A DNA stretch of 64,000 nucleotides from Opitutales bacterium (GCA_965226885.1 CBDDEL010000010.1:352001-416000), one strand, 5' to 3'; shown: positions 1 to 64,000, counted from the first letter of the stretch. The notes: generated by a model from the letters alone, not told the origin. Numbers and translations: made by a program.

Positions 1-847
1 TATGGCATCGTTCAATACCTCTACCACATCGGCACTTTTCAGTGAGCGCGCAACCTTAATGGCCAGGCATTGACGGGTATGTTCATCGATCAGTGTCAAG
101 AGCCTGAGCGGACCGCCCCGGTCGGTGCGATCCGCCACGAAGTCCCAACTCCACACATGGTTGGGCTGCACTGCTCGGGTCGGGGTAGCCGTGGATTGGC
201 CCTGCCGGCGACGGCGCTTGCCAGACGGGCGCACACCCAGTCCTTCGAAACGACGCACTTTTTGGACGAATTTGCGACTCACGGGCCAACCTTCATGGGC
301 CAACAAAGCGCGGATCCGACGATAGCCATAGCGCGGATGCTTCTTCGAAAAGGCAATGATGCGTGCCACCAGTTTATGCCTATACTCAGTAGCTTTCTTG
401 GGTTCATACAGGTAGGTTGAGCGGTGCAACCCAAAATACTGACAGGCCCGACGCAGCGAGCACGACCCTTGGGCCAATACATGCTTCACCGCTTCCTTTT
501 TCTGCTTCGGGCCTACCATTTTTTTGCGTTCACCTCCTTGAGCACACGGTTCTCCAGCATCTGCTCGGCTACTATCTTCTTAAGCTGCGTGTTTTCGCGC
601 TCCAGCTCCTTCAGCCGCTTGGCGCCACGCAGCTCCATGCGGCCATACTTTTTACGCCAACGATGGTAGCTTTGAGGACTGATATTGTGGGACCGACAGA
701 CATCCTGAATGCCTTTGCCTGCGTCTACTTCGCGCAGTATCGTTATGATTTGTTCAGGGGTGTATCTTTTTTGCTTCATAGGTCTTTCCGGTAATTTCTC
801 CAGAAAGACTCTCACTGGCAATGGTAGTGTTTTCGGCGGTCACATCA
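1..847 (-). mobile_element. IS3-family element A, copy 1 (partial, runs off window start); orfA 513-779, orfB <1-519
   Basis: Near-identical reverse complement of the full copy at 22478-23770; terminal IR TGATGTGACCGCCGAAAACACTACC ends at 847; inserted inside IS3 element B. Confidence 0.95.
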
Positions 848-1373
848 CGGCCCTTGGCCTCTTTGTGTACCTTCAGGATCGCCCCCTTGATTCCCTCGTC
901 CTCGATCCGCCGGGCCGAGGGCGCTCGGTGCCTCCAGCAGTAATAGCCACTGCGACAAATCCCCATCGCCGAGCATATTTCCTCGATCTTGAAGCGCCCC
1001 TCGTTGTCTTTGACAAACTGGTACTTCATTGTTCGTCCTTGGCAAAGTAGCCCACCGTTTTTTTTAGTATCTGGTTGATCCGCTCCGAGCGGCGCAGCTC
1101 TTTGCGAAGACGATCTATCTCGGCCGCCATCTCCTTCGGACTGCTCTGTCGCTTTGAGGTGGCTTCGCCCTGCTGATCGTCCAGATAGAGCCTCTTCCAC
1201 CTATACAATTGGTTGGTGTTGACCCCAAGTTTGGTCGATACCTCGGTGGCGCTCAGACCATCGAGTATCATCAGTTGAACTGCCTCATTTTTGAACTCTA
1301 TACTGCGTCTTCTTCCCATGCTTCGATTCTCCATTTAGGAGAATCTCGTGTCCACTTTTTCCAGTGCACATCA
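848..1373 (-). mobile_element. IS3-family element B, copy 1, interrupted by IS3-A (orfA 1026-1334, 5' part of orfB)
   Basis: Matches 24659-25187 apart from a 3-bp deletion in orfA; IR TGATGTGCACTGGAAAAAGTGGACACG ends at 1373. Confidence 0.95.
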
Positions 1374-1710
1374 GAACATGAAATATGTACTGGGGCTGAG
1401 AAAGACGCACAGTCTTAGCGTTTGTATCTAGCTCGAAGCTGCCAATGCATACATCCCCCTCATAGAGGCTAAAGTTGCCTTGCCCGTTGGGGGCTTCTTC
1501 TGACACGAGGAGATCTGGAATTCTGGATTGATCCACACTAGAAATGGCCGATCGATCTAGCAACCGTAGTGCGCGCGCTATGAAGGATTTTCCCATGCCG
1601 TTTCTGGCGAAAATGAGGTTCTGCTTCCGATCTGACAAGCTTTGGCACAACTTCATTATCGGGCCAATGTGCTGTACTTTGATCGAAAGGCGAGTTTTCG
1701 GTATAGCGTT
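1374..1710 (-). pseudogene. N-terminal fragment of an ABC/SMC-like (AAA_13-type) ATPase, cut by IS21 and IS3-B
   Basis: Frame reads ...LSIKVQHIGPIMKLCQSLSDRKQNLIFARNGMGKSFIARAL, i.e. the IxNIGPI-like strand followed by Walker A NGxGKS; both ends abut IS termini. Confidence 0.7.
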
Positions 1711-1883
1711 TGTAAACGCCGGGATGAAACCGGTACGGGGGTCGGGGTAAAACCGGTACGCTTGGAATAAGGTTTAGGTTAGTAATTGCAGGTACGTCAA
1801 GGTTTAGGGTTTGGGAGTTGGTTTTGGGGATTGGCTTGGGGTCGGTGAGGAGGCCGGAGGCCGACGAGCCGGGCCCAAGGCGT

Positions 1884-2651
1884 TTATTGTTTTGTGCCAC
1901 GGCGACGGCGTCGAGCATCGCGCAAGCGGTAGCTTTGCCCGTTGGCTTCGAGGATATGCACCCGATGGGTGAGTCGGTCCAGCAGAGCTCCGGTGAGCCG
2001 TTCGGAACCGAGCACTTCGATCCAGTTCTCAAAGGGCAGGTTGGTGGTGACGATGAGACTGGTGCGCTCGTAAGCGCGGCTGACCACGTCGAAGAGCAGT
2101 TCGGAACCGGTCTTGGAAAAAGGGACGTAACCGAGTTCGTCGAGGATGAGTAGGTCGAGCCTTTCGAGTTGCTTCATGAAGCGCTGCAGGTCGTGGTTGT
2201 CGCGTTGCTCGAGCATATGGGTAACCAGGGCGGTGACCCCGAAGAAACGGATCCGCCGGCCCTGGGCACAGGCGGCAAAGCCCAGGGCGGTGGCCAGGTG
2301 CGTTTTACCGGTACCGGCGTTACCGAGGAGCAGCACGTTTTCGCGCTGGTCGACATACTCCCCGCGCATGAGCTCTCGGATGAGCGCTTCGTTGATCGAG
2401 GGCTGCGCTTCAAAGGCGAAGCTCTCGAGGGTCTTGAGCACGGGGAAACGGGCGTTTTTGATCCGCCGCTGGGCGGCCCGCTGTTCGCGTTCAATGAGCT
2501 CCCGTTCGACCAGATGCAACAAAAAGGCGGCGTAATCGAGCCGGTCCCGGGAACAAGCCGCGGCCACCGCCGGCCATTCGCGCAGGATGGTGGGCAACTT
2601 CAGTTTCTTGAGGTGATGGTGTAACAGCAGCTGGTTTTTTTCTTCCTTCAT
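1884..2651 (-). CDS. istB: IS21 helper ATPase IstB
   Basis: GNAGTGKT Walker A, LLILDELGY Walker B, ALLDRLTH motif. Confidence 0.97.
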   Translation of the reverse strand: MKEEKNQLLLHHHLKKLKLPTILREWPAVAAACSRDRLDYAAFLLHLVERELIEREQRAAQRRIKNARFPVLKTLESFAFEAQPSINEALIRELMRGEYVDQRENVLLLGNAGTGKTHLATALGFAACAQGRRIRFFGVTALVTHMLEQRDNHDLQRFMKQLERLDLLILDELGYVPFSKTGSELLFDVVSRAYERTSLIVTTNLPFENWIEVLGSERLTGALLDRLTHRVHILEANGQSYRLRDARRRRRGTKQ

Positions 2652-4155
2652 AAAGCCCCTCCTGGAATCTTGAGCAGTTCGCTGTAGGCACCGAGGTCAG
2701 GGGCGGCCACACGGACGTGACGCAGGTGTGGATGGCCGTCCCCAGCCGGAAGGTTCTGCTCCCGTAGTCTTCCTGAGGATAGAGATACTGGGCGATGGCC
2801 TCACGAGTCAGTCCCCCCACCCGCAGGGCCGAGACGACGGCCTGCTGCAAGGCCGCCATGGGGTGTTTCTCCAACAGCCGCAGCACCCGGATATACTCCC
2901 GGGTGCCTTCGCCCCCGCATTGGCTTTCGAGCCGGCGTCTGAGGACCTGCAGGCACTGCGGCAACTGCCAGCCCGAGAGTGGGCGGGCGAAGTCCAAAGC
3001 GCCCGGTTTTTTCTCCAGCAAAGCCAGGTAGTGCACCGGCTCGAAAGAGACTTGCTCTTTATCCCAAATGCGGCGGTGCCGGGCCACCTCTTGGCCCCCA
3101 CAGAAGATCACCACCTGCCGACAGGACCCTTCCACCACCACCGGATGGTGGGCGCAGCGCACCGGCACCGAATAGTCGTTGCACTCGAAGCGCACCAGCG
3201 AGAGGCTGCTGACGCAGGTCGAGCGTTTGCGGCTCGCTTCAAAGGGTATGGGCGGCAACGCCAGCATGACGGCGCGCTCCTCGGCCAGCAGTTCCTTTTT
3301 CACCGCCCTTTTCCCGCGTAATTTACGCTCCATGTCCCGCTCACATGCCTCCAACAGCTTTGCGTTGAGTTCCTCCAGGTCCCGAACCTGCGGTACCGGT
3401 ACCAGGAAGTTGGCCCGGGCATAACGCACGATCCCCTCGACCACGCCCTTCTCGTTGGGCCGGGCGGGCAGACAGAAGTGTTCCTCGAACAGGTAATGGC
3501 TCTGTAGCTGCAGAGACCCGTCGGTCAGCTTGCGTTCACGCGAACCGATAATCTTACCCACCGCCACCTTCGAGTTGTCATAGCTGATGCGCCGGGGCAC
3601 CGCCCCGAAAAACTCAAAAGCTCGCAGGTGCCCCTCCCAGAAGCTCTCCGTGCACTCCCGTTCGAACACCTGCACGAAAAAGGCATCGCTGTAGGGCAGG
3701 CTCATGGCAAAAAATGGCCGCCTACGCAATTGCCCCGCCTCCTTCACCAGGGCATGACCGAAGTCCACCTGTCCCTCCCCGGGGCGGTGCTCCAGCGGCA
3801 CGAACACTTCCCGCCGCCTCGCTCGCAGCTCGGCCACCACCTCCTTGACCGCCGTGTAGCCCCCTTGGTAGCCCTTCTCCCGACCCAAACGCTGGTAGAT
3901 CCGTTTGGCCGTATGGCGCTGCTTCTTGGGCACGTTCCGGTCCGCTTTGAGCACCTCCTCGATCCAGCCCACATACGGATCGATCTTGCGCTCTCGCCTC
4001 TTCTTGCGCCGGTATCCCGGCGGCTGGGAATAGGCCAGCATCTTTCCCAGGGTCTCCCAGTGCAGTCCCTCTTCTCGCATTACAGAGCGCTTGCTCTGCT
4101 TGTCCCGCAGCACTTTGTGCCGCACTCTTGTCCATTGCTTCATATCTCGATACAC
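2491..4155 (-). CDS. istA: IS21 transposase IstA (C-terminus altered by a +2 frameshift near 2741)
   Basis: PGEGQVDFG, SYDN and EKGVVE DDE motifs; 554 aa versus 501 aa in copy 2. Confidence 0.95.
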   Translation of the reverse strand: MYRDMKQWTRVRHKVLRDKQSKRSVMREEGLHWETLGKMLAYSQPPGYRRKKRRERKIDPYVGWIEEVLKADRNVPKKQRHTAKRIYQRLGREKGYQGGYTAVKEVVAELRARRREVFVPLEHRPGEGQVDFGHALVKEAGQLRRRPFFAMSLPYSDAFFVQVFERECTESFWEGHLRAFEFFGAVPRRISYDNSKVAVGKIIGSRERKLTDGSLQLQSHYLFEEHFCLPARPNEKGVVEGIVRYARANFLVPVPQVRDLEELNAKLLEACERDMERKLRGKRAVKKELLAEERAVMLALPPIPFEASRKRSTCVSSLSLVRFECNDYSVPVRCAHHPVVVEGSCRQVVIFCGGQEVARHRRIWDKEQVSFEPVHYLALLEKKPGALDFARPLSGWQLPQCLQVLRRRLESQCGGEGTREYIRVLRLLEKHPMAALQQAVVSALRVGGLTREAIAQYLYPQEDYGSRTFRLGTAIHTCVTSVWPPLTSVPTANCSRFQEGLYEGRKKPAAVTPSPQETEVAHHPARMAGGGRGLFPGPARLRRLFVASGRTGAH

Positions 4156-4229
4156 TCCTCCTTTCTAGGATAAGCGTACCGGTTTTAAAGCGCCCTCTTT
4201 ACCGTACCGGTTTTTCCCCGGCGTTTACA

Positions 4230-4616
4230 GATCGATGAGGGGCTTATTTCACGTGGAATAATAAAAATACCAAATTCTTCGTTTGTAGTCAGTAATTTAA
4301 GGTTCCAATGCACTTTCTTGAATTTGGATATATAGATTCCAGCGGCCTTACCTTTCCATTCGGGATGATCTCTCATTTCATAAAAATGAGTTCCCATGCG
4401 AGAGACATGATTTTTCCCCCACTGCCTATTATCTTCTGTAACCCAGATAATAGAAAAATTTACCCCTGCAAGCGGTATTTCAAGTTCGATTACTCTATCC
4501 TCAATACGGATATTATTGTCCAGCAGATAAATCGGTGATTCAGCTATTAATGGGCATAAAAACAGCATTCCGTTTATAATGAGAAACCATACCGAAAGTT
4601 TAAATTTGTTTTGCAT
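4230..4616 (-). pseudogene. Exported hypothetical protein, 3'-truncated by IS21
   Basis: Hydrophobic N-terminus; the ORF runs directly into the IS21 IR. Confidence 0.55.
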
Positions 4617-4761
4617 TGCTCAGGTGTCTGTAATCACATTGCCTAGCCTAAGGATATGGATTAATATGACTCAACGCATTCTATGAGAACTTAAAAAAAT
4701 ATTTTGCATCGTCACTTACGTGATCTTTCATTTGCATTATCTCATTTTATATGAATTCGGT

Positions 4762-5469
4762 TTATGCTTTCATATTGTATTTAAAAATGGCCCAGAAAGC
4801 TTTAATGCCGTCTTTCCAGGTGATTTTTTTGCCTTCCTGGTAGGTGCGGCCATGGTAGGATATGCCTACTTCGTATATCCGGCAGCCCATTTTGGCGACT
4901 TTGGCGGTTATTTCGGGTTCGAAACCGAATCGGTTTTCTTCGATTTTGATGGATTGCAGAATTTCGCGGCGAAACATTTTCATTCCGGTTTCCATATCGG
5001 TCAGGTTGAGATTTGAAAATATATTCGATACTAACGTGAGCAGCCTGTTGGCGACCATGTGCCAGAAAAATAAAACACGGTGGGCGCTGCCTCCCATAAA
5101 GCGGGAGCCAAAGCGGGAGCCGAAAACAACGTCCGCCTGATCATCGTAAAACGGTTGCAGCAACTTGGGATAATCCTGCGGGCTGTATTCGAGATCAGCA
5201 TCCTGGATGACCACCAAGTCCCCCGTTAGATGCGCAATGCCGGTTCGTATGGCGGCGCCTTTGCCTTGGTTGCTTTCATGAAAAAAGACGCGATACAAAG
5301 TGCTCTGAGATCTTTCCTTTTCCTTCAAAATTTCCCTGGTGCCGTCAGATGAGGCATCATCGACGACAATAATTTCTTGCAGGTTTGCCTGGGCCGCCTC
5401 GACTTTTCCCAGGAGTTCCCGTATCGTTTTTTCTTCGTTGTAACAGGGGATAATAACGGAAAGTTTCAT
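4762..5469 (-). CDS. Glycosyltransferase family 2 (DPM1-like)
   Basis: LSVIIPCYNE, VDDASSDGT, NQGKGAA, QDADLEY, GSRF, FGFEPE motifs. Confidence 0.95.
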   Translation of the reverse strand: MKLSVIIPCYNEEKTIRELLGKVEAAQANLQEIIVVDDASSDGTREILKEKERSQSTLYRVFFHESNQGKGAAIRTGIAHLTGDLVVIQDADLEYSPQDYPKLLQPFYDDQADVVFGSRFGSRFMGGSAHRVLFFWHMVANRLLTLVSNIFSNLNLTDMETGMKMFRREILQSIKIEENRFGFEPEITAKVAKMGCRIYEVGISYHGRTYQEGKKITWKDGIKAFWAIFKYNMKA

Positions 5470-5588
5470 TATCATATGGTTATATAAAGAAAAACCGCCT
5501 AATACATATAATGGCAAGGGTCAAGACTACTTGGATTGCCTTAACCCTGTAAAAGATTGTTTAAATCTATTTTCGCTTATGCCTGCGC

Positions 5589-6761
5589 TTACTCCTTTAG
5601 GCGATTTGATACGAGTTTTTCCAAAAGGGTTTCAATTTCCCATTTGTGAGTCAGTTTATCAATCCACTTTTGCGGAATTCCATTTTCCCCTCCAATACCA
5701 TGAACTACTCCCAAGACAGAACCCAAGAGAATGGCACGGCCGCAGGAATCTCCGCCTGCGTAGATGTTTTCCCGGACCGACTCGGCGAATGAATTCGATG
5801 TGGCAAGGTTGTGGGCCGCACTTGGAACGCCGAATACCAGGTTGCAGCTCATCCCAAATTCCGCCGTCACAGCCGGGTTGTCCTTATCTTTTAAAGAAAG
5901 CGCTTTGTCGATTAATCGTGCGACTTTAGATTCCGCCGTTAGTCGGCTGGCTTCAATGGCGGCATCCGTATTGGGGGAATGAATTGCGGATTCAATCATT
6001 TTCGCAACCGTCTGACCGAATGAAACCGCTAATTCGTTATTGTTGGTTACTCTGACGGCTGATGCAACCACTTCGCGAAGGGATTTCTCTCCTGCATAAA
6101 CAGCCACCAAAGGGGGCAATTTGGAAATAGCGGGCATTTGCTCGTCATCGGCCCCATGGAACCCCCCGACGCTCTCCAATTCAGCGAGAATTTTGAAAGC
6201 ATAAGCGACTATGCGATCATCGTCATGAGTCATCCTAACGGCTGCTTCGATGTATTTACGAAGTTCCTCACCTTTTGAATGTTTTACATTGGAAAGGACC
6301 TTAGTGATCATGCGGTGCTTGGTGTTTACGTCACCATCGAAAGGTATGGCTTCGGCTCGCTTTAGGGCTTGATGTTCGGCGGCGGCAATGTTGTCCAAGG
6401 TATCTCGAATGGGATGGTCGATATAACCCACATAATCGCCGCCATAGCCAAAATGCTCTCGGAACAGGTCTTCATAATGCGTTTTATCGTAACGTCCGTT
6501 ATTGGCGGCCAGCGAACGCAGCAAAACCATGGCCTGTTCTCCATAATGGGAAAAATCTCCCGCTTGTTTCCTGCCATGGGCATAATATCCTGTCACGCCT
6601 TCGTAATTCGCGGGATTGGGAGAGCGGAATTCCGGTGACTCGGGGGCGACTTCGCGGATGCGTTTTTGATCATACAGCCAATGCAATCCCAACGAAGCCG
6701 CATCTGCCACCAGTGCGCCCCAAACTGCGCCTTTCATTCGTTTTTCAATTTCATTTTTCAT
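5589..6761 (-). CDS. ADP-ribosylglycohydrolase family protein
   Basis: GALVADAASLG N-terminal motif; GGDSCGRA and GIPQKW C-terminal motifs. Confidence 0.9.
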   Translation of the reverse strand: MKNEIEKRMKGAVWGALVADAASLGLHWLYDQKRIREVAPESPEFRSPNPANYEGVTGYYAHGRKQAGDFSHYGEQAMVLLRSLAANNGRYDKTHYEDLFREHFGYGGDYVGYIDHPIRDTLDNIAAAEHQALKRAEAIPFDGDVNTKHRMITKVLSNVKHSKGEELRKYIEAAVRMTHDDDRIVAYAFKILAELESVGGFHGADDEQMPAISKLPPLVAVYAGEKSLREVVASAVRVTNNNELAVSFGQTVAKMIESAIHSPNTDAAIEASRLTAESKVARLIDKALSLKDKDNPAVTAEFGMSCNLVFGVPSAAHNLATSNSFAESVRENIYAGGDSCGRAILLGSVLGVVHGIGGENGIPQKWIDKLTHKWEIETLLEKLVSNRLKE

Positions 6762-6962
6762 GCCAGTAAATTTTACTTTATTATAAATTAAATTATTAAA
6801 ACAATCGCTTGTTTTGATGAATAAGACGCTTGCCAACGGCAATCCTTACAACAAGATCGAGCAAGGAATTTATCAGCAAGAACAACCACTAATTTGGAGG
6901 TTGCAGGAAATAGTTCCGGCCATTTTAAACAACCGGCCGGTTGAGGCGAGGAAGGGAAATTA

Positions 6963-7758
6963 GGTAGTGTTAACATTTTGAATGTTTAAGCTGTACTTTT
7001 TAGCGTGATTATGTTGTGAACTGGGAATGGTCCATATCACAGTAAAATGTCCTCAATGCGGAAGCGATCACATCATCAAGCACGGCAAGGATCCGAAAGG
7101 GGTTCAGAAGTATCGATGCAAGGGGTGTGGTTATCAGTTTCGGCTTCACCCCAAAAGTCGTGAGCATCCTCCGGCGCTGGTCAAGCAGGTGCTCCGTGCG
7201 CACCAAAACCGGATGAGCCTGCGTGCCATTTACCGTACCTTCGGGGTAGCCCCAAAGACGGTCATCGAATGGATTAAAAAAAAGTCCTGAGTTTGCCGAA
7301 GCTGGAGTCCACTCTGCTTGCCCGCCAGTGTAGTGATGTGCTGGAACTGGACGAGGTGTGGTCATTCTGGGGCGATAAGCGTTCGGGGCAGGTATGGCTA
7401 TGGGTAGCCTTGTGTCGACGTACCCGACAGGTCGTCGGGTTTTCTCTGGGTGATCGTAGCGATCAAACGTGCTGGCAGTTGTATCACAACATCGCCCAGC
7501 CCTATCGCGACTGTGCCACCGTAAGCGATTACTGGGAAAGCTACGACAAGGTTTTCCCTCACAACAGCGCCAGCGGGAAACAATCCGGCCAAACCGCCCA
7601 TATCGAACGCTGGAACAATACCTTGCGACAGTCCCTGTCACGCTATGTGCGTAAAACGCTGTCATTCTCGAAGTCTTTGGTCATGCATTTTCGCGTCCTG
7701 TGCTTGTTCATCTGGGAATACAACAGCAATATCAAACATTCGTCATGTTAACACTACC
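6963..7758 (+). mobile_element. IS1-family element A, copy 1 (insA 7027-7290, insB to 7751, programmed frameshift at an A-run)
   Basis: IRs GGTAGTGTTAACAT; 8-bp TSD GGAAATTA; InsA CPQC..CKGC zinc ribbon; InsB LDE/SD/IER catalytic motifs. Confidence 0.97.
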
Positions 7759-7763
7759 GGAAA

Positions 7764-8000
7764 TTAGAGCGAGCTGTGGGAGCCGTCGCAATAGGCGCCG
7801 TTGCCGCTGTGCTTGCAGCCGCAAAAGGCAATCCGGGTAGCTTCTTCTACTTGCACCTTTACCGGGCCTAATCCGGTTCCTGTATGGGAGCCGTCACAAA
7901 AAGGTTGGCCGGAGGATCTCCCGCAGGCGCACCACCAATAGGTTCCCGGTTCCACTTGCTGAACGTAAGGTCTTTTTTGGGCAATTTGCGGCTCCGCCAT
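7764..8000 (-). CDS. CDGSH iron-sulfur domain protein (two CDGSH motifs)
   Basis: WCACGRSSGQPFCDGSH and FCGCKHSGNGAYCDGSH; upstream AGGAG RBS. Confidence 0.95.
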   Translation of the reverse strand: MAEPQIAQKRPYVQQVEPGTYWWCACGRSSGQPFCDGSHTGTGLGPVKVQVEEATRIAFCGCKHSGNGAYCDGSHSSL

Positions 8001-8037
8001 ATCTTCTCCTTTTTTTTGGGTTTATTTATAGCCTTGT

Positions 8038-8103
8038 CCGGAATCGGGCAAAGCGTTCTAGTTTCTGCTTCCGGAATCGGGCAAAGCGTTCTAGTTTCTG
8101 CTT
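8038..8103. repeat. Perfect 33-bp tandem duplication in a divergent intergenic region
   Basis: CCGGAATCGGGCAAAGCGTTCTAGTTTCTGCTT x2. Confidence 0.95.
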
Positions 8104-8180
8104 TATGTTTCGAACATCTGGATGTAATGATGCTTATCAATTATCCATCTGCAGGCAAGAAAATTTCCGATTTCTTATCT

Positions 8181-10004
8181 ATGAGAATGACATTTTTAAA
8201 CTGGTTTGCCACCCGATTGATTCTGGTGGTGTTTTTTCTGCCCTCATCCGGTGCGGCTGAAGAATTGCCTGATGAGGCTGCCCGGCTCCATGAATTTTTC
8301 AAGACTTCGTTTGAAAAGCGCCTGGCGCGCGATCCTGAATTTCAAACGCGACTTGGAATTAAAACAGATTACGGTAAATGGACCGATATTTCGGACGCTT
8401 TTGCCACCCAAACGTTGGCCAATGCAGTTTCCGAACTGGCGTTCATGCGCAACGAGTTCGATTTTAAAAAACTGGATTCACAGGCGCGCCTCAGCTATCG
8501 GCTGTTCGAGCACCGGGCCGAACGCGAGATTCGCAATTACCAATGGCGTTTTCATGATTATCCCGTCAATCAAATGCACGGCTTGCAATCGGAAATTCCC
8601 GCTTTCCTCATAAATGCCCACAATATTTCGGATGAAAGCGATGCGGATGCTTACATTTCTCGTTTGAGAGGATTCGACTTGGTATTCGACCAACTTATCG
8701 AAAACCTGGAGATACGCAGAAAAATGGACATTGTCCCTCCCAGGTTTGTTTTCCCGTTGGTCCTGTCGGCCTGCCACAATTTGCTCAAAGGCCGGCCATT
8801 TGAAGAATCGGATAAAGATAGCAGCCTTTGGGAGGATTTTAAGGACAAATTAGAAGCCCTCAAAAATATCGATCCCACCCGTAAGGACGAGCTGCTGCAA
8901 CAGACCCGCGAGGCTTTGCGGGAAGCGGTCGGTCCGGCCTACCAACGTCTCATAGATTATATTATAAAACTGGCCACAGCGGCCACTGATGACGATGGAG
9001 TCTGGAAATTTCCGCAAGGTGAGGAATTTTACAACAATGCTTTGCGAAACACCACCACAACCGAACTGACCGCCGAGGAAATCCACCGAACGGGTTTGGC
9101 CGAGGTCGCCCGCATTCATGAGGAAATGCGCGAGATCATGAAGGCGGTCAAATTCGAGGAGGGGGAGGGGAACTTGCAGGAATTTTTCCATTTTATGCGG
9201 ACGGACCGTCGGTTCTATTACCCAGAAACCGAGGAGGGCAAGCAGGCCTACCTGAGTGGGGCATCAGCGGCCATCGACAGCATGAATGGGCGTCTGGGGG
9301 AAATGTTTTTGACTACACCAAAAGCCGAACTTGTAGTAAGGGCGGTTGAGGCTTTCCGCGAAAAATCAGCTGGCAAGGCCTTTTATCGAAGACCGGCCAT
9401 GGATGGCTCCCGCCCGGGCATCTATTATGCAAATCTACGAACAATGGCCGATATGCCGACCTACCAAATGGATGCCCTCGCTTTCCACGAAGGAGTTCCC
9501 GGACATCATTTGCAAATTGCCATTGCCCAGGAGGCGGAGGACATCCCGGATTTTCGCCGGCACACCCACTACACCGCATTTACTGAAGGCTGGGGGCTCT
9601 ACAGCGAATTACTTCCCCTTGAGTTCGGGTTTTACAAAGATCCCTATTCCAATTTTGGGCGCCTCGCCATGGAGATTTGGAGAGCGGCAAGACTGGTTGT
9701 AGACACCGGTATTCACGCAAAAAAATGGACCCGCCAACAAGCCATCGATTACTTGATCGAGAACACACCCAATCCCGAGGGCGACTGCGTTCATGCCATC
9801 AATCGTTATATCGTTATGCCATCGCAGGCTACCGCCTACAAAATCGGCATGATGAAAATTCTCGAACTGCGCGAATGGTCAAAAGAACAACTGGGCGATC
9901 AATTCAACATACGGGAGTTTCACGAACTGGTCCTCATCGGCGGTCCCATGCCTCTCAACCTGCTCCAAAAGCAAGTGCAAGAATGGGTCGATTCAAAAAA
10001 TTAA
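8181..10004 (+). CDS. DUF885 family exported protein (metallopeptidase-like)
   Basis: Signal peptide; HEGVPGHHLQ, EGWGLYSE, RLVVDTGIH, QATAYKIG motifs; start inferred. Confidence 0.93.
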   Translation: MRMTFLNWFATRLILVVFFLPSSGAAEELPDEAARLHEFFKTSFEKRLARDPEFQTRLGIKTDYGKWTDISDAFATQTLANAVSELAFMRNEFDFKKLDSQARLSYRLFEHRAEREIRNYQWRFHDYPVNQMHGLQSEIPAFLINAHNISDESDADAYISRLRGFDLVFDQLIENLEIRRKMDIVPPRFVFPLVLSACHNLLKGRPFEESDKDSSLWEDFKDKLEALKNIDPTRKDELLQQTREALREAVGPAYQRLIDYIIKLATAATDDDGVWKFPQGEEFYNNALRNTTTTELTAEEIHRTGLAEVARIHEEMREIMKAVKFEEGEGNLQEFFHFMRTDRRFYYPETEEGKQAYLSGASAAIDSMNGRLGEMFLTTPKAELVVRAVEAFREKSAGKAFYRRPAMDGSRPGIYYANLRTMADMPTYQMDALAFHEGVPGHHLQIAIAQEAEDIPDFRRHTHYTAFTEGWGLYSELLPLEFGFYKDPYSNFGRLAMEIWRAARLVVDTGIHAKKWTRQQAIDYLIENTPNPEGDCVHAINRYIVMPSQATAYKIGMMKILELREWSKEQLGDQFNIREFHELVLIGGPMPLNLLQKQVQEWVDSKN

Positions 10005-10031
10005 AATCAACCTGCGCTCAGCGGCTTATTA

Positions 10032-10159
10032 CACTTGTCAACTGTAGCTCTATTGGATTACCTTTTGTCATCGCTGATATTGCATTATATGTTTAATCTA
10101 TCCTGTTGCATATTAGCTGTTAAATATATCAGCGATCCTTCTTTTACGAATTTTCCAGG
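10032..10159 (-). mobile_element. Diverged relic of the IS1380-A left end
   Basis: Aligns with mismatches to 13547-13673 (CTTGTCAACTGTAGCT...CCTTTTGTCATCGCTGATATTGC...TTACGAA..TCC.GG); followed by CTAG. Confidence 0.85.
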
Positions 10160-10165
10160 CTAGCG

Positions 10166-11803
10166 ATGTTGCGAACCAGCGGAACCTACGAAGAACTCTA
10201 CAGTTCCTTCAAATGGGAAATACCAGAGTTTTACAACATCGGGGTGGACGTATGTGACAAGTGGGCGCGCCAACGAAATCGGCTTGCCCTGATTTATGAG
10301 AACCGTAAGGGAGATGTGGAGCGCTTCACTTTCCGGTACCTCGCCAAGTTGTCAAACCAGCTCGCAAATGGGCTCGTGGCGCACCGCGCGGGAAAAGGTG
10401 ACCGCATAGCTCTGCTCTTGTCCCAGAGTCCGGAAATAGCCGTCGCGCACATAGCGGTCTATAAAATAGGGGCCATAGCGCTCCCCCTTTTTACCCTCTT
10501 CGGGGTGGATGCGCTTCGCTACCGCCTGTCCAACAGCGATGCAAAGGTGATCATCACGGATGGGGCCAATCTTTCCAAGATCCTGGAAATAAGGGAAATC
10601 CTACCTAACCTCGAAGCCGTGATTGTTGTGAACGGTGAAAGACCGGATGGAGTGCTGGATTTTTGGGATATCGTCGAGAAAGGATCGGCAAGGTTTGAAC
10701 CGGTAAACTCTAGAGCAGACGATCCGGCCCTGATCAGTTACACCTCGGGAACCACCGGACCGCCGAAAGGTGCGTTGCATGCCCATCGCACCCTGCTCGG
10801 TCATCTTCCCGGCGTGGAGTTTCCTCACAACTTCTTTCCCAAGCAAGATGATCTATTCTGGACGCCCGCCGATTGGTCATGGATAGGCGGGCTTTTCGAT
10901 GTGCTTTTTCCAAGCTGGCATCATGGCATCCCCGTAGTAGCTCGTAGTATCCGGAAATTTGATCCGGAAGAAGCGTTTCATTTCATTGCAAAATATGGAA
11001 TCAGAAACATATTCATGCCGCCGACGGCGTTGAAGATGATGAGGCAGGTGGAAGATCCCGCCAGCCGTTACGATTTCGATATCAGGACCATCGGGAGCGG
11101 GGGTGAGTCACTCGGTGCGCAGCTTCTGAACTGGGGCCGGGAAACGATGGGCGTAACGATCAATGAGTTCTACGGACAAACGGAAGTCAATCTTGTCGTC
11201 GGTTCCTGTTCAGAGGTAATGGTTCCGCGACCCGGCTCGATGGGCCGGGCGATCCCCGGTCACAAGGTTGAAGTGCTTGACGGTGCCGGTAATTCCGTAG
11301 CGCCGGGCGTGGTGGGAGAAATTGCCGTTCAACGCCCTGATCCTGTAATGTTTTTGGAGTACTGGCGAAACCGTGAGGCGACGGTAGGTAAGTTCATCGG
11401 GGACTGGTGTCTTACCGGCGATTTGGCACGGCGCGATGAGGACGGATACTTCTGGTTCGTGGGCCGCAAAGATGATATAATTACAAGTTCGGGTTACCGT
11501 ATGGGACCTGCCGAGATCGAAGATTGCCTTATGAAACATCCTGCTGTCGGTATGGTTGCGGTAATAGGCCGCCCCGACGAGGTCCGAACCGAAGTGGTCA
11601 AAGCGTTCATCGTTCCGAAATCCAGCGTTAGGCCGGACGGAGCGTTAAAGAAAAAGATAAAGGAGTTCGTGAAACTTCGCTTGGCGGCACACGAATACCC
11701 TCGCGAAATTGAGTTTGTAAACGAGCTTCCCCTTACCGCCACGGGCAAAATCATGAGGCGGGTGCTGAAAGAACGGGAAATAAGGAAAGCGGAGAAGCCG
11801 TAA
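10166..11803 (+). CDS. Acyl-CoA synthetase (AMP-forming, acetate/short-chain type)
   Basis: YTSGTTGPPKG, YGQTE, TGD, GRKDD, TATGKI motifs. Confidence 0.95.
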   Translation: MLRTSGTYEELYSSFKWEIPEFYNIGVDVCDKWARQRNRLALIYENRKGDVERFTFRYLAKLSNQLANGLVAHRAGKGDRIALLLSQSPEIAVAHIAVYKIGAIALPLFTLFGVDALRYRLSNSDAKVIITDGANLSKILEIREILPNLEAVIVVNGERPDGVLDFWDIVEKGSARFEPVNSRADDPALISYTSGTTGPPKGALHAHRTLLGHLPGVEFPHNFFPKQDDLFWTPADWSWIGGLFDVLFPSWHHGIPVVARSIRKFDPEEAFHFIAKYGIRNIFMPPTALKMMRQVEDPASRYDFDIRTIGSGGESLGAQLLNWGRETMGVTINEFYGQTEVNLVVGSCSEVMVPRPGSMGRAIPGHKVEVLDGAGNSVAPGVVGEIAVQRPDPVMFLEYWRNREATVGKFIGDWCLTGDLARRDEDGYFWFVGRKDDIITSSGYRMGPAEIEDCLMKHPAVGMVAVIGRPDEVRTEVVKAFIVPKSSVRPDGALKKKIKEFVKLRLAAHEYPREIEFVNELPLTATGKIMRRVLKEREIRKAEKP

Positions 11804-11858
11804 GGTTTGCCTGGAACGACCCCGAAATCGGCAATAACATTTGGCAGGCAGAAACGCC

Positions 11859-14611
11859 CTATTTCTTCAAAATCGTTTCCACAAGCCCTTCCCAGTATGA
11901 GGCGCCCATAACCAGGATCTCATCATTGAAGTCGTAGGTTGGCGTGTGGACCCTGCATTCGCTTTCCGTAGATCCACCACCGAGCCAAATGTAGCAGCCC
12001 GGCTTCTCTTCCAGCATGAAGGCAAAATCCTCCGATCCATTGCGGGGGGGCGCATCACAATCAACATTTTCCTCTCCGACAATTTCCGCGGCGGCCTTAG
12101 CCCGGATATTTCATGAAGGGTAAAGTTTGGCTCGTTATTGCTATTGGAGATGGAGATGGATTTCTTTGTATTTTGAGCAGATCGTCTTGATTTTTAGGTG
12201 TTTTTCAGGGTGTAGAGACACTGCCCCCTTTCCCCCATTGGTTCGGTAGTGCCGGGGGCAGCACCAATGCACCCTTTAGGTTGGCACCAATCGGCGGGCC
12301 GCATGGTTGAAAAGACTGGCCCAAGGATAACTCTCACTTAGGTGAAAGTGAATCGTTCGGGTGTTGCGCACGATGACCGCTCCGATCTTGATTAATTTGA
12401 GCCGCAGGGTGTGGCATTGGGCCCGCGCCCACTTCGTCCCTTTTAAGGCTAGCCGGCGCATGGCTTCCATCAAGGTGTAGGCCAGCGCCGACAAGAGCAA
12501 TCGCCACTGATTGGCCCACCATTGATGGGCGCTGGTGCGCTCGCTGAACAATTGCATCTGTTCCTTGATTCGGTTCTCCATTTCACCGCGGCCACAGTAT
12601 ACCTTGTCGTAAAGCTCCTGGGGATCGCCCGGCAGGTTCGTCACCACGAAGCGCGGGTTGGACCCCTGTGCGGTGTGTTCGGCTTTATGGATGACCAACC
12701 GCAGCCATCGCCACGAATCGGCAGCATAGACGAAGTCCTGGAATAACCGTTGTTTTTTACCCCTTAGTTCGAACCATTCTTTGGCCTGCTTTTGCAACTG
12801 CTGGGCGTCTTGCTGCAAGCGTGCATTGCGAGCCATCCCCACGATGTAACTAACTTCGTTGCGGTCGCACCAAGAGAGTATCCGGTCTCGACAAAATCCA
12901 CTGTCGGCGCGCCAAATAATCCGCGTACGGGGCCAGCTTTGGCGAATCCGTTTAACCAGCAATTTGAGGATGGCCCCGGCATGCTTGCTGGCATCGATCT
13001 TGCTCGGCCGCAGGTAGGCCACCAGCAGCTGATCACCGCAAAAAACATATAGCGGCAGAAAACAGTAATGATCATAATAACCGTGGAAAAAACGTCCCTC
13101 CTGGAGCCCGTGCACCGGATTGTCGGTGGCGTCAAAGTCCAGGATGATCTCTTCGGGTTCCTCGGCAAAGGAGCCCATGAACTGTTCGACCAACAGCTCG
13201 TTTACCGCAAAGGCCGCCCGCCGATCCTGCCCGTTTTCAAAACGACACAAAGTCGGCGCGCTGGCCAACGTTTCAATGCGCCCCGTTACCGTTTGCAACA
13301 ATGGATCGTGGCGCAGGGTATCAAAGTCGTTCAAATCCTCATAGCCCGCCACCAGCCCGTAAACGCGCTGCCGCAGCATCCCCAATACCTCATGGCGTAC
13401 TTTGCCCTTCTGCCGTTTGTCCACTAACTGTCGGGCCGCTCGTTCGGTCAAGCCCAACTGCCGATCCACTTCCCGGATCAAAAGCAGTCCGGCATCCGAA
13501 GTAACCTCTCCGCCCTTGAAATCAACCCGCACACGGCGGCCTTTTACCCTTGTCAACTGTAGCTTTAATTGTTTACCTTTTGTCATCGCTGATATTGCTT
13601 TAATTATTGATCTATCCTGCTGTATATCAGCAGTTAAGCATATCAACGATACTTTTTTTACGAAATATCCGGGTTAGCGGCGATCGCTGTCTCGTTCCGG
13701 GTGTTTCTTGTTACCGGGTATCCGGGATCTTCAGGATTAAATCTGACCGTGCCTGTTACGTCGAATCCGCGACTTACGTAATCTACAATCTCGCTGATAC
13801 GATCGTGAGCCTTCTTTCTAACCTCAGGGTCGAAACACCGTACCGTTCCCCGCAAGATCACTAATTCCGGTATAACGTTCCAGGTATTGCCCCCGTGTAT
13901 CTGAGTTAAACTGATGACTACAGTATCCAGGGGATTGGTATTCCGGCTCACGACCGTTTGCAACGCACCCACGACTTGGCAGGAAGCCACAATCGGGTCT
14001 CTTCCCTCCTGTGGCATGGCCGCGTGGCATCCCGCCCCTCTTATTTCTATTTCAAAGTTATCCATCGATGCCATGACTGGCCCGGTTCTTACTCCAAACC
14101 GTCCCGCCGGTATATCGGGTATGTTGTGCATGCCGTAAACTTCTTCCGCGGGAAATTTCCTGAACAAGCCATCGTCGATCATCTTCTTCCCTCCGCCCCG
14201 TACTTCCTCCGCGGGTTGGAAAATAAAATACACGGTCCCATCGAAACGTTTCGTGTCGGACAGGTATCTGGCCGCACCCAGGAGCATGGCTGTGTGCCCA
14301 TCATGACCACAGGCGTGCATCTTGCCATCAATCTTTGATTTATAGGGGACAGTGTTCCGTTCCTGGATGGCCAGCGCATCTATATCCGCTCGCAGAGCTA
14401 TCTTCCTCTCACTACTGCCTGCTTTCAGGGTGGCAACAACTCCGGTCTTCCCCAGTCCTTCGTCAACCGGAAGTTGAAAGCTTCTCAAATGGTCCGCGAT
14501 GAATTTTGCCGTATCGGTTTCTTCAAAAGCGATTTCCGGATATTGATGCAAATGATGGCGCCATTTCCGCATTTTCCCATCCATCAGCAGTATTTTTTCG
14601 TTTACCGGCAT
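11859..14611 (-). pseudogene. M20D amidohydrolase (hippurate hydrolase-like) split by IS1380-A
   Basis: 5' part: RADIDAL, HACGHDGH, FQPAEE; 3' part (12100-11859) continues in frame ...GSEDFAFMLEEKPGCYIWLG...YDFNDEIL; TTAG duplicated at the junction. Confidence 0.93.
12101..13673 (-). mobile_element. IS1380-family element A, copy 1 (transposase ORF 12276-13646)
   Basis: IRs CCCGGATATTTC; TSD TTAG; F.GG..TSDAG, LDFDATD, RADSGF, RGEMENRIKE motifs. Confidence 0.97.
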
Positions 14612-14700
14612 TTTTTTTCCAATCGAATTGTCAATAGTTGCGACGGACCTTGAGCATGCCCTGCCCGCGACACCATCCGCAGGTTCATACAACCGTCTGG

Positions 14701-17405
14701 TCAATCCTCGTAAAGCTTAAAAAGCGCTTGCGCGCCGTAATTCTCGCCACCCGAGGCGGCCAATTGATCATACAGACCTTTCGCCAGTTCAAGACCGGGT
14801 AGAGCCAACCCCAACTTATCGGCCGAGGCGATGGCAATTGTCAGGTCTTTGATGAAGTGTTTTACAAAAAAGCCCGGCCCAAAATTGCCTTGCAGGAAGT
14901 GCGGGGCGGCATGGCTCAGGATCACACTGCCGGCGGCTCCGTTCTTGATGCAGGCGATCACTTTCATCGCATCAAGCCCCCCTCGGCGCGCATAAGCCAT
15001 CGCCTCCGAAACGCCCACCATGTTCGCGGCGATGGCGATTTGATTACTCATCTTGGTGTGCTGACCGGCACCCGCGGAACCCATTAATCCAATATTGCCG
15101 CCCATCCTCTTGAATATCGGAAGCATCCCATCGAAAGCCTCCTGATCGCCCCCTACCATGATTGCGAGGCGCGCCTCGCGCGCGCCAATATCCCCACCCG
15201 AAACGGGAGCATCGAGGGAGGCAACTCTCTTCATATGCGCTTCCCGAAAAATGCGGACCGCCAGTTCAGGGCTCGACGTTGTCATATCAATAACTAGAGG
15301 CTGTCCCAAAAATATAAAGATTTTATAGTCAACTGGATGACGTTGATAAAAAGAGCCGGAAAGAGCAAGTTTTTGCTCGATCCGGCCAAAAAAGGGTTCT
15401 ATAATTGAGTTAGCGAAAATCAATATAGCCCTTTCTATGAAAATAGCCCTTTCTATGGAAAATATAGCCATCCAATGCCTCCTGCGTCCAGCTTTAACTG
15501 TGGTCGACCGGTGCCTCGATTACGATAACTTCCGCGCCACCATTGATCGAATCGCTCGGCTGCTGATCGACTCGGAGGTGGAATCGCAGGCCATTGAGCT
15601 GGCCTTGGAGGGGTGGCCGCCAATGGGTCTAAAGGTCCGGCGGCAGCGGGCCAGTTTTGCCATCAAGGCACTGCGCATGGATACGCTGGGCCGTCTGCTC
15701 GGAGGGATTTCGTTTCGGCATTTGTCGCGGGCTCTGGGCAGCAGCGATCTGTTGGCCGACTTTTGCCGTGTCCGGCAGATCGATGGCATCAGGGGCATCT
15801 CCAAAAGCACCCTGGAGCGGGCCTCGAAGTTTTTCAGCGAAGAGCAGTTGAGGGCCTTGCACCGGACCTTGACTGAGGTGGTGGGCGATGCCCTTCTGGC
15901 CCGGCAGGTGGTATTGGACAAGCCGATTGACACCACCATTTGCCTGATCGACGGCACCTGTTTGGAGGCTAACATTCATTGGCCGACGGACTGGGTATTA
16001 CTCAAGGATGTAGCCGGCACGTTGCTCAAAGCGATCCGGCTGATCCGCGAGAAGGCCGGTGTGCGCCATCGCATGCCGATCGAACCGGAGCCCTTGGCTC
16101 GGCAGATGAATCGGCTGTGCATACAGATGACCCACAGCCGGCGGCGAAAGGACAGCGCGCGGCAGCGCAAGGGTATCTTGAGGCAGATGAAAAAGCTGCT
16201 CAAACGGATCGGGGAGCATGCCCGCAGTCACCGGGAATTATTGCAAGCCTGCTGGGAGCAAAGCGATTACAGCGAAAAACAGGTCCAACAGATCCTCGCC
16301 CGGATGGAGCGCATGAGCGAGCAAATCCCGGTGGTCATCAAACAGGCGCACGAGCGGATCATTGGCGGCCGCCAGGTGAAAAACGCAGAGAAAGTCTTGA
16401 GTGTTTACGAACTCGATGGGCAGGTGATTGTGCGAGGTAAAGCGGGCCAAGAGGTCGAGTTCGGCAACACCCTGTTTTTGGGAGAAAGCGTTGAAGGGTA
16501 CCTGCTGGACTGGAAACTCTACGGCAGCCGAACTCCAAGCGAAAATGAACAAATGCAAGAGAGTTTGCAAAGACAGAACCGCTTCAACCTGGAAGAACCC
16601 ATAGCGGCCATGTGCGCGGACCGGGGATTTGCCTCCCAGCGGGCCCGCCGGCAGTTAGCCCAGGAGGGAATCTACGACGCGCTCTGTCCACGCGATCCGA
16701 AGCAGTTGAAAAAACGGATGGAGGAACCACTGTTCAGGCAATTGCAAAAGCGCCGGGCCAGCACCGAAGGGCGGATCGGGGTATTGAAGAATCGCTGGCA
16801 GGCCGGGCGGTTGCGCAGCAAAGGCTTTGCCAACCGCTCGATCAGCGTAGCCTGGTCGGTACTCTCGCACAACCTATGGAAAGTAGCCAAGATGCTGGCC
16901 CAGCAAGACGAACTAAAAACCAAAGCGGCGGCCTAGAGAGCGGAAAAGCAAGGACAATACTTTTTCACAGCCGTACTGTCGGCTCATACAAAGAAAACCA
17001 GGCAACCGGACCCCAGAACCAGTATCCTAACGTCATAGGAGAGCAAAGTTGATACTCTCCCAAATGCAAATACCTCTAAAATGAGCGCCTATCAAAAGCC
17101 CTCGCAAAAATCACCCTTTTGGGACAGCCTCTAACTACCGAACCAGAACGCACACAATTCAGAATACCGCTGGGTTCCAGATAAATCGACTCCACATCCT
17201 TGGGAAAGCCTACCATGGTGATAACAACATCGGATTTCGCAGCAATCTCTCCGACTGTGTCGCACCAGATCGCGCCTTTTCCAACGAGAGCATCCGCGCG
17301 TTCCTTTGTTTGGTTATAGACGTTCAGTGGGTGCCCAGCCTTAAGCAGGTGTTCTGCCATCGGCAGGCCCATAATTCCAGTTCCAATGAATCCGACTGTT
17401 TCCAC
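14701..17405 (-). pseudogene. NAD(P)-dependent 3-hydroxyacid dehydrogenase (GarR/MmsB family) split by an IS5-like element
   Basis: GFIGTGIMGLPMA before the IS; IDMTTSSP, DAPVSGG, GAGQHTKMSNQ after it. Confidence 0.93.
15297..17131 (+). mobile_element. IS5-like (IS5/ISNCY-type) element, copy 1 (transposase ~15455-16936)
   Basis: IRs GAGGCTGTCCCAAAA; 6-bp TSD TAACTA; IDGTCLEANIHWPTD, RGKAGQEVEFG, ADRGF motifs. Confidence 0.92.
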
Positions 17406-17608
17406 GATGAGTAAATTAATACTGTGTGGCGATCCTTGAATCCCTGTCCGACCGTGTCAATCCACTAAGCCGCGCGGTGATGAGGATGTCATCGCTTTGC
17501 GTTCTGAACAGGGCATCTGCCTGACTCACCGCACAATTTTTTGCATTTTACTTCAACTCTTTTTCCGGTAAGCATGCATTCTGTAAACTCAGAAAAGAAA
17601 GAATACTC

Positions 17609-18394
17609 ATGCCAAAAATAAGACCGAACAGGGTGAAAGAAAAGCTCGCCCAGGGAGAAAATGCTTACATTATCACCGGACTCACTCATTCCGATGATAT
17701 TGATGCCATCGGGCCCATCGGAATCGACGCCGTTTGGTTGGAGGGAGAGCATGGAGCCGTCGATCCGGCCGATCTCGGAAATCTCACGCGAGCCTGTGAT
17801 ATCTGGGGCATGACATCGATTGTGCGGGTTAACAAAAATGACCAGGCGCTGATCTACCGCACTCTGGATCGCGGTGCTCAGGGAATCGTCGTGCCCCATG
17901 TAAACTCAAAAGAGGAAGCTCAGAATGTGGTCGATGGGGGCAAGTTTTCACCCCTCGGCAACCGGGGCATGTTTACCAGTCGTCAGGGCTACGGCGTCCC
18001 AAATTATTTCAAAGTTGCTAACGAAGAGACGCTCCTCATCGCCCTCATTGAGGATATCGTAGCGGTGCGGAACCTGGATGAAATATTGACCGTTGAAGAG
18101 ATCGATGTATTCTTTATTGCTCCTGCTGACCTCGCAGCCTCCATGGGGCATATCGGAAACAAGTCGCATCCCGATGTTCAGGAAACGATTGATTCGACCC
18201 TTTTGAAAATTGTCGCCGCAGGCAGAACCGTAGGAACAGTGGTCAACAATCAAAACGTATCAAAATATGTTTCGGCCGGAGTCCGAGTATTGCTCACCAG
18301 TGTCAATAGCTGGATAGTCGACGGCGCGACCGAATTCATGAAGCGAGCGGAAAACACGCCGAACATACTCATCAATGCAATGCCTAGCCATTAA
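17609..18394 (+). CDS. HpcH/HpaI aldolase/citrate lyase family protein
   Basis: LEGEHG, LDRGAQGIVVPHV, LIED, PADLAASMG motifs. Confidence 0.93.
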   Translation: MPKIRPNRVKEKLAQGENAYIITGLTHSDDIDAIGPIGIDAVWLEGEHGAVDPADLGNLTRACDIWGMTSIVRVNKNDQALIYRTLDRGAQGIVVPHVNSKEEAQNVVDGGKFSPLGNRGMFTSRQGYGVPNYFKVANEETLLIALIEDIVAVRNLDEILTVEEIDVFFIAPADLAASMGHIGNKSHPDVQETIDSTLLKIVAAGRTVGTVVNNQNVSKYVSAGVRVLLTSVNSWIVDGATEFMKRAENTPNILINAMPSH

Positions 18395-18698
18395 GGTTGC
18401 GCTCTCACTCAAAAGTGCCGATGTGCTGTAGGTATTGAATGAAGTCATAATGGATCACTTTTAACCCGCCCGTTTCACTACCCACCTCAATGAGCCTGAG
18501 CGAGAATAAAAAATGGCCTCATCAAGTCCTTTCATAATCGCCTGCGCGATAAATGTCTCACCCAATACATTTGCAGACTCTGGCCAACAATCAAAAAAAC
18601 AGAGGCTGGCTCCATTCGACCTTCGGCCCACTCCGCCCCCCTGCAAAACCTACAGCAAAATTCACACTTATAGTGGTAGTGAAGATGGGGTCCGACCA
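18361..18698 (+). mobile_element. Internally deleted, diverged relic of IS3-A (3' part with IRR)
   Basis: Blocks match about 23241-23325, 23468-23500 and 23605-23770 with substitutions; ends GATGGGGTCCGACCA. Confidence 0.85.
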
Positions 18699-18766
18699 TA
18701 AACATGGTGTTTAGCGTTGCGCTCTTCGGCCCTGAAGAACAGAATCAATTGAAAAAGGAACCGTAA

Positions 18767-19570
18767 ATGGGCGAAAGGTTGAAGAATAAAGTAGCGATCG
18801 TTACCGGAGCCGGATCTATCGGAGCGGGATGGGGCAATGGCAAAGCAACGGCCGTTTTGTTCGCACGTGAAGGGGCAAAGGTGTTCGCCATCGATATTAA
18901 TCCGGCCGCTGCGGCCGAGACAAGGGCACTCATTAGAGAGGAAGGGGGGGAGTGCGCGGTACACGAAGGTGACGTCTCAAAAGCGAGAGATGTCGAAGCC
19001 ATGGTTGACCATTGTATTGAAACATTCGGAAGCGTCGATATTCTCCATAATAACGTCGGCATTTTGGATTTGGGTGGCCCCGTTGAAACCAGTGAGGAGA
19101 GTTGGGATCGTGTCATCGCGGTCAATCTTAAGAGCCTCTTTCTTATGTGCAAATACGTGCTGCCTCATATGGAAAGCAAGGGGGGGGCCATCGTCAATGT
19201 CTCGTCTATCGCCGGAATCCGTTGGCTGGGAACTTCCTATATTTCCTATAGCACGACGAAAGCGGGGATCATTCAGTTCACGCAAGCCGTTGCCCTGCAA
19301 TACGCGGCGAAGCGCATCCGGTGCAACTGTGTATTGCCCGGACTAATAAATACGCCATTGGTGCGCAAAGCATTGGGCAGCGGTTATGCCGAAGGTGATA
19401 TACAAAATTTGATGGACGCCCGGGATCGCCAATGCCCCATGGGCAAAATGGGTGATGCCTGGGATGTTGCCTACGCAGCGCTGTTCCTCGCTTCAGACGA
19501 AGCCAGATATATCACCGGCACCCAACTGATCATCGATGGCGGGTTAAGTTGTACTTCGGTGGCGCCATGA
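18767..19570 (+). CDS. Short-chain dehydrogenase/reductase (SDR)
   Basis: TGAGSIGAGWGNG, NNVG, YSTTK, RCNCVLPG, IDGG motifs. Confidence 0.96.
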   Translation: MGERLKNKVAIVTGAGSIGAGWGNGKATAVLFAREGAKVFAIDINPAAAAETRALIREEGGECAVHEGDVSKARDVEAMVDHCIETFGSVDILHNNVGILDLGGPVETSEESWDRVIAVNLKSLFLMCKYVLPHMESKGGAIVNVSSIAGIRWLGTSYISYSTTKAGIIQFTQAVALQYAAKRIRCNCVLPGLINTPLVRKALGSGYAEGDIQNLMDARDRQCPMGKMGDAWDVAYAALFLASDEARYITGTQLIIDGGLSCTSVAP

Positions 19571-19609
19571 AGTGCTCCTCGAACCCATCCTTATATGACC
19601 ATTCGGATT

Positions 19610-21175
19610 TCAGATCACTTTTCGATCCTTCCCTTGCCAATACTTTTTCCGCACCTCCCGTTTGACAATTTTTCCATAATTGTTTTTGGGTAATTCATCC
19701 ACAAAATCGACAGACTTGGGCTTTTTGTAGCTCGCGATATAGTCTTTGCAGAAATTGATTATTTCCGCTTCTGTAATTGTTTGCCCCGGGACAATTGAGA
19801 CGACGGCTTTAATGGCCTCACCCCATTTCGGGTCTGGAACCCCGATCACGGCAACCTCTCGAATCCCCGGATGTTGAATGATCACCTCCTCGATTTCACG
19901 GGGATAAATATTTTCACCGCCACTGATAATCATGTCCTTTGACCGATCCATTAGAAAGAGATACCCAAACTCATCGATGTAGCCAACGTCTCCAGTGTGC
20001 AACCACCCGTTTTTCAGTGTCTCGGCAGTGGCTTCCCGGTTACGCCAATATCCTTTCATCACCAGATCCGACCGCGTAACAATTTCACCTATTTCGCCAG
20101 AGTCCAATTCACTTTCATTGCCGTCGACAATAGCAACTTCAACATCAGTACGTGCGATGCCCGCTGACGCGAGCCGCTTCATCTGCGCAACGTTACCTTG
20201 CAACACGTGATCATGATGTGGCAGGTAGGTGATGGTCATGGGCGATTCGCCCATCCCGTAGAGCTGAACCAGACAAGGACCGAGTTTGGCCATAGCCTTT
20301 TTGAGATCTTCGAGCAGCATGGGAGCCCCTCCGTAGATAACGGCTTTCAGGGAACTGAGATCGTAGCGTTCCACCGCGGGGCTCTCTATCAGCCGGATAA
20401 CCATTGTGGGAGCAACGAACATATTCGTCACGCGATAGGTTTCAACAGCTTTCAAGACCAGATCGGGATCATAGGATTTGGATTCTAAAATAATGTTGGT
20501 TCCGCCCTTTCCGATGTTGGGCAGTGCGTACAAACCGCTGCCATGGGAGAGCGGGGCACCGTGCAGGATAGTTTCGCAAGGACCAAAATCGGGACAAATA
20601 TCCGCATAGAAATTCATCGTCATGGCAAGCAGGTTGCGATGGGTCAACATGGCTCCTTTGGGCATTCCCGTTGTGCCCGATGTGTAAAAGAGCCACGCCA
20701 GGTCATCAGGAGTCACATCAGCATCTGCAAACTGTTCAGATTCCGAAGAAAGGATGGTTTCATAGTCCAGAAGTTCGCCCTCGGCGCCACTTACCGTGAC
20801 GATATGGCTAACATGCGGTAATCGGTCCCGGACACCCATAATTGATTCGTTGAACTCAGACGAGATAATCAGCGCTTTGGATTCTGAATGGTCGATGATG
20901 AACGCAAATTCTTTGGGATGCAGCCGAAAGTTGATCGGAACGACCCCACAACCAGCCTTGAAACAGGCAAAGATCGACTCCAGCACTTGAGGGAGATTAT
21001 ACATAAGTACAGCGACGTTATCTCCTTGCTCGACGCCGAGACTGCGAAGCCCGTTTGACAAACGGTTCGCGCGTGCGTCGAATTGGGCATAGGTTAGCTT
21101 CCGGGAACCGTGGGCAATTGCCAGCTTTTCGGGATAAGTTCGCGCGGACTTTGACAGTAGCTGACCAATGTTCAT
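19610..21175 (-). CDS. Long-chain fatty-acid--CoA ligase family protein
   Basis: YTSGTTGMPKG, YGMGE, GWLHTGD, SGGENIYP motifs. Confidence 0.95.
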   Translation of the reverse strand: MNIGQLLSKSARTYPEKLAIAHGSRKLTYAQFDARANRLSNGLRSLGVEQGDNVAVLMYNLPQVLESIFACFKAGCGVVPINFRLHPKEFAFIIDHSESKALIISSEFNESIMGVRDRLPHVSHIVTVSGAEGELLDYETILSSESEQFADADVTPDDLAWLFYTSGTTGMPKGAMLTHRNLLAMTMNFYADICPDFGPCETILHGAPLSHGSGLYALPNIGKGGTNIILESKSYDPDLVLKAVETYRVTNMFVAPTMVIRLIESPAVERYDLSSLKAVIYGGAPMLLEDLKKAMAKLGPCLVQLYGMGESPMTITYLPHHDHVLQGNVAQMKRLASAGIARTDVEVAIVDGNESELDSGEIGEIVTRSDLVMKGYWRNREATAETLKNGWLHTGDVGYIDEFGYLFLMDRSKDMIISGGENIYPREIEEVIIQHPGIREVAVIGVPDPKWGEAIKAVVSIVPGQTITEAEIINFCKDYIASYKKPKSVDFVDELPKNNYGKIVKREVRKKYWQGKDRKVI

Positions 21176-22477
21176 CGTGCAGGTGCGCTTCGGCCTTCCT
21201 TCTGGTATCTTTCAAGTAAAGATTTCAGTTGCTGAACTACCTCAGGGTGATCCCGGTAGCAGTTGTGCCTCTGAAAAAGATCTCTTTCCAGGTCATAGAG
21301 CTGAGCTGGTGGGGCACCCTCCTTAATTTCCCCATTTCGTTTAAGGTCACTATTGACTTGCCCGGTCAAGGCATGCCATTTACGCCAGTTGTAGGAACCT
21401 TCCGTATCCGTATCGAAGCCACCCGCGCCCTGGTTCGAGATGTAAACCCACTTTCCTTTTCGCAGGGAATGATGATCAGGACTTCGCGGGGCGATCAAGA
21501 AATGATCACGAATGGGCTCGCGGGGTTCCCCAATCAATGCGGGCAATAAGTTGAAACTGTCAACACCCTCGTCATCCTCGAGCTTGTATCCCAGGATGGC
21601 CGCGATGGTAGCCAACATGTCAACGCTTGAAACGAGTTGATCGGATCGGGAACCCGGTGTAATATGCCCTGGCCAGCGAGCGAGAAAGGGCACCCGATGG
21701 CCGCCTTCCCAGGCGTCGAACTTAAAGCCAAGCAGATCCCCGTTGATACGGTGACCCGCCTCCCAGGCAACTTTTCCGCCTTCGTTCAGCATGCCTCCAT
21801 TATCACTGGTGAAGATCACCAGCGTATTGTCTCTCAATTTCAGTTCATCAAGGGTATCGAGAATCCGGCCAACCGCCCAATCCAGTTCGTGTATAGAATC
21901 CCCATAAGGACCGCAGTCACTGGTCCCCTTGAATTGGTCGTGGGGAGTGAACGGGTGATGAATATTGGTCGTTGGGAAGTAGAGGAAAAAAGGGTCCTCC
22001 TTATGGCTGCGAATCCAGTCTACGGCACGGTTAGTCAAAGTGGTGCACACTTCTTCGTCCTTATAAAGAGCGTGGGCCGCACGCGCGCCGCCGACGCTCC
22101 CGGTGTCAAACTTCTCTGGATGTGACTCCGTATTGCCCGGACCACCAAAAACAGATGTACTGGAGGAATCTCGGCCCGCTTCGGTATTGCTCGGACCGCC
22201 AAAAACGATTGGATCATCAGGATCATGGCCCTTTATTTGATGGTCCTCGATATAAACGAAAGGGGGGTGGCTGTTTACAACCGGCACCCCGAAGTAGGTG
22301 TCGAATCCAATTTCTAGCGGCCCCGGGTTTAGCTCGCCGTTCCAATCGGGTGTTTTCTCACCGGAAACCCAAGTGCCATTTTCCAATGCAAGCCGTAGAG
22401 TAGCCGTGGTTCTTTAGAAGCCGGGCAATAGTCATCTTGCCCGGGTCAATCAAAAGACCGTCTTTGTGAAATGCGGG
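21172..22477 (-). pseudogene. Arylsulfatase, 5'-truncated by IS3-A and frameshifted near 22362
   Basis: GYSTACIGKWHLGF then a +1 shift; FTSDNGG, KFDAWEGGHRVP, LYDL motifs; the N-terminal CxPxR region is absent. Confidence 0.9.
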
Positions 22478-23770
22478 TGATGTGACCGCCGAAAACACTA
22501 CCATTGCCAGTGAGAGTCTTTCTGGAGAAATTACCGGAAAGACCTATGAAGCAAAAAAGATACACCCCTGAACAAATCATAACGATACTGCGCGAAGTAG
22601 ACGCAGGCAAAGGCATTCAGGATGTCTGTCGGTCCCACAATATCAGTCCTCAAAGCTACCATCGTTGGCGTAAAAAGTATGGCCGCATGGAGCTGCGTGA
22701 CGCCAAGCGGCTGAAGGAGCTGGAGCGCGAGAACACACAGCTTAAGAAGATTGTAGCCGAGCAGATGCTGGAGAACCGTGTGCTCAAGGAGGTGAACGCA
22801 AAAAAATGGTAGGCCCGAAGCAGAAAAAGGAAGCGGTGAAGCATGTATTGGCCCAAGGGTCGTGCTCGCTGCGTCGGGCCTGTCAGTATTTTGGGTTGCA
22901 CCGCTCAACCTACCTGTATGAACCCAAGAAAGCTACTGAGTATAGGCATAAACTGGTGGCACGCATCATTGCCTTTTCGAAGAAGCATCCGCGCTATGGC
23001 TATCGTCGGATCCGCGCTTTGTTGACCCATGAAGGTTGGCCCGTGAGTCGCAAATTCGTCCAAAAAGTGCGTCGTTTCGAAGGACTGGGTGTGCGGCCGT
23101 CTCGCAAGCGCCGTCGCCGGCAGGGCCAATCCACGGCTACCCCGACCCGAGCAGTGCAGCCCAACCATGTGTGGAGTTGGGACTTCGTGGCGGATCGCAC
23201 CGACCGGGGCGGTCCGCTCAGGCTCTTGACACTGATCGATGAACATACCCGTCAATGCCTGGCCATTAAGGTTGCGCGCTCACTGAAAAGTGCCGATGTG
23301 GTAGAGGTATTGAACGATGCCATAAGAGAGAACGGCAAACCTCAGTGCATCCGCTCGGACAACGGATCGGAGTTTATAGCCCACCAAGTCAAAGAAGAAC
23401 TGCAGCGACAGGAAATTGCCATCGCATACATTGATCCAGGAAGCCCTTGGCAGAATGGACATATAGAATCCTTTCATAATCGTTTGCGCGATGAATGCCT
23501 TAATCAGGAACTGTTCCTGAGCGTGACCGAAGCGCGTGTGGTGGTCGAACAATGGCGACACAAATACAACGCGAAACACCCCCACAGCCGATTAGGCTTT
23601 CTCTCCCCAAATACATTTGCCAGACTCTGGCGAACAATCAACAAAGCAGCGGCTGGCTCCATTCGGCCTACGGCCTCATTGCGCCACCCGCTGCAAAACC
23701 TACAATACCAAAATACCAAACCTACGGAAATACTCTCACTTAAAGTGGTAGCAAAGATGGGGTCCGATCA
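22478..23770 (+). mobile_element. IS3-family element A, copy 2 (orfA 22546-22812, orfB 22806-23780)
   Basis: TG...CA imperfect IRs; A-run at the orfA/orfB overlap; WSWDF, RSDNGSEF, PWQNGHIESF integrase-core motifs. Confidence 0.97.
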
Positions 23771-23859
23771 TTACCTATAACAAAATACTGAACAAGGACT
23801 GAACCGCGGTCAATAATTCTACTTTTGGGTGTTTAGTGGAATCACATGATATTGGAATG

Positions 23860-25187
23860 TGACGTGTACTGGATTTGTTGGACACGGGATTCTCTTATAT
23901 TCATTGTTTATTGATTAGTGTGTCAGGCGGCTTGTTTTGGTAAAGGGCTTTGTTTTCTCGTTGCCCCCCATGGGGGGCAAATATTTTCCTCGAATTGGAC
24001 TGGGCTTTGGTAACTCAGAGAGGAATGTTTGCGATATCGGTTGTAGAAGATTTCCACGTATTCGAAGACAGTTGATCGCAGTTCGCGCTCGTCGGCAAAG
24101 TGGCGGCCTCGAATCGTGCTGGTCTTGAAGCGGCCGTAGAACGATTCCATGGCCGCGTTGTCGTAGCAGTTGCCTTGGGCGCTCATGCTCGGCTTCATGC
24201 CTAGTTCAGAGACCAGCCTCTGATAGTCGTCGCTGGCGTAGGGGCTGCCCCGATCGCTGTGATGAATAATCCCGGTGCGCAGTGTGCCGCGGGTCATGGC
24301 CGCGGCTTTGAGGGCCTTGCCAACCAGCTTCGCGTCGTTGTGGTTGGAAACGCTCCAGCCCAGCAGGCGTCGGCTGAACAGGTCCATCACCGTGGCCAAG
24401 TACATCCAACCGGCCAGGGTCCGTAGGTAGGTCGTGTCCGCCACCCAGACCTCGTCGATATGGGTCGGCTGGCCATGCTTTTTAAGCACATTGGGGCTGT
24501 AACCATAGGGATGGTTACTGTTGGTTTTTAATGGCTTAAAGCGTTTACTCTGGGTGCTTTTGATTCCCATTTCACGCATCAGACGCAGAGCCCGGTCACG
24601 GCCGCAATCGATGCCCTCATCATCCTTCAGATGGCGGTGCATTGGCCGATGCCCATAGCGGCCCTTGGCCTCTTTGTGTACCTTCAGGATCGCCCCCTTG
24701 ATTCCCTCGTCCTCGATCCGCCGGGCCGAGGGCGCTCGGTGCCTCCAGCAGTAATAGCCACTGCGACAAATCCCCATCGCCGAGCATATTTCCTCGATCT
24801 TGAAGCGCCCCTCGTTGTCTTTGACAAACTGGTACTTCATTGTTCGTCCTTGGCAAAGTAGCCCACCGTTTTTTTTAGTATCTGGTTGATCCGCTCCGAG
24901 CGGCGCAGCTCTTTGCGAAGACGATCTATCTCGGCCGCCATCTCCTTCGGACTGCTCTGTCGCTTTGAGGTGGCTTCGCCCTGCTGATCGTCCAGATAGA
25001 GCCTCTTCCACCTATACAATTGGTTGGTGTTGACCCCAAGTTTGGTCGATACCTCGGTGGCGCTCAGACCATCGAGTATCATCAGTTGAACTGCCTCATT
25101 TTTGAACTCTATACTAAAGCGTCTTCTTCCCATGCTTCGATTCTCCATTTAGGAGAATCTCGTGTCCACTTTTTCCAGTGCACATCA
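23860..25187 (-). mobile_element. IS3-family element B, copy 2 (orfA 24837-25148, orfB 23923-24840)
   Basis: IRs TGATGTGCACTGGA.../TGACGTGTACTGGA...; WVADTTY, HSDRGS, DNAAMESF motifs. Confidence 0.97.
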
Positions 25188-25331
25188 CACTCTTGGCGGT
25201 TCAGCCGGTTAGCATGACCGTTCATTCTCCAGCCATTTTGATAAACATAGCTCGCCGACAAACGTCCCGGAGAAATATTGTTAATCTAGTGCAAGTAAAT
25301 TTCAGTTATATTAGCGTACGCCCTGGAAATT

Positions 25332-25708
25332 TCATTTAATCGACCTGATGGGGCTCAAGAGGCTGGCGTAGTGCCGCTCCGTCACCATGTAACTATCCCC
25401 CAGGAACTGCGCCGCCGCCATCAAACCATCCCGTGTGGCAATCACGCTGCCGGCATGCTTGCGCAGCTCGTGTAGCCGATTGGTCCGCTCCGGGCTGGAG
25501 CCGCCCCCCTCACCCTCCCCCCTCACCCTCCCCGCAAGCATGCGAAAAAATCTGCCAAGCCTGAGCCCTTGCGGCCCGCTCCTCATATTTACCTGTGGCC
25601 CGCCAAAAACTCTTGCCCTTGAAACGGAACCGCACATGATACACCCTAGGCTTCCCCTTCTGGAAGACATTCAAATTGTTTTGTCCGAACGATATCAACC
25701 CTCTCATA
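25332..25708 (-). pseudogene. Tyrosine recombinase/integrase remnant with a large internal deletion
   Basis: N-terminal arm-like VYHVRFRFKGKSFWRATG joined out of frame to catalytic-end LHELRKHAGS...AAQFLGDSYMVTERHY. Confidence 0.75.
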
Positions 25709-25841
25709 ATAACACGCTTTATAGCACAATACAAAGGTAATAAAACACACAAATCCCAACAATACTGACGACATTAAATTTCTTAACTCACTCTCAAACA
25801 ACGACAAAGCCGCATAGAATAGCGGAAAGTTAATTGCCAGG

Positions 25842-25917
25842 GCCTCCGTAGCTCAGTTGGTAGAGCAGGTGACTCTTAATCACTTGGTCGAAGGTTCGAG
25901 TCCTTCCGGGGGTACCA
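25842..25917 (+). tRNA. tRNA-Lys (anticodon CTT)
   Basis: 76-nt cloverleaf: GCCTCCG/CGGGGGT acceptor, GCTC/GAGC D-stem, anticodon loop CTCTTAA, GAAGG-TTCGAGT-CCTTC T-arm, encoded CCA. Confidence 0.97.
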
Positions 25918-27807
25918 TTGATATTCAATGGGTTATGCCTTTTTATCGTTACTGGTTACTGGAAAAAATACTACTGTCCGGTTTTATAGGTTCCGCAAAT
26001 TGTAGTTTTGCCACCCCAGAAGTGTTGGTTTGCACGCCACTGAGGGTTGAATGGGATCACTTTTTGAATTGGCCGACAGAGTTCGATAATTTTTTTTCTC
26101 ACTAACCCAACCACTTAAACTTGGGTTGAGAAAATTTCTCACGAATGACCTAGGCCTTTTTCATGTGTCCGGGGTTGACCAAGGAATGCCTTTACCGCAA
26201 TACGCTGTCATAGAAGGAAAAATATTGAGCACAATATCTAGCTAACACTGATGGGATCTCCTTCGTCGAAAGTTTCTTAACCCGGATATTTCGTAAAAAA
26301 AGTATCGTTGATATGCTTAACTGCTGATATACAGCAGGATAGATCAATAATTAAAGCAATATCAGCGATGACAAAAGGTAAACAATTAAAGCTACAGTTG
26401 ACAAGGGTAAAAGGCCGCCGTGTGCGGGTTGATTTCAAGGGCGGAGAGGTTACTTCGGATGCCGGACTGCTTTTGATCCGGGAAGTGGATCGGCAGTTGG
26501 GCTTGACCGAACGAGCGGCCCGACAGTTAGTGGACAAACGGCAGAAGGGCAAAGTACGCCATGAGGTCTTGGGGATGCTGCGGCAGCGCGTTTACGGGCT
26601 GGTGGCGGGCTATGAGGATTTGAACGACTTTGATACCCTGCGCCACGATCCATTGTTGCAAACGGTAACGGGGCGCATTGAAACGTTGGCCAGCGCGCCG
26701 ACTTTGTGTCGTTTTGAAAACGGGCAGGATCGGCGGGCGGCCTTTGCGGTAAACGAGCTGTTGGTCGAACAGTTCATGGGCTCCTTTGCCGAGGAACCCG
26801 AAGAGATCATCCTGGACTTTGACGCCACCGACAATCCGGTGCACGGGCTCCAGGAGGGACGTTTTTTCCACGGTTATTATGATCATTACTGTTTTCTGCC
26901 GCTATATGTTTTTTGCGGTGATCAGCTGCTGGTGGCCTACCTGCGGCCGAGCAAGATCGATGCCAGCAAGCATGCCGGGGCCATCCTCAAATTGCTGGTT
27001 AAACGGATTCGCCAAAGCTGGCCCCGTACGCGGATTATTTGGCGCGCCGACAGTGGATTTTGTCGAGACCGGATACTCTCTTGGTGCGACCGCAACGAAG
27101 TTAGTTACATCGTGGGGATGGCTCGCAATGCACGCTTGCAGCAAGACGCCCAGCAGTTGCAAAAGCAGGCCAAAGAATGGTTCGAACTAAGGGGTAAAAA
27201 ACAACGGTTATTCCAGGACTTCGTCTATGCTGCCGATTCGTGGCGATGGCTGCGGTTGGTCATCCATAAAGCCGAACACACCGCACAGGGGTCCAACCCG
27301 CGCTTCGTGGTGACGAACCTGCCGGGCGATCCCCAGGAGCTTTACGACAAGGTATACTGTGGCCGCGGTGAAATGGAGAACCGAATCAAGGAACAGATGC
27401 AATTGTTCAGCGAGCGCACCAGCGCCCATCAATGGTGGGCCAATCAGTGGCGATTGCTCTTGTCGGCGCTGGCCTACACCTTGATGGAAGCCATGCGCCG
27501 GTTAGCCTTAAAAGGGACGAAGTGGGCGCGGGCCCAATGCCACACCCTGCGGCTCAAATTAATCAAGATCGGAGCGGTCATCGTGCGCAACACCCGAACG
27601 ATTCACTTTCACCTAAGTGAGAGTTATCCTTGGGCCAGTCTTTTCAACCATGCGGCCCGCCGATTGGTGCCAACCTAAAGGGTGCATTGGTGCTGCCCCC
27701 GGCACTACCGAACCAATGGGGGAAAGGGGGCAGTGTCTCTACACCCTGAAAAACACCTAAAAATCAAGACGATCTGCTCAAAATACAAAGAAATCCATCT
27801 CCAATAG

Positions 27808-30381
27808 TGTAAACGCCGGGGAAAAACCGGTACGGTAAAGAGGGCGCTTTAAAACCGGTACGCTTATCCTAGAAAGGAGGAGTGTATCGAGATATGAAGC
27901 AATGGACAAGAGTGCGGCACAAAGTGCTGCGGGACAAGCAGAGCAAGCGCTCTGTAATGCGAGAAGAGGGACTGCACTGGGAGACCCTGGGAAAGATGCT
28001 GGCCTATTCCCAGCCGCCGGGATACCGGCGCAAGAAGAGGCGAGAGCGCAAGATCGATCCGTATGTGGGCTGGATCGAGGAGGTGCTCAAAGCGGACCGG
28101 AACGTGCCCAAGAAGCAGCGCCATACGGCCAAACGGATCTACCAGCGTTTGGGTCGGAAGAAGGGCTACCAAGGGGGCTACACGGCGGTCAAGGAGGTGG
28201 TGGCCGAGCTGCGAGCGAGGCGGCGGGAAGTGTTCGTGCCGCTGGAGCACCGCCCCGGGGAGGGACAGGTGGACTTCGGTCATGCCCTGGTGAAGGAGGC
28301 GGGGCAATTGCGTAGGCGGCCATTTTTTGCCATGAGCCTGCCCTACAGCGATGCCTTTTTCGTGCAGGTGTTCGAACGGGAGTGCACGGAGAGCTTCTGG
28401 GAGGGGCACCTGCGAGCTTTTGAGTTTTTCGGGGCGGTGCCCCGGCGCATCAGCTATGACAACTCGAAGGTGGCGGTGGGTAAGATTATCGGTTCGCGTG
28501 AACGCAAGCTGACCGACGGGTTTCTGCAGCTACAGAGCCATTACCTGTTCGAGGAACACTTCTGTCTGCCCGCCCGGCCCAACGAGAAGGGCGTGGTCGA
28601 GGGGATCGTGCGTTATGCCCGGGCCAACTTCCTGGTACCGGTACCGCAGGTTCGGGACCTGGAGGAACTCAACGCAAAGCTGTTGGAGGCATGTGAGCGG
28701 GACATGGAGCGTAAATTACGCGGGAAAAGGGCGGTGAAAAAGGAACTGCTGGCCGAGGAGCGCGCCGTCATGCTGGCGTTGCCGCCCATACCCTTTGAAG
28801 CGAGCCGCAAACGCTCGACCTGCGTCAGCAGCCTCTCGCTGGTGCGCTTCGAGTGCAACGACTATTCGGTGCCGGTGCGCTGCGCCCACCATCCGGTGGT
28901 GGTGGAAGGGTCCTGTCGGCAGGTGGTGATCTTCTGTGGGGGCCAAGAGGTGGCCCGGCACCGCCGCATTTGGGATAAAGAGCAAGTCTCTTTCGAGCCG
29001 GTGCACTACCTGGCTTTGCTGGAGAAAAAACCGGGCGCTTTGGACTTCGCCCGCCCACTCTCGGGCTGGCAGTTGCCGCAGTGCCTGCAGGTCCTCAGAC
29101 GCCGGCTCGAAAGCCAATGCGGGGGCGAAGGCACCCGGGAGTATATCCGGGTGCTGCGGCTGTTGGAGAAACACCCCATGGCGGCCTTGCAGCAGGCCGT
29201 CGTCTCGGCCCTGCGGGAGGGGGGACTGACTCGTGAGGCCATCGCCCAGTATCTCTATCCTCAGGAAGACTACGGGAGCAGAACCTTCCGGCTGGACGGC
29301 CATCCACACCTGCGTCACGTCCGTGTGGCCGCCCCTGACCTCGGTGCCTACAGCGAACTGCTCAAGATTCCAGGAGGGGCTTTATGAAGGAAGAAAAAAA
29401 CCAGCTGCTGTTACACCATCACCTCAAGAAACTGAAGTTGCCCACCATCCTGCGCGAATGGCCGGCGGTGACCCCGAAGAAACGGATCCGCCGGCCCTGG
29501 GCACAGGCGGCAAAGCCCAGGGCGGTGGCCAGGTGCGTTTTACCGGTACCGGCGTTACCGAGGAGCAGCACGTTTTCGCGCTGGTCGACATACTCCCCGC
29601 GCATGAGCTCTCGGATGAGCGCTTCGTTGATCGAGGGCTGCGCTTCAAAGGCGAAGCTCTCGAGGGTCTTGAGCACGGGGAAACGGGCGTTTTTGATCCG
29701 CCGCTGGGCGGCCCGCTGTTCGCGTTCAATGAGCTCCCGTTCGACCAGATGCAACAAAAAGGCGGCGTAATCGAGCCGGTCCCGGGAACAAGCCGCGGCC
29801 ACCGCCCTGGGCTTTGCCGCCTGTGCCCAGGGCCGGCGGATCCGTTTCTTCGGGGTCACCGCCCTGGTTACCCATATGCTCGAGCAACGCGACAACCACG
29901 ACCTGCAGCGCTTCATGAAGCAACTCGAAAGGCTCGACCTACTCATCCTCGACGAACTCGGTTACGTCCCTTTTTCCAAGACCGGTTCCGAACTGCTCTT
30001 CGACGTGGTCAGCCGCGCTTACGAGCGCACCAGTCTCATCGTCACCACCAACCTGCCCTTTGAGAACTGGATCGAAGTGCTCGGTTCCGAACGGCTCACC
30101 GGAGCTCTGCTGGACCGACTCACCCATCGGGTGCATATCCTCGAAGCCAACGGGCAAAGCTACCGCTTGCGCGATGCTCGACGCCGTCGCCGTGGCACAA
30201 AACAATAAACGCCTTGGGCCCGGCTCGTCGGCCTCCGGCCTCCTCACCGACCCCAAGCCAATCCCCAAAACCAACTCCCAAACCCTAAACCTTGACGTAC
30301 CTGCAATTACTAACCTAGACCTTATTCCAAGCGTACCGGTTTTACCCCGACCCCCGTACCGGTTTCATCCCGGCGTTTACA
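27808..30381 (+). mobile_element. IS21 copy 2 (istA 27882-29387 intact, istB rearranged)
   Basis: IRs TGTAAACGCCGGG; 8-bp TSD TCCAATAG. Confidence 0.97.
29384..30208 (+). pseudogene. istB: istB disrupted by an internal inversion (29531-29796)
   Basis: N- and C-terminal IstB coding on +, the central part including Walker A on -; 67-bp inverted repeats flank it. Confidence 0.93.
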
Positions 30382-30712
30382 TCCAATAGCAATAACGAGC
30401 CAAACTTTACCCTTCATGAAATATCCGGGTTAACGCTTAAACCGATTACGGGCAGCTGTTGCCTGACCACTAAATCATGGTTTGAAAGTCCATAAAAGGG
30501 CCTTTGGACCCGATTCCCGATTATTGTCTCAAGTTGCCCTTTTTATTGGTCTCCAAAGGAGACCACGGTCCCGGCCATATTCAATTTACCCGGACTCTGG
30601 GTGATTACCGATTTAACCTCAAAATTTGATCACGAACAGGGTACCCTCAGACATAAAACGATGCAAATCCCCCCACTCACCAAATAATTTTTAGTAGCTG
30701 TGTATTTAAGTC

Positions 30713-31762
30713 ATGATAAAAAATATAATGACACAGGATCCTGAACTTTTCGAAAAAATTCACCACCAGGATGACATTATTCGGAATCGCAAAATGAATC
30801 TTAAAGTTGCCCGCGCTGAGAAATTTTTCAAGCAACGAGAGGCAAAGGCCAATGGCTCGAAAAATCCTCCGGTAAAAAAGCCAAAAAAGGAACCCGCGAC
30901 TACAGAGGAAAGAGCCAAAAAGAAGACCTCACTTACCCGCACCCTTCCGGCCCATGCCAAAATCGTTCAAGGGCCCCTTCTACGGCAATTTCAGGATGAT
31001 TCAGTAAACGGGAACGGCAATATGAAGACCGTGGAGTTTACAGCAGATGATGAAATGGATCTGTCCATGGAAATGCTCAATATTTTCCAGGGAGTTTCCG
31101 AAAAATTGCTCTCAGGCTCCAGTCTCGGTCCATTTAAGGCAGACTTTGTCAAATTATTCTCCACCCTTGATGAGAAAAACGCTCTTTTTGAGGCCATGCA
31201 TTTACTATATGAGAAGCATCGCCTGTTCCCGTTGTTAAAGGCCCGGGCACATGTAACAAGCTATCTTATAAAATGTGCCCAACGCCAGGACTTGACACCG
31301 GCTGAAGCGCTTGCCTTCTATAAAATTTTCGGCGATGAGAGCGCCTCGATCCGTGCATCATTGAAGGAATTCTCCGCCGCTCCACTTAAAGATGTTGAAG
31401 CCCTCCTGGAAAAAATCGATTCGAACGACGCAGGCAATCTACGCGATTTAGTAAAACAATTCGCTGGGACGACTCCGCAGGGCAGAGAAATCATCCGGAG
31501 AGTGTTCTATGAGCTCAAACTGAAGGTAGATAAAGCACAGGCAGCAGAAGAAAAGCCCTCCAATGAAAATGAACCCGAAACGGAATCAGACCAGGATCCT
31601 GCTGATCAAAACCAAGATTCCGGGAAGAAGGAGGAGACGATAATGACCGCTGAACCAGCAACAACGGTAGCAGCCGATCCGGAATGTCCTCCTTCAACCC
31701 CTCCATGCCAAGGGACTGGTAACATCAAAAATACCCGGCCTGCTGGCATCTTTGCGGCATGA
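30713..31762 (+). CDS. Hypothetical protein (helical core, low-complexity charged ends)
   Basis: 349-codon ORF in AT-rich DNA; no family recognised. Confidence 0.7.
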   Translation: MIKNIMTQDPELFEKIHHQDDIIRNRKMNLKVARAEKFFKQREAKANGSKNPPVKKPKKEPATTEERAKKKTSLTRTLPAHAKIVQGPLLRQFQDDSVNGNGNMKTVEFTADDEMDLSMEMLNIFQGVSEKLLSGSSLGPFKADFVKLFSTLDEKNALFEAMHLLYEKHRLFPLLKARAHVTSYLIKCAQRQDLTPAEALAFYKIFGDESASIRASLKEFSAAPLKDVEALLEKIDSNDAGNLRDLVKQFAGTTPQGREIIRRVFYELKLKVDKAQAAEEKPSNENEPETESDQDPADQNQDSGKKEETIMTAEPATTVAADPECPPSTPPCQGTGNIKNTRPAGIFAA

Positions 31763-31906
31763 TTCAGGCGGCGACCCCTACAAACATCACTTTTTTGGCC
31801 GAATCGAGCAAAAACATACTCTTTCCTGCTCTTTATATTAACGTTATCCTATTGACTATAAAATTTTATAATATTAAATAACCACAAAGCTGAGTCATGG
31901 TGCTTC

Positions 31907-33254
31907 CTACCGTTGTTTCTTCCCGGTCAAATCTTCCTCCCGGACGACATAGGCCCTAATCACAGGCTGAGGTCCGAGACCCCTGGTAGCATTAATAAAG
32001 GGTAGTGTATTAAGTAGGAATGGTGGCTAATTCTTGATTATATTGATGAATGAAAAGTCTCAGACAGGTTTCATGCATACTCTTAAGCTTGGAAAAGGAG
32101 AGGGTTTTGCGTGTGAAACGACCCAGTCGTTGGCGCAGGGTATTGTTCCATCGTTCCACATGGGCCGTTTCACCGGTTTCTTTTCCCACGGATCGGTTAT
32201 GAGGAAAGACTTCATCATAAGTGCTCCAAAAGTCGCTGTAGGTGGCACATCTTTTGTAGGCCCGTGGCAGACGCTCGTAAAGTTCCCGGCAACGATACCA
32301 ATCCCGAGGCCCAATGGCATAGGAGAGGATTTGACGGGTGCGTCGGCAAAGAGCGATCCAAACCCATTGGGCATCGCTCTTGCGCCCCACAAAAGACCAC
32401 AGTTCGTCCAGTTCAATGACATCATGGCGGCGGGCCGCAAGAATCGTGCTTTTGAGCGGTCGCAGCGATTGTCGTTTTTTTTAACCAACTCAAAACGGTG
32501 TTGGGACTCACCCCGAAGGCGCGCTGTAAACCGCGTAGACTGCTGCGTTCCTGATAGACTCGAAGGATCATTTCTTTTTGCTCTTCGGTGTATTTCACTG
32601 TGGGGTTTTCGCGGCTTTGTTTACCACAATCATGGCAGCGGTAGCGCTGTTTATGGTTGGGCGTCTTGCCAAATTTAATGATATTTTCACTTCCACAGTG
32701 CCGACAATTAATAATTTTAGTAACCATGCACTAAGAATAAACTGCCTAACGCTATTTGTACAGCTAAAAATACAAAATAACATTCTTTTTTTATACACTA
32801 CCTAATAAAGTTATCATTAGTGTAGTCCGAAATGACAATCGTCCCGTCGCTCATCTGCGTCCAGTTGCTGTAACCGGAATCGCTCGAATAATCCATGACA
32901 ACCAGGCGATCACGACGAAACTGGTCCGGGTAGCCATCCCTGGCATGCCATCTCCAATCGATCGAATAGTCGTCCGGGTTGTTTACTTTGGCGGAGACCG
33001 ATCTCCAATGCGACACAGTCTTGAGTTTGCTTCCAAACCGAACCAGGCGCGACTCAATACCCAAAACCGACCTCTGTAACTTAAGTTGACCGTCGATATA
33101 AACCTGCATCTCCCCAGCATCGCGAACGATTCTATAACGATGCCACTGTGTTGTATCCATCTCAACACCTTCTTCGGAGGCATGTGGCGCCACTTCGTCC
33201 AACGCAGCGCCGGTAGCATCAACGGAAGAAATCTGTTGAAAACGATGAGGAAGA
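31907..33254 (-). pseudogene. C-terminal fragment of a sialidase/BNR-like protein, split by IS1-B and 5'-truncated by IS1-A
   Basis: WHRYRIVR..MQVYIDG lectin-like strand motif; DSGYSNWTQMSDGTIVISDY continues across the IS as NFINATRGLGPQPVIRAYVVREEDL. Confidence 0.65.
32001..32802 (-). mobile_element. IS1-family element B, copy 1
   Basis: IRs GGTAGTGTAT; 8-bp TSD TAATAAAG; InsA CRHC..CHDC; InsB VERWNNTLRQR. Confidence 0.97.
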
Positions 33255-34862
33255 GGTAGTGTTAACATGACGAATGTTTGATATTGCTGTTGTATTCCCA
33301 GATGGGTAGTGTATAAAAAAAGAATGTTATTTTGTATTTTTAGCTGTACAAATAGCGTTAGGCAGTTTATTTTTAGTGCATGGTTACTAAAATTATTAAT
33401 TGTCGGCACTGTGGAAGTGAAAATATCATTAAATTTGGCAAGACGCCCAACCATAAACAGCGCTACCGCTGCCATGATTGTGGTAAACAAAGCCGCGAAA
33501 ACCCCACAGTGAAATACACCGAAGAGCAAAAAGAAATGATCCTTCGAGTCTATCAGGAACGCAGCAGTCTACGCGGTTTACAGCGCGCCTTCGGGGTGAG
33601 TCCCAACACCGTTTTGAGTTGGTTAAAAAAAACGACAATCGCTGCGACCGCTCAAAAGCACGATTCTTGCGGCCCGCCGCCATGATGTCATTGAACTGGA
33701 CGAACTGTGGTCTTTTGTGGGGCGCAAGAGCGATGCCCAATGGGTTTGGATCGCTCTTTGCCGACGCACCCGTCAAATCCTCTCCTATGCCATTGGGCCT
33801 CGGGATTGGTATCGTTGCCGGGAACTTTACGAGCGTCTGCCACGGGCCTACAAAAGATGTGCCACCTACAGCGACTTTTGGAGCACTTATGATGAAGTCT
33901 TTCCTCATAACCGATCCGTGGGAAAAGAAACCGGTGAAACGGCCCATGTGGAACGATGGAACAATACCCTGCGCCAACGACTGGGTCGTTTCACACGCAA
34001 AACCCTCTCCTTTTCCAAGCTTTTAAGAGTATGCATGAAACCTGTCTGAGACTTTTCATTCATCAATATAATCAAGAATTAGCCACCATTCCTACTTAAT
34101 ACACTGCCCCCAGATGAACAAGCACAGGACGCGAAAATGCATGACCAAAGACTTCGAGAATGACAGCGTTTTACGCACATAGCGTGACAGGGACTGTCGC
34201 AAGGTATTGTTCCAGCGTTCGATATGGGCGGTTTGGCCGGATTGTTTCCCGCTGGCGCTGTTGTGAGGGAAAACCTTGTCGTAGCTTTCCCAGTAATCGC
34301 TTACGGTGGCACAGTCGCGATAGGGCTGGGCGATGTTGTGATACAACTGCCAGCACGTTTGATCGCTACGATCACCCAGAGAAAACCCGACGACCTGTCG
34401 GGTACGTCGACACAAGGCTACCCATAGCCATACCTGCCCCGAACGCTTATCGCCCCAGAATGACCACACCTCGTCCAGTTCCAGCACATCACTACACTGG
34501 CGGGCAAGCAGAGTGGACTCCAGCTTCGGCAAACTCAGGACTTTTTTTTAATCCATTCGATGACCGTCTTTGGGGCTACCCCGAAGGTACGGTAAATGGC
34601 ACGCAGGCTCATCCGGTTTTGGTGCGCACGGAGCACCTGCTTGACCAGCGCCGGAGGATGCTCACGACTTTTGGGGTGAAGCCGAAACTGATAACCACAC
34701 CCCTTGCATCGATACTTCTGAACCCCTTTCGGATCCTTGCCGTGCTTGATGATGTGATCGCTTCCGCATTGAGGACATTTTACTGTGATATGGACCATTC
34801 CCAGTTCACAACATAATCACGCTAAAAAGTACAGCTTAATCATTCAAAATGTTAACACTACC
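33255..34862 (-). mobile_element. IS1-A copy 2, interrupted near its 3' end by IS1-B
   Basis: 33255-33304 plus 34109-34862 match the reverse complement of 6963-7758; outer flanks do not match. Confidence 0.95.
33305..34108 (+). mobile_element. IS1-B copy 2 (2-bp insertion near 34021, one IR substitution)
   Basis: 8-bp TSD CCCAGATG; near identity to 32001-32802. Confidence 0.96.
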
Positions 34863-34968
34863 CCAAATTTGAAGCTCGGAGCAACGTTTCTAGGGGAGGT
34901 GAACTTAATGGAATATGTCCTGCAAATTTGATATCCTGCTTCTGTGAAGCTATGGCAATCTCAGTTAG

Positions 34969-35592
34969 CCCGGATATTTCATGAAGGGTAAAGTTTGGCT
35001 CGTTATTGCTATTGGAGATGGATTTCTTTGTATTTTGAGCAGATCGTCTTGATTTTTAGGTGTTTTTCAGGGTGTAGAGACACTGCCCCCTTTCCCCCAT
35101 TGGTTCGGTAGTGCCGGGGGCAGCACCAATGCACCCTTTAGGTTGGCACCAATCGGCGGGCCGCATGGTTGAAAAGACTGGCCCAAGGATAACTCTCACT
35201 TAGGTGAAAGTGAATCGTTCGGGTGTTGCGCACGATGACCGCTCCGATCTTGATTAATTTGAGCCGCAGGGTGTGGCATTGGGCCCGCGCCCACTTCGTC
35301 CCTTTTAAGGCTAACCGGCGCATGGCTTCCATCAAGGTGTAGGCCAGCGCCGACAAGAGCAATCGCCACTGATTGGCCCACCATTGATGGGCGCTGGTGC
35401 GCTCGCTGAACAATTGCATCTGTTCCTTGATTCGGTTCTCCATTTCACCGCGGCCACAGTATACCTTGTCGTAAAGCTCCTGGGGATCGCCCGGCAGGTT
35501 CGTCACCACGAAGCGCGGGTTGGACCCCTGTGCGGTGTGTTCGGCTTTATGGATGACCAACCGCAGCCATCGCCACGAATCGGCAGCATAGA
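34969..35592 (-). mobile_element. IS1380-A copy 3, 3' fragment truncated by IS21
   Basis: TTAG followed by the IR; last ~150 transposase codons; abuts the IS21 IR. Confidence 0.95.
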
Positions 35593-38111
35593 TGTAAACG
35601 CCGGGATGAAACCGGTACGGGGGTCGGGGTAAAACCGGTACGCTTGGAATAAGGTTTAGGTTAGTAATTGCAGGTACGTCAAGGTTTAGGGTTTGGGAGT
35701 TGGTTTTGGGGATTGGCTTGGGGTCGGTGAGGAGGCCGGAGGCCGACGAGCCGGGCCCAAGGCGTTTATTGTTTTGTGCCACGGCGACGGCGTCGAGCAT
35801 CGCGCAAGCGGTAGCTTTGCCCGTTGGCTTCGAGGATATGCACCCGATGGGTGAGTCGGTCCAGCAGAGCTCCGGTGAGCCGTTCGGAACCGAGCACTTC
35901 GATCCAGTTCTCAAAGGGCAGGTTGGTGGTGACGATGAGACTGGTGCGCTCGTAAGCGCGGCTGACCACGTCGAAGAGCAGTTCGGAACCGGTCTTGGAA
36001 AAAGGGACGTAACCGAGTTCGTCGAGGATGAGTAGGTCGAGCCTTTCGAGTTGCTTCATGAAGCGCTGCAGGTCGTGGTTGTCGCGTTGCTCGAGCATAT
36101 GGGTAACCAGGGCGGTGACCCCGAAGAAACGGATCCGCCGGCCCTGGGCACAGGCGGCAAAGCCCAGGGCGGTGGCCAGGTGCGTTTTACCGGTACCGGC
36201 GTTACCGAGGAGCAGCACGTTTTCGCGCTGGTCGACATACTCCCCGCGCATGAGCTCTCGGATGAGCGCTTCGTTGATCGAGGGCTGCGCTTCAAAGGCG
36301 AAGCTCTCGAGGGTCTTGAGCACGGGGAAACGGGCGTTTTTGATCCGCCGCTGGGCGGCCCGCTGTTCGCGTTCAATGAGCTCCCGTTCGACCAGATGCA
36401 ACAAAAAGGCGGCGTAATCGAGCCGGTCCCGGGAACAAGCCGCGGCCACCGCCGGCCATTCGCGCAGGATGGTGGGCAACTTCAGTTTCTTGAGGTGATG
36501 GTGTAACAGCAGCTGGTTTTTTTCTTCCTTCATAAAGCCCCTCCTGGAATCTTGAGCAGTTCGCTGTAGGCACCGAGGTCAGGGGCGGCCACACGGACGT
36601 GACGCAGGTGTGGATGGCCGTCCCCAGCCGGAAGGTTCTGCTCCCGTAGTCTTCCTGAGGATAGAGATACTGGGCGATGGCCTCACGAGTCAGTCCCCCC
36701 ACCCGCAGGGCCGAGACGACGGCCTGCTGCAAGGCCGCCATGGGGTGTTTCTCCAACAGCCGCAGCACCCGGATATACTCCCGGGTGCCTTCGCCCCCGC
36801 ATTGGCTTTCGAGCCGGCGTCTGAGGACCTGCAGGCACTGCGGCAACTGCCAGCCCGAGAGTGGGCGGGCGAAGTCCAAAGCGCCCGGTTTTTTCTCCAG
36901 CAAAGCCAGGTAGTGCACCGGCTCGAAAGAGACTTGCTCTTTATCCCAAATGCGGCGGTGCCGGGCCACCTCTTGGCCCCCACAGAAGATCATCACCTGC
37001 CGACAGGACCCTTCCACCACCACCGGATGGTGGGCGCAGCGCACCGGCACCGAATAGTCGTTGCACTCGAAGCGCACCAGCGAGAGGCTGCTGACGCAGG
37101 TCGAGCGTTTGCGGCTCGCTTCAAAGGGTATGGGCGGCAACGCCAGCATGACGGCGCGCTCCTCGGCCAGCAGTTCCTTTTTCACCGCCCTTTTCCCGCG
37201 TAATTTACGCTCCATGTCCCGCTCACATGCCTCCAACAGCTTTGCGTTGAGTTCCTCCAGGTCCCGAACCTGCGGTACCGGTACCAGGAAGTTGGCCCGG
37301 GCATAACGCACGATCCCCTCGACCACGCCCTTCTCGTTGGGCCGGGCGGGCAGACAGAAGTGTTCCTCGAACAGGTAATGGCTCTGTAGCTGCAGAAACC
37401 CGTCGGTCAGCTTGCGTTCACGCGAACCGATAATCTTACCCACCGCCACCTTCGAGTTGTCATAGCTGATGCGCCGGGGCACCGCCCCGAAAAACTCAAA
37501 AGCTCGCAGGTGCCCCTCCCAGAAGCTCTCCGTGCACTCCCGTTCGAACACCTGCACGAAAAAGGCATCGCTGTAGGGCAGGCTCATGGCAAAAAATGGC
37601 CGCCTACGCAATTGCCCCGCCTCCTTCACCAGGGCATGACCGAAGTCCACCTGTCCCTCCCCGGGGCGGTGCTCCAGCGGCACGAACACTTCCCGCCGCC
37701 TCGCTCGCAGCTCGGCCACCACCTCCTTGACCGCCGTGTAGCCCCCTTGGTAGCCCTTCTCCCGACCCAAACGCTGGTAGATCCGTTTGGCCGTATGGCG
37801 CTGCTTCTTGGGCACGTTCCGGTCCGCTTTGAGCACCTCCTCGATCCAGCCCACATACGGATCGATCTTGCGCTCTCGCCTCTTCTTGCGCCGGTATCCC
37901 GGCGGCTGGGAATAGGCCAGCATCTTTCCCAGGGTCTCCCAGTGCAGTCCCTCTTCTCGCATTACAGAGCGCTTGCTCTGCTTGTCCCGCAGCACTTTGT
38001 GCCGCACTCTTGTCCATTGCTTCATATCTCGATACACTCCTCCTTTCTAGGATAAGCGTACCGGTTTTAAAGCGCCCTCTTTACCGTACCGGTTTTTCCC
38101 CGGCGTTTACA
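35593..38111 (-). mobile_element. IS21 copy 3 (istA 36373-38037 with the +2 frameshift, istB 35766-36533)
   Basis: Near-identical to copy 1; no TSD. Confidence 0.97.
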
Positions 38112-38151
38112 ACCCCGCTCGCAAGCCTTCAAAAAGGAGGGCTCGGGTACG

Positions 38152-39117
38152 ATGACATTGACACCACTTCAACCGGAGCGACCCACGGCATACCGCTTTT
38201 GCAACTGGGATCGCGATTTCGAGAACTCAAGCAGCCGCAAGGTCGATAATGCACAGTGGGTGCGAGCGTCCAACAACCACGAAAACCGCCAATATCTGAC
38301 GATAGCCCGTCAGGAGAACGCAGTTGAGCTCATTGGTGCCAAGGAGTTATTGGCTCAGGCGGGATCGAAAATGCAGGAACGCGGACTTTTCGTGGATCAA
38401 TCGGGGCCGTTAATCGCAGAGGACATCGCTCAAATGGTAAGAATGCCAACTGAACCGATAGAGAGAGCCTTGGAATTTTTCTCAAATCCGTCCGTTGGAT
38501 TGATCGAGAAAATCCCCTGTCCAAAGCAACTGAATCTTTCTGGTCGGCAGGGCGATGGAGTAAACACGCTTCCTGTTAATTTGCCAGGTGAAACACGCCC
38601 CGATGGGATAGTATCCCACCCAGCCGGGATAGCATCCCGCGCAGGTGGGCCAGAAAGGAAAAGAAAGAGTGCACCGGCTGGCACCGGCTCAGACTCACAA
38701 AGTTCTTCAAAATATAAAAAAACTTCAGCTTCTAATCAAAAGCCATTCCAAAAGCCCACCCAGCAGGAGTGGTTGGCTTATATGGCTTCGATCCTGGTAC
38801 CCTCTCAAGCGGCTGAGAAGGCGTTCCACCACTACGAGGCTGTGGGCTGGACGGTGGGCCGCAATAACCGCCCCATGATGGATTGGAAGGCGGCGGCGCA
38901 GACTATCAAATGCAATCACATCAAAGAGGGTGGGACGCTTCTGGGCGATGGCCCTACCCATAAGGAGCCGGATGGCTGGCGGGAGTGGTATGTGAAGACA
39001 TACCCGCCAGACAAGTACCCCGTACAACCTCGCTACGAAACCAGAACATGGGCGGATTTGCCGGATTTTATGCGGGATGAGTTTTTTGCAAAGCAGAAAA
39101 AGGAGGATGCAGCGTGA
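38152..39117 (+). CDS. Phage-type replication initiator / replisome organiser-like protein
   Basis: C-terminal PT..E...Y...AFHHYEAVGWTVG...MMDWKAA motif typical of phage replication proteins; GTGA overlap with dnaB; AGGAGG RBS. Confidence 0.7.
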   Translation: MTLTPLQPERPTAYRFCNWDRDFENSSSRKVDNAQWVRASNNHENRQYLTIARQENAVELIGAKELLAQAGSKMQERGLFVDQSGPLIAEDIAQMVRMPTEPIERALEFFSNPSVGLIEKIPCPKQLNLSGRQGDGVNTLPVNLPGETRPDGIVSHPAGIASRAGGPERKRKSAPAGTGSDSQSSSKYKKTSASNQKPFQKPTQQEWLAYMASILVPSQAAEKAFHHYEAVGWTVGRNNRPMMDWKAAAQTIKCNHIKEGGTLLGDGPTHKEPDGWREWYVKTYPPDKYPVQPRYETRTWADLPDFMRDEFFAKQKKEDAA

Positions 39118-40460
39118 TGGCCGGAATAGATGGGACGGTTGTGCCGTCCAACGTTGACGCAGAGGCGGGCTTGCTTGGATGCTGCCTGCTTGAGGAGGGG
39201 GAGGAGGTGCTCGCTAAATGCATGGTGGCGCGGCTAACTCCCGATGATTTTTTCAAACCGGGCCACCAGATGATTTTCAAGGCTCTTTGCAGCCTCCACC
39301 AAAAAAACGTCCCGCCAGATGAAATTACCCTCGCTGATGAATTGCAGAGAATGGGGCAATTAGAGGAAGCCGGGGGATACCCTGAGATGGCCAATCTTAC
39401 CAGCCAAATCGATACTACGGCCCATTCCAAACACTGGCTGGACATTGTGAAGGAAAAGGCCACCAGGCGCAGCATCATCAAGGCAGGCACCATACTTGTT
39501 GAAAATGCCAGGCAAAACCATGAGGATATTCAATCCGTCCTGGACAGCGCCGAAAAAACCATATTCGCCCTTTCGAGGGATCAGGTTTCAAACTCGGCCC
39601 GGCACGTATCCAGCGTTGTCGATGACTTCAAGCAATCGCTGGCGCAGGAGGCGAATGTGCTTCATGGGCTCCACACTGGCTTCCTTGATCTGGATACAAA
39701 GACTTCCGGCCTCCACGCCGGGGAAATGAACGTCCTGGCCGCCCGGACATCAATCGGCAAAACAGCATTGGCTCTAAATATCGCCGCGAATGTGGTATTG
39801 CCCAAATCAGGAGGAAACGGTCAAGGGGTTTTGATATTCTCACTGGAAATGTCCAGCGAGCAACTCATCCAGCGAATGGTTTGCAGCCGTGCATCAATCA
39901 ACCTGGCAAAGTTGCGTCAAGGGTATCTCAAACAAGAGGATCGGGAGAAACTGGATTATACAGCCGATGAAATCCATGCCGCGCCCCTTTGGATTGATGA
40001 TACGGCGTCGATGAACATTCTGGAACTGAGGGCTAAGGCTAGGCGCATGGTCGCCCAGCATAGCGAGATCAGCCTAATTATTCTCGACTACTTACAGTTG
40101 GTAAGCGGAACGGATCGACGTGTTTCCCGCGAGCAGCAGGTATCAGAAATCTCCGGCGGACTCAAGGCTTTGGCCAAGGAATTGAAGATGCCGGTTCTTG
40201 TTCTCAGCCAATTGAACCGATCCTTAGAAACAAACAGCCGCCAACCGCGCCTGTCTGATCTCCGAGAGTCCGGGGCCATCGAGCAGGATGCCGACGTTGT
40301 GCTGCTCATGTCGAAACCCGCCAATCAAGGAGAGGCATACGCGGCTGTAGAAACGGTTGATCTGAACATTGCCAAACAGCGAAATGGGCCTGTGGGCCAT
40401 GTGCGCCTGGCATTTCAACCGCAATTCACCCGGTTCGAGAATTTCCAATCAGAGGGATAG
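39114..40460 (+). CDS. dnaB: Replicative DNA helicase DnaB (mobile-element copy)
   Basis: AARTSIGKT, FSLEMS, DYLQL, LSQLNR, SDLRESGAIEQDAD, IAKQRNGP. Confidence 0.97.
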   Translation: MMAGIDGTVVPSNVDAEAGLLGCCLLEEGEEVLAKCMVARLTPDDFFKPGHQMIFKALCSLHQKNVPPDEITLADELQRMGQLEEAGGYPEMANLTSQIDTTAHSKHWLDIVKEKATRRSIIKAGTILVENARQNHEDIQSVLDSAEKTIFALSRDQVSNSARHVSSVVDDFKQSLAQEANVLHGLHTGFLDLDTKTSGLHAGEMNVLAARTSIGKTALALNIAANVVLPKSGGNGQGVLIFSLEMSSEQLIQRMVCSRASINLAKLRQGYLKQEDREKLDYTADEIHAAPLWIDDTASMNILELRAKARRMVAQHSEISLIILDYLQLVSGTDRRVSREQQVSEISGGLKALAKELKMPVLVLSQLNRSLETNSRQPRLSDLRESGAIEQDADVVLLMSKPANQGEAYAAVETVDLNIAKQRNGPVGHVRLAFQPQFTRFENFQSEG

Positions 40461-40471
40461 CATTGATAATT

Positions 40472-40819
40472 ATGCATGAATTAGAAAAAACGACGCAAGC
40501 CGGTGGGATCGTTCCACTGCCAAAAGTGATCCGTAAACAGGGGTTTACCCTGACTCAGACATGGCGGAAGGGGACCGTAGCTATTTTTGAACAGATGAAA
40601 CCCGGATGGGCCAAGCCGGGATATGAGGTAATTATCATTCGGGTAGGGAAAGGCCATTATTTGGGCGACCAAAAGGATACCCTAATGGAGCGGTACCCTA
40701 CCAACAATGAATGGGGCAAGTATGGCTGGACCCATCCCAATGAAGAAAGTGCCAAAATTGCGGCCAACAATGCTTATCGGGAAGAATTGCTAAATCGGGA
40801 GGGCAAGAGTGCTGCGTAA
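40472..40819 (+). CDS. Hypothetical phage-type protein
   Basis: Directly follows dnaB; YEV...ERYP..NEWG..GWT motif; function unknown. Confidence 0.7.
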   Translation: MHELEKTTQAGGIVPLPKVIRKQGFTLTQTWRKGTVAIFEQMKPGWAKPGYEVIIIRVGKGHYLGDQKDTLMERYPTNNEWGKYGWTHPNEESAKIAANNAYREELLNREGKSAA

Positions 40820-40993
40820 AGGTATCAGGAAGGTCTTACTGTACGTCCGAAAACGGGAGGTTGGGGGTAAATAGGTATCAGAGTGCCACTTTTTCAGAAA
40901 TTCGATGTTTTCAGCATGAATTTCACATTCATACCTGTGGACATGGATTCAGAATTAGAACCAGTACGTTTTCTTCAAATTACATACAATATT

Positions 40994-41056
40994 GGGGGCG
41001 AAGGATTTCGATGGCGCAGCAGTGACCGGATGGCGGTTCGATTCCGCCCGCCTCCA
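40994..41056 (+). ncRNA. Mini tmRNA-like RNA: tRNA-like domain only, no mRNA-like domain
   Basis: GGGGGCG/CGCCTCC-A acceptor stem with G3:U70; AAGGATTTCGA tmRNA-type D-loop; short capped helix; GAT linker; GGCGG-TTCGATT-CCGCC T-arm. Confidence 0.8.
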
Positions 41057-41075
41057 GCAAATCAAAGGAAAAAAC

Positions 41076-41279
41076 ATGAGCAAATGGAAAAAAGTCAAGG
41101 AACGCCTGGAAGACCTTCTCGACGCACCTGATGCAAAGATAACGAAGGGCAAAGCGGCCAAAAGGCTGGGGATGTCCCACCGTGCCCTCCATTTCTACCT
41201 GTGGAATGGAACATCGACTCCAAACTACGACCTTGGATGCGAATTTCTGAGGCTGGCCAAATCGCTTGAGGACAAATAA
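41076..41279 (+). CDS. Small Cro/XRE-like helix-turn-helix protein (67 aa)
   Basis: ITKGKAAKRLGMSHRALHFYLWNGTSTP; AAAGGA RBS. Confidence 0.7.
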   Translation: MSKWKKVKERLEDLLDAPDAKITKGKAAKRLGMSHRALHFYLWNGTSTPNYDLGCEFLRLAKSLEDK

Positions 41280-41488
41280 TATAAACAACTGGACCAACTG
41301 GTGGACCAAGGCCCAGCCCAATAGAAAGGAGGGAAACCATGACTGATATTATCACAATATCCCTTTTGATGTACCGGGAAGGAAGGAACCGAATCCATCC
41401 TAAACCACATGTTGAATCTAATTTATTATGTAAAATTTTACAAATAACAATTCAAACAATTTAAGGGAGATAAAACTATATGAATAAT

Positions 41489-42818
41489 CACTAGTGTCCA
41501 GTTAAGCGGCCAGTCTAAAGTCGTATTTCGTTGATGATGTGTTTGTTGAGTAGCCACATGGATGTGACGCATTTGAAGTTAGCTGGCGCTTTCCGCACCC
41601 TTTTTGAGACTGGGCAGCATGAACGAAGGCCGCCTTGCATTCACGCAGGCGATGGATTTGCTCCATCGCGAACAGTTCGAACGCTGCGTTAGTCTTTATC
41701 CCATGCCAAGAACCAGTCGTAGTTTCAGTGCCCGTGATCAGTTCTTGAGCATGGCCTTTGCGCAAATGACATTCCGTGAGAGTTTGCGTGACATCGAGGC
41801 GTGTCTGCGGGGAAGTCCTCACTTGTATGCGATGGGAATCCGGGGCAATGTGACACGCACGAACTTGGCCTACGCCAACGAGCATCGCAACTGGCGCCTT
41901 TACGAAGCATTGGCTCAAGTGCTCATCGCCAAGGCGCGCCGTTTGTATGCCCAAGACGCGATTGGATTGAATGTAGACGAGATGGTTTATGCCCTGGATG
42001 CCTCGACCATAGACCTGTGCCTGTCGTTGTTTTCGTGGGCAACATTTCGCCGCACCAAGGCGGCCATCAAACTGCATACGATGATGGACTTGCGTGGCTC
42101 CATCCCTATATTCATCAGTATTACAGACGCAAGCGTGCATGACGTGAACATCCTTGATGAACTGGCTTTTGAACCCGCAAGCATTTACGTAATGGATCGT
42201 GGTTACGTCGATTTTCAGCGGCTCTTTCGCATCCATTTGGCTGCTGCCTTCTTCGTCACCCGCGCCAAAAGCAATATGAGTTTTACGTTAGTGCTTCCCA
42301 ACCCGTGGACCGATCCAGCGGAATCAGTTGCGACCAGATCATCGGATTGAAAGTCGCCAAAAGCAAAAGCCAATACCCCGGCAAGCTCCGGCGCATTCGC
42401 TACCGCGATGGCGCAACTGGCCAGAGGCTGGTCTTCCTCACCAACAACTTCACCTTGCCCGCCTTGACTATCGCGGCCATTTACAAAAGCCGCTGGCGCA
42501 TTGAGCTGTTCTGCTGGCGCATTGAGCTGTTCTTTAAGTGGATCAAGCAAAACCTCCGCATCAAGGCTTTCTACGGCACCACCGAAAACGCCGTGAAGAC
42601 CCAAATTTGGGTAGCCATATGCGTTTATCTCATGGTCGCCTGTTTGAAAAAAGTGCATGGAGTCACTGAAAGTCTGAGTCGGATTCTGCAAGTTTTGAGT
42701 GTGAACGTCTTTCAAAAAGATCCTGTATATCAACTACTTGCAAAGTTCGAAACAAGAAAGCCAAACTTAGCATTACACAACCAGTTGATGCTCAAGGGCT
42801 TTTAACTGGACACTAGTG
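41489..42818 (+). mobile_element. IS4-family element; transposase 41619-42805 frameshifted near 42283 and with a 21-bp duplication
   Basis: IRs CACTAGTGTCCAGTTAA; 9-bp TSD ATGAATAAT; LDASTIDL, MDRGY, YKSRWRIELFFKWIKQ (YREK). Confidence 0.95.
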
Positions 42819-42939
42819 ATGAATAATATTTGATGTGATTTTAGATATCATTGGTATACAATGGGTTGAGAATTATCGCAAATTATTTAATATTCCGATT
42901 TATACCGATTTAAATGCCCTTCGATCGCGAGTACCCTAG

Positions 42940-45900
42940 CCCGGATATTTCGTAAAAAAAGTATCGTTGATATGCTTAACTGCTGATATACAGCAGGATA
43001 GATCAATAATTAAAGCAATATCAGCGATGACAAAAGGTAAACAATTAAAGCTACAGTTGACAAGGGTAAAAGGCCGCCGTGTGCGGGTTGATTTCAAGGG
43101 CGGAGAGGTTACTTCGGATGCCGGACTGCTTTTGATCCGGGAAGTGGATCGGCAGTTGGGCTTGACCGAACGAGCGGCCCGACAGTTAGTGGACAAACGG
43201 CAGAAGGGCAAAGTACGCCATGAGGTATTGGGGATGCTGCGGCAGCGCGTTTACGGGCTGGTGGCGGGCTATGAGGATTTGAACGACTTTGATACCCTGC
43301 GCCACGATCCATTGTTGCAAACGGTAACGGGGCGCATTGAAACGTTGGCCAGCGCGCCGACTTTGTGTCGTTTTGAAAACGGGCAGGATCGGCGGGCGGC
43401 CTTTGCGGTAAACGAGCTGTTGGTCGAACAGTTCATGGGCTCCTTTGCCGAGGAACCCGAAGAGATCATCCTGGACTTTGACGCCACCGACAATCCGGTG
43501 CACGGGCTCCAGGAGGGACGTTTTTTCCACGGTTATTATGATCATTACTGTTTTCTGCCGCTATATGTTTTTTGCGGTGATCAGCTGCTGGTGGCCTACC
43601 TGCGGCCGAGCAAGATCGATGCCAGCAAGCATGCCGGGGCCATCCTCAAATTGCTGGTTAAACGGATTCGCCAAAGCTGGCCCCGTACGCGGATTATTTG
43701 GCGCGCCGACAGTGGATTTTGTCGAGACCGGATACCCTCTTGGTGCGACCGCAACGAAGTTAGTTAGAGGCTGTCCCAAAAGGGTGATTTTTGCGAGGGC
43801 TTTTGATAGGCGCTCATTTTAGAGGTATTTGCATTTGGGAGAGTATCAACTTTGCTCTCCTATGACGTTAGGATACTGGTTTTGGGGTCCGGTTGCCTGG
43901 TTTTCTTTGTATGAGCCGACAGTACGGCTGTGAAAAAGTATTGTCCTTGCTTTTCCGCTCTCTAGGCCGCCGCTTTGGTTTTTAGTTCGTCTTGCTGGGC
44001 CAGCATCTTGGCTACTTTCCATAGGTTGTGCGAGAGTACCGACCAGGCTACGCTGATCGAGCGGTTGGCAAAGCCTTTGCTGCGCAACCGCCCGGCCTGC
44101 CAGCGATTCTTCAATACCCCGATCCGCCCTTCGGTGCTGGCCCGGCGCTTTTGCAATTGTCTGAACAGTGGTTCCTCCATCCGTTTTTTCAACTGCTTCG
44201 GATCGCGTGGACAGAGCGCGTCGTAGATTCCCTCCTGGGCTAACTGCCGGCGGGCCCGCTGGGAGGCAAATCCCCGGTCCGCGCACATGGCCGCTATGGG
44301 TTCTTCCAGGTTGAAGCGGTTCTGTCTTTGCAAACTCTCTTGCATTTGTTCATTTTCGCTTGGAGTTCGGCTGCCGTAGAGTTTCCAGTCCAGCAGGTAC
44401 CCTTCAACGCTTTCTCCCAAAAACAGGGTGTTGCCGAACTCGACCTCTTGGCCCGCTTTACCTCGCACAATCACCTGCCCATCGAGTTCGTAAACACTCA
44501 AGACTTTCTCTGCGTTTTTCACCTGGCGGCCGCCAATGATCCGCTCGTGCGCCTGTTTGATGACCACCGGGATTTGCTCGCTCATGCGCTCCATCCGGGC
44601 GAGGATCTGTTGGACCTGTTTTTCGCTGTAATCGCTTTGCTCCCAGCAGGCTTGCAATAATTCCCGGTGACTGCGGGCATGCTCCCCGATCCGTTTGAGC
44701 AGCTTTTTCATCTGCCTCAAGATACCCTTGCGCTGCCGCGCGCTGTCCTTTCGCCGCCGGCTGTGAGTCCTGTGAGTCATCTGTATGCACAGCCGATTCA
44801 TCTGCCGAGCCAAGGGCTCCGGTTCGATCGGCATGCGATGGCGCAAACCGGCCTTCTCGCGGATCAGCCGGATCGCTTTGAGCAACGTGCCGGCTACATC
44901 CTTGAGTAATACCCAGTCCGTCGGCCAATGAATGTTAGCCTCCAAACAGGTGCCGTCGATCAGGCAAATGGTGGTGTCAATCGGCTTGTCCAATCCCACC
45001 TGCCGGGCCAGAAGGGCATCGCCCACCACCTCAGTCAAGGTCCGGTGCAAGGCCCTCAACTGCTCTTCGCTGAAAAACTTCGAGGCCCGCTCCAGGGTGC
45101 TTTTGGAGATGCCCCTGATGCCATCGATCTGCCGGACACGGCAAAAGTCGGCCAACAGATCGCTGCTGCCCAGAGCCCGCGACAAATGCCGAAACGAAAT
45201 CCCTCCGAGCAGACGGCCCAGCGTATCCATGCGCAGTGCCTTGATGGCAAAACTGGCCCGCTGCCGCCGGGCCTTTAGACCCATTGGCGGCCACCCCTCC
45301 AAGGCCAGCTCAATGGCCTGCGATTCCACCTCCGAGTCGATCAGCAGCCGATCGATTCGATCAATGGTGGCGCGGAAGTTATCGTAATCGAGGCACCGGT
45401 CGACCACAGTTAAAGCTGGACGCAGGAGGCATTGGATGGCTATATTTTTCATAGAAAGGGCTATATTGATTTTCGCTAACTCAATTATAGAACCCTTTTT
45501 TGGCCGGATCGAGCAAAAACTTGCTCTTTCCGGCTCTTTTTATCAACGTCATCCAGTTGACTATAAAATCTTTATATTTTTGGGACAGCCTCTAGTTACA
45601 TCGTGGGGATGGCTCGCAATGCACGCTTGCAGCAAGACGCCCAGCAGTTGCAAAAGCAGGCCAAAGAATGGTTCGAACTAAGGGGTAAAAAACAACGGTT
45701 ATTCCAGGACTTCGTCTATGCTGCCGATTCGTGGCGATGGCTGCGGTTGGTCATCCATAAAGCCGAACACACCGCACAGGGGTCCAACCCGCGCTTCGTG
45801 GTGACGAACCTGCCGGGCGATCCCCAGGAGCTTTACGACAAGGTATACTGTGGCCGCGGTGAAATGGAGAACCGAATCAAGGAACAGATGCAATTGTTCA

Positions 45901-46338
45901 GCGAGCGCACCAGCGCCCATCAATGGTGGGCCAATCAGTGGCGATTGCTCTTGTCGGCGCTGGCCTACACCTTGATGGAAGCCATGCGCCGGTTAGCCTT
46001 AAAAGGGACGAAGTGGGCGCGGGCCCAATGCCACACCCTGCGGCTCAAATTAATCAAGATCGGAGCGGTCATCGTGCGCAACACCCGAACGATTCACTTT
46101 CACCTAAGTGAGAGTTATCCTTGGGCCAGTCTTTTCAACCATGCGGCCCGCCGATTGGTGCCAACCTAAAGGGTGCATTGGTGCTGCCCCCGGCACTACC
46201 GAACCAATGGGGGAAAGGGGGCAGTGTCTCTACACCCTGAAAAACACCTAAAAATCAAGACGATCTGCTCAAAATACAAAGAAATCCATCTCCAATAGCA
46301 ATAACGAGCCAAACTTTACCCTTCATGAAATATCCGGG
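42940..46338 (+). mobile_element. IS1380-A copy 4, transposase split by IS5-like copy 2
   Basis: IRs present; CTAG on both sides; transposase halves 42967-43766 and 45593-46169. Confidence 0.96.
43767..45592 (-). mobile_element. IS5-like element, copy 2 (transposase 43962-45452)
   Basis: IRs GAGGCTGTCCCAAAA; TSD TAGTTA. Confidence 0.95.
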
Positions 46339-47960
46339 CTAGGCCGCCGCTTTGGTTTTTAGTTCGTCTTGCTGGGCCAGCATCTTGGCTACTTTCCATA
46401 GGTTGTGCGAGAGTACCGACCAGGCTACGCTGATCGAGCGGTTGGCAAAGCCTTTGCTGCGCAACCGCCCGGCCTGCCAGCGATTCTTCAATACCCCGAT
46501 CCGCCCTTCGGTGCTGGCCCGGCGCTTTTGCAATTGTCTGAACAGTGGTTCCTCCATCCGTTTTTTCAACTGCTTCGGATCGCGTGGACAGAGCGCGTCG
46601 TAGATTCCCTCCTGGGCTAACTGCCGGCGGGCCCGCTGGGAGGCAAATCCCCGGTCCGCGCACATGGCCGCTATGGGTTCTTCCAGGTTGAAGCGGTTCT
46701 GTCTTTGCAAACTCTCTTGCATTTGTTCATTTTCGCTTGGAGTTCGGCTGCCGTAGAGTTTCCAGTCCAGCAGGTACCCTTCAACGCTTTCTCCCAAAAA
46801 CAGGGTGTTGCCGAACTCGACCTCTTGGCCCGCTTTACCTCGCACAATCACCTGCCCATCGAGTTCGTAAACACTCAAGACTTTCTCTGCGTTTTTCACC
46901 TGGCGGCCGCCAATGATCCGCTCGTGCGCCTGTTTGATGACCACCGGGATTTGCTCGCTCATGCGCTCCATCCGGGCGAGGATCTGTTGGACCTGTTTTT
47001 CGCTGTAATCGCTTTGCTCCCAGCAGGCTTGCAATAATTCCCGGTGACTGCGGGCATGCTCCCCGATCCGTTTGAGCAGCTTTTTCATCTGCCTCAAGAT
47101 ACCCTTGCGCTGCCGCGCGCTGTCCTTTCGCCGCCGGCTGTGGGTCATCTGTATGCACAGCCGATTCATCTGCCGAGCCAAGGGCTCCGGTTCGATCGGC
47201 ATGCGATGCCGCAAACCGGCCTTCTCGCGGATCAGCCGGATCGCTTTGAGCAACGTGCCGGCTACATCCTTGAGTAATACCCAGTCCGTCGGCCAATGAA
47301 TGTTAGCCTCCAAACAGGTGCCGTCGATCAGGCAAATGGTGGTGTCAATCGGCTTGTCCAATCCCACCTGCCGGGCCAGAAGGGCATCGCCCACCACCTC
47401 AGTCAAGGTCCGGTGCAAGGCCCTCAACTGCTCTTCGCTGAAAAACTTCGAGGCCCCCTCCAGGGTGCTTTTGGAGATGCCCCTGATGCCATCGATCTGC
47501 CGGACACGGCAAAAGTCGGCCAACAGATCGCTGCTGCCCAGAGCCCGCGACAAATGCCGAAACGAAATCCCTCCGAGCAGACGGCCCAGCGTATCCATGC
47601 GCAGTGCCTTGATGGCAAAACTGGCCCGCTGCCGCCGGGCCTTTAGACCCATTGGCGGCCACCCCTCCAAGGCCAGCTCAATGGCCTGCGATTCCACCTC
47701 CGAGTCGATCAGCAGCCGATCGATTCGATCAATGGTGGCGCGGAAGTTATCGTAATCGAGGCACCGGTCGACCACAGTTAAAGCTGGACGCAGGAGGCAT
47801 TGGATGGCTATATTTTTCATAGAAAGGGCTATATTGATTTTCGCTAACTCAATTATAGAACCCTTTTTTGGCCGGATCGAGCAAAAACTTGCTCTTTCCG
47901 GCTCTTTTTATCAACGTCATCCAGTTGACTATAAAATCTTTATATTTTTGGGACAGCCTC
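46339..47960 (-). mobile_element. IS5-like element, copy 3 (transposase 46339-47820; right end deleted by IS1380)
   Basis: One IR ending at 47960; the other end is replaced by IS1380-A at the CTAG overlapping the stop codon. Confidence 0.93.
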
Positions 47961-48179
47961 TACCACAGCCTCTACCCTATGTTAAAAATAATCCCTCTTC
48001 CAAAATCCACAAAAATCCCCTCGAATGCACCACTAAAACCTGATTTTTGGGCATTTTCAGCAGGTGATTGGCACAAAGCTATAATAAAGGAGTATTCTTT
48101 CTAATTCTCATCGGTTTAGAAAGCCAATAACCCATTTCATGTTTCATGCATAACGACAAGGTTCAGCAGAGAGCTTTTA

Positions 48180-48659
48180 TCACTTACGAGCAGAACGAAT
48201 CAATTCCGCCACTTCTTTCATTCCATTTTTTTCAAGGTATTTGATAAATACAGCCCATGGAGGGATATTGCTACAATATGATGAAGACCCAGTGTATAAG
48301 CCACCCCCAGGGCCAGTATAAAGACCACCTCCGGGACCGGTGTATAAGCCACCACCGGGACCAGTGTATAAGCCACCTCCGGGACCGGTATAAAGACCAC
48401 CTCCAGGACCGGTGTATGCGCCACCACCAGGACCAGTGTAAAGACCACCTCCGGGACCGGTGTATAAGCCACCTCCAGGACCGGTGTATGCGCCACCACC
48501 AGGACCAGTGTAAAGACCACCTCCGGGACCGGTGTATAAGCCACCTCCAGGGCCGGTGTATTGATCTCGTGGCCAAGTATTTTCAGGGCACGCTGCAAAA
48601 GCAGACGACATAAAAGTTAAACAGAACCAAATTGCGCTTATAAGTTTTAGTCTTTCCAT
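48180..48659 (-). CDS. Secreted glycine-rich repeat protein, (L/A)YTGPGGG x11
   Basis: Signal peptide ending SAFA; 24-bp repeats with synonymous variation; start inferred. Confidence 0.85.
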   Translation of the reverse strand: MERLKLISAIWFCLTFMSSAFAACPENTWPRDQYTGPGGGLYTGPGGGLYTGPGGGAYTGPGGGLYTGPGGGLYTGPGGGAYTGPGGGLYTGPGGGLYTGPGGGLYTGPGGGLYTGPGGGLYTGSSSYCSNIPPWAVFIKYLEKNGMKEVAELIRSARK

Positions 48660-48995
48660 AGACATAAAATACATAAAATTCCTATTTCCGGGTCCGAGCC
48701 TTGCCAGACGTCCGAGCCTTGCCAGACCTTTGCTCACCGCAAGGGTCGATGCCGTGTAGGCTTCGATCTTTTCCTTTAAATCAATGATTTTCTTAACTTT
48801 TGGCTTTCCCATCATTCTTCCTCCTTCGGTCGATTATATTGCAGGCAGCGTTTACGCTGCCCGTGATTGGGTACCATAAAATTTGGGCCGAATTTTGCAA
48901 GTAAATCTGCCGATGGGGCCAATTCAGTGGTTCATTACCCCTTTTCGTTCATTCTCATTCTGGGTATTCACCCCTTCCGCCCTTTCTGGACAAGA

Positions 48996-49290
48996 TCAGG
49001 CAACAGGAAGCAGAACTTGGAAGCAGAACTTCAAAAAGCTGATAATCCAGACGAACCAGGAGATGTAAACGAGGTATTTTGGCGTCAGGCTCATCCCACC
49101 AAGCAAAATCACTGAAATTGCCATTGCCTGACCGCAGATGCTCATTGCCAGTTCCTTCGCCCATCGGGGAATGCGCTTCGATAGCTTGCCCTTGCCAAAA
49201 TCACGGATGTAGTAAGCCATGAGGCACACAATCCCGGACAATGCCCCCAGGACTATCAGGAACGCCGCCAGCTTGTAATTCAGACCTGAT
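48996..49290 (-). pseudogene. Possible small membrane-protein fragment
   Basis: Three hydrophobic stretches in an open frame without a clear start. Confidence 0.35.
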
Positions 49291-49293
49291 GAA

Positions 49294-49809
49294 TTACTTG
49301 TCGTTTTCTATGCAATTCTCCAACCAGTGCGTTGGGTCAATCGGCAATGAACTGAATAATGCATAGAGTTCGACAGTCAGCCTGAGCGGTGATGCTGCAG
49401 TGACTTTAGCAAATACTTCACCAGCCTCAAGAGTTTGCCCTTCTTTTACCACAACACTGCCTGGGTCTAACCCCCAAAATACTATCTTCTTTTCATTGTC
49501 CTGCAAGGTAACTTCTGGGAAAACATCATATTCTCCATTAGTAGGATTAAACTTCTTTTCATCCCTAATAGCAACGACCTGCGCTGGGAAGGGTGCATTA
49601 ACTCTATAGGGATCGCCTGTGTCGAGATCGGGCAAACTAACCGAAACACCTGAAAAATTGACAGCACTCGGCACAATAACTAAAGTATTATCGCATTGCA
49701 AAACCTTATGCCACTGCTTTCCGAGCCCAAGATGAGTTGCATCAGGCCGCAGTAACAACATTGATTTTAAATTCCTTTTAGAATTCGCAGCTATGTTTTT
49801 TGCGTTCAC
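49294..49809 (-). CDS. Degenerate M23/LytM-fold protein, probably 5'-clipped by IS1380-B
   Basis: VNAPFPAQV, VKEGQTLEAGEVFAKV, LTVEL..PIDPTHWL; catalytic HxxxD/HxH absent. Confidence 0.55.
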   Translation of the reverse strand: MNAKNIAANSKRNLKSMLLLRPDATHLGLGKQWHKVLQCDNTLVIVPSAVNFSGVSVSLPDLDTGDPYRVNAPFPAQVVAIRDEKKFNPTNGEYDVFPEVTLQDNEKKIVFWGLDPGSVVVKEGQTLEAGEVFAKVTAASPLRLTVELYALFSSLPIDPTHWLENCIENDK

Positions 49810-49873
49810 CCCATATTTCCCATTTCATCATAAGAAAATTAGCTTGAAATAAGCGCTATGTGTTTAATAATAA

Positions 49874-50675
49874 GGTAGTGTATTAAGTAGGAATGGTGGC
49901 TAATTCTTGATTATATTGATGAATGAAAAGTCTCAGACAGGTTTCATGCATACTCTTAAGCTTGGAAAAGGAGAGGGTTTTGCGTGTGAAACGACCCAGT
50001 CGTTGGCGCAGGGTATTGTTCCATCGTTCCACATGGGCCGTTTCACCGGTTTCTTTTCCCACGGATCGGTTATGAGGAAAGACTTCATCATAAGTGCTCC
50101 AAAAGTCGCTGTAGGTGGCACATCTTTTGTAGGCCCGTGGCAGACGCTCGTAAAGTTCCCGGCAACGATACCAATCCCGAGGCCCAATGGCATAGGAGAG
50201 GATTTGACGGGTGCGTCGGCAAAGAGCGATCCAAACCCATTGGGCATCGCTCTTGCGCCCCACAAAAGACCACAGTTCGTCCAGTTCAATGACATCATGG
50301 CGGCGGGCCGCAAGAATCGTGCTTTTGAGCGGTCGCAGCGATTGTCGTTTTTTTTAACCAACTCAAAACGGTGTTGGGACTCACCCCGAAGGCGCGCTGT
50401 AAACCGCGTAGACTGCTGCGTTCCTGATAGACTCGAAGGATCATTTCTTTTTGCTCTTCGGTGTATTTCACTGTGGGGTTTTCGCGGCTTTGTTTACCAC
50501 AATCATGGCAGCGGTAGCGCTGTTTATGGTTGGGCGTCTTGCCAAATTTAATGATATTTTCACTTCCACAGTGCCGACAATTAATAATTTTAGTAACCAT
50601 GCACTAAGAATAAACTGCCTAACGCTATTTGTACAGCTAAAAATACAAAATAACATTCTTTTTTTATACACTACC
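49874..50675 (-). mobile_element. IS1-B copy 3
   Basis: IRs GGTAGTGTAT; 8-bp TSD AATAATAA. Confidence 0.97.
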
Positions 50676-51600
50676 AATAATAAGTTACTTAAATATACTT
50701 ATAACGAGCAAATTCTTAAAATCCAATGGGTGACGCAAAAAAGAGCAGTTTTCGGGTTCAATTCAACCGCCGAATCAAGTTGGAGTTCCACGGTGCGAAG
50801 GTTACCAGTGATGCAGGATTGTTACTCTACCGGGAACTCGATGAGGCTTTCGGGCTGACTGCAATAGGAAGCAAAAATGTGGTGGAGGAGCGCACGGGCA
50901 AAAATATCCAGCACGGCAGAACGGCTCTGCTTCGGCAGTCTGTCTTTAGTCGCCTGGCAGGATACAAAGATACGAACGATGCGGAGCGACTGCGCTTTGA
51001 TCCGGTCATGAGGCAGATTGTCGGGGGTCGTGCCGATTGGCAACCGGCGGCTTCGCCCAGTGAAATGAGCCGCTTTGAAACACAGATGTTAACCAAGCCT
51101 GCGAATCTGAGCGCACTGATGGACATGAGTGGTCAATGGATCGACCAGGTGAATAGGCGAGTGGGGATGAAAAAATTGATTCTCGATATGGATAGTTCGG
51201 AGAGCCCTACTTACGGGAAGCAGGAAGGCTCGGCCTTCAACGGTCATTTCGGCTGCACCTGTTACCATCCCCTGTTCTGCTTCAACCAGTTTGGTGATCT
51301 GGAACGGGCCAACCTGCGTAAAGGCAATGTGCACAGTGCCGACGATTGGTTGTCGGTGCTCCAACCGGTCGTTGCCCGCTATCGTGACTGTCCCCTGAAA
51401 CGATTTTTCCGAGGTGACGCAGCCTTCGCCAATCCGGACCTCTACGGTTACCTTGAGCAAGAGAACTTCTCCTATGCCATTCGGCTGCAGAGCAACACGA
51501 TTTTACAAAAACATATCGCCCCTTTACTCACTCGGCCAGTGGGGCGACCCTCGTGGGCACCCAAGGTGTTTTATGCCAGTTTTCCGTATCAAGCCGCTAG

Positions 51601-53167
51601 CCCGGATATTTCATGAAGGGTAAAGTTTGGCTCGTTATTGCTATTGGAGATGGATTTCTTTGTATTTTGAGCAGATCGTCTTGATTTTTAGGTGTTTTTC
51701 AGGGTGTAGAGACACTGCCCCCTTTCCCCCATTGGTTCGGTAGTGCCGGGGGCAGCACCAATGCACCCTTTAGGTTGGCACCAATCGGCGGGCCGCATGG
51801 TTGAAAAGACTGGCCCAAGGATAACTCTCACTTAGGTGAAAGTGAATCGTTCGGGTGTTGCGCACGATGACCGCTCCGATCTTGATTAATTTGAGCCGCA
51901 GGGTGTGGCATTGGGCCCGCGCCCACTTCGTCCCTTTTAAGGCTAACCGGCGCATGGCTTCCATCAAGGTGTAGGCCAGCGCCGACAAGAGCAATCGCCA
52001 CTGATTGGCCCACCATTGATGGGCGCTGGTGCGCTCGCTGAACAATTGCATCTGTTCCTTGATTCGGTTCTCCATTTCACCGCGGCCACAGTATACCTTG
52101 TCGTAAAGCTCCTGGGGATCGCCCGGCAGGTTCGTCACCACGAAGCGCGGGTTGGACCCCTGTGCGGTGTGTTCGGCTTTATGGATGACCAACCGCAGCC
52201 ATCGCCACGAATCGGCAGCATAGACGAAGTCCTGGAATAACCGTTGTTTTTTGCCCCTTAGTTCGAACCATTCTTTGGCCTGCTTTTGCAACTGCTGGGC
52301 GTCTTGCTGCAAGCGTGCATTGCGAGCCATCCCCACGATGTAACTAACTTCGTTGCGGTCGCACCAAGAGGGTATCCGGTCTCGACAAAATCCACTGTCG
52401 GCGCGCCAAATAATCCGCGTACGGGGCCAGCTTTGGCGAATCCGTTTAACCAGCAATTTGAGGATGGCCCCGGCATGCTTGCTGGCATCGATCTTGCTCG
52501 GCCGCAGGTAGGCCACCAGCAGCTGATCACCGCAAAAAACATATAGCGGCAGAAAACAGTAATGATCATAATAACCGTGGAAAAAACGTCCCTCCTGGAG
52601 CCCGTGCACCGGAGTGTCGGTGGCGTCAAAGTCCAGGATGATCTCTTCGGGTTCCTCGGCAAAGGAGCCCATGAACTGTTCGACCAACAGCTCGTTTACT
52701 GCAAAGGCCGCCCGCCGATCCTGCCCGTTTTCAAAACGACACAAAGTCGGCGCGCTGGCCAACGTTTCAATGCGCCCCGTTACCGTTTGCAACAATGGAT
52801 CGTGGCGCAGGGTATCAAAGTCGTTCAAATCCTCATAGCCCGCCACCAGCCCGTAAACGCGCTGCCGCAGCATCCCCAATACCTCATGGCGTACTTTGCC
52901 CTTCTGCCGTTTGTCCACTAACTGTCGGGCCGCTCGTTCGGTCAAGCCCAACTGCCGAACCACTTCCCGGATCAAAAGCAGTCCGGCATCCGAAGTAACC
53001 TCTCCGCCCTTGAAATCAACCCGCACACGGCGGCCTTTTACCCTTGTCAACTGTAGCTTTAATTGTTTACCTTTTGTCATCGCTGATATTGCTTTAATTA
53101 TTGATCTATCCTGCTGTATATCAGCAGTTAAGCATATCAACGATACTTTTTTTACGAAATATCCGGG
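51601..53167 (-). mobile_element. IS1380-A copy 5 (transposase 51770-53140)
   Basis: IRs present; TSD CTAG. Confidence 0.97.
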
Positions 53168-54121
53168 CTAGTTGGCAGAGACCTCGCCGGGTGGTGGCCA
53201 AGGTCGAGTGGCAGGCCGGAGAGTTATTTGCGCGGGTCGGTTTCATCGTGACAAATCTGAACTGGCCACCCAGGAAGGTAGTGAAATTTTACAACCACCG
53301 GGGCACCGCAGAGCAGTGGATCAAAGAGGGCAAACATGCCATCCACTGGACCCGCTTGTCCTGCCATGACTTTGAGGACAATGCCGTTCGGCTTCAGCTC
53401 TTCGGCTTAGCCTACAATCTGGGCAACTTCATGCGCCGGTTGATTCTTCCTGGCAAGGTGAAGCACTGGATGCTGAGCTCTTTGCGGGAGAAACTCATCA
53501 AAATCGGAGCAAAGGTGATCCACCATGCCAAGTATATCACTTTCCAGATGGCTGAGGTGGCCATCCCAAGAGAAATGTTTCGAACCATGCTCAAGCGAGT
53601 AGAGCGACTGCGACTCGCACCTGATACGGGGTGAGTAAGAAGATTTTTCGATACAAAAGGAATCAGTGCTGTGGAAACCTCCTGCTGTGGAAACCTCCAA
53701 CAGAAGGAAATATCTTTCCCTGATTTGACCAAGCAAAGGGAAAATCAGCAATAATTGTTAAATACTGCCGATTTGATCATCAAATAACCAAGGAAAGGAT
53801 TGCAAAATCACATTGAAAGCAGAAAATTGGATCGAAATATTAGAAAGTAGCTATTTTCAACGATTACGAATGTTCATATGGGAAATCTCGGTTTACACGG
53901 CATACTGAAACAATGGGGTTAATTAAACCATTGCTAAATTTGTAAACAGTAAGTAAATTGAGAATTGAATGAGCCCTAATGGGAAAGTATGAATCCTCTG
54001 CCAATGTATCCGCTACCGAGCCAAGAACCTCTCTCCAAATTGATTTGCAATCCAAATCTCCTTGCTTGCATGATTGTCGGCGCCTAATAACCCAGCGCTA
54101 ACAATTCCCCCACACCAACCC

Positions 54122-57100
54122 ATGTTTAATAAACAGATTCTGCGGCAATGCATCTTTTCATTGCTCGTCGTAATCTTTTGTTTTTCAACCACATCCACTC
54201 GATCGGCGGAAATCAAGGGGAGCACCCTGAATTCCGCAGACGGACTGTTCCTGGAGGGTGTTCGTATCTCGATTGAGGGCACAGGTATTGTTATTTTCTC
54301 GGAACGAGGGGGAAGCTTCGTCATCAGAAACCTGAAACCGGGCGATTACACCCTGAAAGCCACCTACATCGGGTATCCCGTTTACACTCAAAGCGTTAAT
54401 ATTCCCAATCAGGAATCTTCGATCCGTATCACCATCGATTATGCGGCGGATGATATTGTCGAGCTGGAGACCTTCAAGGTCGAAGGCTCGCTCGTCGGCC
54501 AGGCCAAGGCGATCAATCTGCAGCGATCGGCGGACAACATTGTGAACGTGGTCTCGTCCGACGCCATCGGGCAGTTTGTGGACCGTAACGCGGCGGAAGC
54601 GCTCCAGCGCCTGCCCGGCATCTCCCTCGAGGAGAGCCAGGGGGAGGGAAAATTTATCATCATTCGCGGCGCGGATCCAACTTTAAACGCTGTGACCATC
54701 GACGGCGTAAACTTGGCTACGCCCGAGGAGGACGGTCGCTCGGTAGCTCTGAACATCATCTCCACCGACCAGCTCGAACGGATCGAGTTGGTGAAATCCT
54801 GGCTGCCGGATAAAAGCGGTAACGTGATCGGCGGAACGGTCAACCTGGTGACGCGCAGCGCGCTGGACCGCGGAGCGCGCTTTGCTTCTGTTGAGGGGGC
54901 TTTCACAAAGCACACCATTGCAGCCGGCGACAGCTATCGGTTCAACGCCACTTATGGGGATATTCTCGGTAAGAAAGAGAATATCGGTATTCAGATTTCT
55001 TACAATCAGTCCGTGGACAATCGCGGATCGGACACGCTGAAGGCAGACACCTGGAATACGCAAACCCGCGCCGACCTGGTGAGTTTTCCCGACGGATTCT
55101 ATCTGGAGGGCCTGCAGTTCGAGGATCTTACGATTAGGCGCGAACGCACTGGAATCGGAGGAAAGCTCGAATATCAGCTGGGTGAGAACCATGAGTTCTT
55201 CGTGACGGCATCGTTCAACCAGTTCGATGACGACGAGGTCCTGCAGGAAACGCGAGTCAATATGAGCAATGCTCCCACTTCTTACACCAAACCTCGAAAC
55301 TTGACGGAAGAATTTGCGTTGGAGCTCGGTCTCGATCTAAACGACCCCGAAGTTATTATGCGCCTGTCCGCGTCGTCGGAGGGAAATAAGCTCTCGTTGC
55401 TCACGTTTGAAGAGGCGGTGCAATTAAACACCATCGCTTGGGACGCGGAAACGAGAAATTACACATTCATCGGACACCTGGCAACGCCCACGAAGAGCTG
55501 GCGCAACACGGTTACGAACGACAAGATTCTCACTTTCCAGGCCGGAGGGAAGCATCAGCTTGGGCAGATTTGGCGTCTTGACTACAAGTTTTACGGTTCC
55601 GATGCGGAGAAGAACTGGACGGAACGCAGAGTTACGCTGGAAGCGAGCTCCACCGCATTTGAGATCCGCCTCGGAGAGGACGGCTATTTCCCCCAGATAG
55701 TAGAGGATCTCACGACAAAGTTGACCGAGCCCGAGCGCTTCCAGTTGAACCGGGAAGAGGGCTCCGCGGCGGACAACACGTTTTTCAGCAGCGACCAGCG
55801 GAAAGGTTTTGAAGTTAATCTGGAGGCCGTTTACCAGATCGGAAAGTCGCCCGCCAAAACCAAGTTTGGCTTCGCCGCTGATTTTCGCGACAAAGAGTTT
55901 ATTCGCAACTTCAATCGCTTCGGGAGTATCGATACATCACCTATTCCCCAGCTGACGCTGGCCGACGACGTGTTCTTCGGGGGAGAACTCGAGACGGGCT
56001 TTTTGTCCGGCCGGCCGGAATACGATTTCGGCCCGAGTTTTGACACGGCAGCCGTGAATGCGTTTATCGACGATCCGGGGGACGTGACCTTTATCCAGCT
56101 CCCGAACGACGTGACCTTCAACGTCACCGACGCGATCTTAAAGAACTACCAGGCGGTGGAGGATATCAGCGCGGCATTCCTGATGCAGACCCTGGAGGTG
56201 AGAGGGTTCAAGATTATCGCCGGGTTTCGCTATGAGAAGACGAAGAATACCTTCACCATCAACGAAATTTTGACCCGTCCCGAGGAGCTGCCGTTCTTTG
56301 TCTCGCCCGCCTTCTGGAACCGATTGCCCCTGGAAGCATTCTCCCAGTTGACGACGTCGCAAAGGAGCTATACCCACTTCCTGCCCGCCTTTCATGTCAT
56401 TAAAAACTTTTCCGAGAATACCAAAGTTAAGGCCTCCATCACCAAGACCATCGGCCGCCCCAAATTCACCGACCTTGTTCCCCGCGAGATCGTTTCCATA
56501 GCAGGAGCCAGATTCGGAAATGATGTGCAGCTCCCCAATTTTAACCTCCAGGCGAGGGAAGCGACCAACATCGATTTCTCCTTTGAGCGCTATTTCGAGC
56601 GCCTTGGCCAGTTTACCGTGAGCGGCTTTCACAAGAAGCTGAAGAACTCGATCTACACCGAGTCCCGGATCGTGGATGCCGGGACCGGGGTAGCGCCGGA
56701 GTTGGCGGCCAAATACGACAGCCTCGGAGAAGACGTGACCGAGTGGCGGACTACTCAGATGGTGAACGCGGGTGACGGCGAGCTCTTCGGGGTTGAGGTT
56801 GCTTTCGAACGCAAGTTCAACTTCCTCCCTTCCCCCTTTGACGGATTCGGCCTTTCCTTCAACACCGCTTTTATTGAATCCAAGGTCAAACTCCTGCTCG
56901 AAGAGCGCTTCGAGGAGGAGGTGCCTTTATTCAAGCAATCGAGTAGCATGGGCAATTTATCCGTTTTTTTCGAGAAGTACGGGTTGCTGGTGCGATTGGC
57001 GCTGGTATGGCGGGGCCAATACCTGCAAGGCGTTCGCGCCGGCGAGCAGGACATCGACAACCTGACGAAAGAGGATCGGCTGAATCTGACACCTGATGCT

Positions 57101-57298
57101 CTCGACGTCTATGTCGATGATTTCACCCGGCTCGACCTGACCGTCAAATATCGATTTCGCAATCATTTCACCTTTTTCTTCGAAGCCACGAACCTGAACG
57201 ACGAGCCGTTGCGGCGCTATCGGGGCAATACCAGCCGGCTCCATTCGATTCAGTTTACGGATACGATTTTTTCAGTTGGAGCAAAATGGAATCTTTAA
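54122..57298 (+). CDS. TonB-dependent receptor with N-terminal carboxypeptidase-regulatory-like domain
   Basis: Signal peptide; plug NAAEALQRLPGIS...IIIRG...GGTVNLVT; barrel ending FSVGAKWNL. Confidence 0.96.
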   Translation: MFNKQILRQCIFSLLVVIFCFSTTSTRSAEIKGSTLNSADGLFLEGVRISIEGTGIVIFSERGGSFVIRNLKPGDYTLKATYIGYPVYTQSVNIPNQESSIRITIDYAADDIVELETFKVEGSLVGQAKAINLQRSADNIVNVVSSDAIGQFVDRNAAEALQRLPGISLEESQGEGKFIIIRGADPTLNAVTIDGVNLATPEEDGRSVALNIISTDQLERIELVKSWLPDKSGNVIGGTVNLVTRSALDRGARFASVEGAFTKHTIAAGDSYRFNATYGDILGKKENIGIQISYNQSVDNRGSDTLKADTWNTQTRADLVSFPDGFYLEGLQFEDLTIRRERTGIGGKLEYQLGENHEFFVTASFNQFDDDEVLQETRVNMSNAPTSYTKPRNLTEEFALELGLDLNDPEVIMRLSASSEGNKLSLLTFEEAVQLNTIAWDAETRNYTFIGHLATPTKSWRNTVTNDKILTFQAGGKHQLGQIWRLDYKFYGSDAEKNWTERRVTLEASSTAFEIRLGEDGYFPQIVEDLTTKLTEPERFQLNREEGSAADNTFFSSDQRKGFEVNLEAVYQIGKSPAKTKFGFAADFRDKEFIRNFNRFGSIDTSPIPQLTLADDVFFGGELETGFLSGRPEYDFGPSFDTAAVNAFIDDPGDVTFIQLPNDVTFNVTDAILKNYQAVEDISAAFLMQTLEVRGFKIIAGFRYEKTKNTFTINEILTRPEELPFFVSPAFWNRLPLEAFSQLTTSQRSYTHFLPAFHVIKNFSENTKVKASITKTIGRPKFTDLVPREIVSIAGARFGNDVQLPNFNLQAREATNIDFSFERYFERLGQFTVSGFHKKLKNSIYTESRIVDAGTGVAPELAAKYDSLGEDVTEWRTTQMVNAGDGELFGVEVAFERKFNFLPSPFDGFGLSFNTAFIESKVKLLLEERFEEEVPLFKQSSSMGNLSVFFEKYGLLVRLALVWRGQYLQGVRAGEQDIDNLTKEDRLNLTPDALDVYVDDFTRLDLTVKYRFRNHFTFFFEATNLNDEPLRRYRGNTSRLHSIQFTDTIFSVGAKWNL

Positions 57299-57385
57299 TC
57301 AAAAAAAATATAGCAATTTATTCCAAATCTTTCTAATATTCATATTCATTAACAAATAACCAGGAATAGAAACGGGGAATTACCA

Positions 57386-60259
57386 ATGACAAAAAACATA
57401 CCAATACCAAAAAACCCTGTGTGGAGGTTAATATTCACATTAATCTCCTGCGCCTTTCTGTTCGGCCTATCGGCCAACGCGGCAGATGTATTAGTGTTTC
57501 AGGAAAGTTTCGAGACGGACGGGTTGGACTCACGCTATACGGTGGAGAACGGCAGCGATGACGGCTCAGGGGACTTCTTCGCCCGCAGACAGGAGGGCTC
57601 AGCCGGGACCGAGCCGTCTGGAGGGACGATCGATGGCTCGTTCTTCTGGGCCGGGCAGGATATCGACGCAGATGGCGCGATTGTAAATGACCTGGAAAAG
57701 GATGAGGGCCGGATCACCTTTAACGCCTTCGACATTTTGGGAGTCGGACGACTGAAGATCACTATAGCCGCAGGCCAGGGCGGGGACTTTGTCGAGTTCG
57801 ACAATGTCATGCTCATTCAGGTCAAATTCGACGATGGCGACTGGGCGACGATCGGCGGATTTCGCGGAACGTTTACGAACTCGCCCGGGCGATACTTTGA
57901 GGGTGGAGACAACACCCTGCCGGATCACAATGTGGAACCCAGGCTCACGAAGACCTTTGTGGACTTTTCGTGGGAGATTCCCGGCAGCGGCGACACCATG
58001 CAGGTCCGCATCAAGATGAATCTGAATGGAGGCACCGAAGAATACGCTTTCGACAACTTCCGTGTTACGGGGGACGATGCGGTCGAGTTGTTCTCACTCG
58101 CCCTCGACAGTACAACGATATCTGAGGAAGCAGGTGCGGGCGCGGCCACACTGACCGTGACTCTCGAAAATCCAGCACCGGCCGGCGGCGCGACTCTTGC
58201 CGTGAGCACCGTCTCCCCACTCGCCGTAGGCGGCCCGGATACGGAGATATCCGTTCCCGAGACGGTGGAGATTGCAAGCGGAGCGACAGCGGGTACGATT
58301 TCGGTCGATGCGGTCGCGGATGGGCGTTTCGACGGCGACGTCGAAATTCGGATTTTTGTGGAAGGCGAAGGCTACAATCGCGACTTTATCACGATTACGG
58401 TGACGAATATAGATTCGCACCCATCGCTCCTCATCAATGAATTCCTCGCACAGCCGGCAGGAAGCATTCCCGAGGACCTCTCCGGTGATGCGAATGGCGA
58501 CGGGTCGAGGAATTCGGCCGAGGACGAGTTCCTTGAGATTATCAATACGAACGGCGACGGGAGCTCGATCGATCTCTCGGGCTGGACAATCACCGACAAT
58601 ATCGGGCCGCGGCATACATTCCCGCCAGGAACAGTTTTAGATGACGGGCGCGCCCTGGTCATCTTCGGTGGCGGGAACCCGACGGGTATCTTCGGCGGGG
58701 CACAAGTCTTGACGGCGTCGCAGGGCAATCTCGGGTTCTCGAATAACGGTGACACCTTTACCATCGTGGCCGGCGGGGCTGTGGTTACGGCAATTACCTA
58801 CGAGGGTGATATCGGAGGATCCCAAGAGGCAGGGGTTCGCGACCCCGATATCACCGGGGATATCGTCCTCCATTCGCTGGCCACGGGCTCCGGGGGCGCG
58901 TTATTCTCGCCTGGTACTCGGTTGGACGGCTCGCCGTTTGGGTTATTCACCAATACGATCACGCTCGCACTGAGCCCGGACTCCGTTTCCGAGATCGCGG
59001 GTGACGCGGCGGTGACGGGAACAATCACGCTGGAAAACGCGGCTCCGGCCGGCGGTTTGGTGATTAATATTGAGTCGGCGGGCGCTCCCGATCGGATCGA
59101 TTTTTCCGGAGCCGGAGTAGAGATTTCGGAGATTATTATTGACGAGTTGCTGGGAATAACCGTTCGTATTGTCAGTCTGACCATTGCCGCAGGGTCCACC
59201 CAGGGGACGTTCGATATCGATGTTTTCGATAACGAGGTCCTGAGTGGTGACCGCGAGTGGCGAATCATAGCTAAAGAAAGAAACACCCTCCCGGGAATCG
59301 CCCCTCTCACGGTAACCGAGGCGATTTCGAGTCCCTTCTACGTCGTTGTCAACGAATTGTTGTCGGGTCCCAACGGAACCGGCCTCGATCCGAATGGTAA
59401 CGGAATCGCCGAGGAGGGCCTCGAGGACCAGTTCATCGAGATTGTGAATGCGAGCGGATTCGACGTCGATGTATCGGGCTGGATTGTCCGTATCATCGCC
59501 ATTGGTTCGAATGGGATTCCCAGCAGTTTCAACGTCCACAAATTCGCGAACGGGACCGTTCTCGCGGACGAGGGCTCTTTTGTAATATTCGGCGGAGGGG
59601 ACGAGGTTGCGATGAACGATCCGATGAATGACACCTACGGAGGTGCGGTTGTGTTTGTTGCCAACGAAGGGGAAAACGGCGTGAATCTTCCGACCCAAAA
59701 GGATGCGGTGATACTGCTACTGAATGAGCACGGGTTTATTTTGGACAGCGTCATGTACCTTATTCAGGACGCAGACCAGTCGCAGTCCTTGACGCGTAGC
59801 CCGGATATAACCGGCAACTTCCCCAACCTGCACTTCGACGTCTCTTCTGCCTTCCTGCTATTCTCACCCGGCGCCACAACCGGCGGCGCGCCTTTTGCGG
59901 GCAACGGGGTGGTGGATTTGGATGTGTTCAGCGGTGTGGATATCCCAGGATTTCCGGGATGGAAGACCTCCCCCTGGTATAAGAACTACAACGTGGATTT
60001 CCCGCCTTGGATTTATCACGATGAGCACGGTTGGCAGTTTGTCGATTCAGGCGCTACTGCGGCTGTCACATTCTTATTTGATCTCGGTTTGAACAATTGG
60101 GTATTTGTAAATGAGGGCGCTTATCGGTGGATTTTCCTTTATGGGCCCGACGAAGGCTGGATCTTTACATTCAGCGACAACACACCCGGAAGTCGTTTCT
60201 TCCAGAGACTTGACGATGGCAGTTTGTTCAGCGTTCCAGCGGGACTGCCAATTAATTAA
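57386..60259 (+). CDS. Secreted/surface protein with two lamin-tail domains, Calx-beta-like domains and an aromatic C-terminal domain
   Basis: LLINEFLA..DANGDG..DEFLEIIN..IDLSGWTI and a second similar block; tail WKTSPWY..PWIYHDEHGWQFV. Confidence 0.85.
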   Translation: MTKNIPIPKNPVWRLIFTLISCAFLFGLSANAADVLVFQESFETDGLDSRYTVENGSDDGSGDFFARRQEGSAGTEPSGGTIDGSFFWAGQDIDADGAIVNDLEKDEGRITFNAFDILGVGRLKITIAAGQGGDFVEFDNVMLIQVKFDDGDWATIGGFRGTFTNSPGRYFEGGDNTLPDHNVEPRLTKTFVDFSWEIPGSGDTMQVRIKMNLNGGTEEYAFDNFRVTGDDAVELFSLALDSTTISEEAGAGAATLTVTLENPAPAGGATLAVSTVSPLAVGGPDTEISVPETVEIASGATAGTISVDAVADGRFDGDVEIRIFVEGEGYNRDFITITVTNIDSHPSLLINEFLAQPAGSIPEDLSGDANGDGSRNSAEDEFLEIINTNGDGSSIDLSGWTITDNIGPRHTFPPGTVLDDGRALVIFGGGNPTGIFGGAQVLTASQGNLGFSNNGDTFTIVAGGAVVTAITYEGDIGGSQEAGVRDPDITGDIVLHSLATGSGGALFSPGTRLDGSPFGLFTNTITLALSPDSVSEIAGDAAVTGTITLENAAPAGGLVINIESAGAPDRIDFSGAGVEISEIIIDELLGITVRIVSLTIAAGSTQGTFDIDVFDNEVLSGDREWRIIAKERNTLPGIAPLTVTEAISSPFYVVVNELLSGPNGTGLDPNGNGIAEEGLEDQFIEIVNASGFDVDVSGWIVRIIAIGSNGIPSSFNVHKFANGTVLADEGSFVIFGGGDEVAMNDPMNDTYGGAVVFVANEGENGVNLPTQKDAVILLLNEHGFILDSVMYLIQDADQSQSLTRSPDITGNFPNLHFDVSSAFLLFSPGATTGGAPFAGNGVVDLDVFSGVDIPGFPGWKTSPWYKNYNVDFPPWIYHDEHGWQFVDSGATAAVTFLFDLGLNNWVFVNEGAYRWIFLYGPDEGWIFTFSDNTPGSRFFQRLDDGSLFSVPAGLPIN

Positions 60260-60294
60260 TAAATCGATTAGGTAATTATGGTATGCGCCAATAG

Positions 60295-60332
60295 TGGCGG
60301 GCACGCATTTGCGTGCCCGCCATTAATTTTTT
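60295..60332 (+). terminator. Rho-independent terminator
   Basis: TGGCGGGCACGCA/TGCGTGCCCGCCA hairpin followed by a T-tract. Confidence 0.85.
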
Positions 60333-60337
60333 AGACC

Positions 60338-61957
60338 ATGATGAAACTAAAGTTCAATTTGTTAGCAACTACACTGCTGATTCTCATTTCCCATTCGGCA
60401 TTTGGGCAGAGAGATATCACGGAATTTTCGAGTTATACCAAATCGCAAAAGGATTGATAAAGATTAAAAACCAGCTATAAAGGCGGAATGAGAAGATATA
60501 TGGGAACCGATGAAGACCGTGAACGTATCAAGAAATTGCTCAACAAAGAGGCTGTCGGCTGGCGTAAAGAGCGTTTGGTGGCATTAAAAATGGGCTTCCA
60601 GCCGCACCACAGCATTGATGAAATTGGAGCCATCGTGGGCCGAGGCAAAGCGACGATCCAGCGTTGGTTTGACAAATATCGTGCTGCAGGGCTCGGGGCG
60701 GTGCTTACACGCGCCTACAAAGGCGGGATCAAAAGCCGTTGCGACAAAGAGGTGGAGGCCTTCTTGCTCAATGGTTTGAAGGTCGCGCGCTGGAACACAG
60801 CCGTTCAGGCGGGGCAAGAGCTGGAGCGACATTTCGGGCGCTCCTTCGCCTACAAGACGGTGTGGCGATGGCTAAAAAAATGCGCCGGGGTGCTTCGAGT
60901 CCCTCGCCCCGTGCATGAGAAACGGGACTCGGCAAAAGCGGAAGCGTTCAAGCGAGACTTTTTTAAGATCCTCCAGGAGCTTTCCCTCACCCGAGGCAAT
61001 CGGGTTCGGGTGTGGTTTGCCGATGAAAGCCGTTTTGGTTTGCTTCCGGTGTACCGCCGGTGCTGGACGCAAAGAGGGCTTCGGCCGCACAAAAAATATC
61101 AGACAAGATACCAGTGGAGCTACTGTTACGGAGCCCTCGACGTGGTCAACGGCGAGATGGTATGCATCCAAACCCCTAGCACGAATCTACAGTGGACGGA
61201 GGCTTTCCTCCAACAGATCAAAAAGCAATATCCTGAGGAGGAACATGTGGTTGTATGGGACGGGGCAGGCTTCCATCCGCACGACTCGGAGCACCCCAAC
61301 GTCCCCCCGGGCATACATATCGTGAATTTGCCGCCGTATAGTCCTGAACTCAACCCGATTGAAAGACTTTGGGATATGATACAGGATCAAACGGCCAACA
61401 AACTGTGGCCGAGCATTGAGCGACTCGAAGAAGTCGTCGCAACCCATCTCAAAGACTGGTGGGAGGACACTGAAAAAGTCCTCTCTTTAGTTGGCGGAGG
61501 CTGGCAGCACATTCAAGCAAACGCTTCTGCCAAATAACTTATTATCATACCTAATGAGATTTGGTATTACTGGAAACACAAGGTTTCTTTATTCCGAAGT
61601 CTGCCCAATCCGAAAGGCGAAATCTGTTTTCTCGGAGACAGCATCACCGATGGCTGTGAATGGCGTGAATTGACTGGATTAGAGCAGGTAACCAATCGTG
61701 GAATCTCCAGCGATACTGCCTGGGCCGTTATGAAACGAATCGAGGAGGTTACCGAGGGTAAACCAGCAAAAGTTTTTCTAATGATTGGCACCAACGACCT
61801 AGACCGGGAAAAATCCGTCACTGAAGTCCGAGATAAAATAGGGGAAATCCTCGAATTTATTCAGAAAAAGAGTCCTCAAACTAAGGTTTATCTTCAGAGT
61901 GTGCTGCCGGTTTGGGATGGTACCTGGGGTATTCGAATGAACATTCATAATCGTTGA
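60338..61957 (+). pseudogene. GDSL/SGNH hydrolase split by IS630 and apparently 3'-truncated
   Basis: Signal peptide 60338-60435 rejoins in frame to YYWKHK...FLGDSITD, NRGISSD, MIGTND; the DxxH block is missing. Confidence 0.88.
60436..61564 (+). mobile_element. IS630-family element (transposase 60488-61537)
   Basis: Ends TACCAAATC / GATTTGGTA at a TA site; FADESRFG, VWDGAGFH, LPPYSPELNPIERLW. Confidence 0.95.
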
Positions 61958-62258
61958 AATTACAGGCTTCTGGAGCTTTCGAGTTCACATCTATTTTAGA
62001 AGCCAATTCAAAGTGGATCGCTCCCATCGAGGCATGGACTGATCCCATCTCGGCAAAGCCCACCTTCATATCAGTCGACATTGTTGTCTGTTCTTCCCGA
62101 AAATCTTGTTGGTCACTGCGGAGTTCTTTAACTTCTGTAACAACATTCTGGATGTTCGCATTTTGAGAATTGTACATAAAACCGACCAGAGTGCCCACCA
62201 ACGTTGTAATGCCACCTACAAGTATCCATGAAATGTAAAAACCCATATTTACAGTCAT
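61881..62258 (-). CDS. Small membrane-anchored coiled-coil hypothetical protein
   Basis: One TM segment followed by a heptad-like region; original start probably 62485 (see VNTR). Confidence 0.6.
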   Translation of the reverse strand: MTVNMGFYISWILVGGITTLVGTLVGFMYNSQNANIQNVVTEVKELRSDQQDFREEQTTMSTDMKVGFAEMGSVHASMGAIHFELASKIDVNSKAPEACNFNDYECSFEYPRYHPKPAAHSEDKP

Positions 62259-62465
62259 TGTCAGTTCCTTACAGTCATTGTCAGTTCCGGTAGTTCCTTA
62301 CAGTCATTGTCAGTTCCGGTAGTTCCTTACAGTCATTGTCAGTTCCGGTAGTTCCTTACAGTCATTGTCAGTTCCGGTAGTTCCTTACAGTCATTGTCAG
62401 TTCCGGTAGTTCCTTACAGTCATTGTCAGTTCCGGTAGTTCCTTACAGTCATTGTCAGTTCCGGT
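62249..62465. repeat. 29-bp VNTR (6 perfect units plus partial units)
   Basis: TCAGTTCCGGTAGTTCCTTACAGTCATTG starting at 62281, 62310, 62339, 62368, 62397, 62426. Confidence 0.97.
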
Positions 62466-62570
62466 TTCTTCGTTCCTCCACTCATAATTATAATATTCTT
62501 TAATATTCTAGTTGTCAATTTATTAGTAAGTCTGATAGGGCATATGTTCCAGCTTCATAGGGGGGTTTCC

Positions 62571-63281
62571 TCAATCAATGACTGGTATGCCTTCGCTCAT
62601 GGTGGCAGCATCGTCGTTGGCTACAGGAACATCGTTGACCGGCGCAATCGCGATGGTGACCGTAGCCGCTCTCACATCGGTGCCGTCGGTCACACAGTAA
62701 ACAAAGAAGTCTGCGGTGGTTTCGCCGCCATTGTGGGTGTAGGTGAATTCACCGTTGGCGAGAATATCTACGGTGCCGTTGTCGGTTGCGTTGACTCCGG
62801 TGTTGACAACCGAAAGCGGTGAATTATCGGGCTCATCGGTATCGTTGGCCAGCACACTGGTGGCCCCGCCATCCAATACAGAGGTGCTGCCGCCCTCTAA
62901 GGTCGCGGCGCTGTCCGGATTGGCCACCGGCGGCGAGTCGCTCACCGGATTGATCGTGATATCTAACCTCCCGTTGCGGACGGCCTCCCCATCGCTGACG
63001 GCGTAATCGAAAAAGTCCGAGGTTGTCTCGCTGCCGTCATGGGTATAGGTAAAAAAGCCGCCTGCGGCCAAGGTTAAGGTGCCGTTGTCGGTTGTAATGT
63101 TAATCGTCGCGGTCAGCACATCGCCCGGCAGATCGGCGTCTGTGTCATTAGCCAGGACATTGACCGTATTGATAGTGCCGCCCTCGTCCATGGTGGCTGC
63201 ATCGTCGTTGGCTACAGGAACAACTAATTCGGAGGAATCCGAGAAAAGTAGAGTCCACAGAGTGGGAATGAGTTTTTCCAA
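62571..63281 (-). pseudogene. Fragment of an adhesin with cadherin-like/bacterial Ig repeats
   Basis: Two ~100-aa units PVANDD...VLANDTD...FTYTH.G.ETT.DFF.Y.V.DG; a third unit breaks off; no clear signal peptide. Confidence 0.7.
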
Positions 63282-63664
63282 AATTATAGAATGGCTTTGG
63301 ATTATATAGTTTTCGGTTTTGCAGAATGATGAAATCCTAACATCCGGGTATAAGATTTCAGAAAATATTGTTAAATAGCTTCATGCCCCTCCGAATATTT
63401 CGGTTGGTAACTTTCTGTATGTTGGTAGCTTGTCAGGGTGTTGGTAGCTTGTCAGGGGTTTGTAAACTATTTTTTTACTTTATTTTTATTAAATTCTATG
63501 GCAAATGCAAATTACGTTCTAATGCCACCGCCACCGCAAAAAACCACTTTTTTGCATTGCCAAAAAGCCAAAAAGGACTGTGGGTTGTTTTACGTTATTT
63601 GTCCATCTGCCCCGGGAATATATTGAGCCCTAATCTCATTATTGCAAATGTTGCAGGGAGATGT

Positions 63665-64000
63665 ATGTTTTTAACAATTAATAATAGATATACCATCGTG
63701 AGCTATTTTGCAAGAATCCCAGTCATTTATTTTGGATTGATCGTTTTAACCGCTTCTGCAGGTCTCTACGGCCAGACGGCGGACTTGTTTTTTTCCGAAT
63801 ATGTGGAAGGAAGCGGGAGCAATCAAGCGCTCAAAATCTACAACGGCACAGGGACGCCGGTGAACCTCCTGCCCTACGAAGTGGTGCTCCTCTCCTCCAG
63901 CGGAACCGAGTTTGCCACATTTGCCCTCAATAACACCGGAACCAGCCTTGGGGACGGCGAGGTCATCGTCATCGCCAATGCCAATGCCGACTTCGCTCTC
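63665..64000 (+). CDS. Secreted lamin-tail-domain protein, ExeM/NucH-like N-terminus (partial)
   Basis: AGGGAG RBS; hydrophobic leader; DLFFSEYVEGSGSNQALKIYNGTGTPVNL; open to window end. Confidence 0.8.
   Translation, partial: MFLTINNRYTIVSYFARIPVIYFGLIVLTASAGLYGQTADLFFSEYVEGSGSNQALKIYNGTGTPVNLLPYEVVLLSSSGTEFATFALNNTGTSLGDGEVIVIANANADFAL

What the first reader, a model, noticed from the sequence alone, without database searches (positions are those of the whole stretch)
40994..41059. Stand-alone mini-tmRNA (tRNA-like domain without message) inside a phage-type replication module
Seen: GGGGGCG-AAGGATTTCGA-TGGCGC-AGCA-GTGACCG-GAT-GGCGG-TTCGATT-CCGCC-CGCCTCC-A-GCA. The 5' and 3' heptamers form an acceptor stem with G3:U70 and discriminator A, and the T-arm is perfect. 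The D region is a stemless loop resembling tmRNA GGATTCGA. Where tmRNA has roughly 300 nt of pseudoknots and tag ORF there is only a ~6-bp helix with a 4-nt loop. CCA is not encoded (GCA). A TACAAT hexamer ends 4 nt before it and an HTH gene starts 20 nt after it. Established: G3:U70 is the AlaRS identity element, and SmpB binds the tmRNA D-loop/linker elbow. Inference: a mobile-element RNA that could be alanylated and bind SmpB, acting as a trans-translation decoy, a tag-less ribosome-rescue RNA, a decoy for tRNA-cleaving defence nucleases, or an RNase P/Z processing signal for the downstream HTH mRNA. Message-less tmRNAs are known in some mitochondria; prior reports in phages should be checked before claiming novelty.
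Basis: partly seen in the sequence, partly recalled or inferred. Interest (0 to 1): 0.88.

Follow-up and report, generated by a model that had tools for sequence, protein, structure and literature searches.

The report
Tag-less mini-tmRNA on a mobile element
A 63-base RNA gene that keeps only the alanine-accepting, tRNA-like head of the bacterial ribosome-rescue RNA (tmRNA) sits in a decayed mobile element of a marine bacterium; this kind of RNA is already published for one mycobacteriophage and is common in phages, so it is a solid new member, not a new kind.

Summary
Window 40994-41056 (+) is a tRNA-like-domain-only (TLD-only) tmRNA. It has a 7-bp acceptor stem with G3:U70, discriminator A, a tmRNA-type D-loop, a short P2 hairpin in place of about 320 nt of message and pseudoknots, and a perfect T-arm.

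- **Family membership.** Rfam's tmRNA model matches both termini. A covariance model built only from six viral relatives scores it 52.9 bits. The same model finds the published DS6A RNA at 35 bits and gives true tRNA-Ala 25 bits or less.
- **Not a scar of the host gene.** The host's full ssrA is intact elsewhere and differs by compensatory changes.
- **Copies and relatives.** A second copy lies on another contig. Capped scans gave 199 distinct pattern matches in viral and metagenome contigs, 174 of them with a fully paired acceptor stem and strong covariation.
- **Precedent.** Mycobacteriophage DS6A carries a "TLD only" tmRNA (PMC4131195, PMC11915505). This scan had already noted phage mini-tmRNAs 25 times on other DNA.
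- **Likely function.** I think it most likely competes with host tmRNA for SmpB, and perhaps for AlaRS and EF-Tu. This is inferred, not shown.

No expression data were available. Verdict: real, and a new member of a known kind.

The parts
40994..41056 (+). Predicted mature TLD-only tmRNA, 63 nt up to the discriminator
   Evidence: Rfam RF00023 local hit. Model R1 scores 52.9 bits over model positions 1-63. The family pattern is unique in the window.
40994..41000 (+). Acceptor stem, 5' strand (G1-G7, with G3 of the G3:U70 pair)
   Evidence: Pairs 7 of 7 with 41049-41055.
41001..41011 (+). Stemless D-loop region with the tmRNA motif GGAUUUCGA
   Evidence: Aligned to the conserved GGaUUCGA of RF00023 and to R1.
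41012..41028 (+). P2 hairpin of 3 + 3 bp with a bulged A and an AGCA loop, standing where tmRNA has its message and pseudoknots
   Evidence: The only difference in the second copy (U19 to C) turns U.G into C-G.
41029..41031 (+). GAU linker, equivalent to the conserved GAC before the T-arm
   Evidence: Aligned to the model's GAC. GGAU occurs in 13 of 175 family members and GGAC in 109 of 175.
41032..41048 (+). T-arm: a 5-bp stem with a UUCGAUU loop
41049..41056 (+). Acceptor stem 3' strand (U70 at 41053) plus discriminator A (41056)
41057..41059 (+). GCA trailer; CCA is not encoded
   Evidence: The trailer is the same in the second copy. All 50 of 50 host tRNA and tmRNA genes end in CCA.
41076..41279 (+). 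67-aa ORF (p67), a possible small HTH protein, on the same strand and preceded by AAAGGA
   Evidence: Three copies in the genome at 100, 79 and 75% identity. No relative beyond itself in the protein search. Only sub-threshold HTH hits.
40463..40819 (+). 118-aa ORF (p118) of unknown function, upstream cassette partner
   Evidence: No Pfam or PHROG hit. Partial copies flank the other two cassettes.
39114..40460 (+). DnaB-type replicative helicase of the element
   Evidence: Pfam DnaB_C E 3.8e-92 and phrog_19 E 7e-101. It is 53% identical to a second DnaB on C17, presumably the host's own.
38152..39117 (+). 321-aa putative replication initiator or organiser
   Evidence: Sub-threshold Phage_rep_org_N hit, E 0.005. 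phrog_15768 E 6e-11, unknown function.
35138..38111 (-). IS21-type insertion (IstA and IstB) bounding the island on the left
   Evidence: Pfam IstB_IS21 and Mu-transpos_C_2. The same IS is repeated at over 99% identity elsewhere.
41487..47962 (.). Pile of DDE-transposase insertion sequences bounding the island on the right
   Evidence: Pfam DDE_Tnp_1 and DDE_Tnp_1_4. Multi-copy repeats start at 41487.

Best explanation
This is a genuine gene for a TLD-only (message-less) tmRNA of the DS6A type. It is carried by a small replicating mobile element that is now riddled with insertion sequences.

Likely working, step by step:
1. The RNA is transcribed on the + strand together with the replication genes and the downstream 67-aa ORF (inferred).
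2. RNase P cuts it out at G1, and a 3' endonuclease or exonuclease trims it to the discriminator (inferred).
3. The host nucleotidyltransferase adds CCA (inferred).
4. The acceptor stem (G1:C72, G2:C71, G3:U70, G4:C69, A73) makes it an AlaRS substrate. The D-loop, T-loop elbow and base of P2 make it an SmpB ligand, by analogy with tmRNA (established knowledge of tmRNA, not tested here).
5. Having no resume codon or tag frame, it cannot tag proteins. It therefore competes with host tmRNA for SmpB, and perhaps for AlaRS, EF-Tu and stalled ribosomes, and so damps the host's rescue-and-tag pathway for the benefit of the element.

I put membership in the TLD-only tmRNA family at about 0.9. The stated confidence refers to the competitor/inhibitor mechanism.
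For: Anatomy:
- Both tmRNA termini match RF00023, with the centre reduced to 17 nt.
- The second copy scores 49.3 bits, above Rfam's cut-off of 47.

Independent model:
- R1 was built from six viral 63-nt sequences, not from this locus.
- It scores 52.9 and 56.1 bits on the two copies and 35.0 bits on DS6A record positions 28479-28557.
- True tRNA-Ala scores only 25 and 20.8 bits.

Family is real and structured:
- There are 199 distinct pattern matches, and 174 of them pair all 7 acceptor positions although only 3 pairs were imposed.
- T-stem pairs 1-3, which were not imposed, are standard in 174 of 174 sequences, with five pair types each.
- On 101 aligned sequences 99.7% of cells pair, against 68.5% in shuffles and 44-57% when the partners are slid. 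Thirteen of 18 pairs change on both sides, in 544 cells against 147 in shuffles.

Not derived from host ssrA: the host gene is intact at C15:318749-319106, and its ends differ by compensatory changes.

Partners present in the host:
- SmpB.
- A PolyA_pol/CCA-type nucleotidyltransferase.
- Four tRNA-Ala genes with the same identity set.

Published precedent, from passages read:
[quoted passage not shown] Context recurs:
- DS6A's copy lies beside a DNA polymerase III gene.
- Viral locus L137 has DnaB abutting the RNA.
Against: - No expression evidence. No RNA run is listed for the locus, and the scan finds no promoter or terminator near it.
- P2 is at the weak end of the family. It has 3 consecutive outer pairs, as in only 8 of 175 sequences, while the mode is 7.
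- CCA is not encoded in a host whose 50 of 50 tRNA and tmRNA genes encode it. An RNase Z could not be identified with confidence: the best match reaches 82 + 43 bits against a cut-off of 293.
- The element is decayed, with IS insertions on both sides and a third cassette that has lost the RNA, so the gene may no longer be used.
- Conservation between the two copies is not specific to the RNA. The RNA differs at 1 of 63 positions, but the 19-nt linker differs at 0 of 19, the p118 3' end at 6 of 206 and the upstream spacer at 12 of 174. Only p67 (43 of 204) and the far flank are clearly more diverged.
- Folding energy of the single sequence is ordinary.
- The inhibition experiment (Mao et al. 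2009) was not readable here. It used E. coli and a "similar molecule".
- None of the 150 ORFs flanking viral relatives matched SmpB, a release factor or a peptidyl-tRNA hydrolase, so there is no genomic hint of a dedicated partner.
Confidence: 0.5

Rival explanations
1. It is a tag-less rescue RNA. The charged RNA enters stalled ribosomes with SmpB, accepts the nascent chain and frees ribosomes without marking the protein for degradation. It would add rescue capacity, or spare the element's truncated proteins, rather than block rescue.
For: The anatomy is the same as for the best explanation: full alanine identity and a TLD. CDS-less tmRNAs of jakobid mitochondria and some plastids are thought still to help with incomplete mRNAs (PMC11915505 passage). 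In the family, 75 of 174 members encode CCA, which points to charging.
Against: Without a resume codon the ribosome would hold peptidyl-Ala-TLD with no template, and no release partner is encoded nearby. The only experimental report I could see cited describes inhibition, also for a non-chargeable form. This copy lacks CCA.
Confidence: 0.17
2. It is a relic with no present function. The RNA gene was useful to an active phage or satellite, but the element is dead and the gene persists only because too little time has passed.
For: The island is cut by IS21 on the left and an IS pile on the right. The C14 cassette is truncated by IS21. The C17 cassette lost the RNA to two IS copies. Conservation between the copies is no stronger in the RNA than in its immediate surroundings.
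Against: All 18 pairs of the model are intact in both copies, and the single substitution improves a pair. The flanking ORFs (321, 448, 118 and 67 aa) are all open.
Confidence: 0.15
3. It is a processing punctuation mark. The tRNA-like fold serves mainly as an RNase P / 3'-end cleavage site that separates the replication mRNA from the p67 mRNA and sets p67's 5' end 20 nt before its start codon.
For: It lies on the same strand, with no terminator or promoter detected between p118 and p67. The RNA ends 19 nt before the p67 ATG, and the 19-nt linker is identical in both copies.
Against: In viral relatives the RNA lies in many unrelated contexts: between prohead protease and capsid genes, beside lysins, methylases and recombinases. 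The third p67 copy has no such RNA. Strict retention of the tmRNA D-loop and alanine identity is not needed for RNase P.
Confidence: 0.08
4. It is a decoy or sponge for something other than SmpB, for example a defence or toxin enzyme that recognises tRNA acceptor/T-arm halves, or an alanyl donor for a non-ribosomal transferase.
For: It is a stable acceptor/T-arm mimic carried by mobile elements. Phage proteins that handle tRNA and tmRNA fragments exist (AcrIIIA1, PMC11662646 passages).
Against: It has no anticodon arm, which is the usual target of tRNA nucleases. What is conserved in the family is the tmRNA-specific D-loop and the GAC linker. No candidate partner gene is linked.
Confidence: 0.08
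5. It is an attachment-site relic or a recent internal deletion of the host ssrA gene.
For: Integrases often target the 3' end of ssrA (PMC10865867 and PMC11915505 passages).
Against: Both the 5' and 3' halves are present. The host ssrA is intact elsewhere. Eight of the last 32 positions differ, including compensatory pairs. Relatives occur in unrelated phages.
Confidence: 0.02

Closest known systems
"TLD only" (CDS-less) tmRNA of Mycobacterium phage DS6A (tmRNA Website tmID 11587; Hudson, Lau and Williams 2014, PMC4131195; NAR Genom Bioinform 2025, PMC11915505)
   Same: Both have acceptor stem, tmRNA D-loop, P2 closed by a hairpin and T-arm, with no tag frame. Both are carried by a mobile genetic element and lie beside replication genes. 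The same covariance model R1 detects both.
   Different: DS6A's RNA is about 79 nt with a longer P2; this one is 63 nt with a 3 + 3 bp P2. The host here is reported as an Opitutales bacterium rather than Mycobacterium (scan note; not verified). This copy sits in a decayed chromosomal island in two copies, not in a free phage genome. CCA is not encoded here.
Standard one-piece tmRNA (Rfam RF00023), including the host's own ssrA at C15:318749-319106
   Same: The TLD is shared: G3:U70, discriminator A, GGAUUCGA-type D-loop, GA...GA(C/U) junction and T-arm.
   Different: It lacks the roughly 320 nt holding the resume codon, tag ORF and pseudoknots. It scores 32-41 bits against the cut-off of 47 and the host gene's 137 bits.
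Message-less tmRNAs of jakobid mitochondria and about 65-bp CDS-less plastid tmRNAs (cited in PMC11915505)
   Same: The RNA is reduced to a TLD without a coding region and is of similar size.
   Different: Those are the organelle's only tmRNA and work with an imported SmpB. This one is an extra, element-borne copy beside a complete host tmRNA.
tRNA-Ala
   Same: The acceptor-stem identity set and the T-arm are shared. Host tRNA-Ala genes match RF00023 at about 31 bits.
   Different: There is no D-stem and no anticodon arm. ARAGORN does not call it, and R1 gives tRNA-Ala 25 bits or less against 52.9 here.

Membership tests
TLD-only (CDS-less) tmRNA, DS6A type | A complete tmRNA tRNA-like domain: 7-bp acceptor with G3:U70 and A73, stemless GGAUUCGA-type D-loop, GA...GAN junction and T-arm | tested here: met
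   All 18 modelled pairs form.
TLD-only (CDS-less) tmRNA, DS6A type | P2 closed by a short hairpin, with no resume codon, tag ORF or pseudoknots | tested here: met
   Only 17 nt lie between the two conserved GA dinucleotides. P2 is 3 + 3 bp with a bulge.
TLD-only (CDS-less) tmRNA, DS6A type | One profile of sequence and structure detects both this RNA and the published DS6A RNA | tested here: met
   R1 scores 52.9 bits here and 35.0 bits at DS6A 28479-28557. tRNA-Ala scores 25 bits or less.
TLD-only (CDS-less) tmRNA, DS6A type | Carried by a phage or other mobile element in addition to a complete host tmRNA | tested here: met
   The element has DnaB and initiator-like genes, lies among IS copies and is present as three cassette remnants. 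The host ssrA is intact. Whether the element is a phage was not established, because no structural genes were found.
TLD-only (CDS-less) tmRNA, DS6A type | Binds SmpB and/or inhibits trans-translation | not testable with these tools
   Known only from passages citing Mao et al. 2009. That paper is not held.
Standard tmRNA (RF00023) | An mRNA-like domain with resume codon and tag reading frame | tested here: not met
   324 model positions are replaced by 17 nt. ARAGORN finds no tmRNA or tag peptide.
Standard tmRNA (RF00023) | Score at or above Rfam's gathering threshold of 47 bits | tested here: not met
   This copy scores 32.4 and 40.9 bits and was not listed at the gathering threshold. The C14 copy reaches 49.3 bits.
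tRNA (RF00005) / tRNA-Ala | A cloverleaf with D-stem and anticodon arm | tested here: not met
   There is no ARAGORN call and no tRNA hit at the gathering threshold. In the Rfam clan competition, tmRNA was the best match kept.
ssrA attachment-site relic | Only the 3' part of the gene is present, identical to the host ssrA 3' end | tested here: not met
   Both halves are present, and 8 of the last 32 positions differ from host ssrA.

The most novel reading that the evidence does not exclude
Mini-tmRNAs may be a large, unannotated class of mobile-element RNAs that reprogram host ribosome rescue, reaching beyond lytic phages into chromosomal islands and satellites.

This CCA-less copy, with a GCA trailer conserved in both copies, sits in a host whose 50 of 50 tRNA and tmRNA genes encode CCA. 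It may act as an uncharged or poorly reactive SmpB sponge, a pure inhibitor rather than a rescuer, expressed from the replication operon whenever the element replicates.
Probability: 0.2. Interest if true: 0.7.

Novelty: new member of a known kind. Interest (0 to 1): 0.4.

Why it matters
Trans-translation is the main ribosome-rescue and protein-tagging pathway of bacteria. A small element-borne RNA that mimics only the SmpB- and AlaRS-binding head of tmRNA would be a compact natural inhibitor, or a bypass, of that pathway.

In the papers I could search, only one phage example (DS6A) is in print. Here the form turns up much more widely:
- 199 distinct pattern matches from two capped scans, 174 of them with a fully paired acceptor stem.
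- 7 of 151 genomes sampled from the host's phylum, counting this one.
- This decayed chromosomal island.

Gene finders miss it. ARAGORN called 2 of 108. Some copies exceed Rfam's tmRNA threshold and could be mis-annotated as a second ssrA.

This locus adds three things:
- a chromosomal, replication-module context outside a phage tRNA array;
- a very compact form at the short end of the family's 59-82 nt range;
- a CCA-less variant in a host whose own genes all encode CCA.

It does not add a new principle.

Tried and rejected
- **Expression.** The look-up of sequencing runs listed no RNA holder.
- **Close DNA relatives.** blastn of 40860-41290 found nothing in the phage or plasmid collections.
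- **First pattern.** A narrow pattern requiring GGATTTCGA found nothing in viral contigs.
- **Genome-collection scan.** The genome-contig scan used a pattern requiring GGAT. Most of its 36 hits were false: the reverse complement of a tRNA T-loop next to another tRNA or tmRNA 3' end. I judged only L038, L042 and L046 true, so that scan undercounts genomes.
- **Neighbour proteins as handles.** p67 was found in none of the 400 other genomes sampled from the phylum and has no relative in the 5.8-billion-protein search. p67 and p118 gave no useful viral loci.
- **Relatives of the host.** In 40 relatives the Rfam tmRNA search showed no other match of 63-66 nt. The two best sub-threshold 76-nt rows proved to be tRNA-Ala. 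The remaining rows at 35 bits or less were not inspected one by one.
- **Selective constraint from the two copies.** The RNA against all flanks gives Fisher p 0.006. The contrast comes from the diverged p67 and far flank, and the immediate surroundings are as conserved as the RNA. I do not count this as evidence of selection.
- **Dedicated promoter.** The scan does not support one, and no terminator was found.
- **Element type.** Pfam and PHROGs gave no integrase, capsid or terminase in the window's non-IS ORFs, so phage, satellite and plasmid-like origins remain open.
- **MAFFT alignment.** Alignments of mixed-length members (A1, A2) misplaced the 5' spacer and P2. I replaced them with a gapless 63-nt seed and a model-based alignment.
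- **Literature.** Mao et al. 2009 is not held, and I saw no supplements of any paper.

Full report
**Observation.**
- The first and last heptamers pair 7 of 7, with G3:U70 and discriminator A at 41056.
- The T-arm is a perfect 5-bp stem with a UUCGAUU loop.
- Between acceptor and T-arm lie a stemless GGAUUUCGA loop, a 17-nt hairpin and GAU.
- The hairpin is weaker than "6 bp" suggests. It has three pairs, a bulged A, then three more pairs, and two of the six are G.U.
- CCA is not encoded; the trailer is GCA.
- TACAAT ends four positions before G1, but the promoter scan finds no -35 partner and no terminator anywhere in 40400-41500.

**Is it more than chance?**
- At Rfam's gathering thresholds only the tRNA-Lys at 25842 is reported in the window. 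ARAGORN sees only that tRNA.
- With permissive settings the tmRNA model RF00023 aligns its positions 1-374 to this stretch, with 324 central positions replaced by 17 nt. The score is 32.4 bits, E 1.1e-11, and 40.9 bits in the genome-wide search.
- Host tRNA-Ala genes score about 31 bits with the same model, so this alone is not decisive.
- I therefore built a covariance model, R1, from six gapless 63-nt viral sequences that do not include this locus.
- R1 scores the window copy 52.9 bits (E 3.8e-10 over 80 kb) across all 63 positions and the second copy 56.1 bits. It hits nothing else in the window.
- R1 gives true tRNA-Ala genes 25 and 20.8 bits.
- The descriptive pattern occurs once in the window and in 0 of 100 shuffles.
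- The folding energy of the single sequence is ordinary, z -0.55. The case rests on comparison, not on thermodynamics.

**Relation to the host gene.**
- The genome (17 contigs; the window is C10:352001-416000) has one full-length ssrA at C15:318749-319106, scoring 137 bits, with a tag frame. It also has smpB at C15:95496-95918.
- The mini RNA is not a copy of the host gene's ends. Of the last 32 positions 8 differ, and these include two swapped T-stem pairs and one swapped acceptor pair. The D-loop spacer also differs in length.
It is neither a deletion scar nor an att relic of host ssrA.

**The family.**
- A pattern fixing only G1-G4, UUCGA, the T-loop core and UCCA found more than 120 stretches in viral contigs and 117 in metagenome contigs.
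- The loci held 237 matches and 199 distinct sequences. Of these, 174 pair all seven acceptor positions, 8 pair six and 17 pair fewer, although the pattern imposed only three pairs.
- Lengths run from 59 to 82 nt, with clusters at 62-65 and 77-80. Of the 174, 75 are followed by CCA.
- T-stem pairs 1-3, which were not imposed, are standard in 174 of 174 sequences, with five pair types each. The P2 helix has a modal run of 7 outer pairs, against 2-3 in shuffled controls.
- I then searched 100 sources with R1: the window, L002, L038, L042, L046 and 95 of the 174 loci drawn at random. This gave 101 matches, aligned as A4.
- On A4, 99.7% of cells pair, against 68.5% in shuffles and 44-57% with slid partners. 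Thirteen of 18 pairs change on both sides, in 544 cells against 147 +/- 11 in shuffles.
- Caveats: A4 is fitted to the model. Five pairs were fixed by the search pattern. The loci had been filtered for acceptor pairing, so the unforced evidence is P2 and T-stem pairs 1-3.
- Only 27 of 108 loci with at least 1.5 kb of flank hold another tRNA gene. ARAGORN of the 108 minis.
- I scanned 150 of 156 flanking ORFs against Pfam, and the contexts are diverse. They include the gap between prohead protease and major capsid genes (L078, L100, L127, L134), DnaB abutting the RNA (L137), ERF and YqaJ recombinases, DNA methylases and lysins. None matched SmpB, a release factor or a peptidyl-tRNA hydrolase at E <= 1e-5.

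**What is in print.**
- I read passages of two papers. Hudson, Lau and Williams 2014 (PMC4131195) list "Mycobacterium phage DS6A (TLD only)". They say that a similar molecule, chargeable or not, strongly inhibits tmRNA, perhaps by titrating SmpB, and cite Mao et al. 2009.
- The 2025 tmRNA database paper (PMC11915505) repeats this. It adds CDS-less plastid forms of about 65 bp and the jakobid mitochondrial forms.
- Mao et al. 2009 is not held.
- Full-text searches gave nothing further: "mini-tmRNA" returned 0 papers; "tmRNA-like" with "phage" returned 1, which I did not open (a review of frameshifting, by its title); "TLD only" returned only Hudson 2014; and "DS6A" with "tmRNA" returned 10, none describing further examples.
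- So within the held library I found no description of the wide phage family.
- In the DS6A record, R1 finds the RNA at 28479-28557 (35 bits). It lies unannotated between gp33 and the DNA polymerase III gene gp34.
- This scan had already noted phage mini-tmRNAs in 25 findings on other DNA. My scans preceded that look-up and agree with it.

**The element.**
- All neighbours lie on the + strand. They are a 321-aa protein with a sub-threshold replisome-organiser hit, a clear DnaB (E 4e-92), a 118-aa ORF with no matches, the RNA, and a 67-aa ORF starting 20 nt after the discriminator.
- The 67-aa ORF has only sub-threshold HTH hits and no relative in the protein search.
- The island is bounded by an IS21 on the left and a pile of DDE-transposase IS copies from 41487 onward. 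Much of the surrounding "unknown" DNA is itself multi-copy repeat.
- The genome holds three remnants of the cassette p118-RNA-p67:
  - the window copy;
  - C14, where IS21 cuts p118 at residue 51 and the RNA differs by one base;
  - C17, where two IS copies replace the equivalent of 40565-41056, so the RNA is gone, and a Toprim + DUF3631 primase-like gene lies upstream.
- No integrase, capsid or terminase was found, so "phage-type" is unproven. A satellite or plasmid-like integrative element fits as well.
- Earlier scan notes call the host an uncultured, transposon-laden marine Opitutales bacterium. I confirmed the transposon load but not the taxon.

**Conservation between the two copies.**
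- The RNA differs at 1 of 63 positions (U19 to C, which turns U.G into C-G at the base of P2).
- The 19-nt linker differs at 0 of 19, the p118 3' end at 6 of 206, the upstream spacer at 12 of 174, p67 at 43 of 204 and the far flank at 25 of 167.
- The RNA lies inside a generally conserved block, so this comparison does not show selection on the RNA itself.

**Maturation.**
- All 50 tRNA and tmRNA genes that ARAGORN finds in the host end in CCA, whereas both mini copies have GCA.
- The host has a PolyA_pol-family nucleotidyltransferase with a 466-aa frame, so CCA addition is plausible.
- An RNase Z could not be assigned. The best candidate matches in two pieces, 82 and 43 bits, against a cut-off of 293.
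- From memory, not from a call: some phage T4 tRNAs lack encoded CCA and rely on host RNase BN and the CCA enzyme in E. coli. That would be a precedent for this mismatch.

**Mechanism.**
- Shown here: the fold, the identity elements, family covariation, kinship to DS6A, and the presence of host ssrA, smpB and a CCA-type enzyme.
- Inferred: transcription with the operon, RNase P and 3' processing, CCA addition, alanylation, SmpB binding, and competition with host tmRNA.
- I rate membership in the TLD-only tmRNA family at about 0.9.
- I rate the competitor/inhibitor role at about 0.5. The alternatives are tag-less rescue (0.17), a relic in a dead element (0.15), a processing signal for p67 (0.08), another decoy role (0.08) and an att or deletion relic of host ssrA (0.02).

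**Distribution in the phylum.**
- R1 over 151 genomes of the host's phylum hit 7, including this one.
- The six others carry 73-78-nt minis with an unusual AUCGNUN T-loop. All nine copies examined have G3:U70 and A73, although nothing forced this, and 8 of 9 are followed by CCA.
- Three of them sit just downstream of a roughly 420-aa protein matching phrog_37888, and in two of those a VWA-domain protein follows the RNA.

**Verdict.**
It belongs to a kind that is already published once and that this scan has seen many times. What is particular to this locus is the chromosomal, replication-module setting in a decayed island, the very compact P2, and the missing CCA in a host that encodes CCA everywhere else.

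Noticed in passing
G000 C17:222577-226981 (L315 about 1480; equivalent to window 40565-41056): In the third cassette two multi-copy IS elements replace the stretch that holds the RNA. The right IS end abuts within 1 nt of what would be the RNA's 3' end (discriminator A / GCA). This may be coincidence or a preferred insertion point.
   Followed up: partly
L332-L341 (G086, G112, G118, G133, G154, G166): Six other genomes of the phylum carry 73-78-nt mini-tmRNAs with an unusual T-loop (AUCGUUA-like). G133 has three within 6 kb of one contig. Six of these copies score above Rfam's tmRNA cut-off. G086 showed no full-length tmRNA at E <= 1e-12 in a 96%-complete assembly.
   Followed up: partly
L334:169-1452, L336:177-1451, L332:1630-2883: A conserved protein of about 420 aa matching phrog_37888 (unknown function) lies immediately upstream of the mini-tmRNA in three of those genomes. 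In two of them a VWA-domain protein lies downstream.
   Followed up: partly
L078, L100, L127, L134 (also L101): In one group of viral contigs the mini-tmRNA sits in the gap between the prohead serine protease and major capsid genes, that is, in a late structural operon.
   Followed up: no
L330 1480-1558 (Mycobacterium phage DS6A record 28479-28557): The published TLD-only tmRNA of DS6A is not annotated in the GenBank record. It lies between gp33 and gp34 (DNA polymerase III).
   Followed up: yes
window 32000-32802, 33305-34108, 49874-50675: An element of about 802 bp is present in the window in both orientations and in very many near-identical copies (about 99% or more) across most of the genome's contigs. 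ORFs I first took for element genes lie inside it.
   Followed up: partly
window 48289-48561: Self-matches offset by 72 and 144 bp (92% and 82% identity) indicate a short tandem repeat inside the 211-aa minus-strand ORF 48180-48815.
   Followed up: no
window 40792-40881: An imperfect direct repeat spans the p118 stop codon and the spacer upstream of the RNA. AAAYCGGGAGG and AGGTATCAG each occur twice, 53-58 nt apart. It could be an operator or an iteron.
   Followed up: no
L265 2502-2579 (-): A second, weaker R1 match (28.4 bits) lies about 420 nt from the main mini-tmRNA on the same metagenome contig.
   Followed up: no
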